This document shows, one piece after another, positions 1 through 64,000 of a stretch of 64,000 nucleotides of DNA (positions are counted from its first letter, which is position 1; every line of letters begins with the position of its first letter). The stretch comes from Chloroflexota bacterium (GTDB lineage Bacteria; Chloroflexota; Anaerolineae; Aggregatilineales; Aggregatilineaceae): positions 47,481 to 111,480 of the forward strand of contig JAAYCM010000129.1 in assembly GCA_012729765.1 (NCBI GenBank), written 5' to 3'. The position numbers and the translations under genes are program-made. The notes under the pieces are model-generated. The model saw only the letters and a program-made list of their open reading frames with translations, did not search any database and was not told the origin of the DNA.

Positions 1-2099
1 GCGACCAACTCGGCTTCCAGATTCAGCCCATCGCGCACATACCAGCGCTCCCCGATATACGTATCGTAGGGCAGGGCAGACGGGAAGCCGTAGTTACTGA
101 CAGCCATCAGGTAAACGCGATCCCATTCCAGCCCCTTGGCAGCGTGCATGGTCGCAACCGTGACCACACCGGGCTTCGGCTCATAGCCGGCTTCGGCATC
201 GTCGAACCCGATGAACTTACGCTCGTTGCTGCCGATCGCACGCAGCTCCTCGACAAACTGGGGCAGCCGCCAGTCAGGATAATTCTGCAACATGCCGCGC
301 AGCAAGACGGCGATCTTGTAAGTGAGCGCGACACTGATCAGGTCGGTAAATAGATCTTGCCCAATGGTCAGCACCAGTTGATCGATTGGCAGGCTGACGG
401 CTTCCAGCCAGCGGCGGACCTGCTGCCGGAAGCGGGCCAGGTCTTCAACCAGCCAGCTATGTTCATCCGCAATCTCCCCCAGATCGAGCGCACTCTGATC
501 CGCTTCCGGCCAGAGGAAATCTTCCAGCCGTTGGAAGCGGCCAAACGTTTTGGTGAGCGTCTGGCGCAGTTCCAGGTCTTCATTGACCAGCGCACGTCGC
601 GACTCGGACATCAGTGTCCAGTAGATCTGTTTGAGCGCCTTCAGATCGAGCGGATCGGCAAGATATTCGAGCACGGTACGTAGGATCGTAACGGCCTCAC
701 GCGTCGCGGTGGTACTGCGCAGTAGTTCTTCATAGGGGATCTTGTAACGGCGCAGCAACTCGACCAGCTTGAAGCCCCGGCTGTTCTCCGGCACCAGCAC
801 GCCAATCGTCGGGCGCTGATCCTCTGGCAGGGCCGAGATCTCCTGCAGGTAGCCGAGCAGCGCATAATCTTCACCGACGGCGACCATCTCCAACTCTTTT
901 TCCGGCGCGATCTTTTGATCCGGCTGGTATTCGAGATGGATGAAGCACGCCGAGTCAGGCGGGTTAGGCTGGGGGTCCTTCTTGGGGGTGAGGCGGATAA
1001 TGCCGCGCCGCACGCCGGTACGCTTGTTCTCGCGCAGGTTGAAGGCAGATCGAAGATCCGGCGAGACATGCTCCTCAACCGTCCAGCGCACCAGCTCGTT
1101 CGCCAGATTCGCGATCCGCCCGGCGGAACGCCCGGACACCGACAGCGCGTATTCGGTCACGCCGCGATTCTTGCGCTTGTCGAGGAAGTTCAGCAGAAAC
1201 GCCGGATCGGCAGTGGTAAAGGTAGTGTTGATCGCCTGGTTGGGATCCCCCACGCGCACCCAGTTCTGCTTGCCGCTGAGTTTGGTCAGCATCTCCTCTT
1301 GCAGCCGGCTGCTGTCCTGCGCCTCGTCTTCAAGGATATACGGCCAGCGCGCCCGCAAACGCTCCAGATAGCCCTCATCACGATCAAGGGCTTCGAGCGC
1401 CAGCCGGACCAGATCGTCGAAATCCACCGCACCGCGATAGGCGAGGCTGCGCTGGTAGTCGGCGTAAACCTGCGTGGCAAACCGCACCAGATCGAAACGA
1501 TGGGTGCCGATCGGCTCCAGTGCGGCCAACAGTGCTTCAGGACTCTGGCGCATATCTTTGGCACGCTGGATGAAGCGGATCACAAGCTCCGGCATTTCCT
1601 GCTCGAAGGCCCGCCGCGCCGATTTCTCGTTGGTCCCTTCCTCGGCGGTAATATAACCTTCGAGCTGATCCCACCAGCCCGGCAGACATTGGGCCACAAT
1701 CTCACGCTGAATCTCCAGCGCCGACTTTTCATCCAGGATTGTGAAGTCATCCGACAGGCCGACCAGGGCCGGGCGCTCGCGCACGATATCATGCGCCAGG
1801 CCGTGCAGCGTGCGGACACGATAGCCAACGAACGGCAGCAGCCCATAATGATCGCGCAGAATGCGGGCGATACGCGCCTGGAAGCTGTTCACCGCCGAAT
1901 TGGTGAACGTGACCACCAGCACTTCCTGATCGCGATCAAAATCGAGCCGCCGATCCGCGATCATACGGGCGGCCAGGTGCGCCAGCGTGAACGTCTTGCC
2001 GCTGCCGGGCACGGCGGCGACACCCGCCTTACCGTGTGTATAGCCTTCGATAATCTTGGCCTGCTCGCGGCGCAGCTTCAAACGGGGCGCTTCAGGCAT
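1..2099 (-). CDS. UvrD/Rep/PcrA-family ATP-dependent DNA helicase; C-terminal part runs off the left edge
   Basis: My own translation of the minus strand from the ATG at 2099..2097 stays open to base 1. The ORF is absent from the supplied track because it is edge-truncated. SF1 helicase motifs read: Walker A AVPGSGKTFTL, Ia VVTFTNSAV, II ILEDEAQDSS, III VGDPNQAI, V TVATMHAAKGLEWDRV. Confidence 0.85.
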   Translation of the reverse strand, partial: MPEAPRLKLRREQAKIIEGYTHGKAGVAAVPGSGKTFTLAHLAARMIADRRLDFDRDQEVLVVTFTNSAVNSFQARIARILRDHYGLLPFVGYRVRTLHGLAHDIVRERPALVGLSDDFTILDEKSALEIQREIVAQCLPGWWDQLEGYITAEEGTNEKSARRAFEQEMPELVIRFIQRAKDMRQSPEALLAALEPIGTHRFDLVRFATQVYADYQRSLAYRGAVDFDDLVRLALEALDRDEGYLERLRARWPYILEDEAQDSSRLQEEMLTKLSGKQNWVRVGDPNQAINTTFTTADPAFLLNFLDKRKNRGVTEYALSVSGRSAGRIANLANELVRWTVEEHVSPDLRSAFNLRENKRTGVRRGIIRLTPKKDPQPNPPDSACFIHLEYQPDQKIAPEKELEMVAVGEDYALLGYLQEISALPEDQRPTIGVLVPENSRGFKLVELLRRYKIPYEELLRSTTATREAVTILRTVLEYLADPLDLKALKQIYWTLMSESRRALVNEDLELRQTLTKTFGRFQRLEDFLWPEADQSALDLGEIADEHSWLVEDLARFRQQVRRWLEAVSLPIDQLVLTIGQDLFTDLISVALTYKIAVLLRGMLQNYPDWRLPQFVEELRAIGSNERKFIGFDDAEAGYEPKPGVVTVATMHAAKGLEWDRVYLMAVSNYGFPSALPYDTYIGERWYVRDGLNLEAELV

Positions 2100-4198
2100 C
2101 AGGGCACTTCCTCAAGCTGATCGTAGCGCTGGATAATCTGCTGGAAGGTTTGCAGGAGCGGGCCGCGCTGCTCGAAGCCCTGCTCGCTCAGGTTCGAAAT
2201 CCCGATGTAAATGTGCTCCTGGCAGCGCCGCACCAGCCCGACCATCAGGCGGCGTAGTGTATCGCGCCGGGAGAAATATTCCTGCTCATCGGTCCACATC
2301 TGATCGTGCGGATAGCCGCGCGCCAGCACATAGGGATGGGTGAGCGGCTGCTCCAGGCGCTCCCACCAGGCGTTACTGCCAATGTCGAGCCAGAACTGGT
2401 AGCTGACACGGCGATTACGCATCAGGAAAGTGTAGGCCGGGGCCAGAAAAACGGCGTCCTGCTCGACCTGCTGCCAGCTAGCCACATACGTCCCGGCCAA
2501 CAGCCCGGCCTGAACCAATTCATAATACTCGCGCGAGATGTCGATCCAATCGGTCACATCCTCGGCACGCGGATAGAGCGTCTGGCGGAAGCGCCGCGCC
2601 GACTCGACCAGCTCGGCCACCACACGCCCGGCGTCCAGATTGGTATGGAATCCGAAGCCGGGCTGCGACAGCACCTCGCCAAACAACCGGCTCAGGAAAT
2701 GATCAGGAGGCATCGTGCCCGCGTCCTCATCCTGATAGGCCGCCAGCCAGCGCCGCAGCCGCTCATACTTTTCGCCCGCCCGATAGGTGATCCGCTCCTG
2801 GGCGGCCAGCAGAATCGCATCGAACGTGCCCAGCTCGATCCGGCCAGGGCGGTAGACGATCTGGGCCAGCAGCCAGGCGCGCACCGGATCAAGTTCTTCG
2901 ATCACCTGTTGCAAGGCGTTCGCCACATCCAGCAGCGGGGGGTGAACATTCCAGCCAGGATGCGCCAGCGCCATCAGAGTCAGGACTGCACGCGCCGCCG
3001 GCTCGTCACGAACAGCCCGCGACGGGCGGTGCGACACCGTGCGGATTCCGCGCTCGTGCAGACGCGTGGTCAGCGCAAAACGCAGCGAGTCACCGAGCAG
3101 CGGGGCCAGTACCACGATCTCACCCGGCGGCACGCCGTGCTGCACCAGCGCCGCAACCTGGTTCACCGCCCATTCCAGCATCTCTGGATAGAACTGGCAG
3201 AATTCCAGGGTGAAACCCGCGCGCGGATTCTCACCCGCCGGAAAGCTGCGCGGGCGGTCGGCATCGAGCAGCGTCCCCAACTCATGCGCCAGGGTGCCCA
3301 GCGTGGGTGGGAGATTGTAGGGCTGCTCCCACGCCTCGGCCTCGTCACAGCGTGCTTTCAGCTCCAGCCCGCCGCCAGGATCGGCCCCCAGGAAGACGCG
3401 ATAACCGGCATCGGTATCGTACAGCAGCAGGGCCGAGTCCAGATCGTCCCAGGCCCACCGGATCACGTCGCGCGTTACCGGGGTATGCTCTTCGAGGTTA
3501 TCGGCGATCAAGTGACGGTAGTTCTGCTGGAAGAACTCACGGTAAAGCGCTTCATCCAGCAGATAATTGACCAGCAAATCGATCTGGAGTGAGAAGTCCA
3601 GCAGATTGTTTTCCAGGCAGTAGGCGCGGAACCGTTCGGCCACATGCTGCGCCGCGTGATAGACCGGCGGGCGGCTGGAGTGACGGTCGCCCCACGCGGT
3701 AACCAGGCGCTCCGTGACATCGTCCAGAGCAAAGCCATTGATCGCCGCCTTCGAGAGGTTGTCGAGCACCTGCGTCATAATGCGAAACGGGGTGATATTG
3801 ACGCTGTCGAACACCCCGGTCTGAACGGCCTCGTTCACAAAGCGCCACATATAGTACTGTGCCGTTTCGACATTGAGGAACTGCGGCTCAGCTTCCGGAT
3901 ACGCGAAGCCGGCTTTTTCGGCCACCAGAGGCCAGAAGATTTCCAGCCCACGCCGCGCCAGTCCGCCGATCGTCACCAGATCGATCTGTGCACCGTCCGG
4001 CCAGTCGGGGGCAGTGAAGGCGTGCTCATAGGGCCAGCCTGCCGAGCGCTGCGGCAGCAGGATCAGAATCTGCTCCGGACGCACACCATCATCGAGCAGG
4101 CGGCGGAGCTCTCCAATCGCGTAGGTTGTTTTGCCGGTCCCGGCAGGTCCTTCAATGAATCGCGTGCGGGCCATACGCACCTGCCTCTTTTCCAGCAC
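2099..4198 (-). CDS. UvrD-like helicase-related P-loop NTPase (699 aa), upstream partner of the truncated helicase
   Basis: ORF track. Walker A FIEGPAGTGKTTYAI lies near the N-terminus. C-terminal LMVGLVRRCQEHIYIGIS resembles the SF1 motif VI region. The TGA stop overlaps the ATG of the next gene (TGATG at 2097..2101). No RecB-type nuclease motif recognised by eye. The start could instead be the internal MARTRF. Confidence 0.7.
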   Translation of the reverse strand: MLEKRQVRMARTRFIEGPAGTGKTTYAIGELRRLLDDGVRPEQILILLPQRSAGWPYEHAFTAPDWPDGAQIDLVTIGGLARRGLEIFWPLVAEKAGFAYPEAEPQFLNVETAQYYMWRFVNEAVQTGVFDSVNITPFRIMTQVLDNLSKAAINGFALDDVTERLVTAWGDRHSSRPPVYHAAQHVAERFRAYCLENNLLDFSLQIDLLVNYLLDEALYREFFQQNYRHLIADNLEEHTPVTRDVIRWAWDDLDSALLLYDTDAGYRVFLGADPGGGLELKARCDEAEAWEQPYNLPPTLGTLAHELGTLLDADRPRSFPAGENPRAGFTLEFCQFYPEMLEWAVNQVAALVQHGVPPGEIVVLAPLLGDSLRFALTTRLHERGIRTVSHRPSRAVRDEPAARAVLTLMALAHPGWNVHPPLLDVANALQQVIEELDPVRAWLLAQIVYRPGRIELGTFDAILLAAQERITYRAGEKYERLRRWLAAYQDEDAGTMPPDHFLSRLFGEVLSQPGFGFHTNLDAGRVVAELVESARRFRQTLYPRAEDVTDWIDISREYYELVQAGLLAGTYVASWQQVEQDAVFLAPAYTFLMRNRRVSYQFWLDIGSNAWWERLEQPLTHPYVLARGYPHDQMWTDEQEYFSRRDTLRRLMVGLVRRCQEHIYIGISNLSEQGFEQRGPLLQTFQQIIQRYDQLEEVP

Positions 4199-4385
4199 CG
4201 ATTAAAAACGAAACGGATGTTCTGAATTGTTCCCAGTATAACACAGCCGCCCAGGGAAACGAAAAAGAGATCACCGGCTAACCGCGACAATCGTCGCTAG
4301 AGAAATTAAGCCACTAGCGTTAGACTACAAAAGCATTATAGTTCGAACCTGCCCGAACATTCCAACCAAACAGGATTTTTTCCCG

Positions 4386-7148
4386 ATGATCGATACCCAA
4401 TCTTCCTGGCACGCGCAACCGCTCGATACGGTACTGGAAACGCTCCAGACAGACGGTGAGCACGGCCTGTCGGAAGCTGAAGCGGAGCGGCGGCTGGCGC
4501 AATATGGGCCAAACGCGCTGCGCGAACAGCCCCGTCCAACCTTCTGGCAGCGATTGCTGGCCCAGTTCCAAAACTTTGTGATCTACATCCTGGTCTTCGC
4601 AGCACTGCTCTCAGCGGCGCTAGGCGACTGGGTAGAAGCCGCTGCGATTGCGGCCATCGTTACGCTCAACACTATTCTGGGCGTCGTGCAGGAAGGGCGG
4701 GCGGAAGAAGCGTTGGCCGCGCTGCGCCGGCTGACTTCACCCGATGCAACCATCATTCGCGGCGGACACCAGCGCGTGATCCCGGCCAGCGAACTGGTGC
4801 CGGGCGATGTGGTGGTGCTTGAGGCCGGCAACCATATTCCGGCGGACGCGCGCCTGATCCAGACCATGAATCTCAAGGTAGATGAAGCCTCGCTCACAGG
4901 CGAGTCTGTGCCGGTCGATAAGCGCGCCGACCTGACAAGCAGCCCTGAAGCGACACTCGGCGACCGCAAGAATATGGTCTATATGAGCACAACCGCCACC
5001 TATGGCCGAGGCCGGGCGGTGATCATCCACACCGGGATGCAGACCGAAGTCGGCAAGATCGCCGACATGATCCAATCTACCGAAACCGAAACCACGCCCC
5101 TACAGCAGCGGCTCGACCAGCTTGGACGAACGCTGAGCATCGGCGCGCTGGTGATCTGCCTGGTGGTCGGGATCGTGATCTTTGTGCGCGAGATCACGTC
5201 GGAAGATATGAAGCTGGTCGATGCGCTGACCGATGCGATCATGATCTCAGTCGCGCTGGCGATCGCCGCCGTGCCGGAAGGGCTGCCCGCCATCGTCACG
5301 ATCAATCTGGCAATCGGGATGCGTGAAATGATCCAGCGCAACGCCCTGATCCGGCGGCTGCCGGCGGTCGAAACCCTAGGCAGCGCCTCGGCCATTTGCT
5401 CGGATAAAACCGGCACCCTGACGCAGAACGAGATGACCGCCGTCAAGCTCTATGCCGACGGCAAGACGATCGATGTGAGCGGGCGGGGTTATACGCCGGA
5501 AGGCGGTTTCCAACATGGAGACCGCGAGATCGAGATCATGAGCCTTCCCGCAGCACACCAACTGCTGCTTGGCGGGCTGCTGGCAAGTGATGCACAACTT
5601 GAGAACGGGACCGCCGACAACGGGCACACTGCCGGCTATCGCATCATCGGCGATCCGACCGAAGGCGCGCTGGTCGTGGCGGCAGCCAAAGCCGGGCTGT
5701 GGCGCACAGCAGCGGAAGCCGAATATCCGCGTGTGAACGAAATCCCGTTTGACTCCGTGCGCAAGCAGATGACGACGATCCATCGCTGCACAGATGACAG
5801 TTATCTGGCCTTTACAAAGGGCGCACCGGAGATCGTGCTGGAGCATTGCGACACGGTGCTTGAGGATGGGCGGGTAGTCCCGTTAACCCATGAGCAACGC
5901 ACTGCCATTCTGGACACCAATCAGGCCCTGGCAGAACAGGCGCTCCGCGTGCTGGCAGTCGCCCGGCGAGAACTGGACACCCTGCCGGATGCCATCACCC
6001 CGGAAACTATCGAGCGGAACTTTACGCTGCTGGGGCTGATCGCGATGATCGACCCGGCCCGACCGCAGGTCAAACCGGCCATAGAGCGGGCACGCCACGC
6101 CGGAATTCGAACCGTGATGGTGACCGGCGACTATCCCGACACGGCGCGCGCGATCGCGCAGGAGATCGGGCTGCTGCAAAACGGCGGGCGCGTGATGCGC
6201 GGCACCGAGATCGACCAGTATTCGCCCGAAGAACTGGCCGCGATCATCGAGGATGTGGACGTGTTCGCACGCGTCTCGCCGGAGCACAAGGTACGCATCG
6301 TCGAAGCCTTCCAGGCGCGCGATCATGTCGTGGCGATGACCGGCGACGGTGTGAACGACGCCCCGGCGCTCAAGCGGGCGAGCATCGGCGTAGCGATGGG
6401 CATTACCGGGACCGATGTCTCGAAGGAAACCGCCGATATGGTGCTGACTGACGACAATTACGTAAGTATCGTCTCGGCGGTCGAGCAGGGCAGGGTGATC
6501 TATTCCAACATCCGTAAATTCGTCTTCTTCCTACTCAGCTGCAACCTGGCCGAGATTGGCGTGATCTTTGTGGCCACACTGGCCGGTACACCCCCGCCGC
6601 TGACTCCAATCCAGCTTTTGTGGCTAAATCTGCTGACCGACGGCGCCCCGGCGCTGGCCCTGGGCGTGGAGAAGGGCGATCCCGATATCATGGACCGGCC
6701 ACCGCGCCCGGTGCGCGAGCCGATCATCAACCGCGATATGCGGATCGGCGTTGTGGTGCAAACAATCTTCAAGACGGCGGTCACGCTGGCAGCATTTGCG
6801 TTGGGGCGGCATCTTGATCCCGACAGTTGGGAGCTGGCGCGCACGATGGCATTTGTCACACTCTCGATGTCGGAGCTGGCGCGTGCCTACACGAGCCGCT
6901 CGGAGCGCTACCTGCTGCTGAAAATGGGCGTCTTCACCAACAAATATATGCAGTACGCGGTGGCAACCTCGCTGATCCTGCTGGTGCTGGTACTTTATAT
7001 CCCGTTCCTGCAAGGCGTGTTTGACACGGTGGCACTGTCATTGGAACACTGGCTCTACCTGCTACCGCTGATCCTGCTGCCGGCAATCGCGGCGGAAGTC
7101 ACCAAGCTCTACTTGCAGCGGCTTCCCGAAGAGGCGACAGCGCATTAG
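4386..7148 (+). CDS. P-type (P2A, SERCA/PacL-like) calcium-translocating ATPase
   Basis: 920 aa. Motifs read: TGES, phosphorylation site [38 protein letters not shown]-terminal cation-ATPase segment [25 protein letters not shown]-type Ca-site residues are present: PEGLPA (TM4), N/E in LSCNLAEIG (TM5), [13 protein letters not shown] (TM6), E in LSMSELA (TM8). Confidence 0.95.
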
Positions 7149-7169
7149 TGGAAATGTCAGGCTGATCAC

Positions 7170-7202
7170 AGGGCCGTCCGGCAGGCTGGGCGGCCCCATT
7201 TT
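7170..7202 (+). terminator. Putative rho-independent terminator after the P-type ATPase gene
   Basis: 6-bp GC stem GGGCCG (7170..7175) / CGGCCC (7190..7195) with a 14-nt loop, then CA and a TTTTT run ending at 7202. Confidence 0.45.
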
Positions 7203-7300
7203 GATCCAGATTAGTATAGTATATCGAGCGTTATTAATTCTAACAGAGTGATACTGTAATTCTTTAAGGTTCAGCACCTCGAACTCTGCCGAGAAAAGCC

Positions 7301-8227
7301 ATGAAAGCATTCTACAGCGATAAATTTGTGCTGCCGTTGCCGGAAGGGCACCGCTTCCCGATGCGAAAATATGCCCTGGTGCGCGAGCAGCTAGTTGCTC
7401 AGGGCATCCTCACGCCGCGTGATTTGCGGGTGCCGCGTGCCGCCACCGATACCCAGCTTCTACGCGCGCACGAGGCCGCCTATCTGCACAAGGTCAAGAC
7501 CGGGCAGCTCAGCGAGAAGGAAATCCGGCGGATCGGCTTCCCCTGGTCACCGCAGCTGGTCGAGCGGTCGCGGCGCTCGGTCGGCGGGACGATCGGGGCC
7601 TGCCGCGCAGCGCTGAGTGACAGGATTGCCGTTAACCTGGCCGGGGGAACGCACCATGCCTTCCCAGACTACGGCGCGGGTTTCTGCGTATTCAACGACG
7701 TGGCGGTCGCGGCGCGCAGTATGATCGCGGAAGGGCGAGTGAGCCGTGTGGCGATCCTGGACTGTGACGTTCACCAGGGTGACGGCACGGCGGCGATTCT
7801 GGCGCACGAACCGGACATCTTCACGTTTTCAATCCACAATGGGCGCAACTTCCCATTCCACAAGCAGCACAGCGATCTGGATATCGAGCTAGACGATGGG
7901 GCCGATGACGTGGTTTATCTTAGCGCGCTGAAACACGGCGTCGAGCAGGCGCTGCGCCTGGGCCAGCCCGACCTGGCGATCTTCCTGGCCGGGGCCGACC
8001 CGTATGTGGGCGACCGGCTGGGCCGCTTATGTGTGAGCAAGCGCGGATTGGCCGAACGCGACCAATACGTGATCGACCTGTGCACGCTGCACGGCATCCC
8101 GCTGGCAATCGTCATGGCCGGTGGGTATGCGCACGAGATTCAGGACATCGTGGACATTCACACCGAGACGGTGCGGCTGGCGGCATTGAACGCCAGTACA
8201 CAGGCTCAACAACCACCAGAAGGGTGA
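7301..8227 (+). CDS. Histone deacetylase-family (AcuC/HDAC-like) zinc amidohydrolase
   Basis: 308 aa. Hallmark segments GGTHHAFPDYGAGFCVFNDVAVA, DCDVHQGDGT and AGADPYVGDRLG. Confidence 0.9.
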   Translation: MKAFYSDKFVLPLPEGHRFPMRKYALVREQLVAQGILTPRDLRVPRAATDTQLLRAHEAAYLHKVKTGQLSEKEIRRIGFPWSPQLVERSRRSVGGTIGACRAALSDRIAVNLAGGTHHAFPDYGAGFCVFNDVAVAARSMIAEGRVSRVAILDCDVHQGDGTAAILAHEPDIFTFSIHNGRNFPFHKQHSDLDIELDDGADDVVYLSALKHGVEQALRLGQPDLAIFLAGADPYVGDRLGRLCVSKRGLAERDQYVIDLCTLHGIPLAIVMAGGYAHEIQDIVDIHTETVRLAALNASTQAQQPPEG

Positions 8228-8342
8228 GCGCCGCGTGTGGGGAGACGCGGCGCTCTAACGGGTGGGGTGGTGGGATGTTTAATACTAACGCTTAACGAGA
8301 GTATAAAAAACCTGTAGAAATTTGTCAAGGTCTGATAAAAAT

Positions 8343-9062
8343 TTACAGGCTGGCTTGCAGCGCAGCGATCACGGCGGCAACCAACTGCGGATCGAGCTGG
8401 CCATCCACGCGCAGGCCGCGGTAGTACTGGCCGGGCGCGGCAAGATAGAGCACCCACGCCTGCTCGTCGTAGTCCACACGCTCGATCTCGTCCAGCCGGT
8501 GCGCCCAATCGCGGCGCTGGCCCAACAGATAGATCTTCTCGCCGGTGACATAGAGCTTGCCGGAATCCAGCACGACGCCCGGCTCACTGCGCGACCAGAC
8601 GCCCTGTACCGAAGTCTGGTGATAGGTCACGCCGCGCAGGGCCAGGTATGTTTTTTCGCCGGGAATCATCAGCGGTGGGGGCGGGCTGAGCACGATTGGC
8701 TTGAGCCACGACAGATCGCCGTGCTGCGCCTGCTGCACCCGCGTACGCTGCACATAGCCGCTGGTGCTGATTGTGAGCGCCGCTTCAGCAGTGAGCCAGC
8801 CCGCTTTCCCCAGGTGGATGCTGACGTAGTAGTAGGGCGCGGCCCGGTTGACCCGCCGGTAGCGGATGCGCCAGTCGTCGAGATCAGACTCGTCCACATC
8901 CAGCCACGCCGTCGAGCCGCACTGGCTGCATTTCAACGTAGCGTATTCACTGCCCAGCCCTAGGAACTGGCGACTCGGCAGCAGCGTGGTCGTGCCCTCA
9001 GCGTGGCAGTAAAGGCAGCCCTGAAGCGGGGGCAGCAGCGCCAAGGCATCCGCATCATCCAT
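8343..9062 (-). CDS. Hypothetical protein: N-terminal zinc-ribbon-like CxxH...CxxC plus C-terminal PH/GRAM-like segment
   Basis: 239 aa with non-shadow amino-acid composition. Reads CLYCHAEG ... CSQCGS, and C-terminal LDSGKLYVTGEKIYLLGQRRDW. Function unknown. Confidence 0.6.
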   Translation of the reverse strand: MDDADALALLPPLQGCLYCHAEGTTTLLPSRQFLGLGSEYATLKCSQCGSTAWLDVDESDLDDWRIRYRRVNRAAPYYYVSIHLGKAGWLTAEAALTISTSGYVQRTRVQQAQHGDLSWLKPIVLSPPPPLMIPGEKTYLALRGVTYHQTSVQGVWSRSEPGVVLDSGKLYVTGEKIYLLGQRRDWAHRLDEIERVDYDEQAWVLYLAAPGQYYRGLRVDGQLDPQLVAAVIAALQASL

Positions 9063-9084
9063 ACCGGCTCATCTGGCCAATCAG

Positions 9085-10122
9085 CTAAGCGTATGGCTTG
9101 AGAAACCCCATACGCTCACGAACGGTTTCAAGAGTTTTGTTCGCTACCGTCGCCGCGCGCTCGGCACCCTGGGCCAGCAGCGAATCGAGGTAACTCCTAT
9201 CGTCGGTCAGCTCGCGATAGCGGCGCTGGATCGGCTCCAGGGCCGCGACCACAACCTCGGCCACATCCTTCTTCAAATCGCCGTAGCCGCGCGCCGACGC
9301 GAAATGCGTCTCAATCGCCTCACGGCTCTCGCCGGTCAATGCCTGGTACAGCTCCAGCAGGTTATTGACACCGGCTTTCTCCGGGTCCTGGCTGAAGCGA
9401 ATCTCGCGGCCCGAATCGGTCACGGCACGCATAATCTTCTTGCGGGCGCGGTCGGGCGGGTCGAGCAGATAGACGGCGTGATATTCCGAGCCGGTTTCGC
9501 TCTTGCTCATCTTGGCGGTCGGATCATCCAACCCCTTGATGCGCGCGCCCGACGGCGGGATCATGGCTTCGGGAATGGTGAATGTCTCGCCGAACAGGTG
9601 ATTGAAGCGCTGCGCAACGTCGCGGGTCAGCTCCAGATGCTGGCGCTGATCCTCGCCCACCGGGACGGCATCGGCCTGATAGAGCAGGATATCGGCGGCC
9701 ATCAACACCGGGTAATCGAGCAGGCCCGTGCTGACCGAGTCCGCCTGCTGTTTGGCAGCCTTATCCTTGAACTGAGTCATACGGTTCAGCCAGCCGAGCG
9801 GCGTGATACAGTTGAGCAGCCAGGTCAGCTCGGCATGAGCTTGAACGTGCGATTGCACGAAGATCGTCGAAGCTTCAGGATCGATCCCACTGGCCAGATA
9901 CAGCCCGGCGACTTCGCGCGTCTTGGTATGCAGATCGGCGGAGTCGTAGGGCACCGTGATCGCGTGTAGATCGACCACACAGAAAAAGCTGTCAAAATGG
10001 TACTGCTCGCGCGCCCACTGCCGCAGCGCGCCGATATAATTACCAATCGTGAGATTGCCCGATGGCTGCACGCCAGAAAACACGCGCGGACGGGCCTTGG
10101 TTGGAGAGCCGTTGTCGCTCAT
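9085..10122 (-). CDS. trpS: Tryptophan--tRNA ligase
   Basis: 345 aa. Class I signature region VFSGVQPSGNLTIGNYIGALRQW and KMSKS loop (AKMSKSE). Confidence 0.95.
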   Translation of the reverse strand: MSDNGSPTKARPRVFSGVQPSGNLTIGNYIGALRQWAREQYHFDSFFCVVDLHAITVPYDSADLHTKTREVAGLYLASGIDPEASTIFVQSHVQAHAELTWLLNCITPLGWLNRMTQFKDKAAKQQADSVSTGLLDYPVLMAADILLYQADAVPVGEDQRQHLELTRDVAQRFNHLFGETFTIPEAMIPPSGARIKGLDDPTAKMSKSETGSEYHAVYLLDPPDRARKKIMRAVTDSGREIRFSQDPEKAGVNNLLELYQALTGESREAIETHFASARGYGDLKKDVAEVVVAALEPIQRRYRELTDDRSYLDSLLAQGAERAATVANKTLETVRERMGFLKPYA

Positions 10123-10173
10123 GAATCGATTTATCCCAATGTGAGCAGGTTACACGCCAAAAACTGAGCGTGG

Positions 10174-10202
10174 ATTGTAACACCCGGCTGCTGACCGGGC
10201 AA
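10174..10202 (-). promoter_or_regulatory. Sigma70-like promoter candidate for trpS
   Basis: On the minus strand: TTGCCC (10202..10197), 17-nt spacer, TACAAT (10179..10174). About 50 nt upstream of the trpS ATG. Confidence 0.45.
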
Positions 10203-10258
10203 CAGCGCTCAAACGCAAGAGGCCCACAGCGTCACGCCGCAGGCCCCCAACATAGAGA

Positions 10259-10334
10259 TGGTGCCGCCGGTAGGAATCGAACCCACGACGCCTAGTTCCG
10301 AAGACTAGCGCTCTATCCTCTGAGCTACGGCGGC
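10259..10334 (-). tRNA. tRNA-Arg (anticodon TCG), CCA encoded
   Basis: The reverse complement folds as a 76-nt cloverleaf: GCCGCCG-TA-GCTC-AGAGGATA-GAGC-G-CTAGT-CTTCGGA-ACTAG-GCGTC-GTGGG-TTCGATT-CCTAC-CGGCGGC-A-CCA. Confidence 0.9.
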
Positions 10335-10385
10335 AGTACGGTCAATCTTACCATGCGTGCCGGGGCAGATCAATATGCGCCCCGG

Positions 10386-12902
10386 TTAGGGATCGAGCGC
10401 GTCGAGCCAGTCAAGATTCTGCTGCGCAACATGCTGGCCCATTTCATCCCCGACCTGGCGCAGAACCGTGAGCGCCTGCCACAGCAGCCGGCGGATGTGG
10501 GCGCGATCCACCCGCCGTGTCTGGCCGGGCTGCTGCAAGTAGATCACCGCCAGATTGTTGCAGGTGCGCGCATAACCGATCACATCTTTGGCCTGATCCA
10601 GCTTTTCGAGCGCCAGCAGCAGGTAATCGACGCCGGTTTCCCAGGCTTTATCGGCGGCGCTGATCTGGCCGAGGGTTGTCAGCACACGGCCCTGGTTGGG
10701 ATGATCGGCGGGCAGCAGGCGCAGGCTTCGCTCGGCGGCGTTGAGCGCGTCGTCAAGCAGGCCCAATTCCAGATAGATCTGGCTGGCGATGCCCCACGCC
10801 CGCCCGGACCAGTCTTGCAGGCGGCTGAGCCAGGTCAGAGCGCGTTCCGGCTCGGATGAGTCTAATGCAAGCTGCGCCAACTCACACGCGCAGCGCTCCA
10901 GCCCCAGGCCCGTACCATGCGCCTGATACAATTCGAAAGCCACACTCAGCCGCTGGTAGGCGTCATCCCAGCGGGCACGATAGCGATCGACAACCGCAAG
11001 CTCCACCAGCATATCGGCGCACTCCGTTGAGTCAGTGTGATAGAACTCAAGGGCATGTTGGAGATGCTGCCGCGCTTCGTCCAGGCGCCCCAGCCAGCGC
11101 AGTGCTATTCCAAGCGAGGCATGCAGCCAGACGTGGCCGGGTTGGGCTTCGTCCAGGGCAAGGATCTCAAACAGTCGATTGGACCATGCCTGCCACAGGC
11201 CAGCAGTGGTAATCTGAGGCGCCAGAAACCCGGCATAGGCCAGACACTCCTCGGCTGGCCGCTGTAGATCGCACGCGAGCTTGAGGACCAGCAGCGCCGC
11301 TGAAGGCTGGGGTTGGAGCGCCAACGAGTCGGCCCGGCGTGCAAGCGCACCTGCGAGATAGGCACTGGCGAACTCGCCCGGCGAGAGCATCTGGTCCGGC
11401 AGACAGCCGAACAGGAACGTCCGCGCTGCCGACTGAAGCGTGTAGATGACGCTGCCCGCCTGATCACGATGTGCAGAAAGCAACGCCTGCCGCACCAGGG
11501 CCGTCAGCGCGCGATCGACCACGCGCTCCGGCAGGCGCGCAAGCTCGCAAATCTGCTCATAGCTGGCCCCGTCGCGCTCGAACAGCAGCAGGAGCAGCCA
11601 CACCCGGCGCACATCGGGTGTAAGGTGGTCCCAGGCGTCGCGGTAGAGGCTATCCAGATCGGCGGCGCGCAGGGCAGCAGGCAGGGGCAGGCTGCGCGCC
11701 GCGCACAGTAACAGCTTGAGCGCCAGGGGGTTCCCACCCACGACCTGCCAGATGTCATCGAAGCGGTCGAGGGCATCCCGGCGTCCGTCCGGGTCGGTAT
11801 GGGCGTGCTGCTCCAGCAGGGCAAACGCCGCCTGATAGCTTAGTTCCGGCACGGTAATCTGGGTCAGCCAGACCTGATCGGGCGCCCAGATGCGGCTGGT
11901 CAGGATCACACGCGCGGCACGCAGCAGGTCGAGCAGGGTTTGCAGCGCCGATGGACTGTCAAACAAGACGTCTGCGTGATCGAGCACGATCAGAACGGTG
12001 TGCGTGCTCACGTAGGCGCGCAAGACTTCTTCCAACGGGGTGCTATCCAGGTGGAAGAGGCCCAGCCTGGCGACACATTCCGCCACGACGACCGCCGGGT
12101 TGGGCGGCAGATCGATGAGATCGAGCCAGAGCAGATCATCAAGCGGATCGTGCCCGCTGTCCAGGTTGATCCAGGTGTGAGCCAGCACGCGGGCGAGGGT
12201 GGATTTGCCACAGCCCGGCGGGCCGTGCAGCACGAGATGGTTGGGCGGATCGGCCTGGCGCAGAATATGGAGCGCCGTATCCCGCACCGAGTCGAAGCCA
12301 ATTAGGTGGGGCAGGGGCAGGTTGGGCAGCGCGTGCAGCAGCCGTTCGCGCCAGGCCAGGCGGCGGGCTTCCTGCTCGCGGCTGATCAACTCCTGGGTCA
12401 GGCGCGCAATCCCCAGATTGTGGCGGCGGCGGAGCATCCGCGCATCCACCCCAGCCCAATCTGCCATCGTCTGCCAGTCGAGATCGCGATCGACGCAGAC
12501 GTAGCGGTAGTAGAGCACGCTCCAGGCTTCCAGCGGGCGGTTACGCTGGCGGAAATCGCTTTGCAGATCGTCCAACTGGCACTTGGCTTGCGGTTCAGGG
12601 AGATCATATCCGGCACGCAGTTCGAGCAAACGGCGGGTAATGATCTCGGACAGGTGATCGAAGATGGCGACTTGCAGCGCCGCATCTCCAGCCAGCATGC
12701 CAGGGGCGTTGAGCCGCTGTATGACGCTGAGGAACAGGTGCAAGACATGCCCGGACAGCGGTTGGCCGAGGCGCATCGCGTCCAATGCCCGCTCAACCGC
12801 TTCCCTATCCAACTCCGGCCTCGACCGCTGCACGGACCGAGCTCCCCCCAACACAACCGCGAGTGATCCGTAATGATAATCGAAGGTGCGGGGAATGGGC
12901 AA
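10386..12902 (-). CDS. STAND-class P-loop NTPase (NB-ARC/NACHT-like) with N-terminal sigma70-region-4-like HTH and C-terminal TPR array
   Basis: 838 aa. HTH-like segment WSVLYYRYVCVDRDLDWQTMADWAGVDARMLRRRHNLGIARL. Walker A LHGPPGCGKSTLA. Walker B-like VLIVLDHADV. The C-terminal ~350 aa are TPR-like helical repeats. The track start is a TTG, so the true start is uncertain. Confidence 0.8.
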   Translation of the reverse strand: MPIPRTFDYHYGSLAVVLGGARSVQRSRPELDREAVERALDAMRLGQPLSGHVLHLFLSVIQRLNAPGMLAGDAALQVAIFDHLSEIITRRLLELRAGYDLPEPQAKCQLDDLQSDFRQRNRPLEAWSVLYYRYVCVDRDLDWQTMADWAGVDARMLRRRHNLGIARLTQELISREQEARRLAWRERLLHALPNLPLPHLIGFDSVRDTALHILRQADPPNHLVLHGPPGCGKSTLARVLAHTWINLDSGHDPLDDLLWLDLIDLPPNPAVVVAECVARLGLFHLDSTPLEEVLRAYVSTHTVLIVLDHADVLFDSPSALQTLLDLLRAARVILTSRIWAPDQVWLTQITVPELSYQAAFALLEQHAHTDPDGRRDALDRFDDIWQVVGGNPLALKLLLCAARSLPLPAALRAADLDSLYRDAWDHLTPDVRRVWLLLLLFERDGASYEQICELARLPERVVDRALTALVRQALLSAHRDQAGSVIYTLQSAARTFLFGCLPDQMLSPGEFASAYLAGALARRADSLALQPQPSAALLVLKLACDLQRPAEECLAYAGFLAPQITTAGLWQAWSNRLFEILALDEAQPGHVWLHASLGIALRWLGRLDEARQHLQHALEFYHTDSTECADMLVELAVVDRYRARWDDAYQRLSVAFELYQAHGTGLGLERCACELAQLALDSSEPERALTWLSRLQDWSGRAWGIASQIYLELGLLDDALNAAERSLRLLPADHPNQGRVLTTLGQISAADKAWETGVDYLLLALEKLDQAKDVIGYARTCNNLAVIYLQQPGQTRRVDRAHIRRLLWQALTVLRQVGDEMGQHVAQQNLDWLDALDP

Positions 12903-13007
12903 GATTTAGTACGAATAGAAATTATTACGGATGGATTAAGCGCTAAGTGGGAGCAGGCAAAGCCACCGATTATGCGGCTTGAAGCTTTAGATCTGAAGAT
13001 AAAGGGG

Positions 13008-13796
13008 TCACCAGGTCGCGCCGGGGAAGGTGCATACTCCTGCATCCTTACCGACCCGCTTGTACATCTGGATATCAGGCATCGGCTCGCCAAGCACGCC
13101 GTCGTGAATGGCCCACGACCGACCCAGCACAGAGCCCCACGCGTCCGGCGCGCGAAAGGGGGTCGAGCCATCCAGCCGGGCATGTGCCTTGCCGCCGGGC
13201 TGAAACGCCTCGTGAATGGCCTTCATGCGGCGCAGCCCGCGCGCGTAGGCGAACCCATAGCGCTCGAAGGTGATCGCGTTGTGATAGAACAGCGGCTCGA
13301 TCAGGAACAGGTCGTGCTTCATGCGCTGCACGAATTCCTCGAACACCGGCATCGCGCGGCGAAAGATGCGCATCCCGCGGCGAATCTGACCGGGAGCCAG
13401 CCCGGCCTGCATGGCGCGAATTTCTTCCGCGATATTGCGAGAGCGTGTGCCAAGCTCCGTAGATCTGCCGTGCTCGTCCACGTCAATATTGAAGCGCGGC
13501 GCAGCGGGATCGTTGACCACTGCCAGCAGCACGATCAACTGCGAGGTAAATGTGTCGCCCATGTGCAGATACAATGCCGGGTCAGACATATCGGACGCGT
13601 GATAGATCGACAGCTCGACGGCATTGCTGCCGGCGGGACAGCGCAGCCGCACCGCATCATGCTCGTCCCGTTCCTGGGGATCGACGCCAAATAATTCGAA
13701 CACCCAGCCCGGCAGCAGGCCGGTATAAATCGCCCGCTTCTCGTGCGGCGGCAGATCGTTGATCTCACGAATGGTGCCCGGCAGTTCTGATCGCAT
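13008..13796 (-). CDS. Conserved hypothetical protein (262 aa from internal ATG)
   Basis: The track ORF extends to 13907, but that start overlaps smpB by about 90 nt. The ATG at 13796 (MRSELPGTIREI) avoids the overlap. No family recognised. Confidence 0.6.
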   Translation of the reverse strand: MRSELPGTIREINDLPPHEKRAIYTGLLPGWVFELFGVDPQERDEHDAVRLRCPAGSNAVELSIYHASDMSDPALYLHMGDTFTSQLIVLLAVVNDPAAPRFNIDVDEHGRSTELGTRSRNIAEEIRAMQAGLAPGQIRRGMRIFRRAMPVFEEFVQRMKHDLFLIEPLFYHNAITFERYGFAYARGLRRMKAIHEAFQPGGKAHARLDGSTPFRAPDAWGSVLGRSWAIHDGVLGEPMPDIQMYKRVGKDAGVCTFPGATW

Positions 13797-13815
13797 AGGG
13801 CGTTCCAGACTATAG

Positions 13816-14277
13816 CTAGCGGTAGCGCTCGTTGAGCGACCGTTCGATCTGGCGCTGGCTTTCGCGCTCGCGCATGTTCTCGCGCTTGTCATACTGCTTG
13901 CGCCCACGCGCCAGGGCGATCTCGAGCTTGGCCCGCCCGCGCAGGAGATAGAGGCTGACCGGCACGATGGTCAGGCCCTTTTCCTGCACACGCGCCAGAA
14001 TCCGCTCGATCTCGCGGCGGTGCAGCAGCAGCTTGCGCGGGCGCAGCGGATCGTGTCCGAACATACCGGCCTGATCATAGGACGCGATATGGGTGTTGAG
14101 CAGCCACAGCTCGCCGTCGCGCGGGGAGACGTATCCCTCGCGTAGATTCACATGCCCGGCCCGGATCGATTTGATCTCGGAACCAAGCAGCACCAGCCCG
14201 GCCTCGAAGCTGTCCAATAGCTCGTAGTCGTGCCGGGCCTTCCGATTGGTCGCAATAACCTTGCGCGGCTTATCCAT
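13816..14277 (-). CDS. smpB: SsrA-binding protein SmpB
   Basis: 153 aa. Reads KVIATNRKARHDYELLDSFEAGLVLLGSEIKSIRAG and a basic C-terminal tail. Confidence 0.95.
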   Translation of the reverse strand: MDKPRKVIATNRKARHDYELLDSFEAGLVLLGSEIKSIRAGHVNLREGYVSPRDGELWLLNTHIASYDQAGMFGHDPLRPRKLLLHRREIERILARVQEKGLTIVPVSLYLLRGRAKLEIALARGRKQYDKRENMRERESQRQIERSLNERYR

Positions 14278-14313
14278 CGTTGTTGTATGCTCCAGACTGC
14301 GGTAATTGTAGCA

Positions 14314-15519
14314 TCAGCCGACCGTTGGCGGGACAGCCTCGGTCAGATAGTCGAGTGCGGCCTCGATAAACGGGTCCTGCTCCGGCACGCTGCCGGTCGG
14401 CACCTCAACCAGCACGTCGGGCGTGAGGCCCTGGCCCTGCAGCGGCGTACCGCCAGGCGTGAGCCAGATCGCGACGGTAACATGCACCTGCGAGTCGTCC
14501 GGCAGGTCGTACACATGCTGCACCGAGCCTTTGCCGTAGCTCGGACGCCCAATCAGCACGGCTCGCCCGTGATCGTGCAGCGCACCGGCCACAACTTCGG
14601 CGGCGCTGGCGCTCCCTTCATCGATCAGAACAACGAGCGGCACGTCCTCGGCCAACTGTCCGCTGACGGCATCATAACCCGTTTCTTCGTCCTGCGAGCG
14701 CTCGGTCACGACCCGGCCACCATCCAGAAACAGATCGCTCACGCCGACCGCCTGATCGAGCAGCCCGCCAGGGTTGCCGCGCAGGTCCAGGATCATGGCC
14801 TGTGCACCGTCGGCCAGCGCCTGCTCGATGGCCTGGGCCACCAGCGTCGTCGCGTTGGCATTGAAGCGATACAGCCGGACGTGCGCAACGGAGTCGATCA
14901 GCTCGGCATACACTGTTGGAAGCTCCACACGAGCGCGCTCAACTTTAACCGAGAACTCGCGTGCCTCAGAGGTGCGATACAACGTTACCCGGACCGCCGA
15001 TCCGATCTCGCCGCGCAGCAGGGCGACTGTCTCAGGCAGCGTCAGGTCATCCAGTTCGGTCCCATCCACCGCCACGATCACATCACCGCGCCGGATTCCG
15101 GCCTGCTGTGCGGGCAGATCAGGATACAACTCTGCGATCACGAACCGGCCATCGTCCGCCTGCATCACCTGCGCGCCGATGCCGCCAAACTCGCCAGCCG
15201 TCGCCTGACGATCCAGTTCTGCGCGGGCGGGTGGTGCAAAGAAGGTGTATGGATCCCCGGCAGCGGCCAGCAGTCCTTGCGCCGCACCATAAGCCAGTTC
15301 TTCTTCAGGCGGCAGATCGTAATAGTATGCCTTGTCCAGGATATCCCAACTCTGCCAGACCACCGAGAAATTTTCGTCGTTATGCGGGGAATCGCCCAGG
15401 CCAGCATAGAGCACGCCGGCCACGAATGCCCCGCCCGCCACCACGAAAAGAATCCCCAGCAGCCGCACGATCACGAGCGAATTGGGGCTTGAACGACGTG
15501 TTACTGGCGTTTCTGCCAC
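14314..15519 (-). CDS. S41-family carboxy-terminal processing peptidase (PDZ-containing), membrane anchored
   Basis: 401 aa. N-terminal TM segment, PDZ segment (AGIRRGDVIVAVDG) and S41 core LDLRGNPGGLLDQAV ... GSASAAEVVAGAL ... SYGKGSVQ. Confidence 0.9.
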   Translation of the reverse strand: MAETPVTRRSSPNSLVIVRLLGILFVVAGGAFVAGVLYAGLGDSPHNDENFSVVWQSWDILDKAYYYDLPPEEELAYGAAQGLLAAAGDPYTFFAPPARAELDRQATAGEFGGIGAQVMQADDGRFVIAELYPDLPAQQAGIRRGDVIVAVDGTELDDLTLPETVALLRGEIGSAVRVTLYRTSEAREFSVKVERARVELPTVYAELIDSVAHVRLYRFNANATTLVAQAIEQALADGAQAMILDLRGNPGGLLDQAVGVSDLFLDGGRVVTERSQDEETGYDAVSGQLAEDVPLVVLIDEGSASAAEVVAGALHDHGRAVLIGRPSYGKGSVQHVYDLPDDSQVHVTVAIWLTPGGTPLQGQGLTPDVLVEVPTGSVPEQDPFIEAALDYLTEAVPPTVG

Positions 15520-15532
15520 TGCCTGACCTTAC

Positions 15533-16777
15533 TTATTCCACACTGCCCGCACTGACAGACGCGTCGGTGGGCCTATCCAGTATTTCGCGCAGGTAGCGCA
15601 CCGCCTCGCCAAGTTCCACATCGCGCCCTTCAGGATCGGGAATCATCGGCTGGTCCGGCTCCAGCCCATTCCCATTGAGCGAGGTGCCGCCCGGCGTCAG
15701 CCACTCCGCCGAGGTGATGTGGATTGATGACTCGTCCGAGAGGCGGAAGATCAACTGCACCGAGCCTTTGCCGTAAGTCTTCTGCCCGATCAAAATGCCG
15801 CGATCCCGATCCCGAATGGCCCCGGCGACCAGCTCCGCCGCGCTGGCCGTGCCGCCATTGACCAGCACCGCCAACGGCTGATCGAGCGCCGCGCCACCTT
15901 CGGATGCATAAGTCGCCTCTTTCTCGTCGCGGCGCTGCTCGTAGAACACCACGCCGCCATCCAGAAACTCGGACGCGACTTCGACCGATTCCTGCAGCAG
16001 ACCCCCCGCATCATTGCGCAGGTCGAGCACCAGCGCGGCGACGCCCTGCGTTTTCAGATCGTCCAGCGCCGTGCGCAGCTCATCCGGCGTGCGCCCGGTG
16101 AAGCTGATGATCTGGATATAGCCGAGGCGCGCATCCTCAGCCAGCACGCGCCACACCACCGAGGGCACGGTCACGACTGCGAACTCAATGAAATATTCAT
16201 GCTCATCGCCATCAGTCGCCCGCCGCACCCTGATCGTGACGCCGCGCCCCTCGCCAACCTCACCGCGCAGCATTTGATCCACAACATCGAGGCGCTCGTC
16301 CAGGCCAAGCGGCTGCCCCTCGATCGCGAGCAGCACATCGCCATCCTGCACGCCAACGGCGGCTGCCGGGCCATCCCGGAAGGGATAGAGCACGAACTGG
16401 CCCTGTTCATCGCGCCGGACCTGCACGCCGATGCCGCCATACTGCCCGGCCAGCGCATCTGACTCGCTTTGCGCGACGACCGGCTCGTTGAAGTAGGTAT
16501 AAGGATCTTCCAGGCCCGCCAGATAACCTCGAACGGCGGCATATTCCATCTCGCGCTCCGGGGGCATCTCACGCAGGTAGTGCATCGCAATCAGGCCCCG
16601 GACTTCCGCCAGCAGGGGGAATTCGCTGCGGGTGTTGTTCTGGCCCTGGGCCTGAGTTGGGACCTGCCCGCGCAGGATGAATCCGGCCAGAAAAACGACG
16701 CTGAGCAGAGCGCCGGTCAGCATCCCGCGCCCCAGCGCCGCCAGGATACGCTGTCGGGTAGTCGGTCGTGGCTTCAT
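15533..16777 (-). CDS. S41-family carboxy-terminal processing peptidase, second tandem paralogue
   Basis: Same architecture: LDLRNDAGGLLQESV, GTASAAELVAGAI, TYGKGSVQ. I prefer the internal ATG at 16777 (MKPRPTT... followed by a TM segment) over the track start at 16867. Confidence 0.88.
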   Translation of the reverse strand: MKPRPTTRQRILAALGRGMLTGALLSVVFLAGFILRGQVPTQAQGQNNTRSEFPLLAEVRGLIAMHYLREMPPEREMEYAAVRGYLAGLEDPYTYFNEPVVAQSESDALAGQYGGIGVQVRRDEQGQFVLYPFRDGPAAAVGVQDGDVLLAIEGQPLGLDERLDVVDQMLRGEVGEGRGVTIRVRRATDGDEHEYFIEFAVVTVPSVVWRVLAEDARLGYIQIISFTGRTPDELRTALDDLKTQGVAALVLDLRNDAGGLLQESVEVASEFLDGGVVFYEQRRDEKEATYASEGGAALDQPLAVLVNGGTASAAELVAGAIRDRDRGILIGQKTYGKGSVQLIFRLSDESSIHITSAEWLTPGGTSLNGNGLEPDQPMIPDPEGRDVELGEAVRYLREILDRPTDASVSAGSVE

Positions 16778-16914
16778 CAAAATTACCCCAGCTTGGCTGC
16801 ACAATGTTGAAATTGTAGCATATCGCCCGGCGAATTTAAGGGTCGAATGATTTTCCGGATTGCGCAAGACGTATTATGATATGCTGCGCGAATAGTTGAG
16901 GCAGAAGGAAGTCT

Positions 16915-18567
16915 GTGATGGAAGAACGGAAACCGTTGGTGCTGGTCGCCGACGACGAACAAAACGCTGTAACGCTGCTCACGCATATTTTCGAGCGAGA
17001 CGGGTTCGAAGTCGAAAACGCCCGCGACGGCGAATCGGCCCTGGAGAAAGCCCGTGCCCTCAGGCCGGATCTGATCCTGATGGACGTGCAGATGCCCAAG
17101 ATGGACGGTTTCAAGGTCGTAGAGCAGTTACGCGAAGATCCGGCGACGGCACGGGTTCCGATCATCTTCGTCACAGCAGCAGCCCGCGAGCCGGCAGATG
17201 TGGCGCATGGCCTCAAGCTGGGCGCAGACGACTATATCCGCAAGCCGTACAACTATCACGAGCTGCTGGCTCGCGCGCGCAGCAAGATGCATGCCCGCCA
17301 GCTCGAAGACCGGCTCCAGCGCCGCAACGAGCAGCTCGAAGCCCTGGTGCGCATTGGGGCCGACTTGAACCAGCGGCTGGGCCTCAGCGAACTGATCGAT
17401 CTGCTGCTGGCGCTGCCCGGTCAGGAACTTGGGGCTGAGGCGGTGGAGTTGTTCCTGTTCGACGAGCAGCAGCGCCTACTGCACTGCCAGAAACACCAGG
17501 CGCCACCAGCAGCGGACCTGAACGCCGCCGAAGCGCGCTTAAAACAGCCGAAGACCGTAGCCGGGCAGGTATACGCATCGGGCGAACCACTGCTGATCGC
17601 CGATACGACCCAGGCCAGCGACAAACCGACTGATCTCGAATCATCGCACCTGCGATCTGCGATCGCGGTCCCATTCCGGCATCAGGGCAAACTGATGGGC
17701 ATCCTGATCGCGGCGCACAGCAGCCCGAACCGCTTTTCGGACACCGATCTGCGCCTGCTGCGCTCGATTGGCGAGCAGGCCGCGCTGGCCGCCCGGAATG
17801 CGCAGCTTCACGCCGAATTGCAGCGCCACGCGCAAAACCTGGAAAGCATGGTCGAGGTCCGCACGCAAGAGCTGCGCGCCGCCCAGGATCAGTTGGTCCG
17901 TACGGAGAAGCTGGCCGCACTCGGACGGCTGGCCGCCGGCATCGCGCACGAGGTCAATAATCCGCTCCAGCCGATTCTCAACTGCCTGGAAGTGGCTACC
18001 GAGGATATCGAGAGCGGCGAGCCGGTGGACGTCGAAGTCCTGCGCGTGGCCGAAAAAGAGGTACAGCGTATCAAGACCATTGTGGCGCGCCTGCTGGATT
18101 TCGCCCGGCCCGGCACCGGTGATATGCGCGAGCTGGAAATTCATCCGTTGGTTCAGGAAGTGTTGGTGTTGGCCCGCAAGCAGCTTGAGCGGATGCATAT
18201 CGAGCTAACCACCAATATCGTGCCCGTGCCACCGCTGATCGGCAACCCGGCCCAGTTGAAACAGGTGATCCTCAACCTGGTCCTCAACGCGATGGAAGCC
18301 ATGCCGGACGGCGGGCGGCTGACCGTTGGGCTGTGTCCGGATGGGGGCGGAGCCGCCATCACCGTGAGGGATACGGGAATGGGCATGGACAGCGAAGCCA
18401 TTGCCCAGATTTTCGACCCCTTCTACTCGACCAAAGAGGATGGTACCGGGCTGGGGCTGGCCGTCAGCTATGGGATTATCGAAGGGCACGGCGGACAGAT
18501 TCGGGTCGAGAGCCTGCCAAACAAAGGCACGACCTTTACCATCTGGCTGCCGCTGCCCACCGAATAA
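16915..18567 (+). CDS. Hybrid response-regulator/histidine kinase (REC-GAF-HisKA-HATPase_c)
   Basis: 550 aa. REC: LVADDEQN...DLILMDVQMPKMDGF. GAF-like middle. H-box AHEVNNPLQ. N/G boxes NLVLNAMEA, DTGMGM, GTGLGL. GAAGGAAG Shine-Dalgarno upstream. The start is GTG 16915 or ATG 16918. Confidence 0.9.
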   Translation: MMEERKPLVLVADDEQNAVTLLTHIFERDGFEVENARDGESALEKARALRPDLILMDVQMPKMDGFKVVEQLREDPATARVPIIFVTAAAREPADVAHGLKLGADDYIRKPYNYHELLARARSKMHARQLEDRLQRRNEQLEALVRIGADLNQRLGLSELIDLLLALPGQELGAEAVELFLFDEQQRLLHCQKHQAPPAADLNAAEARLKQPKTVAGQVYASGEPLLIADTTQASDKPTDLESSHLRSAIAVPFRHQGKLMGILIAAHSSPNRFSDTDLRLLRSIGEQAALAARNAQLHAELQRHAQNLESMVEVRTQELRAAQDQLVRTEKLAALGRLAAGIAHEVNNPLQPILNCLEVATEDIESGEPVDVEVLRVAEKEVQRIKTIVARLLDFARPGTGDMRELEIHPLVQEVLVLARKQLERMHIELTTNIVPVPPLIGNPAQLKQVILNLVLNAMEAMPDGGRLTVGLCPDGGGAAITVRDTGMGMDSEAIAQIFDPFYSTKEDGTGLGLAVSYGIIEGHGGQIRVESLPNKGTTFTIWLPLPTE

Positions 18568-18579
18568 ACGCGCCCGCGA

Positions 18580-19767
18580 TCACTCCGCTGGCTGCCACTC
18601 CGCGTGGAAGGCCAGCCAGTCGATCTCGCCGCTGGCATACTGCACCGCCGTCTCGACCGGGACGACGGCGCGGTACAACACGTCACGTGCCTCACCCTCG
18701 CAGCGATCGACCGTGACGCCAACCGCGTCCAGATCGTCCTGCACGACGGCGGCCTGCCGCGCGGCGATCTCCATCCCCTGGCGTACCAACTCCGGCAGAG
18801 TCGGGTCGGGCTGGCCGCAGCTTTCCACAAATAAGGCGTTACCCAGATCGCTGTTTGCAATCACGGCCCGGCTGTTGGTGCCAAGCACTGCCGTTTGAAG
18901 CTCGCCCTGGACGAAGTTCTGCGCGGTAACAACCGCATCCGATTCGACCTCGGCTACCTCAAGCGCGCCCAGATCCTCCGCAGCCCGATCCCCTGTTAGC
19001 CACAGCACCGCCAGCACAACAGCCAACACGCCAACCAGGACCAGCGCGCCGAGCACAGTCAGCAGCAGCCGCGCGCCGCGTCCGGCACGTCGCGCCTGGC
19101 GCTCCTCGATGTCGGCCAATGCCTCTTCGTCCAGCGGAGCCTCGTCGTCCTCGAAAGTGATGCGGACCGGCTTGGGCGGCTTGGAAGCCTGACGCCGGGG
19201 CAGGGGAGTCTCCTGATCAACCTCACCGGCTGCGAACGGGTCCGGCCCGGCACTGGTCAGCACTTCATCCTCGACAAAAAACTCCTGCTCGACTTCAAAC
19301 GGCTCCGGCTCGAAGGCCGGGCGGAAAATATCGTCCTCAAACGTCTCGTGCGGCTCGGCCACCGGCGGCTCTTCAAACGGTGGCAGTTCGTCGAAGCGTT
19401 CGCCGAATAGCGCCTCGAACTCGTCTGTATCGGATTCAGCTTCCATGACGAATGGGGTCGGCATATACTCGCGCAGCTCGGGGAAGTCGGCCAGCTCGTC
19501 GGGCGTCGGGGGGAATTCTTCGTTGAGCCGGGTGAGCATATCGCGTGCTTTGGGCGCGTTGGTGTAGTTCGGGTCCAGGCGCAGCACGCGTACCAGGGCC
19601 TCGCGCACCTCACGCGGTTCGTCGGCAGCATAGGCCAGCAGCCACCACGCATGAGGATTCTCCGGCTCCATCGCAACTACCGGGCGGATAATATTGAGCG
19701 CTTCTTCCGTCTGTTCGCTGCGGATCAACTGGTAGGCACGTGCAAGGTCTTGTTGGGAATTGCTCAT
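18580..19767 (-). CDS. Hypothetical membrane protein: N-terminal TPR-like domain, long acidic linker, one TM helix, C-terminal extracytoplasmic domain
   Basis: 395 aa. TPR-like residues 1-85. A D/E/P/F-rich segment follows. TM helix LLLTVLGALVLVGVLAVVLAVLWL. No family recognised. Confidence 0.65.
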   Translation of the reverse strand: MSNSQQDLARAYQLIRSEQTEEALNIIRPVVAMEPENPHAWWLLAYAADEPREVREALVRVLRLDPNYTNAPKARDMLTRLNEEFPPTPDELADFPELREYMPTPFVMEAESDTDEFEALFGERFDELPPFEEPPVAEPHETFEDDIFRPAFEPEPFEVEQEFFVEDEVLTSAGPDPFAAGEVDQETPLPRRQASKPPKPVRITFEDDEAPLDEEALADIEERQARRAGRGARLLLTVLGALVLVGVLAVVLAVLWLTGDRAAEDLGALEVAEVESDAVVTAQNFVQGELQTAVLGTNSRAVIANSDLGNALFVESCGQPDPTLPELVRQGMEIAARQAAVVQDDLDAVGVTVDRCEGEARDVLYRAVVPVETAVQYASGEIDWLAFHAEWQPAE

Positions 19768-19948
19768 CAGGTCCTCCTGGCAGGCGAATGGCAGCGTGCG
19801 GCCTCTCTAGACGCATTATAGCCCGACTATCGCGGCCTGCAAGCGTATGCAAATGGGATTAATCGCGTTTTCTCCTCCTTTGAATTGTGCACTATAATGG
19901 GGCGACGACCAACCTGTGTTGGCGTCCACATCACCTGGATGAGTCAGT

Positions 19949-22900
19949 ATGTATCGTCGGATTCGAACCTGGCTGGGACTGGCTGCCGGCATTATCCTGG
20001 CCGCAGCGCTAGCCCTGGCTTATACCCACTATCGGGCATCCGCTCAGGACAATCTGCTTACCTATGGCGCTCGAGTCAGCGGTGAGGTCGGCGGGGCGAA
20101 TGCCAGCGATCAGTGGCAGTTCGAGGGCGTCGGCGGCGATCTGGTCGCAATCACCATCACACGCGTGGCCGGTGATCTAGTCCCCACCGTATCCCTGAGC
20201 GGGCCGGACGGCATGCCGCTCCTTAGCCTGAACTGGCCCGAACAAGGTCCCGCCAGTCTCAGTTTCAATGCCACGCTTCAGCGTGACGGCATCCACACGA
20301 TCCAGGTTGGCGCGCACGGCGGAACGCGCGGCGGCTATGCATTGGAGCTGCGCCTGACCGATACCCGTCCCCAGGTCGGGGTGGATGCCGGGCGGCTGGT
20401 CTATGGCAGCACGACCAACGGCGCGATCAGCCATGACGTCTATCGCCAGCTCTGGACGTTCCAGGGTGGGCAGGGCGACGTGATCGACATTCGAATGTCG
20501 CCCGCCGCCGATCTCGATGCGTCCCTGTCGCTGATCACGCCCGGTGGTGTCACGCTGGCGGCGAGTGACAGCGCGGGAGCCGGCGGTGGCGAGACGCTTT
20601 TCGCGCTGCGCCTGCCGCTCAACGGGGTCTATACGGTGTCCGCGCGGCGCGCCGGAGATGATTTCGGTGAGCAGGGCACGACCGAAGGCTCCTATACGCT
20701 TAATCTGACGCTGCGTACACCGGGGAATCCGGGCGCCCAGCCAACCCCGCTCGGCCTGAGTCTGGGGCAGGCCGCGTCAGGCCGCCTGACGACGGACGCG
20801 CCCGCCGCGCTCTACAATCTGGCTGCCGGTGTGCGCGTCGTTTCGTTGGGCGTCGCGCTGAACGATCCCACGCAGATATTCACAGTCCAGGTCATGACGC
20901 CGGGACGCGGGGTGTTGGAGACGTTTTCCGGGGCTGGCTCCCTGCGCCGGACGCTGACACTCCCCGAAGGCGAAACGGTCTGGCTGGAGCTGGCCGCGCC
21001 GACTCTTTCGGCAGCGCAGCCGTTGGACTTCGTGCTGCAGGCCGACCGCCTGGCTTCCGGCAGCAGCCGCTCACGCGCTCTGCTGATCGACAGACCTCAG
21101 GAACGACCCGCCGAAGCCGTTCAGGAAGCCGACGGGTGGCATTTTGCCGGGCAAGCCGGGGATCAGGTGCGGATCACAGTCGTGCCGCTGGGCCCCGCGC
21201 CCGGTACCATGCTGCGGATTTACAATCCGGCGGGCGGGCTGCTGGCCGAGCAGCCAGTCGATTCGGTGACGGTGCAGCCGCTGGCGCTTACGTCGAGCGG
21301 CATGTACGAGATCACGATCAGCCCATCGCTGGCCGCACAAGGCTACCGGATCGGAGTCGAGCGCCAGGGGGCCGGGCTGGCCTTCGCGCAGCGACCTGTC
21401 CCACGCGAGGCCGGGCGGCTGCGGCGTGAAGCGGCTGGAACTCTCCCGGCGGACGGGGGCGAAGCGTGGCTGATTGAGATCGATCAGGCGCAAAGCTGGC
21501 ATTTCGATCTGGCCGCCGACGGGCCGGATGTCCGGCTGGGGCTGGCGATCGAAGCGCCCGATGGTCAAACCCTCGCCACCACGCTCAGCGATTCCCGAAC
21601 CGGCGGCGCGGCAATCCTGCCGGTGATGCTGCCCCATGCCGGGCGCTATCGGGCAGTGGTGTTCGACGCTGGCGGCACCGGCGGGCGCTATGTTCTGAAC
21701 GGCAGCCCGCTGGCTGGCGGCCCGCTCGAACCCGGTGTGCTATCCACCGGCGTTCTGCTGCCGGGGCGTCAGGGCGATAGCTGGTCAGTCAATGTTCCCA
21801 CTGCGAGCCGCCTGGATGTGCAGGTCCAGCCGGCAAACGACAGCGCTCGCACGCTGCCGTTTCACGTGATCGGGCCGGATGGGGCACTGCTGGCATCGTC
21901 GTTGCAGCGCGACTTGCAGAATGGCTATTTGAGCGGCCTTGCGGCGCAGCAGGGGGGACAGTACCGTGTAATCGTTGGGCCAGTCGAGAACACGGAGCGG
22001 ACGGTCTACACGATCACGGTGCACGCCGAAGCTGTTACCCTGTCGCCGTCCGCCGCGCTGATCACGCCTGACGATGCGCTGCTGATCGATTATTCTTCCA
22101 CAAGCACACCGACCCCAGCACAGATCGTGATCGCGGAGCAGATCGCGCCCCCATTCACGGCTGATTCGCCCGTACTGGCGGCGGCAGCGGTATTAAACCA
22201 GGGCGCACTGGCGCGCGGTGCGATTCCAGACTCGCGCAATATGCAGGCGTGGTGGTTCCAGACCGAGCCGGGGCGCGTCCTGACGTTTTCGGCGACTGCA
22301 CTGGGCGTCGAAGCCGGACCAGACCTGCTGCTGCTGGACGCCAATGGGAAGCTGCTGGCCGAAAGCCTGCACCCCGCGACACACGCTAACTACTTGAGCT
22401 ACCGCTTCACAACCCTGGGGCGCTATTATGTCGTGGTGCGGCTGCCCGCCGGGACGCGCTACACGCTGAACATGCGCAGCCTGAGCGGTATCGACGAAAC
22501 GCTGCCCACCGTCCTGCCGGGTCAGGCGATAGTTTATGGCGAGACCGGTACCGGCGGCCTGCTGACCGCCGAAAGCGAGCAGGTTTATGTCTTCTACGGC
22601 AGCGTGGGCGACACCCTACGGATCAGCCTGGCGCGGGTGCAGAGCGAAACGGCGCTGCGCCTGACGCTGGCCCAGGCGACCGGGGGCGTGCTGCGCTCGC
22701 TTGTGCTGCCTCCCGATGAGTCATCAATCCGCCTGGACAGCTATCGCCTGCCGGATACAGGCGTATACCAGCTTGTGGTGAGCGCAGCCGGGGACGAGCA
22801 GTTCGCGCCAACGCGCTTTGCGGTGCATCTCAATCTTGAGTCGTCGCTCAGCCCGGCGGCACGCAGCGGCGGTGTGCTGCGCGATACTCAGACGGCGGAG

Positions 22901-25900
22901 CTGAACGCGGGCAGTCTGCGCCACCAATGGCTGTTCCAGGCGCAGGCCGGAGAAGCGATCACCGTTGAGGTCGGGCCGCTCTCGCCAGCGCTGGCCGCCA
23001 CTCTTATGTTACAGTTGACTGATTCAACGGGGACTGTTTTCCTGGAGCGTGCTGCCCAGGTCGGGCTGGACCGGCTGAGCCTGGATGATGTGCTGCTGCC
23101 CAAGAGCGGGGTGTATCAGGTCATCGTAAGCAGCCTGGATCGCCAGAGCGGACCGTATCGCGTCAATCTGCTCCGGGGCGCATCCGCGAACGACGACACG
23201 CATGGCGGGCTGCGCTATGGGGAAACGGTCGGGAGAGTCCTCAGCCGCGACAATAATCTCGACGTGTGGACGTTTGCTGGCTCGCGTGGTGACGAGATCA
23301 CGATCGCGGCGCGGGCGCTGCGCGGTGATCCGGCGCCGGTTAGCTTCCAATTACGCACCCAGACCGGCGAACCGCTGGCAACCATCCTGGCGAGTTATCC
23401 TGATCCGGCCCTGGCGCAGGGCATCCGGCTCCCGGTCAGTGGCTATTACTCGATCATTGTGGGCAGCCCGGATGGAACATTTGACGGCAGCGCGGCCTAC
23501 GCGCTCAGCGTGACGCTCCAGCAGACTCCGGCGCGCTCGATGGGCAGTCTGATCGATTATGGCAGCACCGTCACGGGCGCGCTCTATGCCGACGATCCGC
23601 AGGACATCTGGCTGTTCGATGGGCGGCAGGGTGACGTCATCCGCATGATTGCCGAAGGGGTCACGCCGGACGTGCTGCCCGCGCTCGAGCTGCTGGCGAC
23701 CGATTGGCGCGTGGCCAGCCAGGAAAACAGCCTACAGGTGATCGCCAGCGCGCAGGCAGTCGAGCAAAACCCGGCGCAGATCGACGGCTTTGTGCTGCCG
23801 GTCAGTGGTACCTATGCGCTGCTGATCGAAGCCACCGCTGGCGCGAGCGGTCGCTATCGCGTATCACTCGACGCGCAGCCTGCCGAATTGATTCCGGCTG
23901 CTGTGCTGGAACCCGGTGAGGAACAGCCCGGCGCGATCTCACCTGGCGCGCCAATCAACCGCTGGACGTTTTCCGGCACGCGGGACAGCATCATCACACT
24001 GACGGTAATGCCTGACAGCCGGGCCGTGCTGGCTCCGGCGGTGATCCTGCTCGGCGCGGATGGCATACCGCTGGCTTCGGCTGAAGCGCTGCCGTACCAG
24101 CCGGCAACGATCGACGCTTACCGGCTGCCGGTCAGCGGGCAGTATAGCGTTGAGGTGCGCTCGGCAGTCGCGGCGTCGGAAAGTGTCGGGCGCTACAGCC
24201 TGCTGCTGCACGAGATTGAAGAGCCGCCCCCCGCGCTCGGCTCGATCATCATTAACCAGACGGCACGCAGCGCAATCGGTGAGGGTATGCTGTGGCAGAC
24301 CTGGCTGCTTGAGGCCCAGGCCGGGGATGTCGTGCAGTTTCAGGTCGATATAACCGGGGGGAATCTTGACCCGGTGCTGCGCGTGTATGGGTCGGATGGT
24401 GCGCTGCTGGCGGCGACGGATGGACAGGGTCCGCGGGCCAGCCTGACTGTCGCGCTGGATACGGACGGCATCTACCAGGTCGTGATCGGGCGGCACGCGG
24501 GGGCGTATGGCACCACACAGGGGAATTATGTACTGGCGGCCAACCGCGTGTATCGCTTCGCGCCAGCAGCCACCGGCGAACCGCTGGCCTATGGTAGTTC
24601 GGTGAGCGGCTCGACCGATAGCAACACCCGTACAGCGACATGGCTGTTTTCCGGCGCAAGGGGCGACGTGATCCAGGCCCGGCTGCGCTTTGGCGCGGAC
24701 GACTCGCCGCTGGCATTGGAGCTTCAGGACGCCGCCGGCAGCACGCTGACTACCGGGATTCGCGCGCAGGGCACGGCGACAATCGGCAGCTTCACGCTGC
24801 CCGCCAACGGTCTCTACCGGCTCGTGGTGCGCCGCCCGGCAGATGCGCGCGCGAACAGCTACAGCCCTTATTCGCTGGCCTTGGATCTGCTCAGCACGCC
24901 GGCGGCGGATGGCATACCGGGCGGGGTCCTGCTGGCAGGCGAACCGGCAACGGCGCAGATCACGACACGGCAGGCCGTGCATGCCTGGATGTTCAGGGGC
25001 CAGGCCGGGCAGACGGCGGCACTCGCCATGAGCCGGCTGGATGGGCGACTGGCGGGCCAGCTTGACCTGCTCGCGCCCGATGGCAGCCTGCTGCGCAGCG
25101 TATCCACGGATGGCGCATCTGACCGGCTGAGCAGTGGGAGCGTGCACCTGCCGCTCGACGGGCTGTACCTGGTGCTGATCACCGGCGATCCGGCAGCCGA
25201 TTTTGTGTATCGCCTGCTGCTGCAGACCACCACGCTGGATGATACCGCACCAATATTGGAGCCGTTCCAGGCGGCGCACGGCACCCTCAACAGCGCTAAT
25301 CCCCAGGCGGCATGGCAGTTTCAGGCCCAGCCCGGTGCAGTCTACGCCTTGCGGGTGGCGGTCCTGTCCGGTGATCTCCAGCCTGAGGTGACGGTCTGGG
25401 GGCCGGACGGCCAGCCGGTCGCGGCGGGCCTGCCAGATACCAGCGCCGAAACGACTCAGATCGCGGTGCCACCGTTTACGGCCCCAGCCGAAGGGCGCTA
25501 TACCGTCACGATCAGCCGCAGCGGCGGCGTAAGCGGATCGACGGCGGGCACCTATCGGCTGCTGCTGCGCCACGAGCCGATCACGGCCCAGGCCGCCACC
25601 GCTGAGGATATCGCCTTCGGGCAGGCCGTCCAGCGCACACTGCCAGGGCCGGATACCCGGCAGCGGTTCGCGTTCCAGGGACTGGCCGGCGACCTGATCG
25701 CGATTGCGGTGCAGACGGTGGATAACAGTCCGCCGCCGGTGCTATTGCTGGAAACCGAAGTCGGTACTGCGCTCGAACCGGTGGTGATCGAGAGTGAGGT
25801 TGAAGCTGCCATTCCGGCGTTCACACTGCCGCAGGATGGGCGCTACGTGCTCACCCTCGAAGGCCGCGCCGCCAGCGAATATATCCTGGAAGTGATCCGG

Positions 25901-27595
25901 CGCGAGGCGAGCCTGCCGGAAGGCATCCGCCCGCGTGATCTGAATCGTGAGCAGGATATCGCCGATGTGCTGCGCAGCGGCGCGCCGGCCACCTATTGGC
26001 GGGTGTCAGGTCAGCGCGGCGACGTGCTCAATTTCACGCTCGGCATGTCCAGCGGCAGCGTGCGGGCCGATCTGGCGCTCTACGGGCCGGGTGGACTGAT
26101 GACGAGTATCACGCAGCCGGCAGGTGAAGCGTCGGTTGTGCTGGGACCGGTACGCTTGCCGGAGAACGGCGATTATGTGCTGCGTGTTGCGCCCTGGATC
26201 AGCAGCTTGCCCGGAAGCGCCAGCCGCTACACTTTGCGCGTCGAGCTGGCCCCGCCCGACGCATCCGGCTCTAGCGGCGGATTCATCCCGGCCCGCGATG
26301 TGCCGGTGTTCGGGGGGATCACGGGGTTCGATCCGGAGGATGTGTGGGAATTTGACGGCGAGGCGGGTGAGGTTGTCGTGATCCGCGTGGAGACACTCAC
26401 ACGGGCCGCGCCGCTGGCGCTCACCGTAACCGGGCCGGAAACTGACGAAATACTGACCAGCAGTGCCGGGAGCCAGTTGGGAGCGCTGATCGAGACGCCA
26501 CTCCTGACGCTGCCCAGCAGCGGGCGCTACCGGGTCACGATCAGCGGGACGCCAAACGAAGAAGCTGCGATTGAGTACCGGCTGGTTGTGCTCCAGCGCC
26601 AGACGCCGCATTCGTCCAGCCTGGACAACGCGCACGGGATCGCTTACGGCAGTCCGCAATCAGGAAGCCTGACTCTAGATCGCCCGTATGAGGCGTGGGT
26701 GTTCGACGGCCAGGCCGGAGAACGGATTACGGCGCGAGCCGAGGCAACGAACAGCGCAGTGTCAATAACGCTGCTGACTCCGAACGGGCACACCTTGCAG
26801 GTCGCACGCGGCACTGAGCAGCAGGTTGACCTGCCGTTGAGCATGCTGCCGCAGGATGGTTTTTACGCGCTGATCGTCGGCCCGGCGGGCAGCACGCCAG
26901 CCGAGACGGACTACACGCTGCACCTGGAGCGGCAGGCCCCAACAGCAGTCCCGCAGGGGCGGTTGGAAAACGAAGCGGGCGGCCAGTTCGCTATCGCGGC
27001 CCCGGTGCACACCTGGACCGTGCAGCCCGCGTATTCCGGCGACTATCTGATCGAGGTCGTCATGCAGGCCCCTGGAAGCGGCGCGAACCTGTTTATTTAC
27101 ACCGCTGAGGGCGATCTGCTGGCAAGCGGGGTGACCACAGCCCCTGGTACGGTGCGTGCACTGGCCTACCTGGAGCGCGACCGGACGTACAGCGCGATCG
27201 TCTCCGCTGGCATAGAGGCCCTGGCATCCGGCAGTTACCGTATCCGGCCCCTGCCCGCCAGCCCAGTTACGCTTGGGGGCGCGCTGGAGCCAGGCCAGAC
27301 TAATATCGGACGCCTGGAAGATGCACATTTTTCGGATGAATGGCAGGTAGTGGGAATGGCCGGTCAGACTCTGGTGATCGAGATTGCGCGTGCCAGCGGT
27401 GACCTGCTGCCGGTCGTATCCGTGCTGGACCCCAACCAGTTCTTGCTGCGCGAGAGCGCGGCGGATAACGATGGGCAGCTCACGGCGGAGATCATGCTGC
27501 CCGCCAATGGCCGCTACAGCATCCTGGTGGCACGTCAGGATCTCAGCGCCGGCACGTCGGCGGGCGAATATACGATTTTAACTACGTTGGAATAG
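19949..27595 (+). CDS. Giant (2548 aa) secreted or anchored protein composed almost entirely of tandem PPC-like (pre-peptidase C-terminal / collagen-binding-type) beta-sandwich repeats
   Basis: N-terminal signal anchor MYRRIRTWLGLAAGIILAAALALAY. Then about 22 units of ~110-116 aa with the pattern G..G.I......(D/Q).W.F.G..GD.(I/V).I ... L.L..P.G..L ... LP..G.Y.(I/V).V ... G.Y.L. No catalytic domain recognised. Confidence 0.85.
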   Translation: MYRRIRTWLGLAAGIILAAALALAYTHYRASAQDNLLTYGARVSGEVGGANASDQWQFEGVGGDLVAITITRVAGDLVPTVSLSGPDGMPLLSLNWPEQGPASLSFNATLQRDGIHTIQVGAHGGTRGGYALELRLTDTRPQVGVDAGRLVYGSTTNGAISHDVYRQLWTFQGGQGDVIDIRMSPAADLDASLSLITPGGVTLAASDSAGAGGGETLFALRLPLNGVYTVSARRAGDDFGEQGTTEGSYTLNLTLRTPGNPGAQPTPLGLSLGQAASGRLTTDAPAALYNLAAGVRVVSLGVALNDPTQIFTVQVMTPGRGVLETFSGAGSLRRTLTLPEGETVWLELAAPTLSAAQPLDFVLQADRLASGSSRSRALLIDRPQERPAEAVQEADGWHFAGQAGDQVRITVVPLGPAPGTMLRIYNPAGGLLAEQPVDSVTVQPLALTSSGMYEITISPSLAAQGYRIGVERQGAGLAFAQRPVPREAGRLRREAAGTLPADGGEAWLIEIDQAQSWHFDLAADGPDVRLGLAIEAPDGQTLATTLSDSRTGGAAILPVMLPHAGRYRAVVFDAGGTGGRYVLNGSPLAGGPLEPGVLSTGVLLPGRQGDSWSVNVPTASRLDVQVQPANDSARTLPFHVIGPDGALLASSLQRDLQNGYLSGLAAQQGGQYRVIVGPVENTERTVYTITVHAEAVTLSPSAALITPDDALLIDYSSTSTPTPAQIVIAEQIAPPFTADSPVLAAAAVLNQGALARGAIPDSRNMQAWWFQTEPGRVLTFSATALGVEAGPDLLLLDANGKLLAESLHPATHANYLSYRFTTLGRYYVVVRLPAGTRYTLNMRSLSGIDETLPTVLPGQAIVYGETGTGGLLTAESEQVYVFYGSVGDTLRISLARVQSETALRLTLAQATGGVLRSLVLPPDESSIRLDSYRLPDTGVYQLVVSAAGDEQFAPTRFAVHLNLESSLSPAARSGGVLRDTQTAELNAGSLRHQWLFQAQAGEAITVEVGPLSPALAATLMLQLTDSTGTVFLERAAQVGLDRLSLDDVLLPKSGVYQVIVSSLDRQSGPYRVNLLRGASANDDTHGGLRYGETVGRVLSRDNNLDVWTFAGSRGDEITIAARALRGDPAPVSFQLRTQTGEPLATILASYPDPALAQGIRLPVSGYYSIIVGSPDGTFDGSAAYALSVTLQQTPARSMGSLIDYGSTVTGALYADDPQDIWLFDGRQGDVIRMIAEGVTPDVLPALELLATDWRVASQENSLQVIASAQAVEQNPAQIDGFVLPVSGTYALLIEATAGASGRYRVSLDAQPAELIPAAVLEPGEEQPGAISPGAPINRWTFSGTRDSIITLTVMPDSRAVLAPAVILLGADGIPLASAEALPYQPATIDAYRLPVSGQYSVEVRSAVAASESVGRYSLLLHEIEEPPPALGSIIINQTARSAIGEGMLWQTWLLEAQAGDVVQFQVDITGGNLDPVLRVYGSDGALLAATDGQGPRASLTVALDTDGIYQVVIGRHAGAYGTTQGNYVLAANRVYRFAPAATGEPLAYGSSVSGSTDSNTRTATWLFSGARGDVIQARLRFGADDSPLALELQDAAGSTLTTGIRAQGTATIGSFTLPANGLYRLVVRRPADARANSYSPYSLALDLLSTPAADGIPGGVLLAGEPATAQITTRQAVHAWMFRGQAGQTAALAMSRLDGRLAGQLDLLAPDGSLLRSVSTDGASDRLSSGSVHLPLDGLYLVLITGDPAADFVYRLLLQTTTLDDTAPILEPFQAAHGTLNSANPQAAWQFQAQPGAVYALRVAVLSGDLQPEVTVWGPDGQPVAAGLPDTSAETTQIAVPPFTAPAEGRYTVTISRSGGVSGSTAGTYRLLLRHEPITAQAATAEDIAFGQAVQRTLPGPDTRQRFAFQGLAGDLIAIAVQTVDNSPPPVLLLETEVGTALEPVVIESEVEAAIPAFTLPQDGRYVLTLEGRAASEYILEVIRREASLPEGIRPRDLNREQDIADVLRSGAPATYWRVSGQRGDVLNFTLGMSSGSVRADLALYGPGGLMTSITQPAGEASVVLGPVRLPENGDYVLRVAPWISSLPGSASRYTLRVELAPPDASGSSGGFIPARDVPVFGGITGFDPEDVWEFDGEAGEVVVIRVETLTRAAPLALTVTGPETDEILTSSAGSQLGALIETPLLTLPSSGRYRVTISGTPNEEAAIEYRLVVLQRQTPHSSSLDNAHGIAYGSPQSGSLTLDRPYEAWVFDGQAGERITARAEATNSAVSITLLTPNGHTLQVARGTEQQVDLPLSMLPQDGFYALIVGPAGSTPAETDYTLHLERQAPTAVPQGRLENEAGGQFAIAAPVHTWTVQPAYSGDYLIEVVMQAPGSGANLFIYTAEGDLLASGVTTAPGTVRALAYLERDRTYSAIVSAGIEALASGSYRIRPLPASPVTLGGALEPGQTNIGRLEDAHFSDEWQVVGMAGQTLVIEIARASGDLLPVVSVLDPNQFLLRESAADNDGQLTAEIMLPANGRYSILVARQDLSAGTSAGEYTILTTLE
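20050..27590 (+). repeat. About 22 tandem protein-domain repeats, diverged at the DNA level, inside the giant ORF
   Basis: Repeat anchors read in the translation: DQWQFEGVGGD, QLWTFQGGQGD, DGWHFAGQAGD, QAWWFQTEPGR, HQWLFQAQAGE, DVWTFAGSRGD, DIWLFDGRQGD, NRWTFSGTRDS, QTWLLEAQAGD, ATWLFSGARGD, HAWMFRGQAGQ, AAWQFQAQPGA, QRFAFQGLAGD, TYWRVSGQRGD, DVWEFDGEAGE, EAWVFDGQAGE, DEWQVVGMAGQ, plus degenerate copies. Confidence 0.8.
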
Positions 27596-27649
27596 GCCGC
27601 GGCGGGCCGCCCCTATGGAAGCCGCCCGCCGTGCTACTTCGCATCCCAA

Positions 27650-28996
27650 CTACTGCACGACCGGAACGTTTGCCGCATCCCCTTCGACCAGGATATGCAG
27701 CTTGGATACCCAGCCGTTACCGAACGGGCTTTGTACCAGCCACCAGCCGCGATCGGGACTCTGGCCGATGATCGGCATACGGGTGCGGGCCGGTACGCTG
27801 CCCAGCGACGAGAATGCGCTGTTCGGACCGGACCGGATATTGAGCGCGCCGGTCGCCACAAATGCCACCGGCCCGGTAAGCTGTGGCGCGGGGGCCTCGC
27901 CGCCACCCTGGCCATCCGTTGGCGTGGATGCTCCGCCCGGTGCAACGATTGGCACGCCGGCGGTGTCACCGCGTGCGATGACGAAGCGGGTGCTCACCCA
28001 GCCGTTGCCGAAACTCGTCTCGATCAGCCACCAGCCGCCATCTGCCGAGCGGCCAATGATGCGCCCCTGATCGCCACCGGCCAGAGTGCCGATGTCGGTA
28101 TACTGCGCGCCGGGCCCGCTGCGCACGTTGAGCGCGCCGGTATTGATGATTGCCACCGGGCCGCTCACCGGGGCGCCAGCGGCAGGAGCGGCCACCGGCG
28201 CGGTCCCGAATTCGTTGCGCAGGATCAGGTAGCGCGCCGACACCCAACCGCTGCCGAACGGCGACTGGACCTGGTACCACGCGCCGTCCGCCGACCGGCC
28301 CAGGATCGCCAGCGTATCACCGCCGCTCACCCGGCCCAGCGACGCATAGTTGATGCCCGGTCCGCTGCGCACATTGAGGAAGGCGGTCGAAACGATCCCG
28401 AACGGGGCATCCGCCGTCACGGGCACCGCTGCCTGCGCCGCGACGGGGGCTGCCACACCGGGCGCGCTGACATGTGCCGCCGAAATCCAGCCGGTGCCAT
28501 AGGCCCACCGGATTTCCAGCCAGGTCCCATCCGCGTTCTGCCCGATCACCAACACCTGATCGCCGCGCCCAAGCTGGCCGAGACGGGGCGCGTTCGGTCC
28601 GGCGCCGCTGCGCACGTTCAGAATGCCGCTGACGGTCGCAATCGGGCCAGGGTTGCGCACCGGAACATTCCCGGCATTGGCTGCCGTGACGGCTGTCTTG
28701 GCAACCCAGCCCTCGCCGAAGCGCGTATTGACGTACCACCAGCCGCCATCGGGACTCGCAGCCACAATGGGCACGACTTCGCCGGACGGCAGCACACCGA
28801 TAATGTAAAAGCCATTACCCGGCCCGCCGCGCACATTCACGGCCCCGCTGGATGTGGCATAGGGGCCGGTCTGCGCCGCGCGATCGGTATCCGGCACGGT
28901 CGAACTGGCGGCGGCTAGCTGCGCCGGAGCCAGCAGCCACGCGACGCTTACGATTGCCAGGAAAACAGCCAGAATTCTGAAGGGCACACGCTGCAT
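27650..28996 (-). CDS. Secreted protein with five tandem bacterial SH3 (SH3b) domains
   Basis: Start moved to ATG 28996 (MQRVPFRILAVFLAIVSVAWLLAPAQLAAA, a signal peptide, with GGAGG Shine-Dalgarno upstream). The track start at 29239 runs through the tRNA-Leu gene. Five repeats of G.LN(V/I)RSGPG....LG......(I/V).G.S.DG.W..(V/I)....G.GWVS. Confidence 0.85.
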   Translation of the reverse strand: MQRVPFRILAVFLAIVSVAWLLAPAQLAAASSTVPDTDRAAQTGPYATSSGAVNVRGGPGNGFYIIGVLPSGEVVPIVAASPDGGWWYVNTRFGEGWVAKTAVTAANAGNVPVRNPGPIATVSGILNVRSGAGPNAPRLGQLGRGDQVLVIGQNADGTWLEIRWAYGTGWISAAHVSAPGVAAPVAAQAAVPVTADAPFGIVSTAFLNVRSGPGINYASLGRVSGGDTLAILGRSADGAWYQVQSPFGSGWVSARYLILRNEFGTAPVAAPAAGAPVSGPVAIINTGALNVRSGPGAQYTDIGTLAGGDQGRIIGRSADGGWWLIETSFGNGWVSTRFVIARGDTAGVPIVAPGGASTPTDGQGGGEAPAPQLTGPVAFVATGALNIRSGPNSAFSSLGSVPARTRMPIIGQSPDRGWWLVQSPFGNGWVSKLHILVEGDAANVPVVQ

Positions 28997-29136
28997 GAGG
29001 AAGCCTCCTGTCAGACTGGGGAATAAGTTCTGGTTCCAGGTTGTGGACGCTGTGTGCAGTGTATGTCGATTTGCCGGGAGATGCAAACAAAAAACGAGCC
29101 GTCCAACTGACCGCTCGTCCCATTCAATCCTGCTTA

Positions 29137-29222
29137 TGGTGCCCTGGAGAGGACTCGAACCTCCACGCCCGAACGGGCACAGGCCCTCAACCTGCCGCGT
29201 ATGCCAATTCCGCCACCAGGGC
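29137..29222 (-). tRNA. tRNA-Leu (anticodon GAG), long variable arm, CCA encoded
   Basis: Reverse complement: GCCCTGGTGGCGGAATTGGCATACGCGGCAGGTTGAGGGCCTGTGCCCGTTCGGGCGTGGAGGTTCGAGTCCTCTCCAGGGCACCA. Anticodon loop TTGAGGG. T-loop GGTTCGAGTCC. Confidence 0.9.
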
Positions 29223-29346
29223 ATCGCTGTGAGTGACATTATACACGCGCAAAATCAGATGTCAATGGTGGCGGGGCGCCCGCTGGCTGCGTACAATCAA
29301 CACGCTGGTGATTGGCTTGAAGCCGCTTGATACAGGATAGGGAAAG

Positions 29347-30363
29347 ATGCGGATTGTTCTAGACGCGATGGGCAGCGACCAGCATCCGGGACCGGATGTC
29401 GAAGGGGCGGTGCTGGCCGCACGTGAATATGGCGATACGATTATTCTGGTCGGCGATCGCGCCACGATCGAGCGCGAACTGGGCCGGCACGACACAACAG
29501 GCCTTACGTTAGAGATCGTTCACGCGCCGCAAAAAATCGTCATGACGGATAAACCGGCGGCGGTTGGGCGCGGCAAGCCGGAGTCGTCGATGCATATCGG
29601 CCTGGGGCTGGTCAAGGATGGTCAGGGCGACGCGTTCGTGACGGCGGGCAATACCGGCGCGGCGCTGGCCGTCGCAACCCTGCACAAGCTCCACCGGATT
29701 CAGGGCGTCCATCGCCCGGCGCTCTCGACAATTCTCTCTCTGGGCGGCCAGTCGATTGTGCTGCTCGATGTGGGTGCAAACACCGACACCCGCGCCGAGT
29801 GGCTGCTGCAATATGGGCTGATGGGCAGCATCTACGCCGAACGCGCGCTCAAACGCAGCCGGCCACGGGTGGCGCTGCTGTCTAACGGCGAGGAGGCCGG
29901 TAAAGGCACCGCTTTGGTCCAGGAAGCTGCGGAACTCCTGACCGGCAGCGGGGTTAACTTTATTGGGAACGCGGAGCCAAAAGAAATCCTGCACGGCCAG
30001 GTTGATGTCGCCGTGATGGATGGTTTTTCCGGGAATGTCATGATCAAAACGCTGGAAGCGCTGGCCCAGGTCGTGTTTGACCTGATCCGGCAGGAGCTGA
30101 TGGTCGATACACGCTCCAAAGTGGCCGGGCTGCTGGCTAAACCCGCGTTCCGGCGAGTTCATCGCCAGATCGACCCCTTTGAGATCGGCGGCGCGCCACT
30201 CCTGGGGGTTGATGGTGTTGTGATCATCGGCCACGGGCGCTCCAACGCGGTCGCCGTGAAGAATGCCATCCGGCAGGCACGGCTGGCGGTCGAGGGGCAG
30301 GTTGTGGACGCGATCCGGCAGGGTCTCACCCAGGCTCCTGCCATTCAAGAACAATCAGACTGA
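29347..30363 (+). CDS. plsX: Phosphate acyltransferase PlsX
   Basis: 338 aa. MRIVLDAMGSDQHPGPDVEGAVLAA..., GNTGA, and VLLDVGAN motifs typical of PlsX. Confidence 0.95.
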   Translation: MRIVLDAMGSDQHPGPDVEGAVLAAREYGDTIILVGDRATIERELGRHDTTGLTLEIVHAPQKIVMTDKPAAVGRGKPESSMHIGLGLVKDGQGDAFVTAGNTGAALAVATLHKLHRIQGVHRPALSTILSLGGQSIVLLDVGANTDTRAEWLLQYGLMGSIYAERALKRSRPRVALLSNGEEAGKGTALVQEAAELLTGSGVNFIGNAEPKEILHGQVDVAVMDGFSGNVMIKTLEALAQVVFDLIRQELMVDTRSKVAGLLAKPAFRRVHRQIDPFEIGGAPLLGVDGVVIIGHGRSNAVAVKNAIRQARLAVEGQVVDAIRQGLTQAPAIQEQSD

Positions 30364-30419
30364 GCTTAGGGGCGATGGTGGCCTCTACAGTCCTAAGCGT
30401 ACGAGAAGGAAGCACAAAA

Positions 30420-31676
30420 ATGGAGCTTATGCGCAACGGCTTTCCCAGGGTTGTCATCACAGGCATTGGGGCGGTCACGCCTCTGGGGCGCTTTCCGGCC
30501 CTGATCGAGAAGCTCAAGCGGGGCGAGTCAGGGATTCGCCGCATCCAGAGTTTTGACCCGTCCACGCTGGAAGTGCAGATCGCGGGCGAAGTCGTTGACT
30601 TCGATCCGACCGAGTACATCGAGCCGAAGGAAGCGCGCCGTATGGGGCGTCCCGCGCAGCTAGCCGTTACGGCGGCGCTGGATGCGCTCAAGGACGCCGG
30701 GCTGACGCTCGCCGACCTGGAACCGATCCACGAGCGGGTAGCGGTGGACTTTGGCTCCTCGCTTGGCGGACACGATCTGGCCCAACAGGCGTCCTACGGC
30801 TATCGCTCGCGCGGGCGGCGCCCCGGTCCATTCTCGCTGATCCAGTCACTGCCCAACATCCCGGCGCATTATGTCAGCCGGGTGACAGGCGCGCTGGGGC
30901 CGCTGGTCTGCATCTCGACCGCCTGCGCCACCGGCACACACAGCATCGGGGACGGGTTCAATCTGGTGCGCTATGGCCGCGCCGACGTGGTCTTTACGGG
31001 CGGCGTCGAAGCGATGATCCTTGACTACGCGTTGGCCGGGTTTATCTCGATGACGGCACTGGCGACCGGCTACAATGACAATCCGGGTGAGGCGAGCCGG
31101 CCTTTCGATCTGAATCGCAACGGCTTCGTTTTTGGCGAGGGCGGCGGTGTGCTGATTCTGGAAACAATGGAGCGTGCTATCAAGCGCGGGGCGCGGATCT
31201 ATGCCGAGGTGCTCGGCATGTCGTCTTCATCCGATGCGTTCCATGTCGCTGCGCTCGATCCGGACGGTAGCGGCGCCGCGCGCGCGATGAGGTGGGCAGT
31301 CGAGGACGCGAGGCTAAACCCTGAAGACATCGACTATGTGAACGCGCACGGCACTTCGACCAAAGCGAACGACGCGGTCGAAACGCGCGCGATCAAGACC
31401 GTGTTTGGCGAGCACGCCTATAACATGGTCGTGAACTCGACCAAGAGCATGATCGGTCATCTGCTCGGTGGGGCAGGGGCAGTCGAAGCCATCGCGACGA
31501 TCATGGCGCTCTACGAGCAGATTCTGCATCCCACCATCAACTACGAGACGCCCGATCCGGAATGCGATCTGGATTACGTACCGAATGAGGCGCGTGACGC
31601 CAAGCTGCGGTACGCGATCTCGAACAGCTTTGGGCTGGGTGGGCAGAATGCGTGTATTGTGCTGGGAGCCGTCTAG
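30420..31676 (+). CDS. fabF: 3-oxoacyl-[ACP] synthase II
   Basis: KAS II motifs: RVVITGIGAVTPLG, active-site Cys in ISTACATGTHSIG, NAHGTSTKANDA, KSMIGHLLGGAG. Start chosen at ATG 30420 (GAAGGAAG Shine-Dalgarno upstream) rather than the track start at 30375. Confidence 0.93.
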   Translation: MELMRNGFPRVVITGIGAVTPLGRFPALIEKLKRGESGIRRIQSFDPSTLEVQIAGEVVDFDPTEYIEPKEARRMGRPAQLAVTAALDALKDAGLTLADLEPIHERVAVDFGSSLGGHDLAQQASYGYRSRGRRPGPFSLIQSLPNIPAHYVSRVTGALGPLVCISTACATGTHSIGDGFNLVRYGRADVVFTGGVEAMILDYALAGFISMTALATGYNDNPGEASRPFDLNRNGFVFGEGGGVLILETMERAIKRGARIYAEVLGMSSSSDAFHVAALDPDGSGAARAMRWAVEDARLNPEDIDYVNAHGTSTKANDAVETRAIKTVFGEHAYNMVVNSTKSMIGHLLGGAGAVEAIATIMALYEQILHPTINYETPDPECDLDYVPNEARDAKLRYAISNSFGLGGQNACIVLGAV

Positions 31677-31729
31677 GACGGTTTACAGTCACACAACATG
31701 AAGAAAAAAGCAGGCCAGGCTGGCCGCTG

Positions 31730-32539
31730 CTAGGAAAGCGCGGCCAAACTGGCCTGTTCCTGTGCCTGGATCTGCTTGAGACGGCTGTTGGCCTGATTGC
31801 AGAGATTCCGGCCACCAGCATTCAGCCAGTCGTCCAGTGCAGGGCTGGTATCCATCCCGGCGATGGCTTCAGCATAGATGGCCGAGCCCCAACGATAGTA
31901 GCGGCGTGTCTCGGAGTGCCAGGTTTCCCACCCGCGATTGATCACACCATGCCCGCCGTTGTAGCCGGCGAGCGCTAACCCGGCGTGCCCGCCAGAGCGC
32001 TGCAGCCCGCCGAGCAGATAATCCAGCCCGCGCCGGGCGTTGGTCTGGACGTCGAGCATATCCTCACCCGGCAGGAAGTGGAACGGCATAACCTGGAACA
32101 GGCCCTGTGCGCCGGACGGCGACGATACCATTGGATCGCCGCAGCTCTCGATCTGGATCACGGTCGCGATCAGATTTGGATCGACCTGGTATACGACCGC
32201 CCAGGCCCGGATCAGGTCGCCCCAATACTGGACTTCGGGCGTGAAGACGGGTGAAAGCGGCGACAGAGCAGCCTCAGTTCCCAGGGGGCCGTTGACGGCA
32301 TATCCATAGGTGCCGCTTCTGCTACCTGCCGACAAATCCTGCACGATGATGCTCAGAGGGGTGTCGGCCAGAATATCGTCCAATGCACCGAGTCGAAATG
32401 CCAGCCCCAGGACCAACAGGATGATGCCCAACAAGGCAATACGGTTGCGCTTACGAAAGATGCGCTGAAGGCGGCCAGACTGCCGCTTCTCCGGCTTGGC
32501 TTCGGTTGCTGTGGGTTGTGGGTTAAGACGTTTCGCCAT
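31730..32539 (-). CDS. Membrane-anchored lytic transglycosylase (SLT domain)
   Basis: 269 aa. N-terminal basic segment plus TM helix (IALLGIILLVLGLAF). SLT catalytic region IQIESCGDPMVSSPSGAQGLFQVMPFHF ... AGYNGG. Confidence 0.85.
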   Translation of the reverse strand: MAKRLNPQPTATEAKPEKRQSGRLQRIFRKRNRIALLGIILLVLGLAFRLGALDDILADTPLSIIVQDLSAGSRSGTYGYAVNGPLGTEAALSPLSPVFTPEVQYWGDLIRAWAVVYQVDPNLIATVIQIESCGDPMVSSPSGAQGLFQVMPFHFLPGEDMLDVQTNARRGLDYLLGGLQRSGGHAGLALAGYNGGHGVINRGWETWHSETRRYYRWGSAIYAEAIAGMDTSPALDDWLNAGGRNLCNQANSRLKQIQAQEQASLAALS

Positions 32540-32802
32540 GTTCCAATACGCGCTAGAACAAATGTTCCGTACGGTGTCTAATAAAGCATATCAGGTTCAG
32601 AGTTAAGAGTCAATATGGCAACGATAAAGATTCACAAGAATTTTAAAGAAATTCCCAAAAAGGTAAACGTAAGCCAGGCTTTAGGAATTAGCTGAAAATA
32701 TCACCGCCGCATCTGGGGTCAGATCGGTGGTTGGCGCGTATAATTTCAAGTAACTATACGGAGTATTTCATCCTCGGTTTCACATTCGCAGGCGGATAGC
32801 GC

Positions 32803-34059
32803 GTGGCAGTCTATTTGGATGCGGTCGATCGGTTTCTGGCGCTGGGCGATTTACAGCGCGCGGGGGCGCTGCTGGCGCGGCTGCTGCGTGCGTCGGGCGT
32901 CTCGGATGCTGAGCGGGCGCAATTGCTGGCGCGGCGCGCCCGGATGCGCCTGCTGGCCGAAAAACCCGATGATGCGCTGGAAGACCTGCGCGTGTGCGGC
33001 ACGCTGGACCCGGCGGTGATCGATACCCCGCCGCTGCTAGAGCTGGCCGGTGATACCTACTTTGCGCGCTTCGAGCTGGCCCCGGTCGGCTTTGCCGATC
33101 GCGCCGACGCTGAGCAGGCGATGGCATGTTATAACCGGCTGATTACCTTTGCTCCCGATTACGACAATCTGGGGTGGGTGATCTACCAGAAAGGCAGAAT
33201 CCTGCTGAGCGCCGGGACGGCTGATCAGGCAGCGGCTTTATTCGAGCAGGCGCTTGAGAAGTCAGGACAGGTGGCGGCGCTGCCCGCGCTGTGCTATGAG
33301 CGGCTGGGCTTCATCGAGTTGTTTGAGCGGCGCAATGCTGCTCTTGCGCTGGAATACTTCGCGCGGGCAGTCGAGGTCTATCCAGCGGGCGAAAACGCGG
33401 GCTGGCTGGTGCAGCTTCATATTCTGCGCAGCCGTGCCTTTCGCGAGCAGCGGCTCTATCACGCTGCGCTCACTGCCGCCCGACAGGCGCTCTCGACTAT
33501 CGATACGACCGCGCCGGATTACCGCCGTGCGCTGCCCGAAGCACATCTGGCCGTTGGCGAGGCGCTGGCCGCGATTGAGGCGCGTGAGCCCGAAGCGATC
33601 GATCACCTGGTTCAGTTCCTGCAGCTCAGCAAACGCCCGCTGGGGGTCGATGTCACGTGGAGCCGCGTCCACGAGACAATTGGCGAACTGTCGTTCCGGC
33701 TGGGCCGCTACGAGTTGGCTGCCGAAGCCTACCAGGCGGCGCTCAGTTTCAACCCGTTTCACCCGCTCGAAATGCACGTGCGCTACCAGATCGCACGCTG
33801 CTACTACCGCCTGCAAAATTACCAGCGCACGATCGAGACGCTGGAAGCCTTGCAGGCCGCCGCGGCAGCCGAAGGGGATCTGGTGCACGATTATCGCGTC
33901 TATCACCTGCTCGGTAATGCCTGCTACGCATTGGAGCGGTACAGCCAGGCCGTCGCGGCTTACCACCAGGCGCTGCTGTTGGCCCCGGTTGGGGCCGCGC
34001 AGTTGGATCAGATTCGTGCCTACCTGCGCTACGCGGAAGATTTGAGTACGCGGGCCTGA
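32803..34059 (+). CDS. TPR-repeat protein
   Basis: 418 aa, GTG start. Repeated helical A..Y..AL...P motifs throughout (e.g. AYQAALSFNPFHP, AYHQALLLAP). Confidence 0.7.
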   Translation: MAVYLDAVDRFLALGDLQRAGALLARLLRASGVSDAERAQLLARRARMRLLAEKPDDALEDLRVCGTLDPAVIDTPPLLELAGDTYFARFELAPVGFADRADAEQAMACYNRLITFAPDYDNLGWVIYQKGRILLSAGTADQAAALFEQALEKSGQVAALPALCYERLGFIELFERRNAALALEYFARAVEVYPAGENAGWLVQLHILRSRAFREQRLYHAALTAARQALSTIDTTAPDYRRALPEAHLAVGEALAAIEAREPEAIDHLVQFLQLSKRPLGVDVTWSRVHETIGELSFRLGRYELAAEAYQAALSFNPFHPLEMHVRYQIARCYYRLQNYQRTIETLEALQAAAAAEGDLVHDYRVYHLLGNACYALERYSQAVAAYHQALLLAPVGAAQLDQIRAYLRYAEDLSTRA

Positions 34060-34069
34060 GCGACTGCGC

Positions 34070-34098
34070 TGGACAACCTCACGCCGCTTCGCTACAAT
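34070..34098 (+). promoter_or_regulatory. Sigma70-like promoter candidate for trmFO
   Basis: TGGACA (34070..34075), 17-nt spacer, TACAAT (34093..34098). Confidence 0.45.
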
Positions 34099-34161
34099 GC
34101 CATACAGAGGCCCTCGCGGCCTGTTTTCGTTGTTTCAAGGGGCAGAGAGAAACCGTAGAAA

Positions 34162-35511
34162 ATGGCGTTCAATAAAACAGATCAGCCGGTGAAGGTAATC
34201 GGCGGTGGGCTGGCCGGGTCGGAAGCGGCCTGGCAGATCGCGCAGCGCGGGATTCCGGTGCTGCTGTACGAGATGCGCCCCCTTCAATCGACACCGGCGC
34301 ACCAGACCGCGTGGCTGGCCGAGCTGGTATGCAGTAATTCGCTGGGGTCCGATCTGCCGGATCGCGCGCCGGGCGTGCTCAAGGCCGAGATGCGACGGCT
34401 TGATTCACTGCTGCTGGCGTGTGCCAAGGCGGCGGCGGTTCCGGCGGGCGGCGCACTGGCGGTTGATCGTGAAGCGTTCGCGCAGCAGGTCACGGACGCC
34501 ATCGGCCAGCATCCCCTGATCACCCTGGTGCGCGAAGAAGTCCGGCATATCCCTGACGGCCCAACCGTGATCGCCACCGGCCCATTGACCGCTGACGCGC
34601 TGGCAAAGGAAATCGCCGGGCTGGTGGGCGAGGAGTACCTGTACTTCTACGACGCGATTGCGCCGATGGTTGCCGCCGACTCGATCGATATGTCAATCGC
34701 CTTCCGTGCCAGCCGCTATGGGCGCGGTGAGGACGAGACCGGTGATTACATCAACTGCCCGATAACCCGCGAGGAGTATGAGCGGTTCGTGGCGGCGCTG
34801 CGCGAGGCCGAGCTGATCACGCTGCACGACTTCGAGCGCGAGAATCCGCAGTTCTTCGAGGGTTGCCTGCCGGTCGAGCAGCTCGCGGCGCGCGGTGAGC
34901 AATCGCTGGCCTTCGGGCCGCTGCGCCCGGTGGGGTTGAAAGATCCGCGCACCGGCCAGCGCCCCTATGCGGTCGTTCAGCTTCGGCAGGATAACCTGGC
35001 GGGGACACTGTATAACCTGGTCGGGTTTCAGACCAATCTGCGCTATGGCGAGCAGAAGCGGGTATTCAGCCTGATCCCCGGCCTGGAACACGCCGAGTTT
35101 GTGCGCTACGGCCAGATGCACCGCAATACATTCCTGAACTCCCCGCTGTATCTGCGCCCCACGCTCCAGTTCCACCAGCGGGATAATCTGCTCTTTGCCG
35201 GGCAGATCACCGGCGTCGAGGGGTACGTGGGCAATATCGGGACGGGGCTGCTGGCCGGGATCAACGCTGCTAATCTGATCCAGGACCGGCCCCTGTGGGT
35301 GCTGCCGCCGACCACGATGCTCGGCGCACTGTGTCATTATGTCACTCATGCCGAGCCGGGTGATTTCCAGCCGATGAAGGCCAACTTCGGCATTCTGCCC
35401 GCGTTGGATCACCCGCCGAAGGGTAAGCGCGAGCGCCAGCGGGCTTATGCCGAACGCGCCGCCGCCGCTCTGGAAAGCTTCCTGGCCGAGCACGCGGTTG
35501 TATCAGGCTGA
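34162..35511 (+). CDS. trmFO: Methylenetetrahydrofolate--tRNA-(uracil-5-)-methyltransferase TrmFO
   Basis: 449 aa. FAD-binding [19 protein letters not shown], then LVCSNSLG and [14 protein letters not shown], typical of TrmFO/Gid. Confidence 0.95.
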
Positions 35512-35625
35512 TCCTGTTCCGGTTTGCCAGCGTAGATTGGTGCTTGGGGCTATAATTCGTGTCAGGCTGGATGACTGCGGCCCCGGCAAAACCTCACGTA
35601 TGGAAAGAGGTGAGCAATAAACGAG

Positions 35626-36951
35626 TTGACGCAAATACGAGATGCACGGGCGCTGCTGATCGGCGTAGAGCTGCGCGGCAGCCGTCCCGTATTGAGTGCT
35701 GAGGATTCTCTGGACGAGCTTGCGCTGCTGGCCCACACAGCAGGTGTTACCGTTCAGGATCGGGTGGTACAGCGCGTTGGGCGGATTGACCCCGCGACAT
35801 TTATCGGGCCGGGCAAGCTGTCCGAGCTGGCTGAAGCTATCCCGGAACAGCAGGTGAACATGGTGATCTTCGACGACGAACTGTCACCCCGTCACCAGCG
35901 CGAGTTGGAGAAGGTGTTTGGCGAGAATATCCAGGTGCTCGATCGTTCCGCGCTGATCCTCGATATCTTTGCACAGCATGCCCAGACTCGTGAGGGTGCG
36001 CTGCAGGTCGAGCTGGCACAGTATGAGTACCGCCTGCCGCGTCTGACCCGCCAGTGGACCCACCTGGCGCGCCAGGCGGGTGGCGGCGCGGCGCGCGGCG
36101 GGGCAGGGGGCGTTGGCCTGCGCGGACCCGGTGAAACGCAGCTTGAAGTCGACCGGCGCGAAATCCGGCGGCGGGTGGCACGGCTCAAGCAGGAGCTAGA
36201 ATCCGTGCGCGCCCACCGGCAGCGCCACCGTGCACAGCGTCAGCGAGCCGGTTTGCCGACTGTGGCGCTGGTGGGCTATACCAACGCGGGTAAGTCCACT
36301 CTGCTCAACGCGCTCTCGGGCGCGGATGTCTACGTGGCCGATCAGCTCTTTGCGACGCTTGATCCGACGGTGCGCCGGATCCGGCTGCCAAGCGGACGCG
36401 CCGCGCTGCTCTCGGACACGGTCGGCTTTATTCAAAAGCTGCCGGTGACGCTGGTGGCGGCGTTTCGCGCCACACTTGAAGAGGTGGTCGAGGCCGATCT
36501 GCTGCTGCACGTGGTCGATGCCAGCCACCCGCGCGCCTGGGACCAGATCGATATTGTCGAGGATACGCTGGCCGAGATTGACGCCGACCGCGTGCCCAAG
36601 ATTCTGGTTCTCAACAAAATTGATCGGGGCGAGCCGCCGCAGCCCGAAGAAGACTTCCGGGCGTTGGGCTATCAGGAGATCGTGCGCATTTCAGCCTTGC
36701 ATGGGACTGGCCTGGACGATCTGCTGGCGGCTATCGATCGCGCCCGCTTCGCCCTGATGATCGATATCGACCTGCTCATTCCGTATAACCAGGGCGAACT
36801 GCTGGCCGAAATCCACGAGGTTGGGACCGTGGAGCGCGAGGCGCATCAGGCAGAAGGGGTGCAGGTCAAAGCGGCGGTGCCGGTGTGGCTGGCGGGCCGC
36901 CTGGAACAACTCTTGGGCTTGCGTGATGATGAGGAGCAAGAAACGGAGTAG
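35626..36951 (+). CDS. hflX: GTPase HflX
   Basis: 441 aa, TTG start per the track. HflX N-domain (ALLIGVEL...DSLDELALLAHTAGV), glycine-rich GGGAARGGAGGVGLRGPGETQLEVDRR. G1 GYTNAGKSTL, G3 DTVGF, G4 NKID. Confidence 0.93.
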   Translation: MTQIRDARALLIGVELRGSRPVLSAEDSLDELALLAHTAGVTVQDRVVQRVGRIDPATFIGPGKLSELAEAIPEQQVNMVIFDDELSPRHQRELEKVFGENIQVLDRSALILDIFAQHAQTREGALQVELAQYEYRLPRLTRQWTHLARQAGGGAARGGAGGVGLRGPGETQLEVDRREIRRRVARLKQELESVRAHRQRHRAQRQRAGLPTVALVGYTNAGKSTLLNALSGADVYVADQLFATLDPTVRRIRLPSGRAALLSDTVGFIQKLPVTLVAAFRATLEEVVEADLLLHVVDASHPRAWDQIDIVEDTLAEIDADRVPKILVLNKIDRGEPPQPEEDFRALGYQEIVRISALHGTGLDDLLAAIDRARFALMIDIDLLIPYNQGELLAEIHEVGTVEREAHQAEGVQVKAAVPVWLAGRLEQLLGLRDDEEQETE

Positions 36952-36954
36952 GCT

Positions 36955-37341
36955 GTGCGCCGCGTGATCGCTGCTCTCACAAAGGTTTTGTTAGCACCAT
37001 TTCGCTTGCTGCTGCTGTTGATCGTGGCCCCGCTGGCGTTCGTCTCGCGCCCGGTCGGCACGCGGGTCGATTCGTCTCCTCGGATCAGCAATGTGATCAA
37101 CCAGTTGTCATCGTCGATGGCCACCCAGCGCGGCCTGCTGCTGATGGTCGGCACGGTGCTGCTGATCGTCAGCCTGGTGATGCACGGCGTGATTCTGGTC
37201 CTGATGGTTTCAACCGACAGCTTCGACCAGAATCTCTACTGGCTGTGCATCCCCTTTACGCTACTGCATCTGGGTGTGCTGGCTGGCTTCACCGGGGCGA
37301 TGCTGGCGACGCCGTTGGGGCAGGGCTATAAAGACAAGTAG
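36955..37341 (+). CDS. Small hypothetical membrane protein (128 aa, 3-4 predicted TM segments)
   Basis: GTG start 3 nt after the hflX stop. Hydrophobic segments LLLLLIVAPLAF, LLLMVGTVLLIVSLVMHGVILVLMV and LCIPFTLLHLGVLAGFTGAML. Confidence 0.5.
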   Translation: MRRVIAALTKVLLAPFRLLLLLIVAPLAFVSRPVGTRVDSSPRISNVINQLSSSMATQRGLLLMVGTVLLIVSLVMHGVILVLMVSTDSFDQNLYWLCIPFTLLHLGVLAGFTGAMLATPLGQGYKDK

Positions 37342-37371
37342 TGTGATCCGTTTTTTTACCGTTTAACCGGG

Positions 37372-37408
37372 AAAACCGCCGCTAAACACGTATTTAGTGG
37401 CGGTTTTT
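37372..37408. terminator. Bidirectional rho-independent terminator between the convergent hflX operon and the integrase
   Basis: 13-bp stem (one G-U pair): AAAACCGCCGCTA (37372..37384) / TAGTGGCGGTTTT (37395..37407), with a 10-nt loop. An A-run lies 5' and a T-run 3', so it reads as hairpin plus U-tract on both strands. Confidence 0.7.
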
Positions 37409-37453
37409 AGCTGTTGAAATATATATTATAATAGATTAGTATAGTAAATTCTC

Positions 37454-38935
37454 TCACATAAAATCGTCTGGATCAGGCAGGGGCGTGCTTTTGGCCGCGT
37501 CATCCACGCGCAGCGGGTCAGTGCGAGCATAATAGGCGCGGGTCGTCTCAACTGAACGGTGGCCGAGATAGTCCTGCACCACGTCCAGTGGGTGCCCGGC
37601 GTTGATCAACTGTGTGGCGCGCCAGTGCCGGAAGTCGTGCGGTGTGATCTGGCGCAGGCCCAGGGCGCGTGCGGCGCGCTGTACGACCCGCCACGCCACG
37701 ACCCGGCTCATCCGCTGGCCGTCGTAGCGGGGATCGTGGCTGACGAAGAGCGGCACATCGCCGCTGGTCGAGCCGCGCAGATTTGCGCCGCGCGCCTGGA
37801 TGTAGACCCGGATTGCGGGCAGCGAGTCGAAGAAGCGCAGATTGTAGCTGTGGCCGCCTTTGCCCGTGACCTCGACGCGCAGCACTTCCTGCCGGTTCAG
37901 GTAGCGATCGGGGAAATCGTGCAGGTTCAGGCTCAATACCTCGCTGATACGCCCGCCGGTTTCGGCCAGGGCGTGCAGCAGCGCCCGATTGCGCAGCCGG
38001 GCCAACTCCCAGCGCGCGACGCGCTCATCATCAGCACCAGCCTTGCGCAGCGACGGCGGGAGCGGCTGGGTGTCATAATAGTAGATCACTTCCTCGATGT
38101 GATCGGGTGGCTGCAGCGGGCCGCTGCGTTTGGGCCGTGCGCGCAGCTCGTCCCGTACAATCCGCCGGGCTTTTGCCAGCGGAAAGCGTGCCGGCAGCCA
38201 GCCGTGATCGTCCAGAAACTGGAACCAGCTTTGTACGCCAGCTAACCGTAGCTCGACGGTAGTCGGCTTGTAGGGGCGGCCATCGGCAGTATTATCGCTG
38301 GGTGAGAGCAGCCACTCGGCAAAATGCAGAAAAATCGGCGCGTCGTTGGGACCAAGCGCGGCAAGCGGAATGGCATCCGGCACGACGTAGGGCCGCTGCT
38401 GGATCGGCAGACGGCGTGTGCCGGTGCGATCACCTAGAAACATCAGGAATAACTCGATGGAACGCTCGTAGGCGGCGACGGTATGCGCCGATTTGAGCGT
38501 GGCGCGGTCCAGGTAGGCGTCACGCGCATCGCCCAGCGTCAGATCGCCGTCGGGTGTAGGCAGTCGTTGCAGCAGGTGTTTGAGTTGGCGCTCCACGTCG
38601 AGTGTCAGGTCTTCGACGTCCATCCCATCCAGATACCAGGGCAGGGTTGGCGTGTGGCGAATCAGCACCGGGATGAGCAGCCGATCATACTGCCGGGCCG
38701 CTGCGCAGCGTTTCATGACGCGGTCTGATGTCGCACTGTCCGGGCTGACCAGCACCATCACGGCCAGTGCCGTCTGGATGGTGCCCTCAATCTCTTTATC
38801 CCACTTTGCGCCGCCGTGCTCAGGAGTGTCGCTCTCGACGACAGTGAGGTAGCCCTGGGCTTCGATCTGCCGTTGGAGCCAGTGTGCGAACTCCAGATCG
38901 CTTGCTGTGCAACTCAGAAACACAGTTTGGGGCAT
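37454..38935 (-). CDS. Tyrosine recombinase/integrase with an N-terminal TIR-like domain (fusion)
   Basis: 493 aa. N-terminal ~125 aa: VFLSCTASDLEFAHWLQRQIEAQGY...ALAVMVLVSPDSATS...LLIPVLI (TIR_2-like). Core-binding region TVAAYERSIELFLMFL. Catalytic residues: R in ETGGRISEVLSL, HDFRHWRAT (H-x-x-R), GHRSVETTRAYY (H and nucleophile Y). Confidence 0.85.
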   Translation of the reverse strand: MPQTVFLSCTASDLEFAHWLQRQIEAQGYLTVVESDTPEHGGAKWDKEIEGTIQTALAVMVLVSPDSATSDRVMKRCAAARQYDRLLIPVLIRHTPTLPWYLDGMDVEDLTLDVERQLKHLLQRLPTPDGDLTLGDARDAYLDRATLKSAHTVAAYERSIELFLMFLGDRTGTRRLPIQQRPYVVPDAIPLAALGPNDAPIFLHFAEWLLSPSDNTADGRPYKPTTVELRLAGVQSWFQFLDDHGWLPARFPLAKARRIVRDELRARPKRSGPLQPPDHIEEVIYYYDTQPLPPSLRKAGADDERVARWELARLRNRALLHALAETGGRISEVLSLNLHDFPDRYLNRQEVLRVEVTGKGGHSYNLRFFDSLPAIRVYIQARGANLRGSTSGDVPLFVSHDPRYDGQRMSRVVAWRVVQRAARALGLRQITPHDFRHWRATQLINAGHPLDVVQDYLGHRSVETTRAYYARTDPLRVDDAAKSTPLPDPDDFM

Positions 38936-39462
38936 CGCGCGTGTCCTTTTTGCCGTTGTATGTTACATAAGATTACCAAGTATAACATTTGTATCATTAT
39001 GTTAAACCTATATCGCAAAGGATGCAAATCGCGCAGCCCACCCTGATCCCTATATCCCACACCTGCACGCACAATAAGACGGGCGGGGTTTGTGCGCTTA
39101 GGGGCAAGCAGTTGGAGCCACCTGCACATGCAGCCCACCCGCCCGGCATTTTCCATCATGACTCGCTGCAGTCACACATTGCTTTGATCGTCGCACTGGA
39201 TCATCGCTTGCTGCGTTGTGTACTCGCTTGCAAGATCGCGTTGCATCATCTCCCCAGGCGCGCTTGTACTTAACGTCACAATCTTCGCGTCATATGTTAT
39301 TTTGTCCTTGCTTCCGACGGCTGTAGCGGGGTCATGCTGGCTCATTACAACATCCCTCGCCGATATCCCAAAAAACAAAATAAGCATTTGGCTAATTAAA
39401 TCAGTATAGATGAAGTAATAAATGTTCTAACTTCCTCTTATCTGAAATTCATATAGTGCGGC

Positions 39463-39492
39463 TTGACGTGAAGGATTTCACGTGGCTATACT
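39463..39492 (+). promoter_or_regulatory. Sigma70-like promoter for the RND gene with an embedded 7-4-7 palindrome (candidate operator)
   Basis: TTGACG (39463..39468), 18-nt spacer, TATACT (39487..39492). Perfect inverted repeat ACGTGAA-GGAT-TTCACGT at 39466..39483 between the hexamers. Confidence 0.5.
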
Positions 39493-39558
39493 CTATCGAT
39501 ACGTTCCCCTCGCCGGCTCCTGCCCCTGGCAGGGCTTGCATGTACCCTGGAAGGCCCT

Positions 39559-42500
39559 ATGCGCTCCTTTTTTGATGCTGTTACCCGATTCTCACTCCGT
39601 TTCCGTTGGATAACCCTCCTGATATCTGCGGTGCTGGTGGCTGTCGGAGTTTTTGCCGCCACACAGCTCAATATTGCGCTGATTCCGTCGGTAGACTTCC
39701 CTTCAACCTTTATCCTGGCACGCAGCCATGGTGGCACCAGCGGCGATCTGATGCTGCAGACCTATAGTATCCCGATCGAGCAGGCTGCCGACACGGTCGA
39801 AGGTGTGATCAACCACGAGTCCAGCACCACCACCGGCTTTGCTTTTCTGCAAATTCGCAACGAGTTCGGCCTGGACATGACCGATCTACGGGCCGAACTG
39901 CGCGCCGCGCTGGATACGGTCGAACTGCCGGTACGCACGCTCACGGCGCCTGAAGGGACATCCCCCGCCGAGATGATCGCCGCCCTGCCCCCGGATGTCG
40001 TGCTCTACTTGCAGGTGCGCTCGTTGGACGAGGGCATTAGCTTTCTGCCGCAGCTCAGCCGCGAGGTGTGGTTGAGTTTCTCACCGGAAGTACTTGGCGC
40101 GTTGCCGGAAGGCACGCTGGACGAGATCGACCCGATTCTTGCCGGCGAACTCCGCGTTAAGGCCGTTGGGGAACCACAGCCTTTGCCGGATCTGGCACAG
40201 ACCGAGCCACCGGGGCTGCCCGAAAGTTGGCAGGCCGACCGCTTCGAGACAGCCGCCGATCTGGCCGAACTGACCGGCGTCCGGACTATGGCGGAAATCC
40301 TGAACGCCTTCATGACCAGCGGCGAGATCGCCGGCCCGCTGATGTACGTCTCCGATCTCACCGAGGCCGATCTGGAATTGATCAAGGCCGTCTCCGAGAG
40401 CTGCCGCACGTTCAACCAGACCGAAAACGGCGATGGTGAGGACGCAGCCGAAGAAGCCGCGATATGCTCAATGCTGACCTACCTGGATGGTGACGCCCTG
40501 GCGGCGCTGATCACCCACTTCGATCTGGCAGACGGCGATCTGGCAGCAGCGTTGGGCCTGCCGGCTGACTACTTCGATCAGCTTGGGCAGGAAGACCGCA
40601 GCCAGCTTGCCACCGGCGTGATCGCTTCGCTGCTGAGCGACGAATCCGCCCCGCGCGATGTGCTGCTGCCGCCGGAATGGCGTCTGGAGCCGCCGCGACT
40701 GATCACCTTCAGCCTGGCCGATATCCCACTCGGTATCATCAGCATCAGCGCCGATGAATCAGAACTTTCGCGCGAAGAGCTGCGCCAGTTGGTCGAGAAC
40801 GAGGTCATTCCACAGCTTGAAGCGCTCGATGCGGTGGCCGACGTAGCCGCCCAGGGTGGTGAGCGCATCCGCCCCGATCTGCTCAATGCTGCGCTGGCAG
40901 CCGAAGGACTGGACGAGCGCATACCTGAAGATGAAGTTGCCAGCACTGCTGAAGCGGACACAGGCGAAGCGGATGCGATGGCGGAAGAACCCGCCGGAGA
41001 ATCGGAAGCAGCCCCTGTCCAGCGGGAAGAAGGTCCGGCGCTGCCGGCAAGCTGGCGTGCCTTTGCCACTTCACTGCCCGGCGTCGAAGAACTGGACACG
41101 GCTGATGACCTGCTCCAAATTCAAGGTATGCCCCCCTCTGCCCTGCTCAATCAGGCCGTGACGATGGCTGCCGAGAATGAGGCAGTCGCGATGTTTGTCA
41201 ATCGCGCTCTGACCGACCTCTCGCCTGAGGTGCTGCTCTATCTGGCCGAGCACGAGGAAGGCTTCTTTGATAACCTCGCGCTCGAAGTCCTGCAGGCGCT
41301 CGCACCGGAAACGCTCAGTGCCCTGCCGGATGACGTGCAGGAGCGCGCCAGCGCCGAGCCGGCTCCACCGCTAAGCGAATTCTGGCAGCGCCTGGGCCGC
41401 AAGCCGGAACTCGGCGGGGCAGGACTGACAACCGCCGCCGATCTGCTCGTGCTGGACGGCGGACCAGCCAGCGTGCTCAATCGCATCGTGATCGAGGCGC
41501 CGGACGTCGTGCGCTTCTATGCCGTCCAGTTAGTAAATTCGCTCTCGCCCGACGCGATCAGCTATCTGGCCGCCAATGACGCGGATTTCCTGGGCGATCT
41601 TGATCCCCTGGCCTACTGCTATTTTTCGGTTGAGGCGCTCAATCTTGAGGATGTGCGTGCCGTCTGGTCCGATCAAGATTGGGTCTGTGGCGAGACGCCG
41701 CTGCTCGACATCGCCGAGGGCCATGCCCCATCTGCCGTGCAGACATTGAACAGTGGGACGGAACAGGCCGAGGAACGCGTTCACGATCCTGATGCCCCGG
41801 CCCTGCCCGCCAGTTGGTCCGGAATCGCCAGCTTTGTCGGCGCACAGGAGTTGAACACCGCCGACGATCTATTCTATGCGACCGGCAGCAATGGGGAATA
41901 TCTCACCCCGTCGGCCCTGCTCAACAGCTTCGCCAGCCCCGACGGTGCGCCGTTTGTGCGCGCACTGACCGCCGCCCCGCTGCTGTATGTGGCCGACTGC
42001 GACCAGGGCCAGCTCTGTGAGAAAGGCTTCTTTGATAACCTCACCGACGAGCTGCTGCTCCTGCTCGCGGATGAAGCCGCCGCCGGATTGCCCGACTCTG
42101 TCCAGAGCCGGCGTGAAACAGCCCGGCGCGGTATCTACACGCCAGTTGACTCGGTCACGCGCACCAACGGCCAGAACAGCTTGCTCCTCAACATTGTCCA
42201 GGAAGGCGACGCGAATACCGTCTCGGCCTGGGGCGATGTGGAAGGGGTTTTGCACGATCTCGAAACACGCCATCCGGAGATTGATTTCGAGGTTGCCTTC
42301 GAGCAGGCAAGCTATATCGAGGAGTCAATCAACGGCGTTGCGCGCGAAGGTGGCCTGGGCGCGGTGATGGCCGTCATCGTGATCCTGATCTTCCTGCACT
42401 TCAGCATCCGCAGCACGCTGGTGACGGCGATCAGCATCCCGACATCGGTTGCGCTGGCGTTCATCCTGATGAAATGGGTGCCAGGCAACGTGCACGACCT

Positions 42501-44304
42501 GCTCTACCCGCTCAGCCAGGATGCCACCGGGGTCGCCGCCAGCATTCTGACCTTCATCCTGCGCCTGTTTCCGGAAGATGTCAGCCTCAATATCATGACG
42601 CTCTCCGGCCTGACGGTTGCGATTGGCCGCATCGTAGACGACTCCATCGTCGTGCTGGAAAACATCTACCGCAACATCCAGGCCGGCGAAAACCGGCGCG
42701 AGGCGATCCTGCACGGCACACGTGACGTGTCGGTGGCTATCTTCGCCGCGACAATCACGACGGTTGTTGTCTTCCTGCCGATTGGTCTGTTTGGCGGCGT
42801 GATCGGCGCGTTCTTCCTGCCATTTGGTCTGGCAGTCACGTATGCGCTGCTGTCATCGTTCGTGATCGCGATTACGGTTGTGCCGGTGTTGGCCTACCTG
42901 TTCATCACCAAAGAATCCCTGCCCGAAGAGCACCACAGCCGCATGGAAGATGTCTATCGCGGCGCGCTGCAGTGGGCGCTGGCGCATCGCTGGGTCATCA
43001 TCGCCGTTGCGACGATCACTTTCCTGGCCGGTATGTGGCTGCTCACCCAACTCCCGACCGCGTTCCTGCCAGCTTTTGGCGAGCCAAGCATCACGGTCAC
43101 CGTCAGCCTGCCCGGCGCGATCGATGGGCAGCCAACCACGATTGCCGTAACAGACGCTAAGGTCCGCCGTCTCGAAAACTATGTGCGTGATCTGGAAGGT
43201 GTGGAAACGATTCAGACGCAGGTTGGCGGCGGCGGTCAGGAGAGTGTGTTCGTTAGCTCGACCACAATCTCCCAGACTGAAGCGACACTGACCATTGGTG
43301 TCGAGGATGCCGACGCGCTGGAACGCCTGACGCCAGAGGTGCGGCGCGAAGCCGAGCGCATCTTCAACGATCTTGATCGTGATGGAACTCCCGATGAAAG
43401 CCAAACGAACGTCACCGTCTCCGGAGCGTCTCTCAGCGAGCAGGGATTCGGTGGGTTTGCTGTTGTGGTGAGTGGTGATCCCAAGGACCCGCCGCCCCTG
43501 GCCGAGCTTGAGCAGTACGACGAGCAGATCGTCGCCACGCTGGAGAGTATCGAGGGGATCACCAATGTCGAGAGCAGTCTGGGACTGGTTTCAGGCAGTG
43601 GGGGCGACGTCTCACAGACCTATATCCGCATTGATGGCATCCCGGCAGCACGCTATACCGCCGAGCTGGAAACCGAGGATACACTTGGCCTGACGCAGGA
43701 TGCAATTGCCGAGGTACGCAAGCTGGACCTGCCGGCGAACGTGGTTGTGAGCGAAGGCTTCGAATCGCAGCAGCAGACTGAGGGCTTCCAACAGACGTTC
43801 ATCTCGATGGGAATTGCCGTCGTGATCGTCTACTTCGTCATGCTGCTGACCTTCGGCTCGCTGGTACACCCCATCACCATCCTGTTCAGTCTGCCGCTGG
43901 CGGCGGTCGGCGCGGCGGTCGGGCTGGCCGTCACGGGCCGCGTCCTGGGGTTGTCCTCAGTCGTCGGCCTGCTGATGCTGGTTGGTATCGTCGTGACGAA
44001 CGCGATCGTGCTGATCGACCGGGTGCAGACCAATCGCAAGATGCGTGGGATGGGGGTTGAGCAGGCTTTGCTCGATGGGGGGACGACGCGGCTGCGTCCG
44101 ATCCTGATGACGGCGATCGCAACGATGGTCGCCCTACTGCCGTTAGCGATTGGGCTGTCCGAGGGCGCGATCATCGCCGCCGAGTTGGGCACGGTCGTGA
44201 TTGGCGGGCTGTTCAGCAGTACCCTGCTTACGCTGCTTGTCGTGCCAGTGGTCTACAGCCTGTTCGATCAGGCACAGCGAGCTGTCGCGCGCCGACTGCG
44301 TTAG
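39559..44304 (+). CDS. RND-superfamily efflux/export permease (AcrB/HAE-like) with a greatly expanded first extracytoplasmic loop
   Basis: 1581 aa. N-terminal TM1 and porter-like start (FFDAVTRFSLRFRWITLLISAVLVAVGVFAA...IPSVDFPS). TM2-6 begin near aa 927 (GGLGAVMAVIVILIFLHF). The second half has typical length (TM7 WVIIAVATITFLAGMWLL, TM8-12 from about aa 1414, ending TLLVVPVVYSLF). Confidence 0.9.
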   Translation: MRSFFDAVTRFSLRFRWITLLISAVLVAVGVFAATQLNIALIPSVDFPSTFILARSHGGTSGDLMLQTYSIPIEQAADTVEGVINHESSTTTGFAFLQIRNEFGLDMTDLRAELRAALDTVELPVRTLTAPEGTSPAEMIAALPPDVVLYLQVRSLDEGISFLPQLSREVWLSFSPEVLGALPEGTLDEIDPILAGELRVKAVGEPQPLPDLAQTEPPGLPESWQADRFETAADLAELTGVRTMAEILNAFMTSGEIAGPLMYVSDLTEADLELIKAVSESCRTFNQTENGDGEDAAEEAAICSMLTYLDGDALAALITHFDLADGDLAAALGLPADYFDQLGQEDRSQLATGVIASLLSDESAPRDVLLPPEWRLEPPRLITFSLADIPLGIISISADESELSREELRQLVENEVIPQLEALDAVADVAAQGGERIRPDLLNAALAAEGLDERIPEDEVASTAEADTGEADAMAEEPAGESEAAPVQREEGPALPASWRAFATSLPGVEELDTADDLLQIQGMPPSALLNQAVTMAAENEAVAMFVNRALTDLSPEVLLYLAEHEEGFFDNLALEVLQALAPETLSALPDDVQERASAEPAPPLSEFWQRLGRKPELGGAGLTTAADLLVLDGGPASVLNRIVIEAPDVVRFYAVQLVNSLSPDAISYLAANDADFLGDLDPLAYCYFSVEALNLEDVRAVWSDQDWVCGETPLLDIAEGHAPSAVQTLNSGTEQAEERVHDPDAPALPASWSGIASFVGAQELNTADDLFYATGSNGEYLTPSALLNSFASPDGAPFVRALTAAPLLYVADCDQGQLCEKGFFDNLTDELLLLLADEAAAGLPDSVQSRRETARRGIYTPVDSVTRTNGQNSLLLNIVQEGDANTVSAWGDVEGVLHDLETRHPEIDFEVAFEQASYIEESINGVAREGGLGAVMAVIVILIFLHFSIRSTLVTAISIPTSVALAFILMKWVPGNVHDLLYPLSQDATGVAASILTFILRLFPEDVSLNIMTLSGLTVAIGRIVDDSIVVLENIYRNIQAGENRREAILHGTRDVSVAIFAATITTVVVFLPIGLFGGVIGAFFLPFGLAVTYALLSSFVIAITVVPVLAYLFITKESLPEEHHSRMEDVYRGALQWALAHRWVIIAVATITFLAGMWLLTQLPTAFLPAFGEPSITVTVSLPGAIDGQPTTIAVTDAKVRRLENYVRDLEGVETIQTQVGGGGQESVFVSSTTISQTEATLTIGVEDADALERLTPEVRREAERIFNDLDRDGTPDESQTNVTVSGASLSEQGFGGFAVVVSGDPKDPPPLAELEQYDEQIVATLESIEGITNVESSLGLVSGSGGDVSQTYIRIDGIPAARYTAELETEDTLGLTQDAIAEVRKLDLPANVVVSEGFESQQQTEGFQQTFISMGIAVVIVYFVMLLTFGSLVHPITILFSLPLAAVGAAVGLAVTGRVLGLSSVVGLLMLVGIVVTNAIVLIDRVQTNRKMRGMGVEQALLDGGTTRLRPILMTAIATMVALLPLAIGLSEGAIIAAELGTVVIGGLFSSTLLTLLVVPVVYSLFDQAQRAVARRLR
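39940..42130 (+). repeat. Acidic internal repeat modules within RND loop 1 (protein-level repeats)
   Basis: At least four copies of a module with LP(A/E)SW...(T/E)(A/T)ADL...PSALLN...LSP(E/D)(V/A).YL...FFDNL..E.L..L....LP(D/E). Examples: PGLPESWQADRFETAADLAELTG; GPALPASWRAFATSLPGVEELDTADDLLQ...LSPEVLLYLAEHEEGFFDNLALEVLQAL; LSEFWQRLG...LTTAADLLV...LSPDAISYLAANDADFLGDL; APALPASWSGIASFVGAQELNTADDLF...GFFDNLTDELLLLLADEAAAGLPDSV. Confidence 0.7.
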
Positions 44305-44337
44305 CACCCTGCCCTACCGCATTTCCAACCGCTCTAA

Positions 44338-44379
44338 AACAGAGGCGCGGAACCGAGCGATTCGCCCCGCGCCTCTGTT
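44338..44379 (-). terminator. Strong hairpin; reads as an intrinsic terminator on the minus strand and possibly also stops the plus-strand RND transcript
   Basis: Perfect 13-bp inverted repeat AACAGAGGCGCGG (44338..44350) / CCGCGCCTCTGTT (44367..44379) with a 16-nt loop. On the minus strand the stem is followed by TTTTAGAG. On the plus strand it is followed by CGAC, with no U-tract. Confidence 0.5.
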
Positions 44380-44664
44380 CGACTATCACACATATCCCAC
44401 ACTACAGCCTGAGGCCAGGTACTTTTACCGGAGACGAAGTGGGATAAAAAATCTGAAGAGCGCTGAGGATGAAAGTAGCTGGGGTCAGGCTGTAGCGCCT
44501 GAATGACTATACGAACTATAATCACGCTATCTGTACAGTTCGTGCGTTTGGTGTATCGCTGGGGGACAGCCCAGTCGCGCGCTGGCAAACCGGGCTTGCG
44601 CTGCACCTGGTGCTGGAAGTGGATTTGATACGGGGTATGTCATTTGCTTATTGACTACACGAAG

Positions 44665-45225
44665 TCATTCGGAATCCCGCATGGGTGCTTGCCACGTGCT
44701 CTCGCTGCGTCCCTCGTCTCGATTTCCCACACGCGCCGCCACAAACAGCCAGTCCGACAGCCGGTTGAGGTAGTGCAGCGTATGCAGGTTCACGTCCTCG
44801 GATTCTTGCAGCGCCACCAGCCAGCGCTCAGCCCGGCGGCAGACCGTGCGCGCCTGGTGCAGAAACGCGCCTGCCATCCCGCCGCCCGGCAGGATGAAGT
44901 TCTTCAGCGCGGGCAGCCCGCTTTCCCACACATCGATCTCGTGCTCCAGCCGCGTTACCATCGCCTCGGAGACACGCACAATCCATTTAGCCTCGGCATC
45001 CAGCGGCGTCGCAAGATCGGCCCCCACCACAAACAGGTCATCCTGAACCCGCACCAGTGCTTCATGCAGCTCGGACGTCAGATTTTGAGCAACTACCAGC
45101 CCCAGTATGGCGTTTAACTCATCCACCGTCCCGTAAGCATGCAGGCGGAGATGCGCCTTGCTGACTCGCCCACCGGCAAACAGGCTCGTCTCGCCCTCGT
45201 CGCCGGTCTTTGTGTAAATCTTCAT
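44665..45225 (-). CDS. PduO-type ATP:cob(I)alamin adenosyltransferase
   Basis: MKIYTKTGDEGETSLFAGGRVSKAHLRLHAYGTVDELNAILG and LPGG...AFLHQARTVCRRAER are typical of the PduO/MMAB family. ATG 45225 preferred over GTG 45231. Confidence 0.9.
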   Translation of the reverse strand: MKIYTKTGDEGETSLFAGGRVSKAHLRLHAYGTVDELNAILGLVVAQNLTSELHEALVRVQDDLFVVGADLATPLDAEAKWIVRVSEAMVTRLEHEIDVWESGLPALKNFILPGGGMAGAFLHQARTVCRRAERWLVALQESEDVNLHTLHYLNRLSDWLFVAARVGNRDEGRSESTWQAPMRDSE

Positions 45226-45235
45226 GACCACGCCT

Positions 45236-47458
45236 TTACTCTAATTCATTCTCATCTGCTATCGGAAGCATGACAAAGACAGTTGTTCCCTTGCCCGGCG
45301 TGCTTTCCAGACTGATTTCGCCAGCGTGCCGGTCTACCACCGCCTTGACCAGGCTCAATCCCAGGCCGGAGCAGCTTGATCGGGCCAGCCCTTGCTGCTG
45401 CCCACGATAGAAGCGCTCGAACACGCGCGGCTGCTCCTCGGTCGAGATGCCAACCCCGGTATCCCGAACTTCGATCACTACATGCCGGTTGCGCACAACC
45501 GCTGCGACGCACACCGATCCCTGCGGCGTAAACTTGATCGCGTTCTCAACCAGGTTGATAAACGCCTGCCCCAACTGCTGAGCATCGCCCAGCACCGGCG
45601 GCAGCGTGCAATCAATCTCCAGCCGCAGGTCCAGCCCTTTCGACTGTGCCTGGGCGCCCATCTCCTCGACCGCATGCCGCAGCACATCGTCTACCGCGCA
45701 TAGCTCATAGGCCGGTGTTCCGGCCTGCACGCGCTCCAGGTCGAGAATTCCGCTGATAATGCGGTACATGCGCGTGAGTTGTGCCCAGATGATATCCAGA
45801 TATTCGCGCATATCGTCGTTAAAGACCGCTTCGCCGTCCTCGTTGAGCAGTTCCAGATAGCTCATCGCCGCCTGAAGCGGGTTCTTCAGGTCATGGCTGG
45901 TCATCTGCACCATCTGGCTTTTGAGCCGATCCAATTCCTTAAGCTGCGTCACATCGTTGAGCACGGCCACCCACCCGACCGCGCGCGGCTTGCCCAGTTC
46001 CGCCACATGACACAGATAGGTGCGTTCCTGGGTGCCGATTTCGTAGACATGCACACGCCGCCGCTTCAGATCGCGCAGCGCCCGGCCCGCATTCTGGGGC
46101 AGATACGAGCGCGGCACACGTTCGATCAGCGGGGTGCCCACCGCCAGATCGTCCGAGGCGTTCATCAGCCCGACCGCCGCCGGGTTGGCGAACATAATCC
46201 GGAACTGGCGATCAATCGCCACCACCGGGTTTTCGGTGCCGGTCAGGACGATTTCGAGCCGCTCTTTGGCCGTAGTCAGGTCGCCCAGCAGGTTACGCTC
46301 CGCCTCGAACAGCCGGCTGTTGGTGATCGCGACCGCCGCCTGCGGCCCCAACAGCTCCAGCAGGTGCATGTCCTCACGGTCAAACAGCCGCCCCTGCCGC
46401 CCCTGGATCACCAGCAGCACGCCGACCACCTCGCCCGCAAACATCAGCGGCGCACCGATCACCGCCCCGAACGCTTTGCGCGCCCAGGGCATATCTTCCT
46501 CGCCCTTCCAATCGCGGTAATAATGCTCCACCCGGCGGCCCCGCTGTTCGACCGCCACCGTTCCGGCTACACCGCTGCCCAGCGGAAGCTCGATCCCGAC
46601 GTACTTTTCCGGCAGGTTATACACCGCTGCCAGTTGCAGCCGGGAGTTATTCTTGAGGAACATCGCCGCGCCGTCGGCTTCGAGCAGCCCTGTCGCCTGC
46701 GCCGCAATCGCCGCCAGCGTCTCTTCCAGGTGCAGCCGGCTGGTAATCGCCAGCCCGACATCGCGCACCGCCTCAAGCTGCTTGGCGCGTCCCAACAGCG
46801 GGGCCATAATCTGCTGCCGCACCACGCCATAACTGATTATCAGCGCCGCGATCGAGCTGGCGATCTCGGCCACACCCATCATGCGAAAACGCGGACTGAG
46901 CAGCCCGGCCATCTGCCCCAGCGCAAACAGCAGGATGCCGATGATCAGCGCCCGCCCCCGGATTTTGCGCCGGTCGCGCCAGACAAGGACCACCGTCGCG
47001 CCCAGAAAGGCCAGGTACAGCGCGACGCTGACCGGGTCGAAATCGTAGCGCAGCACGCCGTCCGCCGACACTTCGAACGGGCGCGGCGCGTTGCCGATCA
47101 GCAGCAGCACCTGATAGAAAAAGACCAGTCCAAGCCCGGTGAGGGCGACCCCGCGAAACCAGCGGCCCTGCACCCCCGTGATCACAGCGCTGTAGATATA
47201 AATACTGATGCTCGCGCCGGAGAATCCCACATCCAGCAGGCGCAGCCCCATCTGGATTGTCCCCGGCCCGGCGTTGACATACGCCGCCGCCCGTCCCAGG
47301 AATGAGCCGGACGCCCAGATGATCACCATGAACAGAAACAGGGAGAAGTAGCGGTTGGCTTCGCTGGTCGGGTCTTGCCACAGGATCAGAATCAGCAGGC
47401 CCAACGACAGCGTGAGCGTCAGGCCGTTGAACACCAGGACGGCAACATTGGGCGTCAT
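45236..47458 (-). CDS. Sensor histidine kinase (multi-TM N-terminal sensor, GAF, PAS, HisKA, HATPase_c)
   Basis: 740 aa. About 6-7 hydrophobic helices in the first 215 aa, then a GAF-like region, a PAS-like region, H-box MTSHDLKNPLQ, N box NLVENAIKF, G boxes DTGVGI and GLGLSL. Confidence 0.9.
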   Translation of the reverse strand: MTPNVAVLVFNGLTLTLSLGLLILILWQDPTSEANRYFSLFLFMVIIWASGSFLGRAAAYVNAGPGTIQMGLRLLDVGFSGASISIYIYSAVITGVQGRWFRGVALTGLGLVFFYQVLLLIGNAPRPFEVSADGVLRYDFDPVSVALYLAFLGATVVLVWRDRRKIRGRALIIGILLFALGQMAGLLSPRFRMMGVAEIASSIAALIISYGVVRQQIMAPLLGRAKQLEAVRDVGLAITSRLHLEETLAAIAAQATGLLEADGAAMFLKNNSRLQLAAVYNLPEKYVGIELPLGSGVAGTVAVEQRGRRVEHYYRDWKGEEDMPWARKAFGAVIGAPLMFAGEVVGVLLVIQGRQGRLFDREDMHLLELLGPQAAVAITNSRLFEAERNLLGDLTTAKERLEIVLTGTENPVVAIDRQFRIMFANPAAVGLMNASDDLAVGTPLIERVPRSYLPQNAGRALRDLKRRRVHVYEIGTQERTYLCHVAELGKPRAVGWVAVLNDVTQLKELDRLKSQMVQMTSHDLKNPLQAAMSYLELLNEDGEAVFNDDMREYLDIIWAQLTRMYRIISGILDLERVQAGTPAYELCAVDDVLRHAVEEMGAQAQSKGLDLRLEIDCTLPPVLGDAQQLGQAFINLVENAIKFTPQGSVCVAAVVRNRHVVIEVRDTGVGISTEEQPRVFERFYRGQQQGLARSSCSGLGLSLVKAVVDRHAGEISLESTPGKGTTVFVMLPIADENELE

Positions 47459-47486
47459 AGCGGCTCAGAAGGGGAGCGCCGCGCGC

Positions 47487-48185
47487 TCAGTTAACTTGCT
47501 TTTCGAAGCGGTAGCCGACCCGGTGCTCGGTCAGGATATAGACCGGGTTGGCCGGGTCCGGCTCGACCTTGCGCCGGAGCTGGCTGATATACACGCGCGG
47601 GTAATAGACGTCATCGACATATTCCGGTCCCCACACCTGCTCCAGCAGCTCACGCTGCGGCACGACGCGTCCCGCGTTCTCCAGCAGCACCACCAGCAGC
47701 TTGAACTCGGTCGGCGTCAGGTGGATTTTCTGGCCGTTGACATGGACATGCCGCCGCTGCAAGTCGACGCTCAGATAGCCATCGTTGTAGCCGGCCTGCA
47801 CTTCTGGCGTGATCATCTGCGACCGGCGCAGCAGCGCCTGCACCCGCGCCACAAATTCATTCAGCCGCACCGGCTTGACCAGGTATTCGTCAGCCCCCGC
47901 GTTCAGCCCGATCACAATATCCTCTTCGGTGATGGCCTGCGCCGACAGCATCATCACCGGCGTTTCGGCCACCTCACGGATGCGCTGGCATACCGTCAGC
48001 CCATCCATTTCGGGCATCACGATATCCAGAATCACCAGATCGGGATGGTCGGTATGAAAGGCGCGCAGCCCTTCCAGGCCGTTCCCCGCCAGCGTCACAT
48101 TGAAACCCTCGCGCCGCAGCTTTCGCCCCAGCGCATCCCGAATCGCCTGCTCGTCGTCTACAATCAGCACTTTCGTCGTCATCAT
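47487..48185 (-). CDS. OmpR/PhoB-family response regulator
   Basis: Internal ATG at 48185 gives MMTTKVLIVDDEQAIRDAL...DLVILDIVMPEMDG plus a winged-helix C-terminus (LTPTEFKLLVVL, EHRVGYRFE). The track start at 48458 overlaps rbsK and has shadow-like composition. Confidence 0.92.
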   Translation of the reverse strand: MMTTKVLIVDDEQAIRDALGRKLRREGFNVTLAGNGLEGLRAFHTDHPDLVILDIVMPEMDGLTVCQRIREVAETPVMMLSAQAITEEDIVIGLNAGADEYLVKPVRLNEFVARVQALLRRSQMITPEVQAGYNDGYLSVDLQRRHVHVNGQKIHLTPTEFKLLVVLLENAGRVVPQRELLEQVWGPEYVDDVYYPRVYISQLRRKVEPDPANPVYILTEHRVGYRFEKQVN

Positions 48186-48229
48186 GCCCGGCTCGCTCCC
48201 CACTCCCATATCACCCCGACACAAATGAT

Positions 48230-49159
48230 TCAGACGGACGCCATCAACCTGCGCACGGCATCCGCCGGGGGCAGCGATGGCTGGGCGCCCATTTTCATCG
48301 TTGCCAGCGCACCGCACGCGTTCGCATAGCGCACCGCCTCGACCAGTGGCGTGCTGCCCTGCCCCAGCGCAACCGCCAGCCCCGCGTTGAAGGCATCCCC
48401 CGCCGCTGTCGTATCGACCGGATCGACGCGGAACGCCGGAACGCGCTGCCACCCCCACGATCCGGCAGCCAGCGCGCCGCTTGACCCCAGCGTGATCACC
48501 GCCGCCGAGGGGCCAATTCCCAGTGCGCTCTTCGCCAGCACCTCGTCCGACATTTGCCGCGCGTCCTCTTCCGACACGTCCACAAGCTGCGCCAACTCGA
48601 TCCGGTTGGGCGTGATCACGTCCACCAGCCGCAGCAGATCGGCGGGCAGATGGCGCGCCGGGGCCGGATTCAGAACCACGCGCACGCCATGTTCGCGCGC
48701 CAGTTGAGCCGCCGCCGTGACCGTATCGACCGGGACTTCGAGCTGCAGCAGCAGCACATCTGCCCCAGCAATCGCGCCTGCCGCCGCCTGCACATCCGCC
48801 GGGCTGAGCCGCATATTCGCCCCCGACGCAACCAGGATGCTGTTCTCGCCGTCATCGGCCACGGCGATCAGCGCCACGCCGGTCGGCTCCGTCTCGTCGC
48901 GCACCACATAATCGAGATGGATGCCCTCTGCCGCATAACCTTGCAGGCACTGCTCACCAAAGCTGTCGCGTCCCAGGCGCGCCACAAACGTTACCTCCGC
49001 ACCCAGCCGCGCCGCCCCCACCGCCTGATTCGCGCCTTTGCCGCCCAGCGCCGTGACAAAATCTCGCCCCAGGACCGTTTCACCGGGCCGAGGAATATGC
49101 GGTGCGCGCGCCACCAGATCGACGTTGGCGCTGCCCACCACCACAATACGTGTCGTCAT
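48230..49159 (-). CDS. rbsK: Ribokinase
   Basis: 309 aa. IVVVGSANVDLV, GGKGANQAVGAARLG, and the PfkB signature TTAAGDAFNAGLA. Confidence 0.9.
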   Translation of the reverse strand: MTTRIVVVGSANVDLVARAPHIPRPGETVLGRDFVTALGGKGANQAVGAARLGAEVTFVARLGRDSFGEQCLQGYAAEGIHLDYVVRDETEPTGVALIAVADDGENSILVASGANMRLSPADVQAAAGAIAGADVLLLQLEVPVDTVTAAAQLAREHGVRVVLNPAPARHLPADLLRLVDVITPNRIELAQLVDVSEEDARQMSDEVLAKSALGIGPSAAVITLGSSGALAAGSWGWQRVPAFRVDPVDTTAAGDAFNAGLAVALGQGSTPLVEAVRYANACGALATMKMGAQPSLPPADAVRRLMASV

Positions 49160-49310
49160 ATTATCCGGACTCCCTGATCAGAGAAGCATAATGCCAGCCA
49201 GCAGATATTAAGCTAATAAGCAACAATTCTATCTTACTCCAAAGATTATGCTTTTTGTACCCGCCTTTTGTCTTACGCGCCAGTTACTACACCCTGCCTG
49301 CCACCCGATC

Positions 49311-49342
49311 AAAAACGGCCCTCGTCGTGGGTTGAGGGCCGT
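49311..49342 (-). terminator. Rho-independent terminator after acnA
   Basis: 9-bp stem ACGGCCCTC (49315..49323) / GAGGGCCGT (49334..49342) with a 10-nt loop. On the minus strand the hairpin is followed by TTTTT (complement of the A-run at 49311..49315). Confidence 0.65.
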
Positions 49343-49367
49343 TCGATCAGCTATCCGGCAGATGTGC

Positions 49368-52091
49368 CTAGGCGAGAACCATATTGCGCAGTACCGTCTG
49401 CAAGATACCTTCGTTGCGATAGTAGTTCACTTCGACCAGCGTATCCAGGCGGCTGATCACCTGGAATTCCCGGACCGTGCCGTCTTCGCTCGTTGCGCGA
49501 ACGGTAAGCTCCTGGTTTGGCTGGATATTGTCGTTGATGCCGACGATATCGAACACCTCGCGCCCGGAGAGTCCCAGCGTCGCGGCATTTTCGCCCTCGC
49601 GGAACTGGAGCGGCAGCACACCCATACCGATCAGGTTGCTGCGGTGGATGCGCTCGTAGCTCTCGGTGATGATAGCGCGCACGCCCAGCAGCAGCACCCC
49701 CTTGGCCGCCCAGTCACGCGAGCTGCCGGTACCATATTCCTTACCGGCGATCACGATCAGCGGCGTGCCATCGGCCTGGTAGCGCTCGGCAGCATCGAAG
49801 ATCGTCATCTGCTCATTGGTCGGCAGGTAGAGCGTGACCCCGCCCTCGGTTCCCGGCAGCAGCAGATTCTTCAGCCGGATATTGGCGAATGTGCCGCGCA
49901 CCATGACGCGATCGTTCCCGCGCCGCGCGCCATACGAGTTGAAGTCCTTCGGCTCGATGCCACGTTCCATCAGGTAGCGCCCGGCGGGGCTGTTGACTGC
50001 AATCGATCCGGCGGGCGAGATATGATCGGTCGTCACCGAGTCGCCCAGCAGCGCCAGCACGCGCGCCCCCTCGATATCAGACAACGGCCTGGGCTCCGGG
50101 CTCAGGTCCATGAAGAACGGCGGCTCCTGAACATAGGTCGATTCCGGGTCCCAGTCATAGACCGCGCTGCCAGCAATCGGGATGGCGTTCCACATCTCAT
50201 TCCCGTGATACACGTCGCCATACTGTTCCTTGAACATTTCCGGCTTCAAGGCAGCCGCGATCGCGTCGGCGATCTCGCGCTGAGCCGGCCAGATATCCTT
50301 CAGGTATACCGGCTCGCCCCGCTCATTTGTGCCGAGGGGATCGTTCGCAAGATCGATATCCATTGTCCCGGCGATGGCATAGGCGACCGCCAGCGGCGGC
50401 GAGGCGAGATAATTGGCGCGCACATACGGGTTGATGCGCCCCTCGAAGTTGCGATTACCGCTGAGCACCGCCGCCGCCACCAGATTGTTCTCCTCGATGG
50501 CTGTCGCCACTTCACCCAGCAGCGGGCCGCTGTTGCCGATACAGGTCGTGCAGCCATAACCAACCAGGTAGAAGCCCAGCTGCTCCAGGTAGGGCATCAG
50601 GCCCGCCGCCTGCAGATAGGCTGTCACCACCTTCGAGCCGGGTGCAAGGCTGGTCTTGACATAGGGCGGCACCTTCAGGCCGTGCTCGACCGCTTTCTTT
50701 GCCAGCAACCCGGCCCCGACCATCACCGAGGGGTTTGAGGTATTGGTGCAGCTCGTGATCGCGGCGATCACCACCACGCCATGATCGATCTCGACCTGGT
50801 GGCCGTTACTGCCGAGTCTGATCGCGGCCTGACGTTCCAGCGCGGTTTCATTGAGTGCGAACCCGCGTTCATTCACCGGCTTGACCAATGCCTGCCGGAA
50901 CGCCTGCTGCATATCCTTCAGGCGCACCCGGTCCTGGGGGCGCTTCGGCCCGGCCATGCTCGGCTCGACCTTGCTCATATCCAGCTCAAGGGTGTCGGTG
51001 AACTCCGGGGCAGGCGTATCATCTGTGCGGAAGAGTCCCTGCAGCCGCATGTAGGTTTCGACCAGCTCCACCAGTTCCGGCGCGCGCCCGGTGTACAGCA
51101 GATAGCGCAGCGCCTCGGAGTCCATCGGGAAGAAGCCCATCGTCGCGCCATATTCGGGGGCCATATTGCCGATTGTCGCGCGGTCGGGCAGGCTGAGCGA
51201 GCTGAGGCCCTCGCCGTAGAACTCGACAATCTTTCCAACCACCCCCTTCTCGCGGAGCATTTGCGTCACGACCAGCACCAGGTCGGTCGCGGTTGCGCCT
51301 TCGGGCAACCGCCCCGTCAGCTTGAAGCCGATCACCTGCGGCACGAGCATATAGATCGGCTGGCCCAGCATCACGGCCTCGGCCTCGATGCCGCCCACGC
51401 CCCAGCCCACAACGCCCAGGCCGTTGATCATCGTGGTATGCGAGTCGGTCCCGACCAGGCTGTCCGGAAAGACGACTGTCCTGCCGTCTCTCGTCTCGGA
51501 CAGCACACCCTGCGCCAGGTACTCAAGGTTGACCTGGTGTACGATACCCGTCGCGGGCGGGACCACCCGGAAGTTATCGAAAGCCGACTGCCCCCAGCGC
51601 AGGAACTCATACCGCTCGCGGTTGCGCTCGAAATCGCGCTCGGCGTTGATAAACAGCGCCGCCGCCGATCCAAAGGTGTCTACCTGCACGGAGTGATCGA
51701 TCACCAGATCGACCGGCGTCGAGGGCTGAATACGCGCCGGATCGCCGCCCATCCGCAGCATGGCCGAGCGCAGCGCCGCCAGGTCCACCAGCGAGGGCAC
51801 GCCGGTGAAGTCCTGCAAGATGACGCGTGCCGGCATGAACGGCATCTGCTTTGGCTCACCGGGCCTGGGCGACCACTGCGCCAGGGTCATGATGTCGTCG
51901 TCTGTGATCTCGAACCCGTTATTGTTGCGCAGCACCGCCTCAAGCAGCACCTTGATCGAGAAGGGCAGCGCCGAAACCTTGCCGACGCCCTCTTCCTCCA
52001 ACTTTCCGAGCCGGTAGTAGTGATAGATTCCGCTCGGCGTTTCAAACGTCGCCTGTGTCCCAAAGGGATCGCGTGTTGGTCGCGTGCTCAT
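49368..52091 (-). CDS. acnA: Aconitate hydratase A
   Basis: 907 aa from ATG 52091 ([21 protein letters not shown]), with a GGAAAGAAAGGAATGGA purine-rich RBS upstream. AcnA/IRP-family hallmarks: [53 protein letters not shown]. Confidence 0.95.
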
Positions 52092-52233
52092 TCCATTCCT
52101 TTCTTTCCATTGTGTGAGTGCCGGGTTGCGCAGGGCAGCCAGGCGCAGGCTGCACGAAAAAAAGTCTTGTTGGGGACCGCTAACAGAATTTCGATCACGA
52201 TACGAGCGAGGGGTAATATTTTGCAATACTCAG

Positions 52234-52242
52234 ATTATACCA
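52234..52242 (-). promoter_or_regulatory. Extended -10 promoter element (TGGTATAAT on the minus strand) upstream of acnA
   Basis: Reverse complement of 52234..52242 is TGGTATAAT. It implies a ~135-nt acnA leader. No good -35 was seen. Confidence 0.35.
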
Positions 52243-52329
52243 ATTATTATGCTTACAAAATATGTAAAATATGCATAGATCGCGCGCAGCACCCCGGCAG
52301 CCCGCCCCTGCTCCGCCAGCGATCGCTCC

Positions 52330-52358
52330 TTGCGATCTTGCCCCACTGGGCGTATAAT
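52330..52358 (+). promoter_or_regulatory. Sigma70-like promoter candidate for the 52408 gene
   Basis: TTGCGA (52330..52335), 17-nt spacer, TATAAT (52353..52358). Confidence 0.45.
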
Positions 52359-52407
52359 CTTTACTTGTAGTTAACCACATCACAACTCAAAACCATCCGC
52401 CATTAGC

Positions 52408-54006
52408 ATGCACACGGGTAGCAAGTTGCTTCAGCTTCAGACTGAATCCGAAAAATACTGGACCGACACGTTCCGCGTCACAGACGAAGACACCGAATAT
52501 CTCTTCTCCCTCTTCCTGGAAGAAGAGACACCCCTCACCAGCGCCGAGATCGCACGCCGTATCATCAAGTTCCGCGTGGATCAGGAAGTACAGATGCTGC
52601 GGCGGCAGATGGAGCGCGGCGCGATCTTCCAGCCCCAGAACAGCTACTCGGTCGGCGAGCAGTTGATCTTCCCGGCCCTGGACTATACCACCGGCGAAGT
52701 CGTGGGCGAGCGGCCCGGCAATAACCCGGAATACGGCCCCTTCACCGTGATCGAGGTCAGCTTTCCGTCGGGCAGCACGCGGGAATTTGCCAGCGCACTC
52801 CAGGCGCCTCACGCCCTCAACCTGACGGGGGCCGAAGGCGGCGATCAGGTCGTCAGCGCCGAGCACATCGACATCGAGGCCATCTTCCGTGATTATGGCG
52901 ACGATATCATCTATCTGGTCGAAGAACGGCTGCGCGAAGAAAAAGACGTGGTCTACTTCGCCGGACGCTGGTTCCTCGAATCCCTGCTGGCGGACGTGAG
53001 CATCGCCCACCTGCATCTGGCCGAAGCCGTGCTCGTGATGTACGAAGGCGGCCCGCTGAAGACCGGTCAGATCATGGCCGAGATCGATATGCCGCGTGAG
53101 GTCAACCAGCGCTTGCAGACCTTCTCCCTCGATCGCGCGTTGTTCAACGATCAGCGCTTCGACGAGGTCGGCCCGGCAGGGCAGGTGTTCTGGTTCCTGC
53201 GCGAGATGGAGCCGGAAGAAGTCATCAGTGTGCCGGAGCGCCTGCGCTATGAGCCGATTGACTACAACTGGCGGCTGCTGAGCGATGAACTGGCGGCGCT
53301 GGAATACGAGATCGATGACGAGTTGTCTAACCTGCGCTCACCGGTCAAAGCAGCGGATTCGGTGACATTCAGCCTCAACTTCCCGCATCGTCGCACCGGC
53401 ACCCTGCCCCTCAGCTCACGGCTGCGCCACCTCTTCCCCACCGCCTACGAAGCGCCGCGCGTGCTGATGACTCTGATCGATGGGCAGACCGGTGAGGAAA
53501 TGCTCGGCTGGGTGGTGCGCGAGCACAAGTATGTGTACGGTCTGGCCAACTTCTACCGCCGCCATAAGCTGCCCGTTGGCACCTACCTCACCATTCGGGC
53601 CACCGACGACCCATCGCGCGTGGTGGTCGATTTCACCGGCTATCGCCCGCGCACCGAATGGATCCGTCTCGCCGCGTCCGTCGATGATCGCCTGCGCTTC
53701 GAGAATCAGAAGCGCGCCATCGGTGCCGAGTATGATGAACTGATGGTGTTGGGCGCGGATGATCTCAAGGCGGTAGACGCGCTCTGGATTCCAGCAGGCC
53801 CTCAGGCAGAGCGGCGGCTGAACGAGGTCCTGCGCGATCTGATGTCCGATCTGTCGCGGCTGACTCCGCAGCGCAGCGTCCATGCCAAAACGCTCTACAG
53901 CGCCGTGAACGTTGTCCTGCGCTGCCCGCCCGGCCCGATCTTTGCTACCCTGGTCGCCCGCCCAGAATTCGAGCACGTGGGCGGTCCCTACTGGCGGCTT
54001 GTATAA
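52408..54006 (+). CDS. Conserved hypothetical protein (532 aa) with possible N-terminal winged-helix/HARE-HTH-like segment
   Basis: Non-shadow composition over the full length. N-terminal YLFSLFLEEETPLTSAEIARRIIKF. No catalytic motif recognised. Confidence 0.65.
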   Translation: MHTGSKLLQLQTESEKYWTDTFRVTDEDTEYLFSLFLEEETPLTSAEIARRIIKFRVDQEVQMLRRQMERGAIFQPQNSYSVGEQLIFPALDYTTGEVVGERPGNNPEYGPFTVIEVSFPSGSTREFASALQAPHALNLTGAEGGDQVVSAEHIDIEAIFRDYGDDIIYLVEERLREEKDVVYFAGRWFLESLLADVSIAHLHLAEAVLVMYEGGPLKTGQIMAEIDMPREVNQRLQTFSLDRALFNDQRFDEVGPAGQVFWFLREMEPEEVISVPERLRYEPIDYNWRLLSDELAALEYEIDDELSNLRSPVKAADSVTFSLNFPHRRTGTLPLSSRLRHLFPTAYEAPRVLMTLIDGQTGEEMLGWVVREHKYVYGLANFYRRHKLPVGTYLTIRATDDPSRVVVDFTGYRPRTEWIRLAASVDDRLRFENQKRAIGAEYDELMVLGADDLKAVDALWIPAGPQAERRLNEVLRDLMSDLSRLTPQRSVHAKTLYSAVNVVLRCPPGPIFATLVARPEFEHVGGPYWRLV

Positions 54007-54028
54007 GCAGTGCTCAACCAGGTAAGGA

Positions 54029-54478
54029 ATGCCCGTGTCCCCATCAGCCAGCGCTCGGCGCGTTAAGCCAACCCTCGATACTCGCTTCCACATCGATTAC
54101 GACTGGTGGAACCGCGAAGGGCGAGATTTGCGCGTCTATCTGCTGAGCCATCTGCCACCGGAACAGCGGGATTTCTTCACCGAGCATCGTGATACCGAAG
54201 AGGTGGATTGGGTCGATCCGGTCACGGCTGAGGTGCGCAAAGTCGATGCGCTCCAGCGTGCCCTGAAAGAAAGCAGCCAGCAGCCCGATTTCATCACCTC
54301 GCACACCTCGCTGGTAGACGCCGTGTTTCGCACGTTTCTGGCCAACAACAATACCCCCCTCACCCCGGTCGAGCTGGGGGAGCGCATTGGCCGCCCGCCG
54401 ATGACTATCCTGCGCACGCTGTCTGGGACGACGGTCTACAAGGGGATACGTCCCCTGGTGGAAGACAGTGACGAGTAA
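54029..54478 (+). CDS. Hypothetical protein (149 aa), probably co-transcribed with the 532-aa gene
   Basis: Starts 22 nt after the previous stop. C-terminal TPLTPVELGERIGRPPMTILRTLSG looks wHTH-like. No family recognised. Confidence 0.55.
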   Translation: MPVSPSASARRVKPTLDTRFHIDYDWWNREGRDLRVYLLSHLPPEQRDFFTEHRDTEEVDWVDPVTAEVRKVDALQRALKESSQQPDFITSHTSLVDAVFRTFLANNNTPLTPVELGERIGRPPMTILRTLSGTTVYKGIRPLVEDSDE

Positions 54479-54505
54479 TCCGCCGGATTTACACAACCGG
54501 CAGCC

Positions 54506-54534
54506 TTGACACACCTCAAAAGCCTATCTACAAT
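54506..54534 (+). promoter_or_regulatory. Near-consensus sigma70 promoter for tRNA-Arg(TCT)
   Basis: TTGACA (54506..54511), 17-nt spacer, TACAAT (54529..54534), ending 11 nt before the tRNA 5' end. Confidence 0.6.
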
Positions 54535-54545
54535 GACCGTTGACT

Positions 54546-54618
54546 GCCCCTGTAGCTCAGCGGATAGAGCAGCCGCCTTCTAAGCGGTTGGCCGGGGGTT
54601 CGATTCCCTCCAGGGGCG
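54546..54618 (+). tRNA. tRNA-Arg (anticodon TCT), CCA not encoded
   Basis: GCCCCTG-TA-GCTC-AGCGGATA-GAGC-A-GCCGC-CTTCTAA-GCGGT-TGGCC-GGGGG-TTCGATT-CCCTC-CAGGGGC-G. 73 nt, followed by CAC rather than CCA. Confidence 0.9.
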
Positions 54619-54638
54619 CACAGCCCATACCAACAACA

Positions 54639-54670
54639 ATGCCCGCCGGTTGGCGGGCATTTAGCTTTTT
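54639..54670. terminator. Bidirectional terminator between tRNA-Arg and the convergent BTAD regulator gene
   Basis: 9-bp stem ATGCCCGCC / GGCGGGCAT with loop GGTT (54639..54660), then TTAGCTTTTT. On the minus strand the same hairpin is followed by TTGTTGTT. Confidence 0.65.
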
Positions 54671-54689
54671 AGCCGGCAGATGCTTGTCG

Positions 54690-55961
54690 CTACGACATGA
54701 TCGACTGGTAGAGCTGCTGCGTCTCAGGCTCAGGCTGCCGGTTTTCGGTGCGCAGTTTCTCGATCAGCTTCTGATAATGGCCCGCCGCTTCACTGCGCCG
54801 CCCCAGATCGGCATAAAGCTGCATGATCTGGCGGTGAATCGGCTCGTAGCGGTCGTTTTCGGTCACGGCGCGCAGCAGCAGCCCCAACGCCGTCTCCTGG
54901 CGGCCTTCCTGCAGCCGGATGCGCGCCATCTCGCTCAGGGCTTCGAGATAGCCGGTCTGGTAGTCGCGCCGCCGCTCGACAATCCAGGGATCGTTGTGCC
55001 CTTGCAGGAACGGCCCGCGATACAGGTCGATCGCTTCCTGCCAGACTGTCGCCTTGTCTTCGACATCCGGCGAGCGGCCCTTCACCAGGTTACCCACGAA
55101 AGCCATAATGTCATAGTAGACTGAGACATCGGGGTTGACGCGATAATAGCCGTCTTCGTGCACCAGCACATCGAAATCCAGCGCTTTGTGCAGGCGGCGC
55201 TTTGTGACGTGAAATACATTGACGGCCTGATCGTTGTCGAGGTCCGGCCAGAACGCCTGGCAGATCTCCGAGCGCGTCACCACCGGGCGGTCGAGCGCGA
55301 AGAAGAACAGCAGGCGCGGCAGATGCCCTTCCCAGGTATCGACCGGCTCACCGTTGAGCAGCACGTAGCCGGGTCCAAGCGCAAAGACTTCGAGCCGGTT
55401 CTGCCCCTCGGATTTCATGCCGTAGAAGTCGTTCGACACTACCTGCTCATCTTCCAGGATCACAGCTTTGTTCTGGGCAATCAGCGACACCCAGGGCAGG
55501 CGCGGCAGCGTCCGGCTGTTGATCACGATCTGGCAGTTGGCCGGCAGCCGCAGAATCGCCTGCTCCACGAAGGCCTGCAGATCGTCGGCGCTGTCGGTCC
55601 GGTCATATTCATCCAGGATGAGCAGGAATGACTCCTCGCTCAGATCGGCCACATCATCCACAAATGCGTCGATCAGGGCTTCCATGTCGTTCTGCGTTTC
55701 GAAATGAATCTGGTTGAGAAAGCGGCCAAAGGTCGGATGTTGGTTGGCGAGATCGTGTGTGATGCCCGACAGGAAAGAACGCACATTAACATCATCCGGC
55801 CCCATCGCGTAGTAGAAGACGGTGGTATCAGGATCGGTTAGCAGTTGTGCGACCAACATCGAGCGATAGCGGCTGCGCGGGTGCAGCAGGACCACACGCG
55901 CGCCGGGCGTGCGCTCTTTGAACGTCTGGTACGCAGTTTCGATCAGACTATTGAGTTCCAT
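54690..55961 (-). CDS. SARP/BTAD-type transcriptional regulator with N-terminal degenerate ATPase-like domain
   Basis: 423 aa. OmpR-type winged helix (LEVFALGPGYVLLNGEPV...LLFFFALDRPVVTRSEICQAFWPD...RLHKAL) followed by BTAD helices (AIDLYRGPFLQG...IHRQIMQLYADLGRRSEAAGHYQKL). Confidence 0.8.
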   Translation of the reverse strand: MELNSLIETAYQTFKERTPGARVVLLHPRSRYRSMLVAQLLTDPDTTVFYYAMGPDDVNVRSFLSGITHDLANQHPTFGRFLNQIHFETQNDMEALIDAFVDDVADLSEESFLLILDEYDRTDSADDLQAFVEQAILRLPANCQIVINSRTLPRLPWVSLIAQNKAVILEDEQVVSNDFYGMKSEGQNRLEVFALGPGYVLLNGEPVDTWEGHLPRLLFFFALDRPVVTRSEICQAFWPDLDNDQAVNVFHVTKRRLHKALDFDVLVHEDGYYRVNPDVSVYYDIMAFVGNLVKGRSPDVEDKATVWQEAIDLYRGPFLQGHNDPWIVERRRDYQTGYLEALSEMARIRLQEGRQETALGLLLRAVTENDRYEPIHRQIMQLYADLGRRSEAAGHYQKLIEKLRTENRQPEPETQQLYQSIMS

Positions 55962-56085
55962 AATAGGTGTAGTCCCTTGTATTGGTCTTCAATTAGAGAT
56001 AAACCTAGTATAATCTGATCAGCTAGATAAGGCAAAAGCTAAGCTGAACGTATTTAGCACTTACGGGAAAAAGTGCAGCCTAGTT

Positions 56086-56114
56086 TTGACAGGATATGGC
56101 TCTGGCAATACAAT
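56086..56114 (+). promoter_or_regulatory. Near-consensus sigma70 promoter for the 56152-57492 three-gene unit
   Basis: TTGACA (56086..56091), 17-nt spacer, TACAAT (56109..56114). Confidence 0.55.
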
Positions 56115-56151
56115 CTGCACCAAATAGATCTGAAGACAAGTGAGCTAATCC

Positions 56152-56595
56152 ATGCAAAAAACAGCACGTAATCTGGCCGTGCTCGGCACGGGACTCGGCG
56201 TGAGCGCCGTGGTGGGGTGGCTGCTGCTGCGCGAATCGAAGCGAAGCCGGGATGATGGCCCCAGCCGGATTCTGGTCCGCTCCCAGACGCGCCAGGAGCC
56301 AGAGGAGATCAAAGAGATCGTGCTGCCGCTCGAAGCGCTGGAGTCCGACGAGCAGACCCCGGACACCCCCGCTGCTGCGACCGAAGACGATCTGACCGTC
56401 ATCAAGGATATCGGACAGCGATTTGCTGACGCGCTCCATGCCATCGGCATTACGCGCTACGATCAGCTTGCCGGGCAGACGCCGGATGATCTGGCCGCCC
56501 GCCTTGCCCCACATGTCACGGTTCGCGCCCAGCGCATCCGCGACAAAGACTGGATCGGCCAGGCCGCCCGCCTCGCCAGCGGCCAGACATCATGA
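56152..56595 (+). CDS. Small membrane-anchored protein with C-terminal helix-hairpin-helix-like motif
   Basis: 147 aa. TM helix LAVLGTGLGVSAVVGWLLL, an acidic linker, then DDLTVIKDIGQRFADALHAIGITRYDQLAGQTPDDLA. Confidence 0.55.
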   Translation: MQKTARNLAVLGTGLGVSAVVGWLLLRESKRSRDDGPSRILVRSQTRQEPEEIKEIVLPLEALESDEQTPDTPAAATEDDLTVIKDIGQRFADALHAIGITRYDQLAGQTPDDLAARLAPHVTVRAQRIRDKDWIGQAARLASGQTS

Positions 56596-56927
56596 CTCCG
56601 GCCACCCCTACGAACATCACCCTCGATCAGCCGGCGCGCGAGCTGGTGATCAATTGGGCCGATGGGCGCGAGTGCCGCTACCCGCTGGGACCGCTGCGTC
56701 TTGCCTGCCCGTGCGTCGAGTGTCGTGGGGGCCACGAGCGGATGGGCAGCCAGTACGATCCCAGGCGCCTGTCCGACCTGATCCCGACCCGCGAGTACGA
56801 AGTCGAGCGCGTCGAGATCGTTGGAAACTATGCACTTCAGTTTATCTGGAACGACGGCCACAACACGGGTATCTATACCTGGGATTATCTCTACCGGCTG
56901 TGTCCCACAGAGGAGAACCATGCTTGA
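56592..56927 (+). CDS. DUF971-family protein (gamma-butyrobetaine hydroxylase N-terminal-like zinc-binding domain)
   Basis: 111 aa. LVINWADGRECRYPLGPLRLACPCVECRG and YALQFIWNDGHNTGIYTWDYLYRL match my recollection of DUF971. ATGA overlap with the previous gene. Confidence 0.8.
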   Translation: MTPATPTNITLDQPARELVINWADGRECRYPLGPLRLACPCVECRGGHERMGSQYDPRRLSDLIPTREYEVERVEIVGNYALQFIWNDGHNTGIYTWDYLYRLCPTEENHA

Positions 56928-57492
56928 GGATTTGACGCCGGCGGGCCTGTTTTCGCTGGCCGAGCAGAATCACCTGCGGATGGAAGGCATGCATCTGTTT
57001 GAGCAGGGCCTCACCAGCGGTGATACATCCGGCTTTGTGGCCTTTGTCGAGGCACTGATCGTGCAGGAACCGCCGCGCCTGCAACTGCTGCACGATCTGG
57101 CCGAAGACCTTCAGCAGCGGTTACTCTCGCTGCGCGAATATCATTTCGACGTGCGCGAGCGGGTCATCCGCACCTTGCAAGACAATTATCGGATCGACCT
57201 GACCCCGCTCACCCCGCCCGACGCGCTGGAGCGCTATCACCTGCTGGCCGCCGGCGACGTGATGGCGTTCGCTGCTGCACAGGGGACCACTTTCGAAACG
57301 GCTGATCTGCCCCTGGTGCGCAAAATGGTCGAAGCCTCACTACAAATGGCGGCCCAGCTTCACCAGGACATCCAATCTACGGCCCGGCTGCACCAGATGG
57401 TTCTGGATTGGTTCGACGCGATGAGCGCGACCGTCGGGCGGCAGTATTGGACCAGTCGCGTGCTGCGGCAGCATGATAACCTGCCGCTCTAG
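56920..57492 (+). CDS. Hypothetical protein (190 aa from internal ATG)
   Basis: ATG 56920 is preceded by AGGAGAACC and overlaps the DUF971 stop by 8 nt. The track start at 56821 lies inside DUF971 in another frame. Confidence 0.55.
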   Translation: MLEDLTPAGLFSLAEQNHLRMEGMHLFEQGLTSGDTSGFVAFVEALIVQEPPRLQLLHDLAEDLQQRLLSLREYHFDVRERVIRTLQDNYRIDLTPLTPPDALERYHLLAAGDVMAFAAAQGTTFETADLPLVRKMVEASLQMAAQLHQDIQSTARLHQMVLDWFDAMSATVGRQYWTSRVLRQHDNLPL

Positions 57493-57513
57493 GATGGACG
57501 CCATCGTCAATCA

Positions 57514-57547
57514 GCAGCCGCCGCCCGCGCGTCGGCTGTTCTGTTTT
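57514..57547 (+). terminator. Putative terminator before hpt
   Basis: Stem GCAGCCG / CGGCTGT (one G-U pair) with a 12-nt loop, followed by TCTGTTTT. Confidence 0.4.
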
Positions 57548-57578
57548 AGAACTGCCTGCCAATCCACGAGAGTACCCT

Positions 57579-58142
57579 ATGACCCATCCCTACCAACCCT
57601 ACCTGGATGAAATTCTGATCGACAGCAGCGCCATCGAGCAGCGTGTCCGCGAACTGGGTGAACAAATTACGGTTGACTACACCGGCACCGGCAATCTGCT
57701 GCTGCTCTGCATCCTCAAGGGCGGCGTGATGTTCCTGACCGACCTGATGCGCCATATCGACGTGCCGCACAGCATCGACTTCATGGCGATCTCCAGCTAT
57801 GGCGGCGGCGTGCGCGAATCTTCCGGTCGCGTGCGGATCGACATGGACCTGCGCCAGGATATCGCCGGCAAAAATATCCTGATCGTTGAGGATATCATCG
57901 ACAGCGGCCACACCATGCAGTACATCCTCAGCCTGCTCGAAACGCGCCAGCCCGCCAGCCTCCGGATCTGCACCCTGCTCAGCAAGCCCAGCCGCCGCCT
58001 GGTGCCGGTCCCGCTGGATTACGTCGGGTTCGAGATTCCCGACAAATTCGTCTTTGGCTATGGCCTCGACCTGGACGAGCACTTTCGCAATCTGCCCTTT
58101 GTGGGCGTGTGCAAGCCTGGCATCAAATTTGGAGCGGGCTAA
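57579..58142 (+). CDS. hpt: Hypoxanthine phosphoribosyltransferase
   Basis: 187 aa. LLLCILKGGVMFLTDL, the PRPP-binding loop ILIVEDIIDSGHTM, and FVFGYGLDLDEHFRNLPFV. Confidence 0.93.
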   Translation: MTHPYQPYLDEILIDSSAIEQRVRELGEQITVDYTGTGNLLLLCILKGGVMFLTDLMRHIDVPHSIDFMAISSYGGGVRESSGRVRIDMDLRQDIAGKNILIVEDIIDSGHTMQYILSLLETRQPASLRICTLLSKPSRRLVPVPLDYVGFEIPDKFVFGYGLDLDEHFRNLPFVGVCKPGIKFGAG

Positions 58143-59639
58143 GTGGCTCTCCCCCCGTCGCGCCCGCTGCTCTGGCATCCCGCCGTTGAGACAATCTGCG
58201 CGCTGATTCCGGCGGGCGAAGAAGTCTATCTGGTCGGGGGTGCCGTGCGCGACGCCTGGTTGCAGCGCCCCCTGCGCGACATCGACCTTGCCACACCCGA
58301 CGATGGCCGTCCCCTGGCGCGCCGCATTGCCAATGCGTTGCACGGCGCGTACTACTCGCTGGACCCGGAGCGCGGAGTCGGACGGGCCTTAATCCCCTGG
58401 AAAGGCGCGCAGTTGGTCGTGGACGTGGCCCAGTTTCGCGGCCCCGACCTGCTTACCGATCTGCAGAAGCGCGACTTCACGCTCAATGCGATGGCGGTGC
58501 GCGTCGCGGGCGATCTCCAGACCGTGATCGATCCCCTGGGCGGACAGCACGATCTCGCCCAGAAACGGCTGCGCCAGTGCAGCCCCACGTCGATCGCCGA
58601 TGATCCCGTGCGGGCGCTGCGCGCCGTGCGCGCCAGCCTGACCTTCGGCCTGACTATCGAACCGGCCACGCGCGAGTCGATCCGGCAGGCCGGACCCCGG
58701 CTCGGCACCGCCTCGACCGAGCGGGTCCGCGACGAATTCTTCAATCTGCTGGATGCCCGGCACCCGGCAGGCGCGCTGCGGGCGCTCAAGCAGCTCGGTC
58801 TGCTAGCCCAGATCATCTCCCAGACCGAGGCCATGCAGCATGTAGCGCAAAGCCCGCCGCACGAGTTCGACCTGTGGAATCATACGCTGGCCGTGATCGA
58901 GCATCTGGACGTCATTCTGGAGATTATCAGCCCCACCCGCAGCCCCGATCTGACGACCAACATTCAGCTTGGGCTGGCGGCTTTCGCCCTGGACCCGCTG
59001 CGCCCGGCCTTGCAGGAACATCTGGCCCACGAGTGGGCCAACGGGCGCAGCCATCACGCCCTGCTGATGCTGGCCGCCCTACTCCACGACTCCGGCAAGC
59101 CTGCCGTGCGCGCCATCCGCCAGGGCCGGATTCGCTTCTGGGGACATGATCAGGTTGGGGCCGAGATCGCGGAAACGGTCGCCCAAACGCTGCGGCTGAG
59201 CAACGACGAACTGGCGCGGCTGGTCGCCATCGTGCGCCACCATATGCGCCCGCTGCTGCTGCACAATGGTCCCACGATCTCCGCGCGCGCGATTTACCGC
59301 TTCTGGCGCGACACCGGCCCGGCGGGCGTGGACGTGTGCCTGCTGTCATTGGCCGATCAGCTTGGCACCTACGGCCCCAGGCTCGATCACACCGAGTGGC
59401 AGGCCTATCTCGACTCCGTGCGCGCGCTGCTCGACAGCTACTACTTCCGGCGCGAGACGGCGGTCGCGCCCCCCGCCCTGCTCACCGGGCAAGACCTGAT
59501 CCAGCACTTCGACCTGGTGCCCGGCCCACAGATCGGCAGCCTGCTGGAGCGTCTCCGCGAAGCACAGGTGATGGGCAAAATCACGACCCAAAAAGAAGCG
59601 CTGGACTGGGTCCAGCGCGTGCTCGGCAAAATCTCCTGA
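58143..59639 (+). CDS. cca: CCA-adding tRNA nucleotidyltransferase / poly(A) polymerase-family protein with HD domain
   Basis: 498 aa. GTG start immediately after the hpt stop. VYLVGGAVRDAWLQRPLRDIDLAT, RDFTLNAMA, and HD-domain LLHDSGKP. Confidence 0.88.
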   Translation: MALPPSRPLLWHPAVETICALIPAGEEVYLVGGAVRDAWLQRPLRDIDLATPDDGRPLARRIANALHGAYYSLDPERGVGRALIPWKGAQLVVDVAQFRGPDLLTDLQKRDFTLNAMAVRVAGDLQTVIDPLGGQHDLAQKRLRQCSPTSIADDPVRALRAVRASLTFGLTIEPATRESIRQAGPRLGTASTERVRDEFFNLLDARHPAGALRALKQLGLLAQIISQTEAMQHVAQSPPHEFDLWNHTLAVIEHLDVILEIISPTRSPDLTTNIQLGLAAFALDPLRPALQEHLAHEWANGRSHHALLMLAALLHDSGKPAVRAIRQGRIRFWGHDQVGAEIAETVAQTLRLSNDELARLVAIVRHHMRPLLLHNGPTISARAIYRFWRDTGPAGVDVCLLSLADQLGTYGPRLDHTEWQAYLDSVRALLDSYYFRRETAVAPPALLTGQDLIQHFDLVPGPQIGSLLERLREAQVMGKITTQKEALDWVQRVLGKIS

Positions 59640-59653
59640 AGACGGCGGCGCGC

Positions 59654-60259
59654 CTAGTCGGGCGCTTCCGTCTCGGCTTCCTCTTCCGCCTCAAGGTCTT
59701 CCGGGTCGGGCCGCTCGAAGAACCACAGCAGCGTCTTGCCATAGCTGCGCTCGTCGAACAGTTCCAGAGTGCTCAGCGACACGTCGTCGCGCTCGTCGGG
59801 ATCGATCTGCACCACCACCACGCCATCCGGATTCAGGTGCTCCGGGTTGGCGTCGAGCGTGAGCAGCGCTTCCTTCCAGATGCCTTTGTACTGCGGCGGC
59901 GCGACATAGATATAGTCGAACGGCTCCGCCGATCGCCGGCGCAGATAGACCAGTGCGTCGGTGCGCAGAACCTCGGCCCGGTCGGCCAGCCGTGTCGTCT
60001 CCAGGTTCTCATGGATCGTGCGGATCGCCATGCGGTCCATGTCGATGAATACCGCCCGCGCCGCGCCCCGGCTCAGCGCCTCGATTCCCACGCTGCCGGT
60101 TCCGGCAAACAGATCGAGGAACGATGCGCCATGAATACCCGATCCCAGGATATTGAACAGCGCTTCCTTGACACGGTCCATGATCGGACGTGTAGACTCG
60201 CCGGGAACCAGCTTGAGCTTACGGCCTTTGGCGCTTCCAGCAATCACGCGGATCGGCAC
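59654..60259 (-). CDS. rsmD: 16S rRNA (guanine966-N2)-methyltransferase RsmD, with an acidic C-terminal tail
   Basis: MPIRVIAGSAKGRKLKLVPGESTRPIMDRVKEALFNIL, SAM motif LDLFAGTGSVGIEALSRGA, and DYIYVAPPQY. The tail is EDLEAEEEAETEAPD. Confidence 0.9.
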   Translation of the reverse strand: MPIRVIAGSAKGRKLKLVPGESTRPIMDRVKEALFNILGSGIHGASFLDLFAGTGSVGIEALSRGAARAVFIDMDRMAIRTIHENLETTRLADRAEVLRTDALVYLRRRSAEPFDYIYVAPPQYKGIWKEALLTLDANPEHLNPDGVVVVQIDPDERDDVSLSTLELFDERSYGKTLLWFFERPDPEDLEAEEEAETEAPD

Positions 60260-60277
60260 AGCGGTTCTCCGTTCGGC

Positions 60278-61261
60278 TCAGCTTTCGACCACTTCGCGGG
60301 CGGCGCGAATATTCGAGGTGGGTGTCGTCGTCATGATCACACACCCCGTTGAAAGGACGAACCGCCGCCCGTTGGTCTGCTCCATCGCCTGCCGCGCCTG
60401 CGTCCGAACTTCGACCGGCGTCCCGTTATGCATCGGGTCCCACCGTCCCAGGCCGCCGCACACTGCACCTTTGAACTTCAGCTTGCCTTCCGCGAGAGTC
60501 GGGCTGGTTTCACGATCGTGCCAATTGATCACCTGCAACGGGTAATCGGCCACCAGGTCGAACATCGGCGCGCTGCCATGCAGGTGCATCACGTTCAGCC
60601 ACCAGTCGTCGGGCAGCGCTTCCAGGATACGCAGATCGTAGGGGCGGCCAAACTCCTGATACTCGCTCTCGCTCATAACCGCATACGAGGCGTGCTGGAG
60701 CGCATAGAAAATACCTGCTACGCCGCTGCGCCGGATCGCATCGATCAAGCGCAGCGTGCTTTCGGTGATCGTATTCAGCCCGGTCTTGACCCGGTCGGGG
60801 GCGGTGCGCATATGCTCGATCAACAGCCCCGGTCCGGCGATATTCTTGGCCTGGGCCAGCGGGCTGAAGATCGTCTGGATAAACGGCACGTCTTCGCCAA
60901 ACTCGTCCTTCAGCAGGCGCAGCACATCTACCTGCCGCGCCAATGCCCCGCGAGATGGGTCCAGCACGCGCAATTCGGTCCAGTCCAGCGAGCGCTCGAC
61001 CGCCCGACGCACATACTCGCGTGTGCCTTCCAGGTGTCCCACCCAGCGATCCTGCACACCGTAATCGGCGATGGCAAAGCTGCTGGCCGGCGTGACCTTC
61101 ACGAAGTCGAAATCCCAGCGCCGCTGAAATGCGATCGTGGCTTCCGCCAGATCAGCCGAGCGCTGATCGTCGCCCGGCCAATGCCGCCACAGCGCCACCG
61201 GGACACGATCGGTTTCTTCCCCCGCGATCGTTTTCTCCAGCCGTTCTCGCTTAGACAGCAT
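60278..61261 (-). CDS. Uroporphyrinogen decarboxylase (URO-D)-family protein, MtaA/CmuA-like rather than canonical HemE
   Basis: 327 aa. The N-terminal ERLEKTIAGEETDRVPVALWRHWPGDD pattern and overall length fit URO-D-like proteins. Canonical HemE N-terminal motifs were not seen. Confidence 0.7.
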   Translation of the reverse strand: MLSKRERLEKTIAGEETDRVPVALWRHWPGDDQRSADLAEATIAFQRRWDFDFVKVTPASSFAIADYGVQDRWVGHLEGTREYVRRAVERSLDWTELRVLDPSRGALARQVDVLRLLKDEFGEDVPFIQTIFSPLAQAKNIAGPGLLIEHMRTAPDRVKTGLNTITESTLRLIDAIRRSGVAGIFYALQHASYAVMSESEYQEFGRPYDLRILEALPDDWWLNVMHLHGSAPMFDLVADYPLQVINWHDRETSPTLAEGKLKFKGAVCGGLGRWDPMHNGTPVEVRTQARQAMEQTNGRRFVLSTGCVIMTTTPTSNIRAAREVVES

Positions 61262-61265
61262 CCCC

Positions 61266-61604
61266 TCACTCGCTTCGGGTATCGCTGTTCTGGCGCAAAA
61301 AGGCTTCGATCTGGTCGATCTGTTGGGTCGCCATGCGGTTGAGCATAAAGTAGCGCCCCGGCTCGCCAGCCTCTAGCTCCAGTTGTGCCGCGATCAGCTC
61401 CTTCACCCGCCGGAAGGCTTCCAGTGCCCTGGCTTTATCGCCCGCATTCCGGTACGACAGCCCCAGGCCCCAGTGCGCATCGATATGTTCGGGCACTTCC
61501 TGAAGCAGCTCTTCAAACCGCTCAATGGCGACCTGTTGTTGGCCGTCATAATGCGCCTTCCAGGCTTCGCCAATCTTAATATCAATGTCCTGTCGTTCGT
61601 TCAT
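61266..61604 (-). CDS. Small TPR-like protein
   Basis: Start at ATG 61604 (MNERQDIDIKIGEAWKAHYDG). AIERFEELLQEVPEHIDAHWGLGLSYRNAGDKARALEAFRRV is a TPR pair. Lies 4 nt upstream of the URO-D-like gene. Confidence 0.55.
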   Translation of the reverse strand: MNERQDIDIKIGEAWKAHYDGQQQVAIERFEELLQEVPEHIDAHWGLGLSYRNAGDKARALEAFRRVKELIAAQLELEAGEPGRYFMLNRMATQQIDQIEAFLRQNSDTRSE

Positions 61605-61706
61605 GCTGCTCTCCACGGCACACAAGGTGAAAAACTAGCCGGGCTGTCCGGTAGCGCTCCTAATGAGTATACAAGCCCCGACCGACATAGCAAGCAAATC
61701 GCGCGC

Positions 61707-64000
61707 TCATGGGCGCAGTTCCAGCGCTGTCGGCAGCACAATCTGCGCGCCCAGGCTCGCCCCATGCTCGTCACGGATTCCCAGCGTCTCCATCGTATTG
61801 CAGGCAAACAGGCTGAGCTGGCTGCACCGCCCCACACGGATCACGATCTGATACGTGCCTGGCGGCGTGTCCCGGTCGAGCGTGAAGCCGTACTCGTCGC
61901 GGATATAGTAGTCGAGCAAGGGCCAGTGCGCCCACTGACTGGTCGGAATCATACCGGGATGCCGGTGGCGGGCGGAAACAAGGCGGGCCGCCGGTGCATC
62001 CACCGTCATGAGGCTGACTTCAACCTGATAGTCGGGCAGGTTGGGCCGCGCCGCACGCCAGTACAGGGTCACATCCACCCGATCGCCCCCACTCAGGGAA
62101 CGGTCAGGTTCCAAATCATACCCCAAAAGCTCGATCCCGCCCTGCACCGAAAGCGGCAGCGCATGCCCGGCAGCGAGCACCACCCCGCGTGGCGACTCGG
62201 TCGTAAAGATATCCGGCTCCAGGCGCACGAGCAGCCCCGACGCGGCGAACAAGGCGAATCCCCAGGCAAAGACGAGATACGGTGCGAGCTGCCGCCGATG
62301 CCGGACCGGCTCATCACCAACCATCCGCTCACGTTCATTCGCGGCCTCGCCCCGGCGCTCCAGATGCATGATCGTCAATGCCAACCCAAGCAGCCCCACT
62401 CCGGCCACGATCCAGCCGAGATTGCGCGCGCGAGTGCTGCCAAACGTCAGCGAGACTTCATGCTGGCCGTCGGGAACATTCACGAGCATAAAGCCGGACG
62501 GCTGCTCGACACGGATCGGCGCGGGATTTCCGTCGATCCGCGCCCGCCAGCCGGGAAAATAGAAGGTGAGCACCGTCAGGCTTACCGGGGTGCTGGCACT
62601 CACCGCGAAGCGGTCCGACTGGGGCCGGTGCTCGATCACGTCGATCTGCACCGCCGGCGGAACGGGATCGCGCAGGATTTTGTCCACGACGCCGGTTTGA
62701 TAGGAGGCATGCAGCGCCGGTGATGGCCCTGGAACAGTCCGCACGGCATTGGGAATCAACCAGCCGGCATAATGCGAGGCCGCCGCATAGCCTGCTTCGT
62801 CCCACACTATCGCGTTCGGTTCGGTCTGTGGAATGTTTGCCGGCTGTGGCACGGCCAGTATCGGCAGGGCCGCCAGCACGAGCAGGACCAGCGTGCCCGC
62901 CGTCACCAGCGCCGCGTATCCGGGCCGCAGCGACATTTCGGCCCAGTGCCCAAGCTGCCCCACCCCGACCGCGCCGCAGAACACGATCACGGCCAGCAGG
63001 TCGCGCGCATCAAATCCGGGCCAGGCGGGTAACAGCGCATCCCAAAGCCTGGCGGCTGGCGGCGTCGCCAGGATCACCAGCAGCACGCCCACGACGATAA
63101 AATACAGCCCCTGCCACTGTTCAGGCGTCACTTCCCGGCGCATCTGCTGCCATCGTCCCGCCGACCGCCGCCAGATCGTGGCCGCGCCCAGCACGACCCC
63201 TGCCAGGGTGAGCACCCACAGGGCCACGCCGATCGCGGGCGTAGGAACTGGATTGATCGCGCTCAGGTCGAGCAACGCCGGTTGGCCCAACATCTCCAGC
63301 AGCGACAGCCCGCTCGCTGGTGCTTCCAGTTCCGCTGAGATCGGCTCCCAGCGCACGTCGCCGCGTTCAAGCAGCGCTGGCAGCCAGAAGAAGGCGCTCA
63401 GCGCAATCGACAGCCCGAACGCCAGCGCTATCCGCCACTGCCCCGTGCGCGGTTCGGGGCGGGTCAGCGTGTCCCAGCCCAGCCAGCCCAGCAAAATGAC
63501 TGCCTGGACCAGGTTCAACGGCGTGTCAGCCAGCCACAGCGCCGCCAGCAGGAGCGCCGCCCATGCGATCGGCCAGCCACCGGGGCCGCTCCGAACCCGG
63601 TCCAGCGCCCACAGCGCCGCCGGGAAGAGGCCCATCGCCAGCAGGCCCGCCAGATCGCCGTCAAGATAGGGCTTGACCTGCGCGACCTGTGGGCTGTAGA
63701 GATAGGCGGCAGCGGCCAGCAGTCCCGCATACATCCCCCAGCGCTGCCGGACAAACACCAGCATCTCCAATCCCGCCAGCCCCACTGCCAGCGCGGTGAT
63801 CATTTTGATGCTCAGCTCTGGGCTGGTCTGGGCCAGGACGTGGTGCATGCCGGTCAGATAGTGTGGCAGCGGGGGGAGATAGTTCCACAGCGGCGAGCCG
63901 TAGCCGTAGTTGAAATCGGGCGCCCACCGGGGATACAACACATCGGCCTGGATGCTCTGCGCCATCTGGACTGTCCGGCTTATCAGGCCCTGCATCCCGA
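61707..64000 (-). CDS. Large polytopic membrane protein, glycosyltransferase-C-like (ArnT/PMT/YfhO-type topology) with C-terminal extracytoplasmic domain; N-terminus probably beyond the right edge
   Basis: More than 762 aa. The frame is still open at base 64000. VLYPRWAPDFNYGYGSPLWNYLPPLPHYL is followed by about 12 hydrophobic helices and a ~280-aa soluble C-terminus. The family assignment is from memory and tentative. Confidence 0.6.
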   Translation of the reverse strand, partial: GMQGLISRTVQMAQSIQADVLYPRWAPDFNYGYGSPLWNYLPPLPHYLTGMHHVLAQTSPELSIKMITALAVGLAGLEMLVFVRQRWGMYAGLLAAAAYLYSPQVAQVKPYLDGDLAGLLAMGLFPAALWALDRVRSGPGGWPIAWAALLLAALWLADTPLNLVQAVILLGWLGWDTLTRPEPRTGQWRIALAFGLSIALSAFFWLPALLERGDVRWEPISAELEAPASGLSLLEMLGQPALLDLSAINPVPTPAIGVALWVLTLAGVVLGAATIWRRSAGRWQQMRREVTPEQWQGLYFIVVGVLLVILATPPAARLWDALLPAWPGFDARDLLAVIVFCGAVGVGQLGHWAEMSLRPGYAALVTAGTLVLLVLAALPILAVPQPANIPQTEPNAIVWDEAGYAAASHYAGWLIPNAVRTVPGPSPALHASYQTGVVDKILRDPVPPAVQIDVIEHRPQSDRFAVSASTPVSLTVLTFYFPGWRARIDGNPAPIRVEQPSGFMLVNVPDGQHEVSLTFGSTRARNLGWIVAGVGLLGLALTIMHLERRGEAANERERMVGDEPVRHRRQLAPYLVFAWGFALFAASGLLVRLEPDIFTTESPRGVVLAAGHALPLSVQGGIELLGYDLEPDRSLSGGDRVDVTLYWRAARPNLPDYQVEVSLMTVDAPAARLVSARHRHPGMIPTSQWAHWPLLDYYIRDEYGFTLDRDTPPGTYQIVIRVGRCSQLSLFACNTMETLGIRDEHGASLGAQIVLPTALELRP

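Follow-up and report, generated by a model that had tools for sequence, protein, structure and literature searches.

A gene in a 64,000-nucleotide stretch of DNA from a Chloroflexota bacterium (hereafter the window) very probably encodes an Xer-type recombinase that resolves chromosome dimers in Anaerolineae-class Chloroflexota and has its own dif-like site at the replication terminus. Gene and site appear to form a single-recombinase Xer/dif module organised like XerS/difSL, where "single" describes the locus. The recombinase carries an N-terminal TIR domain, and the explanation of the whole that fits best, an Xer/dif module with an accessory TIR, is considered likely. The placement at the terminus is based on local GC skew and KOPS words at the loci, and the uniqueness of the site on the window and on 20-kb loci. 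The features are listed in Table 1.

Table 1. Features of the TIR-recombinase locus; positions are those of the window.
Feature	Position	Strand	Basis or remark
Gene of predicted Xer-type tyrosine recombinase with N-terminal TIR	37454..38935	-	ORF, 493 aa + stop, ATG start
TIR domain, residues 1-125	38561..38935	-	TIR_2, TIR profile, Foldseek; R72...R76 replace W-x-x-x-E
Enlarged helical core-binding (SAM-like) region, residues 133-300	38036..38539	-	Weak Phage_int_SAM_1, all-helical AF2 model
Catalytic domain, residues 301-493	37457..38035	-	Phage_integrase 312-472, XerA/XerD alignments, invariant columns
dif-like core site, 28 bp, 11-6-11	38980..39007	.	Gene orientation GTTTAACATAA-TGATAC-AAATGTTATAC
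Parts of the dif-like site	Left arm 38997-39007, central 6 bp 38991-38996, right arm 38980-38990		
Putative third half-site, inverted copy of the left arm	38962..38972	.	Gene orientation TCTTATGTAAC; locus alignment
Nine GGGCAGGG words, all left of the site	69, 6488, 12309, 19198, 20468, 31471, 36101, 37318, 38639 (span 69..38646)	+	
Seven KOPS-type words (CCCTNCCC on +), all right of the site	39983, 41801, 42917, 44307, 48357, 53402, 55326 (span 39983..55333)	-	
Hairpin of a bidirectional intrinsic terminator, between the recombinase gene and the small-protein gene convergent with it	37371..37408	.	Folding

The fusion of a TIR domain to a tyrosine recombinase, as described in the original prediction, is real. 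Pfam TIR_2 (PF13676) matched residues 5–121 with 53.5 bits against a cut-off of 28 (model positions 1–121 of 122), and Phage_integrase (PF00589) matched residues 312–472 with 89.4 bits against a cut-off of 27.1. The AlphaFold2 (AF2) model of the 493-aa protein had a mean pLDDT of 87, with values of about 90–97 across the TIR. In Foldseek, the first ~140 residues retrieved the TIR domains of SPARTA, SARM1 and Hydra TRR-2, and the recombinase body retrieved XerA, Tn1549 Int and IntI4, with XerA 5hxy as the top match. The reading as one uninterrupted ORF also held. An identical protein exists in NCBI, and the same uninterrupted architecture was found in more than 70 cluster representatives (49–68% identity) from independent assemblies, so the ORF is no assembly artefact. 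The expected SAM-like segment is seen as an all-helical stretch in the AF2 model (residues 133–300), with only a weak match to Phage_int_SAM_1 (residues 141–169), and the expected catalytic set is complete: R329 (in GGRISE), K359, H433 and R436 (in HDFRHWR), H459 and Y468. These R-K-H-R-H-Y columns are invariant or nearly so across 76 full-length homologues and align to those of XerD and XerA. A Pfam search of the protein revealed no arm-binding (AB) N-terminal domain of the kind found in mobile-element integrases.

The best solved relatives by sequence were all Xer proteins, namely XerA 4a8e (E = 2e-12), XerD 1a0p, XerA 5hxy and XerH 5jjv (E = 1.7e-6). The scores against the NCBIfam models for XerC (TIGR02224, 96.2 bits against a cut-off of 335), XerD (TIGR02225, 89.7 against 330), XerS (NF003462, 63.4 against 267) and archaeal XerA (NF040815, 80.4 against 220) were all below the cut-off. 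By these comparisons, the protein is Xer-like and belongs to no named Xer equivalog.

The 28-bp site lies 45–72 bp upstream of the recombinase ATG and is unique in the 64-kb window (allowing up to 3 mismatches) and in each 20-kb locus. Its inner right arm resembles the XerD arm of E. coli, TTATGTTAAAT. A unique imperfect palindrome, TGTAACATAA-N6-AAATGTTATA, was found 60–70 bp before the ATG in 26/26 reference-genome loci with enough upstream sequence (5/5 in an earlier set), and it is present in further metagenome loci as well. An exact search for ATTATGTTAAA in other loci gave no matches because other genomes use GTAACAT-type arms; the site became visible only after the loci had been aligned. 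The 11-6-11 arrangement is that of dif (Castillo 2017). What had been described as an orphan region is a non-coding stretch that holds a dif-like site on which skew and KOPS words converge.

In all of the 16 non-redundant loci with flanks of at least 8 kb, the GC skew changed from positive upstream to negative downstream of the site, and in 11 of them the cumulative skew maximum was found about 40–160 nt or less from it. Since the recombinase gene runs against the skew, the switch is no coding-strand effect. The second signal comes from GGGNAGGG, the FtsK-orienting KOPS of E. coli (PMC2680272, PMC3384302). In the pooled loci, words of the GGGNAGGG family pointed toward the site 175 times and away from it 10 times, and within genes directed away from the site the ratio was 45:0; G-rich words used as controls were far less polarised. 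GGGCAGGG was the most polarised among 4,723 tested 8-mers in the pooled loci (103:6, p = 4e-14). In the window alone, KOPS-type words were oriented 16:1 toward the site with a flip of polarity between 38639 and 39983, the single exception starting at 27249. In a distant clade without a TIR, another palindrome occupies this position, and skew and KOPS words behave there in the same way (66:7).

The gene order trmFO-hflX-small protein, with the recombinase gene convergent to it, is kept across MAGs of Anaerolineae, Aggregatilineaceae and Thermoflexus and was seen on contigs of 4.2, 1.9 and 1.7 Mb. One recombinase copy per MAG was counted in 29 species genomes. The neighbours of the gene are trmFO, hflX, fabF, plsX, SLT, an RND transporter and a two-component system, and its GC content (0.637 compared with 0.627 for the window) is host-like, as had been predicted. 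No defence partner genes of the TIR-based antiphage systems Thoeris (ThsA), SPARTA (APAZ with pAgo) or CBASS/Pycsar (a cyclase) were found in the protein or operon at the locus. The fusion is common to more than 70 orthologues, whereas the RND gene adjoining it in the window, which had been put forward together with the fusion as potentially conserved, is absent from most orthologous loci and is no conserved neighbour. The gene had also been described as bracketed by a strong bidirectional terminator and by the only long low-GC stretch of the window. The former was confirmed by a hairpin with a 16-bp stem and A and U runs at its sides (dG = -26.6 kcal/mol, z = -5.2, with 0 of 200 shuffles folding as well); the latter was not, as three other low-GC stretches are present at 32351–32850, 52001–52500 and 55801–56250. 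A terminator scanner gave no prediction, and the hairpin was seen by direct folding. A search for ncRNA with Rfam yielded two tRNAs in the whole window and nothing in the upstream gaps of two loci (L001 and L002). When ORFs of 30 aa or more from 30 upstream regions were all compared with one another by blastp, no new small gene emerged in the gap, only the C-terminus of the flanking Cob_adeno_trans gene and its antisense shadows. Judged by its synteny, the recombinase gene is a vertically inherited core gene and neither a mobile-element nor a defence gene.

Two other readings of the locus can be weighed at this point. The gene could belong to an integrated mobile element (prophage, ICE or genomic island) as its integrase, or could encode an invertase acting as a switch on the RND gene, as its membership of Pfam Phage_integrase and its position beside a low-GC non-coding stretch and a non-conserved RND gene might suggest. 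This is hardly credible, since both flanks of the gene are kept in distant genomes, no tRNA, att duplication or element genes are found near it, its GC content matches the host, the RND gene is missing from most orthologous loci, and the site coincides with the convergence of skew and KOPS words. A repeat search of positions 37000–40000 yielded the terminator hairpin and short pairs attributable to chance but no convincing inverted repeats with a promoter segment between them, and no second copy of the site bounding a variable segment was seen. The alternative that the palindrome is only an autoregulatory operator, with the true dif elsewhere in the terminus region and possibly served by other Xer proteins, draws on the position of the site, which would separate any promoter upstream from the ATG, so that a protein bound to it would probably affect transcription. 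It is nevertheless very improbable in view of the canonical 11-6-11 recombination core, the skew maximum within about 40–160 nt of the site in 11 of 16 loci and the flip of KOPS polarity across the site. The different palindrome of the distant TIR-less clade, with its unchanged position and signals, also argues against it and fits a site that co-evolves with the recombinase as its substrate.

An Xer/dif module of this kind can be compared with several known systems. In streptococci and lactococci, xerS directly adjoins difSL, and the two make up one module where the skew shifts (PMC5357621, PMC3025954). Likewise, the recombinase gene studied here lies beside its site at the GC-skew shift point, guidance by FtsK/KOPS is predicted from the motifs, and the body without the TIR is about 365 aa long, compared with 356 aa for XerS. 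It differs from XerS/difSL in the central region (6 bp instead of 11), in the TIR and the third half-site and in belonging to another phylum. Archaeal XerA is the closest solved relative by sequence and fold and is also a single recombinase with a 28-bp 11-6-11 site; however, XerA has no TIR and was reported to act independently of FtsK, whereas KOPS words converge on the site here. The XerC/XerD-dif-FtsK system of E. coli and most bacteria has the same 11-6-11 design of a site at the terminus, with GGGNAGGG converging on it, but it uses two paralogues where one gene is found here, and the linkage of gene and site, the enlarged core-binding region and the TIR also set the present system apart. 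XerH/difH of Helicobacter and Campylobacter and XerL/dif of the Legionellales are likewise lineage-specific single Xer systems, recognised by a unique palindrome of low GC content close to the terminus, although the sequence similarity is only distant (see XerH 5jjv above) and neither carries a TIR.

The TIR domain resembles those of SPARTA (short pAgo TIR-APAZ), SARM1, MyD88 and TRR-2 in fold and in the TIR_2 signature. A search of the PDB with the single TIR sequence returned one spurious match only. A 14-sequence profile was needed, and with this profile TRR-2, MyD88, TIR-STING, SPARTA and SARM1 were matched down to E = 1.4e-6, the best matches being the non-enzymatic adaptor TIRs TRR-2 and MyD88. 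PADLOC recognised only the TIR part of the protein (residues 3–125), by short-pAgo TIR-APAZ models (E = 2e-9). As in SPARTA, the TIR is N-terminal on a protein that would tetramerise on nucleic acid, but in contrast to SPARTA, the W and E of the NADase motif are absent from the window protein, and there is neither APAZ nor a pAgo partner. The motif reads S70-D-R72-V-M-K-R76-C, with Arg at the Trp and Glu positions of W-x-x-x-E in helix C, which bears out the earlier observation that the NADase glutamate is missing. Since both positions are Arg, the TIR of the window protein is most likely a non-enzymatic protein-protein module, and the earlier suggestion of a scaffold rather than an enzyme fits these data. 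Among the 76 members, W and E are both present in 15, E alone in 21 and neither in 40, the catalytic Glu column thus being Glu in 36. The W-x-x-x-E-intact TIRs form the best-conserved TIR cluster, in which 13 of the 16 members are WE.

The TIR evolves under purifying selection. Its dN/dS was 0.10, 0.14 and 0.25 in three close orthologue pairs, Glu-less lineages included, compared with 0.014–0.077 for the recombinase body; true start codons were used, and dS was unsaturated in these three pairs only. Because Glu-less TIRs are under purifying selection as well, the conserved role of the domain is presumably not catalysis. The structural motifs of TIR_2 are nearly invariant (D13, A17, L24, S64, P65, A80, P99 and D109). 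TIR-less orthologues start at a conserved T-[FL]-G-x-A-R-D motif (residues 133–139); no remnant of a decayed TIR was detected at their loci by tblastn, and in-frame stops occur 5–20 codons upstream. A search of the representative library for TIR fusions on other recombinases found the TIR confined to this one family. From neighbour-joining trees only, with unrooted parsimony counts and a tree rooted on the distant clade, the TIR is read as a lineage-specific add-on with a single gain in this Xer family and at least three losses. Other N-terminal extensions are seen in distant relatives of greater length, one of them with a weak, sub-threshold match to GIY-YIG. As the original prediction had stated, no characterised TIR-recombinase was found in the searchable literature.

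The third half-site lies 12 nt past the 22-nt conserved core motif and 7 nt past the 11-nt right arm, leaving 26 nt to the ATG, and it starts 18–20 bp beyond the inner right arm (start to start). Its consensus, tTCTTATGTtaCA, was present at a fixed offset of 10–12 nt in 22 of 23 non-redundant TIR-bearing loci (up to 2 mismatches) and in only 1 of 13 TIR-less loci. Counted for Fisher's test, 18 loci with a TIR had the third arm and four did not, against one and 12 of those without a TIR (p = 4e-5). The inner right arm had a mean of 2.65 mismatches in TIR-bearing loci and 0.62 in TIR-less loci (p = 1e-4). One discordant locus, L004, has no TIR, yet its third arm is kept and its inner arm is degenerate. 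The association between TIR and third arm amounts to about four concordant events, the two having been gained together once and lost together two or three times, and as a single deletion of the TIR-coding 5' end could also take the adjacent third arm, joint loss may reflect linkage and not function. The third arm contains a -10-like TATGTT 20–30 nt before the ATG and may be a -10 promoter element instead. Together, the third half-site and the degenerate inner arm suggest that the TIR helps to assemble or regulate the recombinase complex. Extra recombinase-binding motifs beside the core are known from the arm sites of lambda Int, the accessory sequences of cer/psi and the direct-repeat motifs of TnpI of Tn4430, and the third arm, like these, could impose order or selectivity on synapsis. 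The extra motif of the present locus differs from them in that it copies a core half-site and has no distinct arm-type sequence. In some tyrosine recombinases this task involves an additional N-terminal domain, whereas the extra domain here is a TIR and no DNA-binding AB domain, and the third arm is a putative binding site.

Two explanations of the TIR compete with a role in the recombinase complex. If the TIR were an enzymatic or signalling immune module, the protein would be an antiphage or anti-mobile-element effector in which DNA-dependent tetramerisation, for example on foreign dif-like sites of Xer-exploiting elements, assembles an NADase as in SPARTA. The closest defence relatives of the TIR are indeed the short-pAgo TIR-APAZ proteins found by PADLOC and the SPARTA structures, and the motif is intact in 15 of 76 members and in the best-conserved TIR cluster. 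The divergence of TIR and body is also decoupled, some pairs being 89–91% identical in the body and 22–25% in the TIR, a pattern resembling that of a conflict-type domain. This explanation is improbable all the same, as Arg occupies the two motif positions of the window protein, 40 of 76 members are without both residues, Glu-less TIRs remain under purifying selection, and the TIR was lost at least three times while the gene stayed. The antiphage framing of the original prediction is not upheld either: PADLOC matched the TIR part only, and the gene is a syntenic core gene that sits at the terminus among housekeeping genes and has no defence partners. A second explanation, which is less remote though still rather unlikely, holds that the TIR is a functionless passenger decaying toward loss and that the third arm is a mere promoter or operator of the longer gene form. 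It accounts for the erosion of the catalytic motif in most members, for the repeated loss of the entire TIR, for its much lower conservation (median identity among members about 26–35%, compared with 65–80% for the body), for the -10-like TATGTT, and for L004, which works with the third arm and without a TIR. Against it stand the dN/dS of 0.10–0.25 in three close pairs, the fully kept fold with pLDDT above 90 and the nearly invariant structural motifs. Furthermore, the third arm repeats the recombinase left arm exactly in inverted orientation and is no generic promoter box, and the quality of the inner arm differs between the forms with and without a TIR.

In the proposed mechanism, FtsK-type translocation, guided by the converging GGGNAGGG, would pair the dif copies of a dimeric chromosome, as the polarity of the motifs implies. 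Recombinase protomers would bind the two 11-bp arms flanking the 6-bp central region, and strand exchange would proceed via the R-K-H-R-H-Y active site, as expected from the complete catalytic set and the Xer homology. TIR-TIR contacts might then aid the assembly of protomers on a three-arm site whose left arm is strong and whose inner right arm is degenerate, with an additional strong half-site beyond it. The effect of such contacts would be to tune synapsis or to autoregulate the gene; its RBS lies just past the third arm. This assembly role for TIR and third arm is the preferred reading of the domain, and a tentative one.

To date, dif systems in Chloroflexota have been predicted only for Dehalococcoides. 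The present locus would add a previously undescribed single-recombinase Xer/dif module in Anaerolineae and related Chloroflexota, and with the sequence and position of the site and the KOPS word now given, the terminus becomes mappable in hundreds of MAGs. It is also, as far as could be found, the first TIR fused to a core DNA-maintenance enzyme and not to an immune or adaptor protein. Motif-intact, motif-dead and TIR-deleted orthologues occupy one genomic slot, a natural experiment that makes the role of a TIR for a DNA recombinase testable; the candidate roles are control of oligomerisation, autoregulation and NAD+ chemistry. A speculative and unlikely extension is that a housekeeping Xer recruited an immune-type TIR as a control layer over dimer resolution, with TIR-TIR coupling on a three-arm dif and, in the ~20% of orthologues with an intact W-x-x-x-E, cleavage of NAD+ or signalling driven by synapsis. 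If true, recombination at the terminus, or its hijacking by dif-integrating elements, would be tied to NAD+ metabolism in a SPARTA-like manner. Should the TIR prove irrelevant, the locus would still define a clean new Xer lineage, and it would caution against reading all bacterial TIRs as antiphage defence.

The fusion of a TIR domain to a tyrosine recombinase, which the original prediction had read from the sequence, proved to be real. Pfam placed TIR_2 at full length on residues 5–121 (53.5 bits against a cut-off of 28) and the Phage_integrase catalytic domain on residues 312–472 (89.4 bits), with a weak match to a SAM-like segment at residues 141–169. An AlphaFold2 model built on 76 homologues has a mean pLDDT of 87, and about 90–97 in the TIR domain. 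Using Foldseek, the first ~140 residues were matched to the TIR domains of SPARTA TIR-APAZ, SARM1 and Hydra TRR-2, and the body to XerA, the Tn1549 integrase and IntI4; among solved structures, archaeal XerA and XerD are the nearest relatives. The conserved catalytic set is present (R329, K359, H433, R436, H459 and Y468). A chimeric assembly, a possibility raised at the outset, is excluded: an identical protein is found in NCBI, and the same uninterrupted architecture occurs in more than 70 cluster representatives from independent assemblies, at 49–68% identity.

Features of the recombinase locus and its surroundings in the window
Feature	Position	Strand	Description
PPC-domain protein	19949-27595		2,548 aa; PPC (pre-peptidase C-terminal) and galactose-binding-like domains
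KOPS-type word	27249-27256		only one in the window directed away from the site; within the giant PPC-domain gene
Predicted membrane protein	36955-37341		128-133 aa; 3' of hflX, convergent on the recombinase
TIR-recombinase ORF	37454-38935	-	493 codons
Third half-site	38962-38972		tTCTTATGTtaCA-type, inverse of the left arm
dif-like core site	38980-39007		GTTTAACATAA-TGATAC-AAATGTTATAC (gene orientation)
CRP/FNR-type palindrome	39265-39280	-	TGTGACGTTAAGTACA; consensus TGTGAAATTAnnCACA
RND (AcrB-family) transporter	39559-44304		1,581 aa, ~500 aa above typical length

The fusion is unusual, but its setting is one of housekeeping and not of defence. The recombinase slot is identical on four contigs (4.18, 1.93 and 1.72 Mb, and 83 kb), where trmFO, hflX and a ~130-aa membrane protein are followed by the recombinase, convergent on them. 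The window keeps this order, and fabF, plsX, SLT and the giant PPC-domain protein lie further out. Screening a single genome from each species yielded 29 loci, each in a different MAG, from Anaerolineae, Anaerolineaceae, Aggregatilineaceae, Thermoflexus and Ardenticatenia, and the recombinase body is strongly constrained (dN/dS 0.014–0.077 in close pairs). The RND gene is no conserved neighbour of the recombinase; it looks like a lineage-specific insertion beside dif, since in 21 of 30 loci a Cob_adeno_trans homologue occupies the position upstream of dif. The RND protein has a long acidic insert (roughly residues 220–880). The bidirectional terminator predicted downstream of the recombinase is real, and the description of the upstream stretch as the sole low-GC region of the window was inaccurate.

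Other observations concern the same surroundings. The membrane protein is kept in every locus examined, TIR-bearing and TIR-less alike, and matched no Pfam family. The PPC-domain protein also lies near the terminus in related genomes. Between two orthologous loci, L001 and L002, the recombinase-hflX-trmFO-SLT block (about 9200–17100 in each) is inverted relative to its flanks, with a gene-free gap of ~800 bp at each end in L002; this would fit an inversion around the terminus.

Upstream of the recombinase, every locus has 620–840 bp of gene-free DNA. Alignment of five such regions revealed one strongly conserved block right before the start codon, TGTAACATAA-N6-AAATGTTATA, whose two partly symmetric arms of ~11 bp and 6-bp centre reproduce the layout of dif. 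The site is unique in the 64-kb window even at three mismatches; it is single and at constant spacing from the ATG in 26 of 26 reference loci with enough upstream sequence, and further metagenome loci also have it. At the corresponding position, a distant TIR-less clade (34–38% identity) carries another palindrome, AATGCAACTAA-N6-GTTAAGTTGCATT, as expected if recombinase and site co-evolve. In these loci (L059–L112, e.g., L066 with the site at 2225 and L072 at 587), the palindrome is a perfect Xer-type one, ~70 nt upstream of the gene. About 14 of 30 orthologous loci share the CRP/FNR-type palindrome, 240–330 nt on the upstream side of the dif-like site.

In the window, as in each of the first four loci, the cumulative GC skew reaches its maximum at the site. 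Among 16 non-redundant loci with flanks of at least 8 kb, the skew is positive upstream and negative downstream of the site in all 16, and in 11 the maximum lies no more than about 160 nt from it. This is not a coding-strand effect, since the recombinase gene itself runs against the skew. Polarity of short words served as an independent test: when the 4,723 8-mers in 564 kb of pooled flanks were ranked by polarity toward the site, GGGCAGGG came out on top (103:6, where base composition predicts 64%). The motif GGGNAGGG is the E. coli KOPS, which orients FtsK toward dif (PMC2680272, PMC3384302). Its family is polarized 175:10 toward the site in the pooled loci. Within genes whose transcription leads away from the site the ratio is 45:0, and between genes it is 20:3; G-rich control words were much less skewed. 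On the plus strand of the window, all nine copies lie left of the site, and seven complements lie right of it, the word at 27249 being the single exception; the flip is between 38639 and 39983. The polarity is 99:10 in TIR-bearing loci, 76:0 in TIR-less loci and 66:7 in the distant clade, where the skew switch is also present. The dif-like site is predicted to mark the replication terminus.

Taken together, the recombinase and its site very probably constitute a single-recombinase Xer/dif module, because the body is Xer-like with a full active site, the gene has single-copy core status, an 11-6-11 site is adjacent, and skew and KOPS converge on it. From sequence, we infer that such a module would perform recombination and dimer resolution in dependence on FtsK. 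The arrangement is that of xerS/difSL, in which a gene and its site make up a unit where the skew shifts. The protein belongs to no named Xer equivalog, scoring far under the NCBIfam cut-offs for XerC, XerD, XerS and XerA. That it is a mobile-element integrase, or an invertase, is contradicted by the synteny, by the terminus signals and by a repeat search over 37000–40000 that gave no convincing bracketing pair. It is highly improbable that the palindrome serves as an operator only, which would leave the convergence of skew and KOPS unexplained. The distant clade suggests that single-Xer modules with an adjacent dif form a much broader family.

The profile of the TIR domain matches true TIRs: TRR-2 and MyD88, both non-enzymatic adaptors, rank first, ahead of TIR-STING, SPARTA and SARM1. 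The NADase glutamate is indeed missing, as had been judged by eye: in S70-D-R72-V-M-K-R76-C, arginine occupies both the Trp and the Glu positions of W-x-x-x-E. Among the 76 members of the family alignment, the catalytic column holds Glu in 36 and the full motif is present in 15, while 40, including the window protein, have neither residue. PADLOC matched the TIR part alone, to short-pAgo TIR-APAZ models. For the window protein, with its dead motif and a core gene that has no partners, a part in defence or as an NADase is unlikely; for orthologues with an intact motif (WE-type), such a role is conceivable. That the TIR is purely vestigial is less likely, since the fold is retained and the three pairs without saturation (two of them lacking the Glu) gave dN/dS values of 0.10, 0.14 and 0.25, which argue that the domain is not in free decay. 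The WE-type TIRs form the best-conserved cluster; TIR divergence is otherwise uncoupled from that of the body, and some pairs have 89–91% identity in the body and 22–25% in the TIR (e.g., P0050 against P0060, P0062 and P0073 in alignment A2). These set a canonical W-x-x-x-E TIR against a strongly diverged type, and point to either episodic rapid divergence or domain replacement.

About one third of the orthologues (~370 aa) truly lack the TIR, with no remnant by tblastn and stop codons just upstream. A neighbour-joining tree rooted on the distant clade places a TIR-less pair at the base and, above it, one gain of the TIR with three or more losses nested within; bootstrapped parsimony gave 4–5 state changes. 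No TIR-bearing relatives outside this recombinase family were found in a library of 1.84 billion representatives.

TIR presence is associated with the architecture of the site. The inner right arm is degenerate in TIR-bearing loci (mean 2.65 mismatches, versus 0.62 in TIR-less ones), and an extra half-site, the exact inverse of the left arm, lies 10–12 nt past the 22-nt conserved core motif in 22 of 23 of them. TIR-less loci have a clean two-arm palindrome, with a third arm in one of 13 only (L004, a three-arm layout without TIR). The association (18 TIR-bearing loci with and 4 without the arm, 1 and 12 among the TIR-less; Fisher p = 4e-5, without phylogenetic correction) rests on about four concordant events, and a single deletion might take out the third arm along with the TIR-coding 5' end next to it. 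Tentatively, the TIR would help the protomers at the two right arms, inner and outer, to cooperate, or would mediate autoregulation, an option considered because the ribosome-binding site lies just past the third arm.

In the searchable literature, dif sites of Chloroflexi have been predicted for Dehalococcoides only, and neither the present system nor any TIR-tyrosine recombinase fusion is described. Xer/dif modules for dimer resolution are known as such; what is new is the putative variant described here, in which the recombinase has an added TIR domain and the site has three arms. Because motif-intact, motif-dead and TIR-deleted orthologues all occur in nature, what the TIR domain does can be tested directly.

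Follow-up and report, generated by a model that had tools for sequence, protein, structure and literature searches.

The RND permease encoded on the forward strand of an Anaerolineae sludge bacterium (open frame 39559..44304, 1581 aa) retains the engine of 12 TM helices and the porter subdomains PN1, PN2, PC1 and PC2 of an HAE-1 pump, whereas its funnel has been dismantled: the DC docking subdomain is deleted and the hairpin part of DN is swapped for three all-α modules of about 105 aa. Tentatively, the protein is best explained as an adaptor-independent RND exporter in which the funnel is replaced by putative envelope-associating modules, in a host apparently without a classical outer membrane. 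An earlier note made from the letters of this DNA had recognised an RND transporter of this length, which is borne out; the replacement of the docking domain and the loss of DC go beyond what it had observed. Positions are those of the window, the whole stretch of 64,000 nucleotides that was analysed, and are collected in Table 1.

Table 1. Features of the RND permease gene and its product.
Feature	Residues (aa)	Position	Strand	Remarks
Sigma-70-like promoter match (TTGACG, 18-nt spacer, TATACT)		39463..39492	+	67 bp upstream of ATG; weak
Whole gene, RND (ACR_tran) permease		39559..44304	+	apparently monocistronic; both flanking genes on opposite strand
TM1	~14-36	39598..39666	+	hydropathy; model helix 16-36
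PN1 porter subdomain	37-124	39667..39930	+	
Insert 1, at PN1/PN2 junction	125-375	39931..40683	+	half module aa ~136-201; divergent module A aa ~215-360
PN2 first half and DN first strand/helix	376-455	40684..40923	+	corresponds to MdtB 145-212 by family profile
Acidic linker, probably disordered	456-489	40924..41025	+	pLDDT 30-49
Module B	490-597	41026..41349	+	BLASTP, HMM; pLDDT >90
Module C, with short extension	598-720	41350..41718	+	BLASTP, HMM, model
Module D	744-852	41788..42114	+	BLASTP, HMM, model
PN2 second half	853-925	42115..42333	+	aligns with MdtB 284-340; model strands 872-881, 908-915
TM2-TM7	926-1166	42334..43056	+	D1027 and D1028 in TM4
Loop 2, PC1/PC2 porter part	1167-1408	43057..43782	+	DC docking subdomain absent
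TM8-TM12	1409-1581	43783..44301	+	R1513, T1518 retained; T1480 at AcrB K940 position

The ATG of the frame is consistent with the N-termini of its homologues, and a promoter scan returned the single site listed in Table 1 where 1.9 would be expected by chance. An identical layout at lengths of 1498-1696 aa recurs in 33 of the 40 homologues found, and contigs from an independent run, spanning 39400-41252 and 41321-43568 without gaps, cover all of the insert junctions. The idea that the frame is a fusion of two genes, which had been kept in view earlier, or an assembly artefact is rejected on both grounds. The stretch was detected in runs from 14 studies, although only 11 runs contain at least a fifth of the sampled words. 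By contig, the stretch was compared with three DNA runs, of which two are labelled sludge and landfill, and with a single metatranscriptome run; in the latter, two contigs match exactly (42245-42426; 44139-44333) and 5/30 bins are covered, for which carry-over of DNA is possible. Activated sludge and bioreactors commonly harbour the carriers.

The ACR_tran profile (PF00873) matches the protein in five separate stretches, scoring 448.7 bits (cut-off 28; E 4.9e-134). The MMPL profile (PF03176) reaches 28 bits, which is above its cut-off of 20.5 but far under the ACR_tran score, and as it is not the best-fitting family the protein falls outside HAE-2/MMPL. Two NCBIfam models remain below their cut-off of 1250 bits, namely RND_permease_2 (NF033617) with 386 bits and NF000282 with 248 bits. 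By sequence MdtB (9lyq_B) matches best, with E 1e-57 or, when the family profile is used, 3.5e-90. Hydropathy, the MdtB alignment and an AlphaFold2 model of aa 1-975 support a topology of 12 TM helices in which TM1 and TM7 are each followed by a large extracytoplasmic loop. By hydropathy TM1 lies inside aa 11-46 and the following TM segment begins at aa 926, while the model places helices at 16-36 and 916-946; this agrees with the previously estimated end of TM1 near aa 36 and start of TM2 near aa 927, and with a first extracytoplasmic loop of about 890 aa. The loop between TM2 and TM3 has about 30 extra residues (aa ~975-1003). The proton relay of AcrB comprises D407, D408, K940, R971 and T978 (PMC8277102). 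Here D1027, D1028, R1513 and T1518 are present and an invariant threonine, T1480, aligns with K940. With threonine in place of the lysine, it is not certain that the pump couples to protons in the manner of AcrB.

The protomers of AcrB are linked by the DN and DC hairpins of the funnel or docking domain (PMC8277102). An AcrB-type DN/DC funnel with interprotomer hairpins is not found in this protein. DN is reduced to its first strand and helix, and most of it is replaced by insert 2, which in the family-profile alignment sits where MdtB has residues ~213-283. Loop 2 is about 242 aa long and is short of about 85 aa present in ordinary relatives (gap against L063, L064, L065 and L067), and the family profile covers 112 positions of it versus 196 residues in MdtB, so the second half of the protein, previously taken to have normal proportions, is without DC. 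The hairpins that are missing are exactly those that link the protomers of AcrB, and this is a point in favour of an alternative in which the modules have no external ligand but form a self-contained replacement of the funnel that holds the protomers together and provides a duct or stalk by which the exit is prolonged across the wall zone. As helical units the modules are rigid, with a solenoid-type second half, and their copy number, which varies by lineage from 2 to 8 or more, would fit a spacer of adjustable length. This alternative is nevertheless unlikely, as it leaves unexplained the single C-terminal copy of the module on secreted fasciclin and toroid proteins (see below), and insert 1 is located at the PN1/PN2 junction, which is not known as a protomer interface position in AcrB.

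The extra sequence, about 650 aa in all, was first described as a single insertion but consists of two, aa 125-375 and aa 456-852, flanking an ordinary piece of PN2 and the start of DN (aa 376-455) that matches ordinary Anaerolineae RND proteins of 1040-1057 aa. Insert 1 is confined to the two-insert clade, terminates in an invariant LPPEW motif and has a pLDDT of mostly 85-98 in the model of aa 1-975. The claim of at least four repeats of about 100 aa is upheld by two methods. Segment-wise BLASTP pairs aa 487-573 with 741-828 (46% identity, E 5e-12), 512-573 with 623-681 (E 2e-5), 143-184 with 554-591 (E 3e-4) and 216-272 with 745-819 (E 4e-4); self-BLAST of the whole insert, where contained hits are culled, returns the identity match only. 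An iterated HMM matches a half module at aa ~140-188 and full modules at 215-317, 490-595, 600-701 and 744-850, which gives four complete modules of ~105 aa and one half module for the two inserts. Their acidity, also noted earlier, stands at a net charge of -12 to -13.5 per 100 aa but is not specific to them, since the porter core and loop 2 have a value of -12; the sole outlier is the linker at aa 456-489 with -29 per 100 aa.

The inserts are under purifying selection (dN/dS 0.09-0.12). The individual values are 0.12 for insert 1 and 0.088 for insert 2 compared with 0.078 for PN1, and identity among close homologues is 0.45-0.57 in the inserts versus 0.52 in PN1. It is hardly credible that the inserts stem from mis-assembly or from a functionless expansion of repeats tolerated in a surface loop. 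Loop repeats can expand neutrally, and the linker at aa 456-489 is indeed unconserved (identity of 0.17 among close homologues), but selection of this strength, conservation at the level of PN1, a pLDDT above 90, the shared layout of the homologues and the independent contigs across all junctions argue against it.

A model of three modules (aa 480-865) is all-α with a pLDDT of 91.7 and a pTM of 0.70, and the second half of each module is a run of short helices of 4-10 residues of the solenoid type. Periodicity is claimed on the basis of the model helices only; hydrophobic autocorrelation over the whole insert gave no clear 8-residue period. Pfam searches at E<=10 with four pieces of the module and with the stretch of three modules returned chance rows only (DUF6880 at 0.04, Apo-VLDL-II at 0.028). 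Searches with the three-module model gave no clear match in the PDB by Foldseek (best E 0.037, TM 0.14), which does not by itself prove a new fold, nor in BFVD (best E 0.033), and neither a pocket nor a ligand-binding fold could be recognised in them. An Atlas look-up yielded a single sub-threshold row (0.77), and a single insert used as a query against genome contigs found no relative. The module is a lineage-specific folded domain outside the Pfam families.

The earlier note had suggested profile searches for the module outside pumps, and there it is indeed present. The module profile retrieves 123 proteins among 1.84 billion representatives, all from Anaerolineae as judged from the names under which the homologues are deposited. 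A Pfam scan of 60 of these identified seven fasciclin and six α/α-toroid proteins, in each of which one full module makes up the extreme C-terminal end. The secreted protein P0122 has a C-terminal module that is 32-36% identical to module B (32% over 106 aa, E 9e-10). Seven secreted module proteins were read, and they have a signal peptide but no lipobox, TM segment or other visible anchor. Because these seven sequences have no lipobox or TM segment, it may be the module that retains them at the cell surface. The gene for the toroid protein with its module is the first in operons with Peripla_BP_2, FecCD and ABC genes in L074 and L075 as judged by Pfam, and the gene order in L076 is the same as judged from the ORF layout only. 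In the context of a FecCD-type operon, a capture protein would be expected to remain attached to the cell.

The secreted kind and the pump kind of module each exist alone, and the module is therefore independent of the pump. In the genus g431 it occurs only in a frame of 435-483 aa, which is the secreted kind, in 6/6 genomes; G780 has no close RND homologue and no pump. In the genome studied here and in the f2 genomes the module is confined to the pump, while the f140 genomes G839, G859, G844 and G807 carry pump and secreted module proteins alike. These four genomes, and the fact that the module is common to both kinds of protein, would suit a cohesin/dockerin-like pairing in which the modules of the pump dock module-bearing secreted proteins and the pump acts as a scaffold at the cell surface or as a platform for sorting. 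With genomes that hold only one of the two kinds this is very improbable, and docking of module onto module at the pump is rejected for the same reason. In its own family the module was found in only 3/22 other genomes, and four genomes of this family, checked at 98-100% completeness, had no pump. On these two counts its role is dispensable; the gene is accessory and not universal.

In tripartite HAE-1 pumps the permease has two partners, a periplasmic adaptor and a factor in the outer membrane (PMC8277102). By gene content neither partner was found for this pump. The reported absence of an adjacent membrane-fusion or outer-membrane-factor gene was confirmed at the locus, and an adjacent HlyD gene was found in 0/13 loci of the pump clade (the window, eight family-f2 loci and L065-L068) versus 2/2 ordinary Anaerolineae RND loci (L063, L064). 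The genome, which is 93.6% complete, contained no OEP (TolC-type) and no Omp85 gene; its single HlyD_3 ORF adjoins ABC ATPase genes, and a separate true MMPL gene (381 bits) is located on contig C92. Of the suggestion that the insert is a substitute for an adaptor, the absence of an adjacent adaptor throughout the clade is in agreement, but no outer-membrane channel was found for it to reach. An adaptor substitute that extends to a TolC-like channel is rejected, there being no OEP or Omp85 in the genome. Cryo-ET of another Chloroflexota species, of the class Caldilineae, showed that its envelope is multilayered, comprising an outer layer and a coat resembling an S-layer but no clear outer membrane (10.1101/2025.08.19.671072).

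The surroundings of the pump in the eight f2 loci examined raise the question of cargo. Genes for HMG-CoA reductase and polysaccharide deacetylase are both located near it in L033, L035 and L038, the reductase only in L034 and the deacetylase only in L036 and L037. Together with the module on the toroid protein, whose gene stands next to that of a binding protein at the head of a FecCD-type uptake operon and for which ligand handling is conceivable, this would speak for modules that bind cargo and receive a lipid, polymer or other hydrophobic substrate from the porter or deliver it there. The synteny, however, is limited to close kin, involves genes that are separate or on the opposite strand and is absent from the window; the fasciclin, toroid and RND partners share no ligand, and the module offers no recognised pocket. 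Binding of cargo by the modules is thus quite improbable.

Among the roles previously proposed for the insert, which were substrate or envelope docking, replacement of an adaptor and assistance in polymer or lipid export, docking to the envelope fits best, since the same module is C-terminal on secreted fasciclin and toroid proteins, whereas the findings speak neither for nor against an accessory part in polymer or lipid export. In the exporter tentatively favoured here, the module would associate with one of the constituents of the multilayered envelope of Chloroflexota, such as a wall polymer, the outer layer or the S-layer. The module array of the pump, from its presumed position, would form a new cap above the porter exit and tie or extend this exit into an envelope layer. 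An amphiphilic or lipidic cargo could then be drawn from the membrane and released into or beyond the wall with neither adaptor nor channel. A bolder and more doubtful proposition is that the module is an envelope-targeting domain with a rare short-helix ‘screw’-type fold, which would serve both surface retention of secreted proteins and an adaptor-free link, made of one polypeptide, from pump to the outer layer of a multilayered envelope without an outer membrane, and so provide an evolutionary alternative to the tripartite pump.

Knowledge of RND pumps comes almost wholly from Gram-negative tripartite systems and the mycobacterial MmpL proteins. A pump of the ACR_tran type that has shed adaptor, channel and funnel and gained a new module array could show how an RND protein is re-fitted for a different envelope, and hints at a new way to tie a pump to an unusual cell envelope. 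The module is a candidate surface-association domain and a handle on the poorly known envelope of Chloroflexota; as it is small, confidently predicted and soluble-looking, it lends itself to simple binding tests. No description of a long-loop Chloroflexota RND pump or of the ALTTAQ repeat was found in the literature searched, outside of which lay 1.7 million PMC articles and the subscription journals.

Among known systems the pump is closest in its engine to the HAE-1 proteins AcrB, MdtB, AcrD and CmeB, with which it shares the 12 TM helices, PN1, PN2, PC1 and PC2, the Asp-Asp pair of TM4 and the Arg and Thr of TM11. It differs from them in the absence of DC, the replaced DN hairpin region, the two inserts of ~650 aa, the change of Lys940 to Thr and the lack of any adaptor or channel partner found.

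The module itself invites two comparisons. Its profile matches eight proteins with the ALTTAQ repeat (PF20080), three of them with Big_5 domains, although these are reverse matches from the module profile only, as PF20080 gave no Pfam row on the module at E<=10. The profile also matches the designed HeliScrew4 (PDB 9ZEM, 9zem_A) with E 1.1e-5 over 33 positions. The 8-mer helical screws, of which 9ZEM is designed and 7QLR natural, have Pro at N1 and S/T/D/N caps (10.64898/2025.12.04.691947). Module positions ~48-97 are likewise short helices, each opened by S/T/D-Pro, whereas nothing comparable is found there for the first half (LPxSW...TADDL...LLN); the likeness to HeliScrew4 is one of pattern and not of descent. 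In the manner of its working only, the module resembles the SLH, LysM, choline-binding and similar domains that retain secreted proteins of monoderm bacteria at the cell surface, as it takes a terminal place on proteins with a signal peptide but neither lipobox nor TM anchor and is joined to unrelated catalytic or binding domains, but no similarity to them in sequence or fold was found. No surface-retention domain is known within an RND loop, and none came up in the literature searched.

MmpL3 (HAE-2) and HpnN (HAE-3) are RND engines in which the funnel is reduced or absent, which export envelope lipids and which need no TolC-type channel, in bacteria devoid of a classical outer membrane (PMC8277102). 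The present pump is like them an RND engine that has lost the funnel, apparently in the absence of a classical outer membrane, but unlike them it belongs to ACR_tran (448.7 bits) and not to MMPL (28 bits). The periplasmic insert of MmpL4/5 is a coiled coil, whereas that of this pump consists of globular helical modules. One of the weak Foldseek rows is MmpS4-MmpL4 (9syt_B, titled as having a long coiled-coil domain; E 3.7e-3, prob 0.21), which may be regarded as an analogue in that it, too, carries a helical extracytoplasmic extension.

The pump, a 1581-aa protein, is an RND permease of ACR_tran type. Adaptor, channel and funnel domain have been lost, and arrays of a folded, conserved and lineage-specific module, which also ends secreted surface-type proteins, stand in their stead. 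Its N-terminus agrees with the consensus of 30 homologs, the Pfam family ACR_tran matches at 4.9e-134, split over five stretches, and the scores of the NCBIfam subfamily models, 386 and 248 bits, stay far below their cut-offs of 1250. The core was mapped on MdtB by phmmer and by a family profile searched against PDB sequences; from this mapping it follows that the extra sequence of loop 1 consists of two insertions (Table). Thus the large loop-1 insertion described in the earlier note is real, but it is two insertions rather than one. Insert 1 lies at the junction of the porter subdomains PN1 and PN2, and insert 2 replaces what, by AcrB nomenclature (PMC8277102), is most of the DN funnel subdomain, including its hairpin. 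This layout is confirmed when the pump is aligned with Anaerolineae RND proteins of ordinary (L063, 1049 aa; L064, 1033 aa) and of intermediate type, and the proteins of loci L066 (1410 aa) and L068 (1761 aa) have the DN-site insertion only.

Positions of the features discussed, in nucleotides unless marked aa (pump residues)
Feature	Position	Strand	Remark
Pump gene	39559-44304	+	open reading frame, 1581 aa
TIR-Xer recombinase, TIR_2 + Phage_integrase fusion	37454-38935	-	upstream of pump gene; two domains by Pfam
PduO-type cobalamin adenosyltransferase	44665-45231	opposite to pump gene	downstream neighbour
Histidine kinase (N-terminal 7TM + GAF) and OmpR-type response regulator	45236-48200	-	downstream of pump gene
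529-aa ORF	27650-29239	-	internal repeats
TM1; next TM	inside aa 11-46; only from aa 926		hydropathy
Membrane helices	aa 16-36, 916-946		AlphaFold2 model of aa 1-975
TM1, PN1	aa 14-121		MdtB 19-124
PN2 first half, first strand and helix of DN	aa ~376-440 (profile 375-440)		MdtB 145-212
PN2 second half, TM2	aa 870-972		MdtB 285-387
Insert 1	aa 125-375		PN1/PN2 junction
Insert 2	aa 456-852		replaces MdtB ~213-283
Half module	aa ~140-188		iterated HMM
Full modules (P0001, the pump)	aa 215-317, 490-595, 600-701, 744-850		iterated HMM
TM2-TM3 extra residues	42481-42567 (aa ~975-1003)		predicted cytoplasmic side
TM10 Thr-Asn	43996-44001 (aa 1480-1481)		also L065-L068
Toroid+module operons	L074:7043-11770, L075:7430-12030, L076:3628-8328
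Short module frames, family f1	G874:C195:2041-3093		202, 408, 611 aa

At least four copies of a module of about 100 aa had been noticed from the sequence, and these are borne out by segment-wise BLASTP, in which aa 487-573 match aa 741-828 at E 5e-12 with 46% identity, weaker pairs connecting all copies, and by an HMM refined iteratively on 48 family members, which finds a half module and four modules in every long protein and 2-8 units in shorter relatives. The module consensus reads PxAPxLPxSW ... ELxTAxDL ... LLN ... LSPExxxYL ... FFxxL ... EVLxxL ... LPxxVQ. The DN-site insert of L066, L068 and the proteins P0136 and P0157 consists largely of a shorter unit, about 75-90 aa long (LPESW ... 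TTADLTPE ... APQLL ... LTPE ... LPxxF), repeated up to at least seven times and closed by one full module. Since such arrays occur in other Anaerolineae lineages, unit number and type are strongly lineage-variable.

The modules are folded and constrained. Mean pLDDT is 91.7 over aa 480-865 (pTM 0.70) and mostly 85-98 over insert 1 in the model of aa 1-975; identity among 15 close homologs is 0.45-0.57 in the inserts and modules against 0.52 in PN1; and dN/dS between two congeneric genomes is 0.12 in insert 1, 0.088 in insert 2, 0.078 in PN1 and 0.077 in loop 2. The linker at aa 456-489 is unconserved (identity 0.17), of low confidence and highly acidic. The inserts are acidic as claimed, with a net charge of -12 to -13.5 per 100 aa, but this is not specific to them, as porter core and loop 2 stand at -12 (cytoplasmic neighbours -0.4 to -5.4). 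In the predicted model each module opens with a pair of short helices plus a helical hairpin, and the remainder comprises five short helices of 4-10 residues with S/T/D-Pro at each start. No Pfam family matches the module even at E<=10, and the three-module model gives no clear match to known folds with Foldseek (best E 0.037 in the PDB, 0.033 in BFVD). For the second half of the module there are two leads, since the module profile matches proteins with Pfam ALTTAQ repeats and Big_5 domains and, as sole PDB match, HeliScrew4, a designed 8-residue 'alpha-helical screw' (9zem_A, E 1.1e-5, 33 positions). Arrays of this kind might be purely architectural, a stalk or an oligomerisation device, although this is considered unlikely.

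When 1.84 billion representative proteins were searched with a profile built from 28 module copies, it yielded only 123 matches at E<=1e-3, 65 of them at <=1e-10, and placed the module beyond the pump at the C-terminus of secreted fasciclin and alpha/alpha-toroid proteins. Pfam was run on 60 of the 123: 14 are RND fragments, including P0076 (DeoRC plus ACR_tran), eight are ALTTAQ-repeat proteins with half-module matches, and seven are fasciclin proteins whose extreme C-terminal end is a single full module (two FAS1 stretches in five, three in one and one in one). Terpene-cyclase-like alpha/alpha-toroid proteins with a C-terminal module placed likewise account for six, Rrf2 only and Cornifin only (P0130, below cut-off) for one each, and 23 have no family. 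The secreted proteins read have cleavable-looking signal peptides and final residues ...LPEEVQARA, with no lipobox Cys or C-terminal TM in these sequences; their organisms, where given, are Anaerolineales, Anaerolineae or Chloroflexota MAGs. The secreted protein P0122 aligns with the full length of module B, the second full copy (32% identity, E 9e-10). By Pfam, loci L074 and L075 each have an operon with Peripla_BP_2, FecCD and ABC-ATPase genes that is headed by the toroid+module gene, and L076 has the same ORF layout, judged by layout alone. The L074 operon adjoins QueG, a B12-dependent enzyme, and the toroid+module protein may capture corrinoids or siderophores at the cell surface for an importer. 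That the modules on the pump are a cargo-handling domain is rather improbable.

The earlier note's absence of an adjacent membrane-fusion or outer-membrane-factor gene holds. Both flanking genes are on the opposite strand, and an HlyD-family gene is found beside none of the 13 loci examined of the clade with Thr at the proton relay (window, eight loci of family f2, L065-L068); the ordinary RND genes, L063 and L064, each have an HlyD-family adaptor gene immediately upstream. There is no sign of a link between the TIR-Xer recombinase and the pump, and the f2 pump homologs do not have the kinase/regulator pair beside them. Elsewhere in the window, the 529-aa ORF has, by eye, about five repeats, each closing in a GWVS/GWIS motif, and looks like a secreted SH3b-type repeat protein. 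Neither an OEP/TolC-family nor an Omp85 match is present in the window's genome (93.6% complete), its one HlyD_3 ORF is placed with two ABC ATPase genes, and its only other RND-superfamily gene encodes an MMPL protein. In a Chloroflexota species of another class, Caldilineae, cryo-ET shows that the cytoplasmic membrane is surrounded by an inner layer, an outer layer that is shared, and a coat resembling an S-layer, with no clear outer membrane (10.1101/2025.08.19.671072). It is tentatively proposed, at slightly less than even confidence, that an envelope layer is what the module associates with, and that on the pump the array would form a cap tying the porter exit to this layer or extending it into it, which would make the pump adaptor-independent.

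The second half of the pump, previously thought to be of normal proportions, is not: loop 2, of ~242 aa, lacks in the pump, L066 and L068 some 85 aa present in L063, L064, L065 and L067, and the family profile has 112 positions there against 196 residues in MdtB. In position, the missing stretch corresponds to the DC funnel subdomain, whose presumed boundaries are those of the AcrB literature. Within the membrane domain, D1027, D1028 (AcrB D407, D408), R1513 (R971) and T1518 (T978) are invariant. Where the AcrB proton relay has its TM10 Lys (K940), a whole clade of Anaerolineae RND permeases has an invariant Thr-Asn instead (T1480 at the K940 position), and L063 and L064 have Lys; the Thr-Asn clade retains the TM4 Asp-Asp and the TM11 Arg. 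About 30 extra residues between TM2 and TM3 are common to the pump, L066 and L068 and absent in L063-L065 and L067. In a quick IQ-TREE analysis (last 690 aa, 30 rows), rooted solely by L063/L064 and with 'quick' support to be read with care, the Thr-type clade has support 100, with L065 and L067, which keep DC, as basal members; the module-bearing DC-less group (26 rows) has SH-aLRT 93, not starred, and the two-insert clade (20 rows, 100*) is nested within it.

Module profile A3 matches four of 401 genomes in the phylum sample, all in the window's class, and 63 of 121 in the order sample (own family f1 3/22, f2 16/21, f139 18/21, f140 19/19, f137 3/4, f138 2/10, f136 1/1, f3 0/22); aa 125-865 match 48 of 401 genomes in the class sample, many on the ordinary PN2/DN core piece only, in frames of 1040-1537 aa. 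In four f1 genomes, 98-100% complete, the pump core is without any close homolog, and the gene is therefore accessory. The window's own genome has the module in the pump only, all six genomes of genus g431 solely in a 435-483-aa frame, genome G780 has no pump, and a few f140 genomes have both types. The two kinds of module protein thus occur independently of each other, a distribution that contradicts docking of secreted proteins onto the pump through module-module contacts, which is very improbable.

Neutral expansion or an artefact is hardly credible and is contradicted. A word-index search with aa 125-865 returns 40 proteins, 33 of them of 1498-1696 aa with the layout of the pump, named only 'efflux RND transporter permease' and, where given, from Bellilinea, Anaerolineaceae, Aggregatilineales, Anaerolineae or Chloroflexota MAGs. 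Near-identical DNA is present in sludge, landfill and bioreactor metagenomes of several studies, and two contigs of metagenome run X3 cover 39400-41252 and 41321-43568 gap-free, so that all core/insert junctions are independently bridged; both lines speak against a fusion of two genes. In genome G874, module matches fall in short frames, one with an in-frame TAA, which may be a broken pump gene copy or reflect poor assembly (1060 contigs).

Neither architecture nor module is found in Pfam or in the open, searchable literature. The RND permease is known as a kind; what is rated as new is the replacement of its funnel by a module array, combined with the further insertion between PN1 and PN2, and also the module, as a new domain family.
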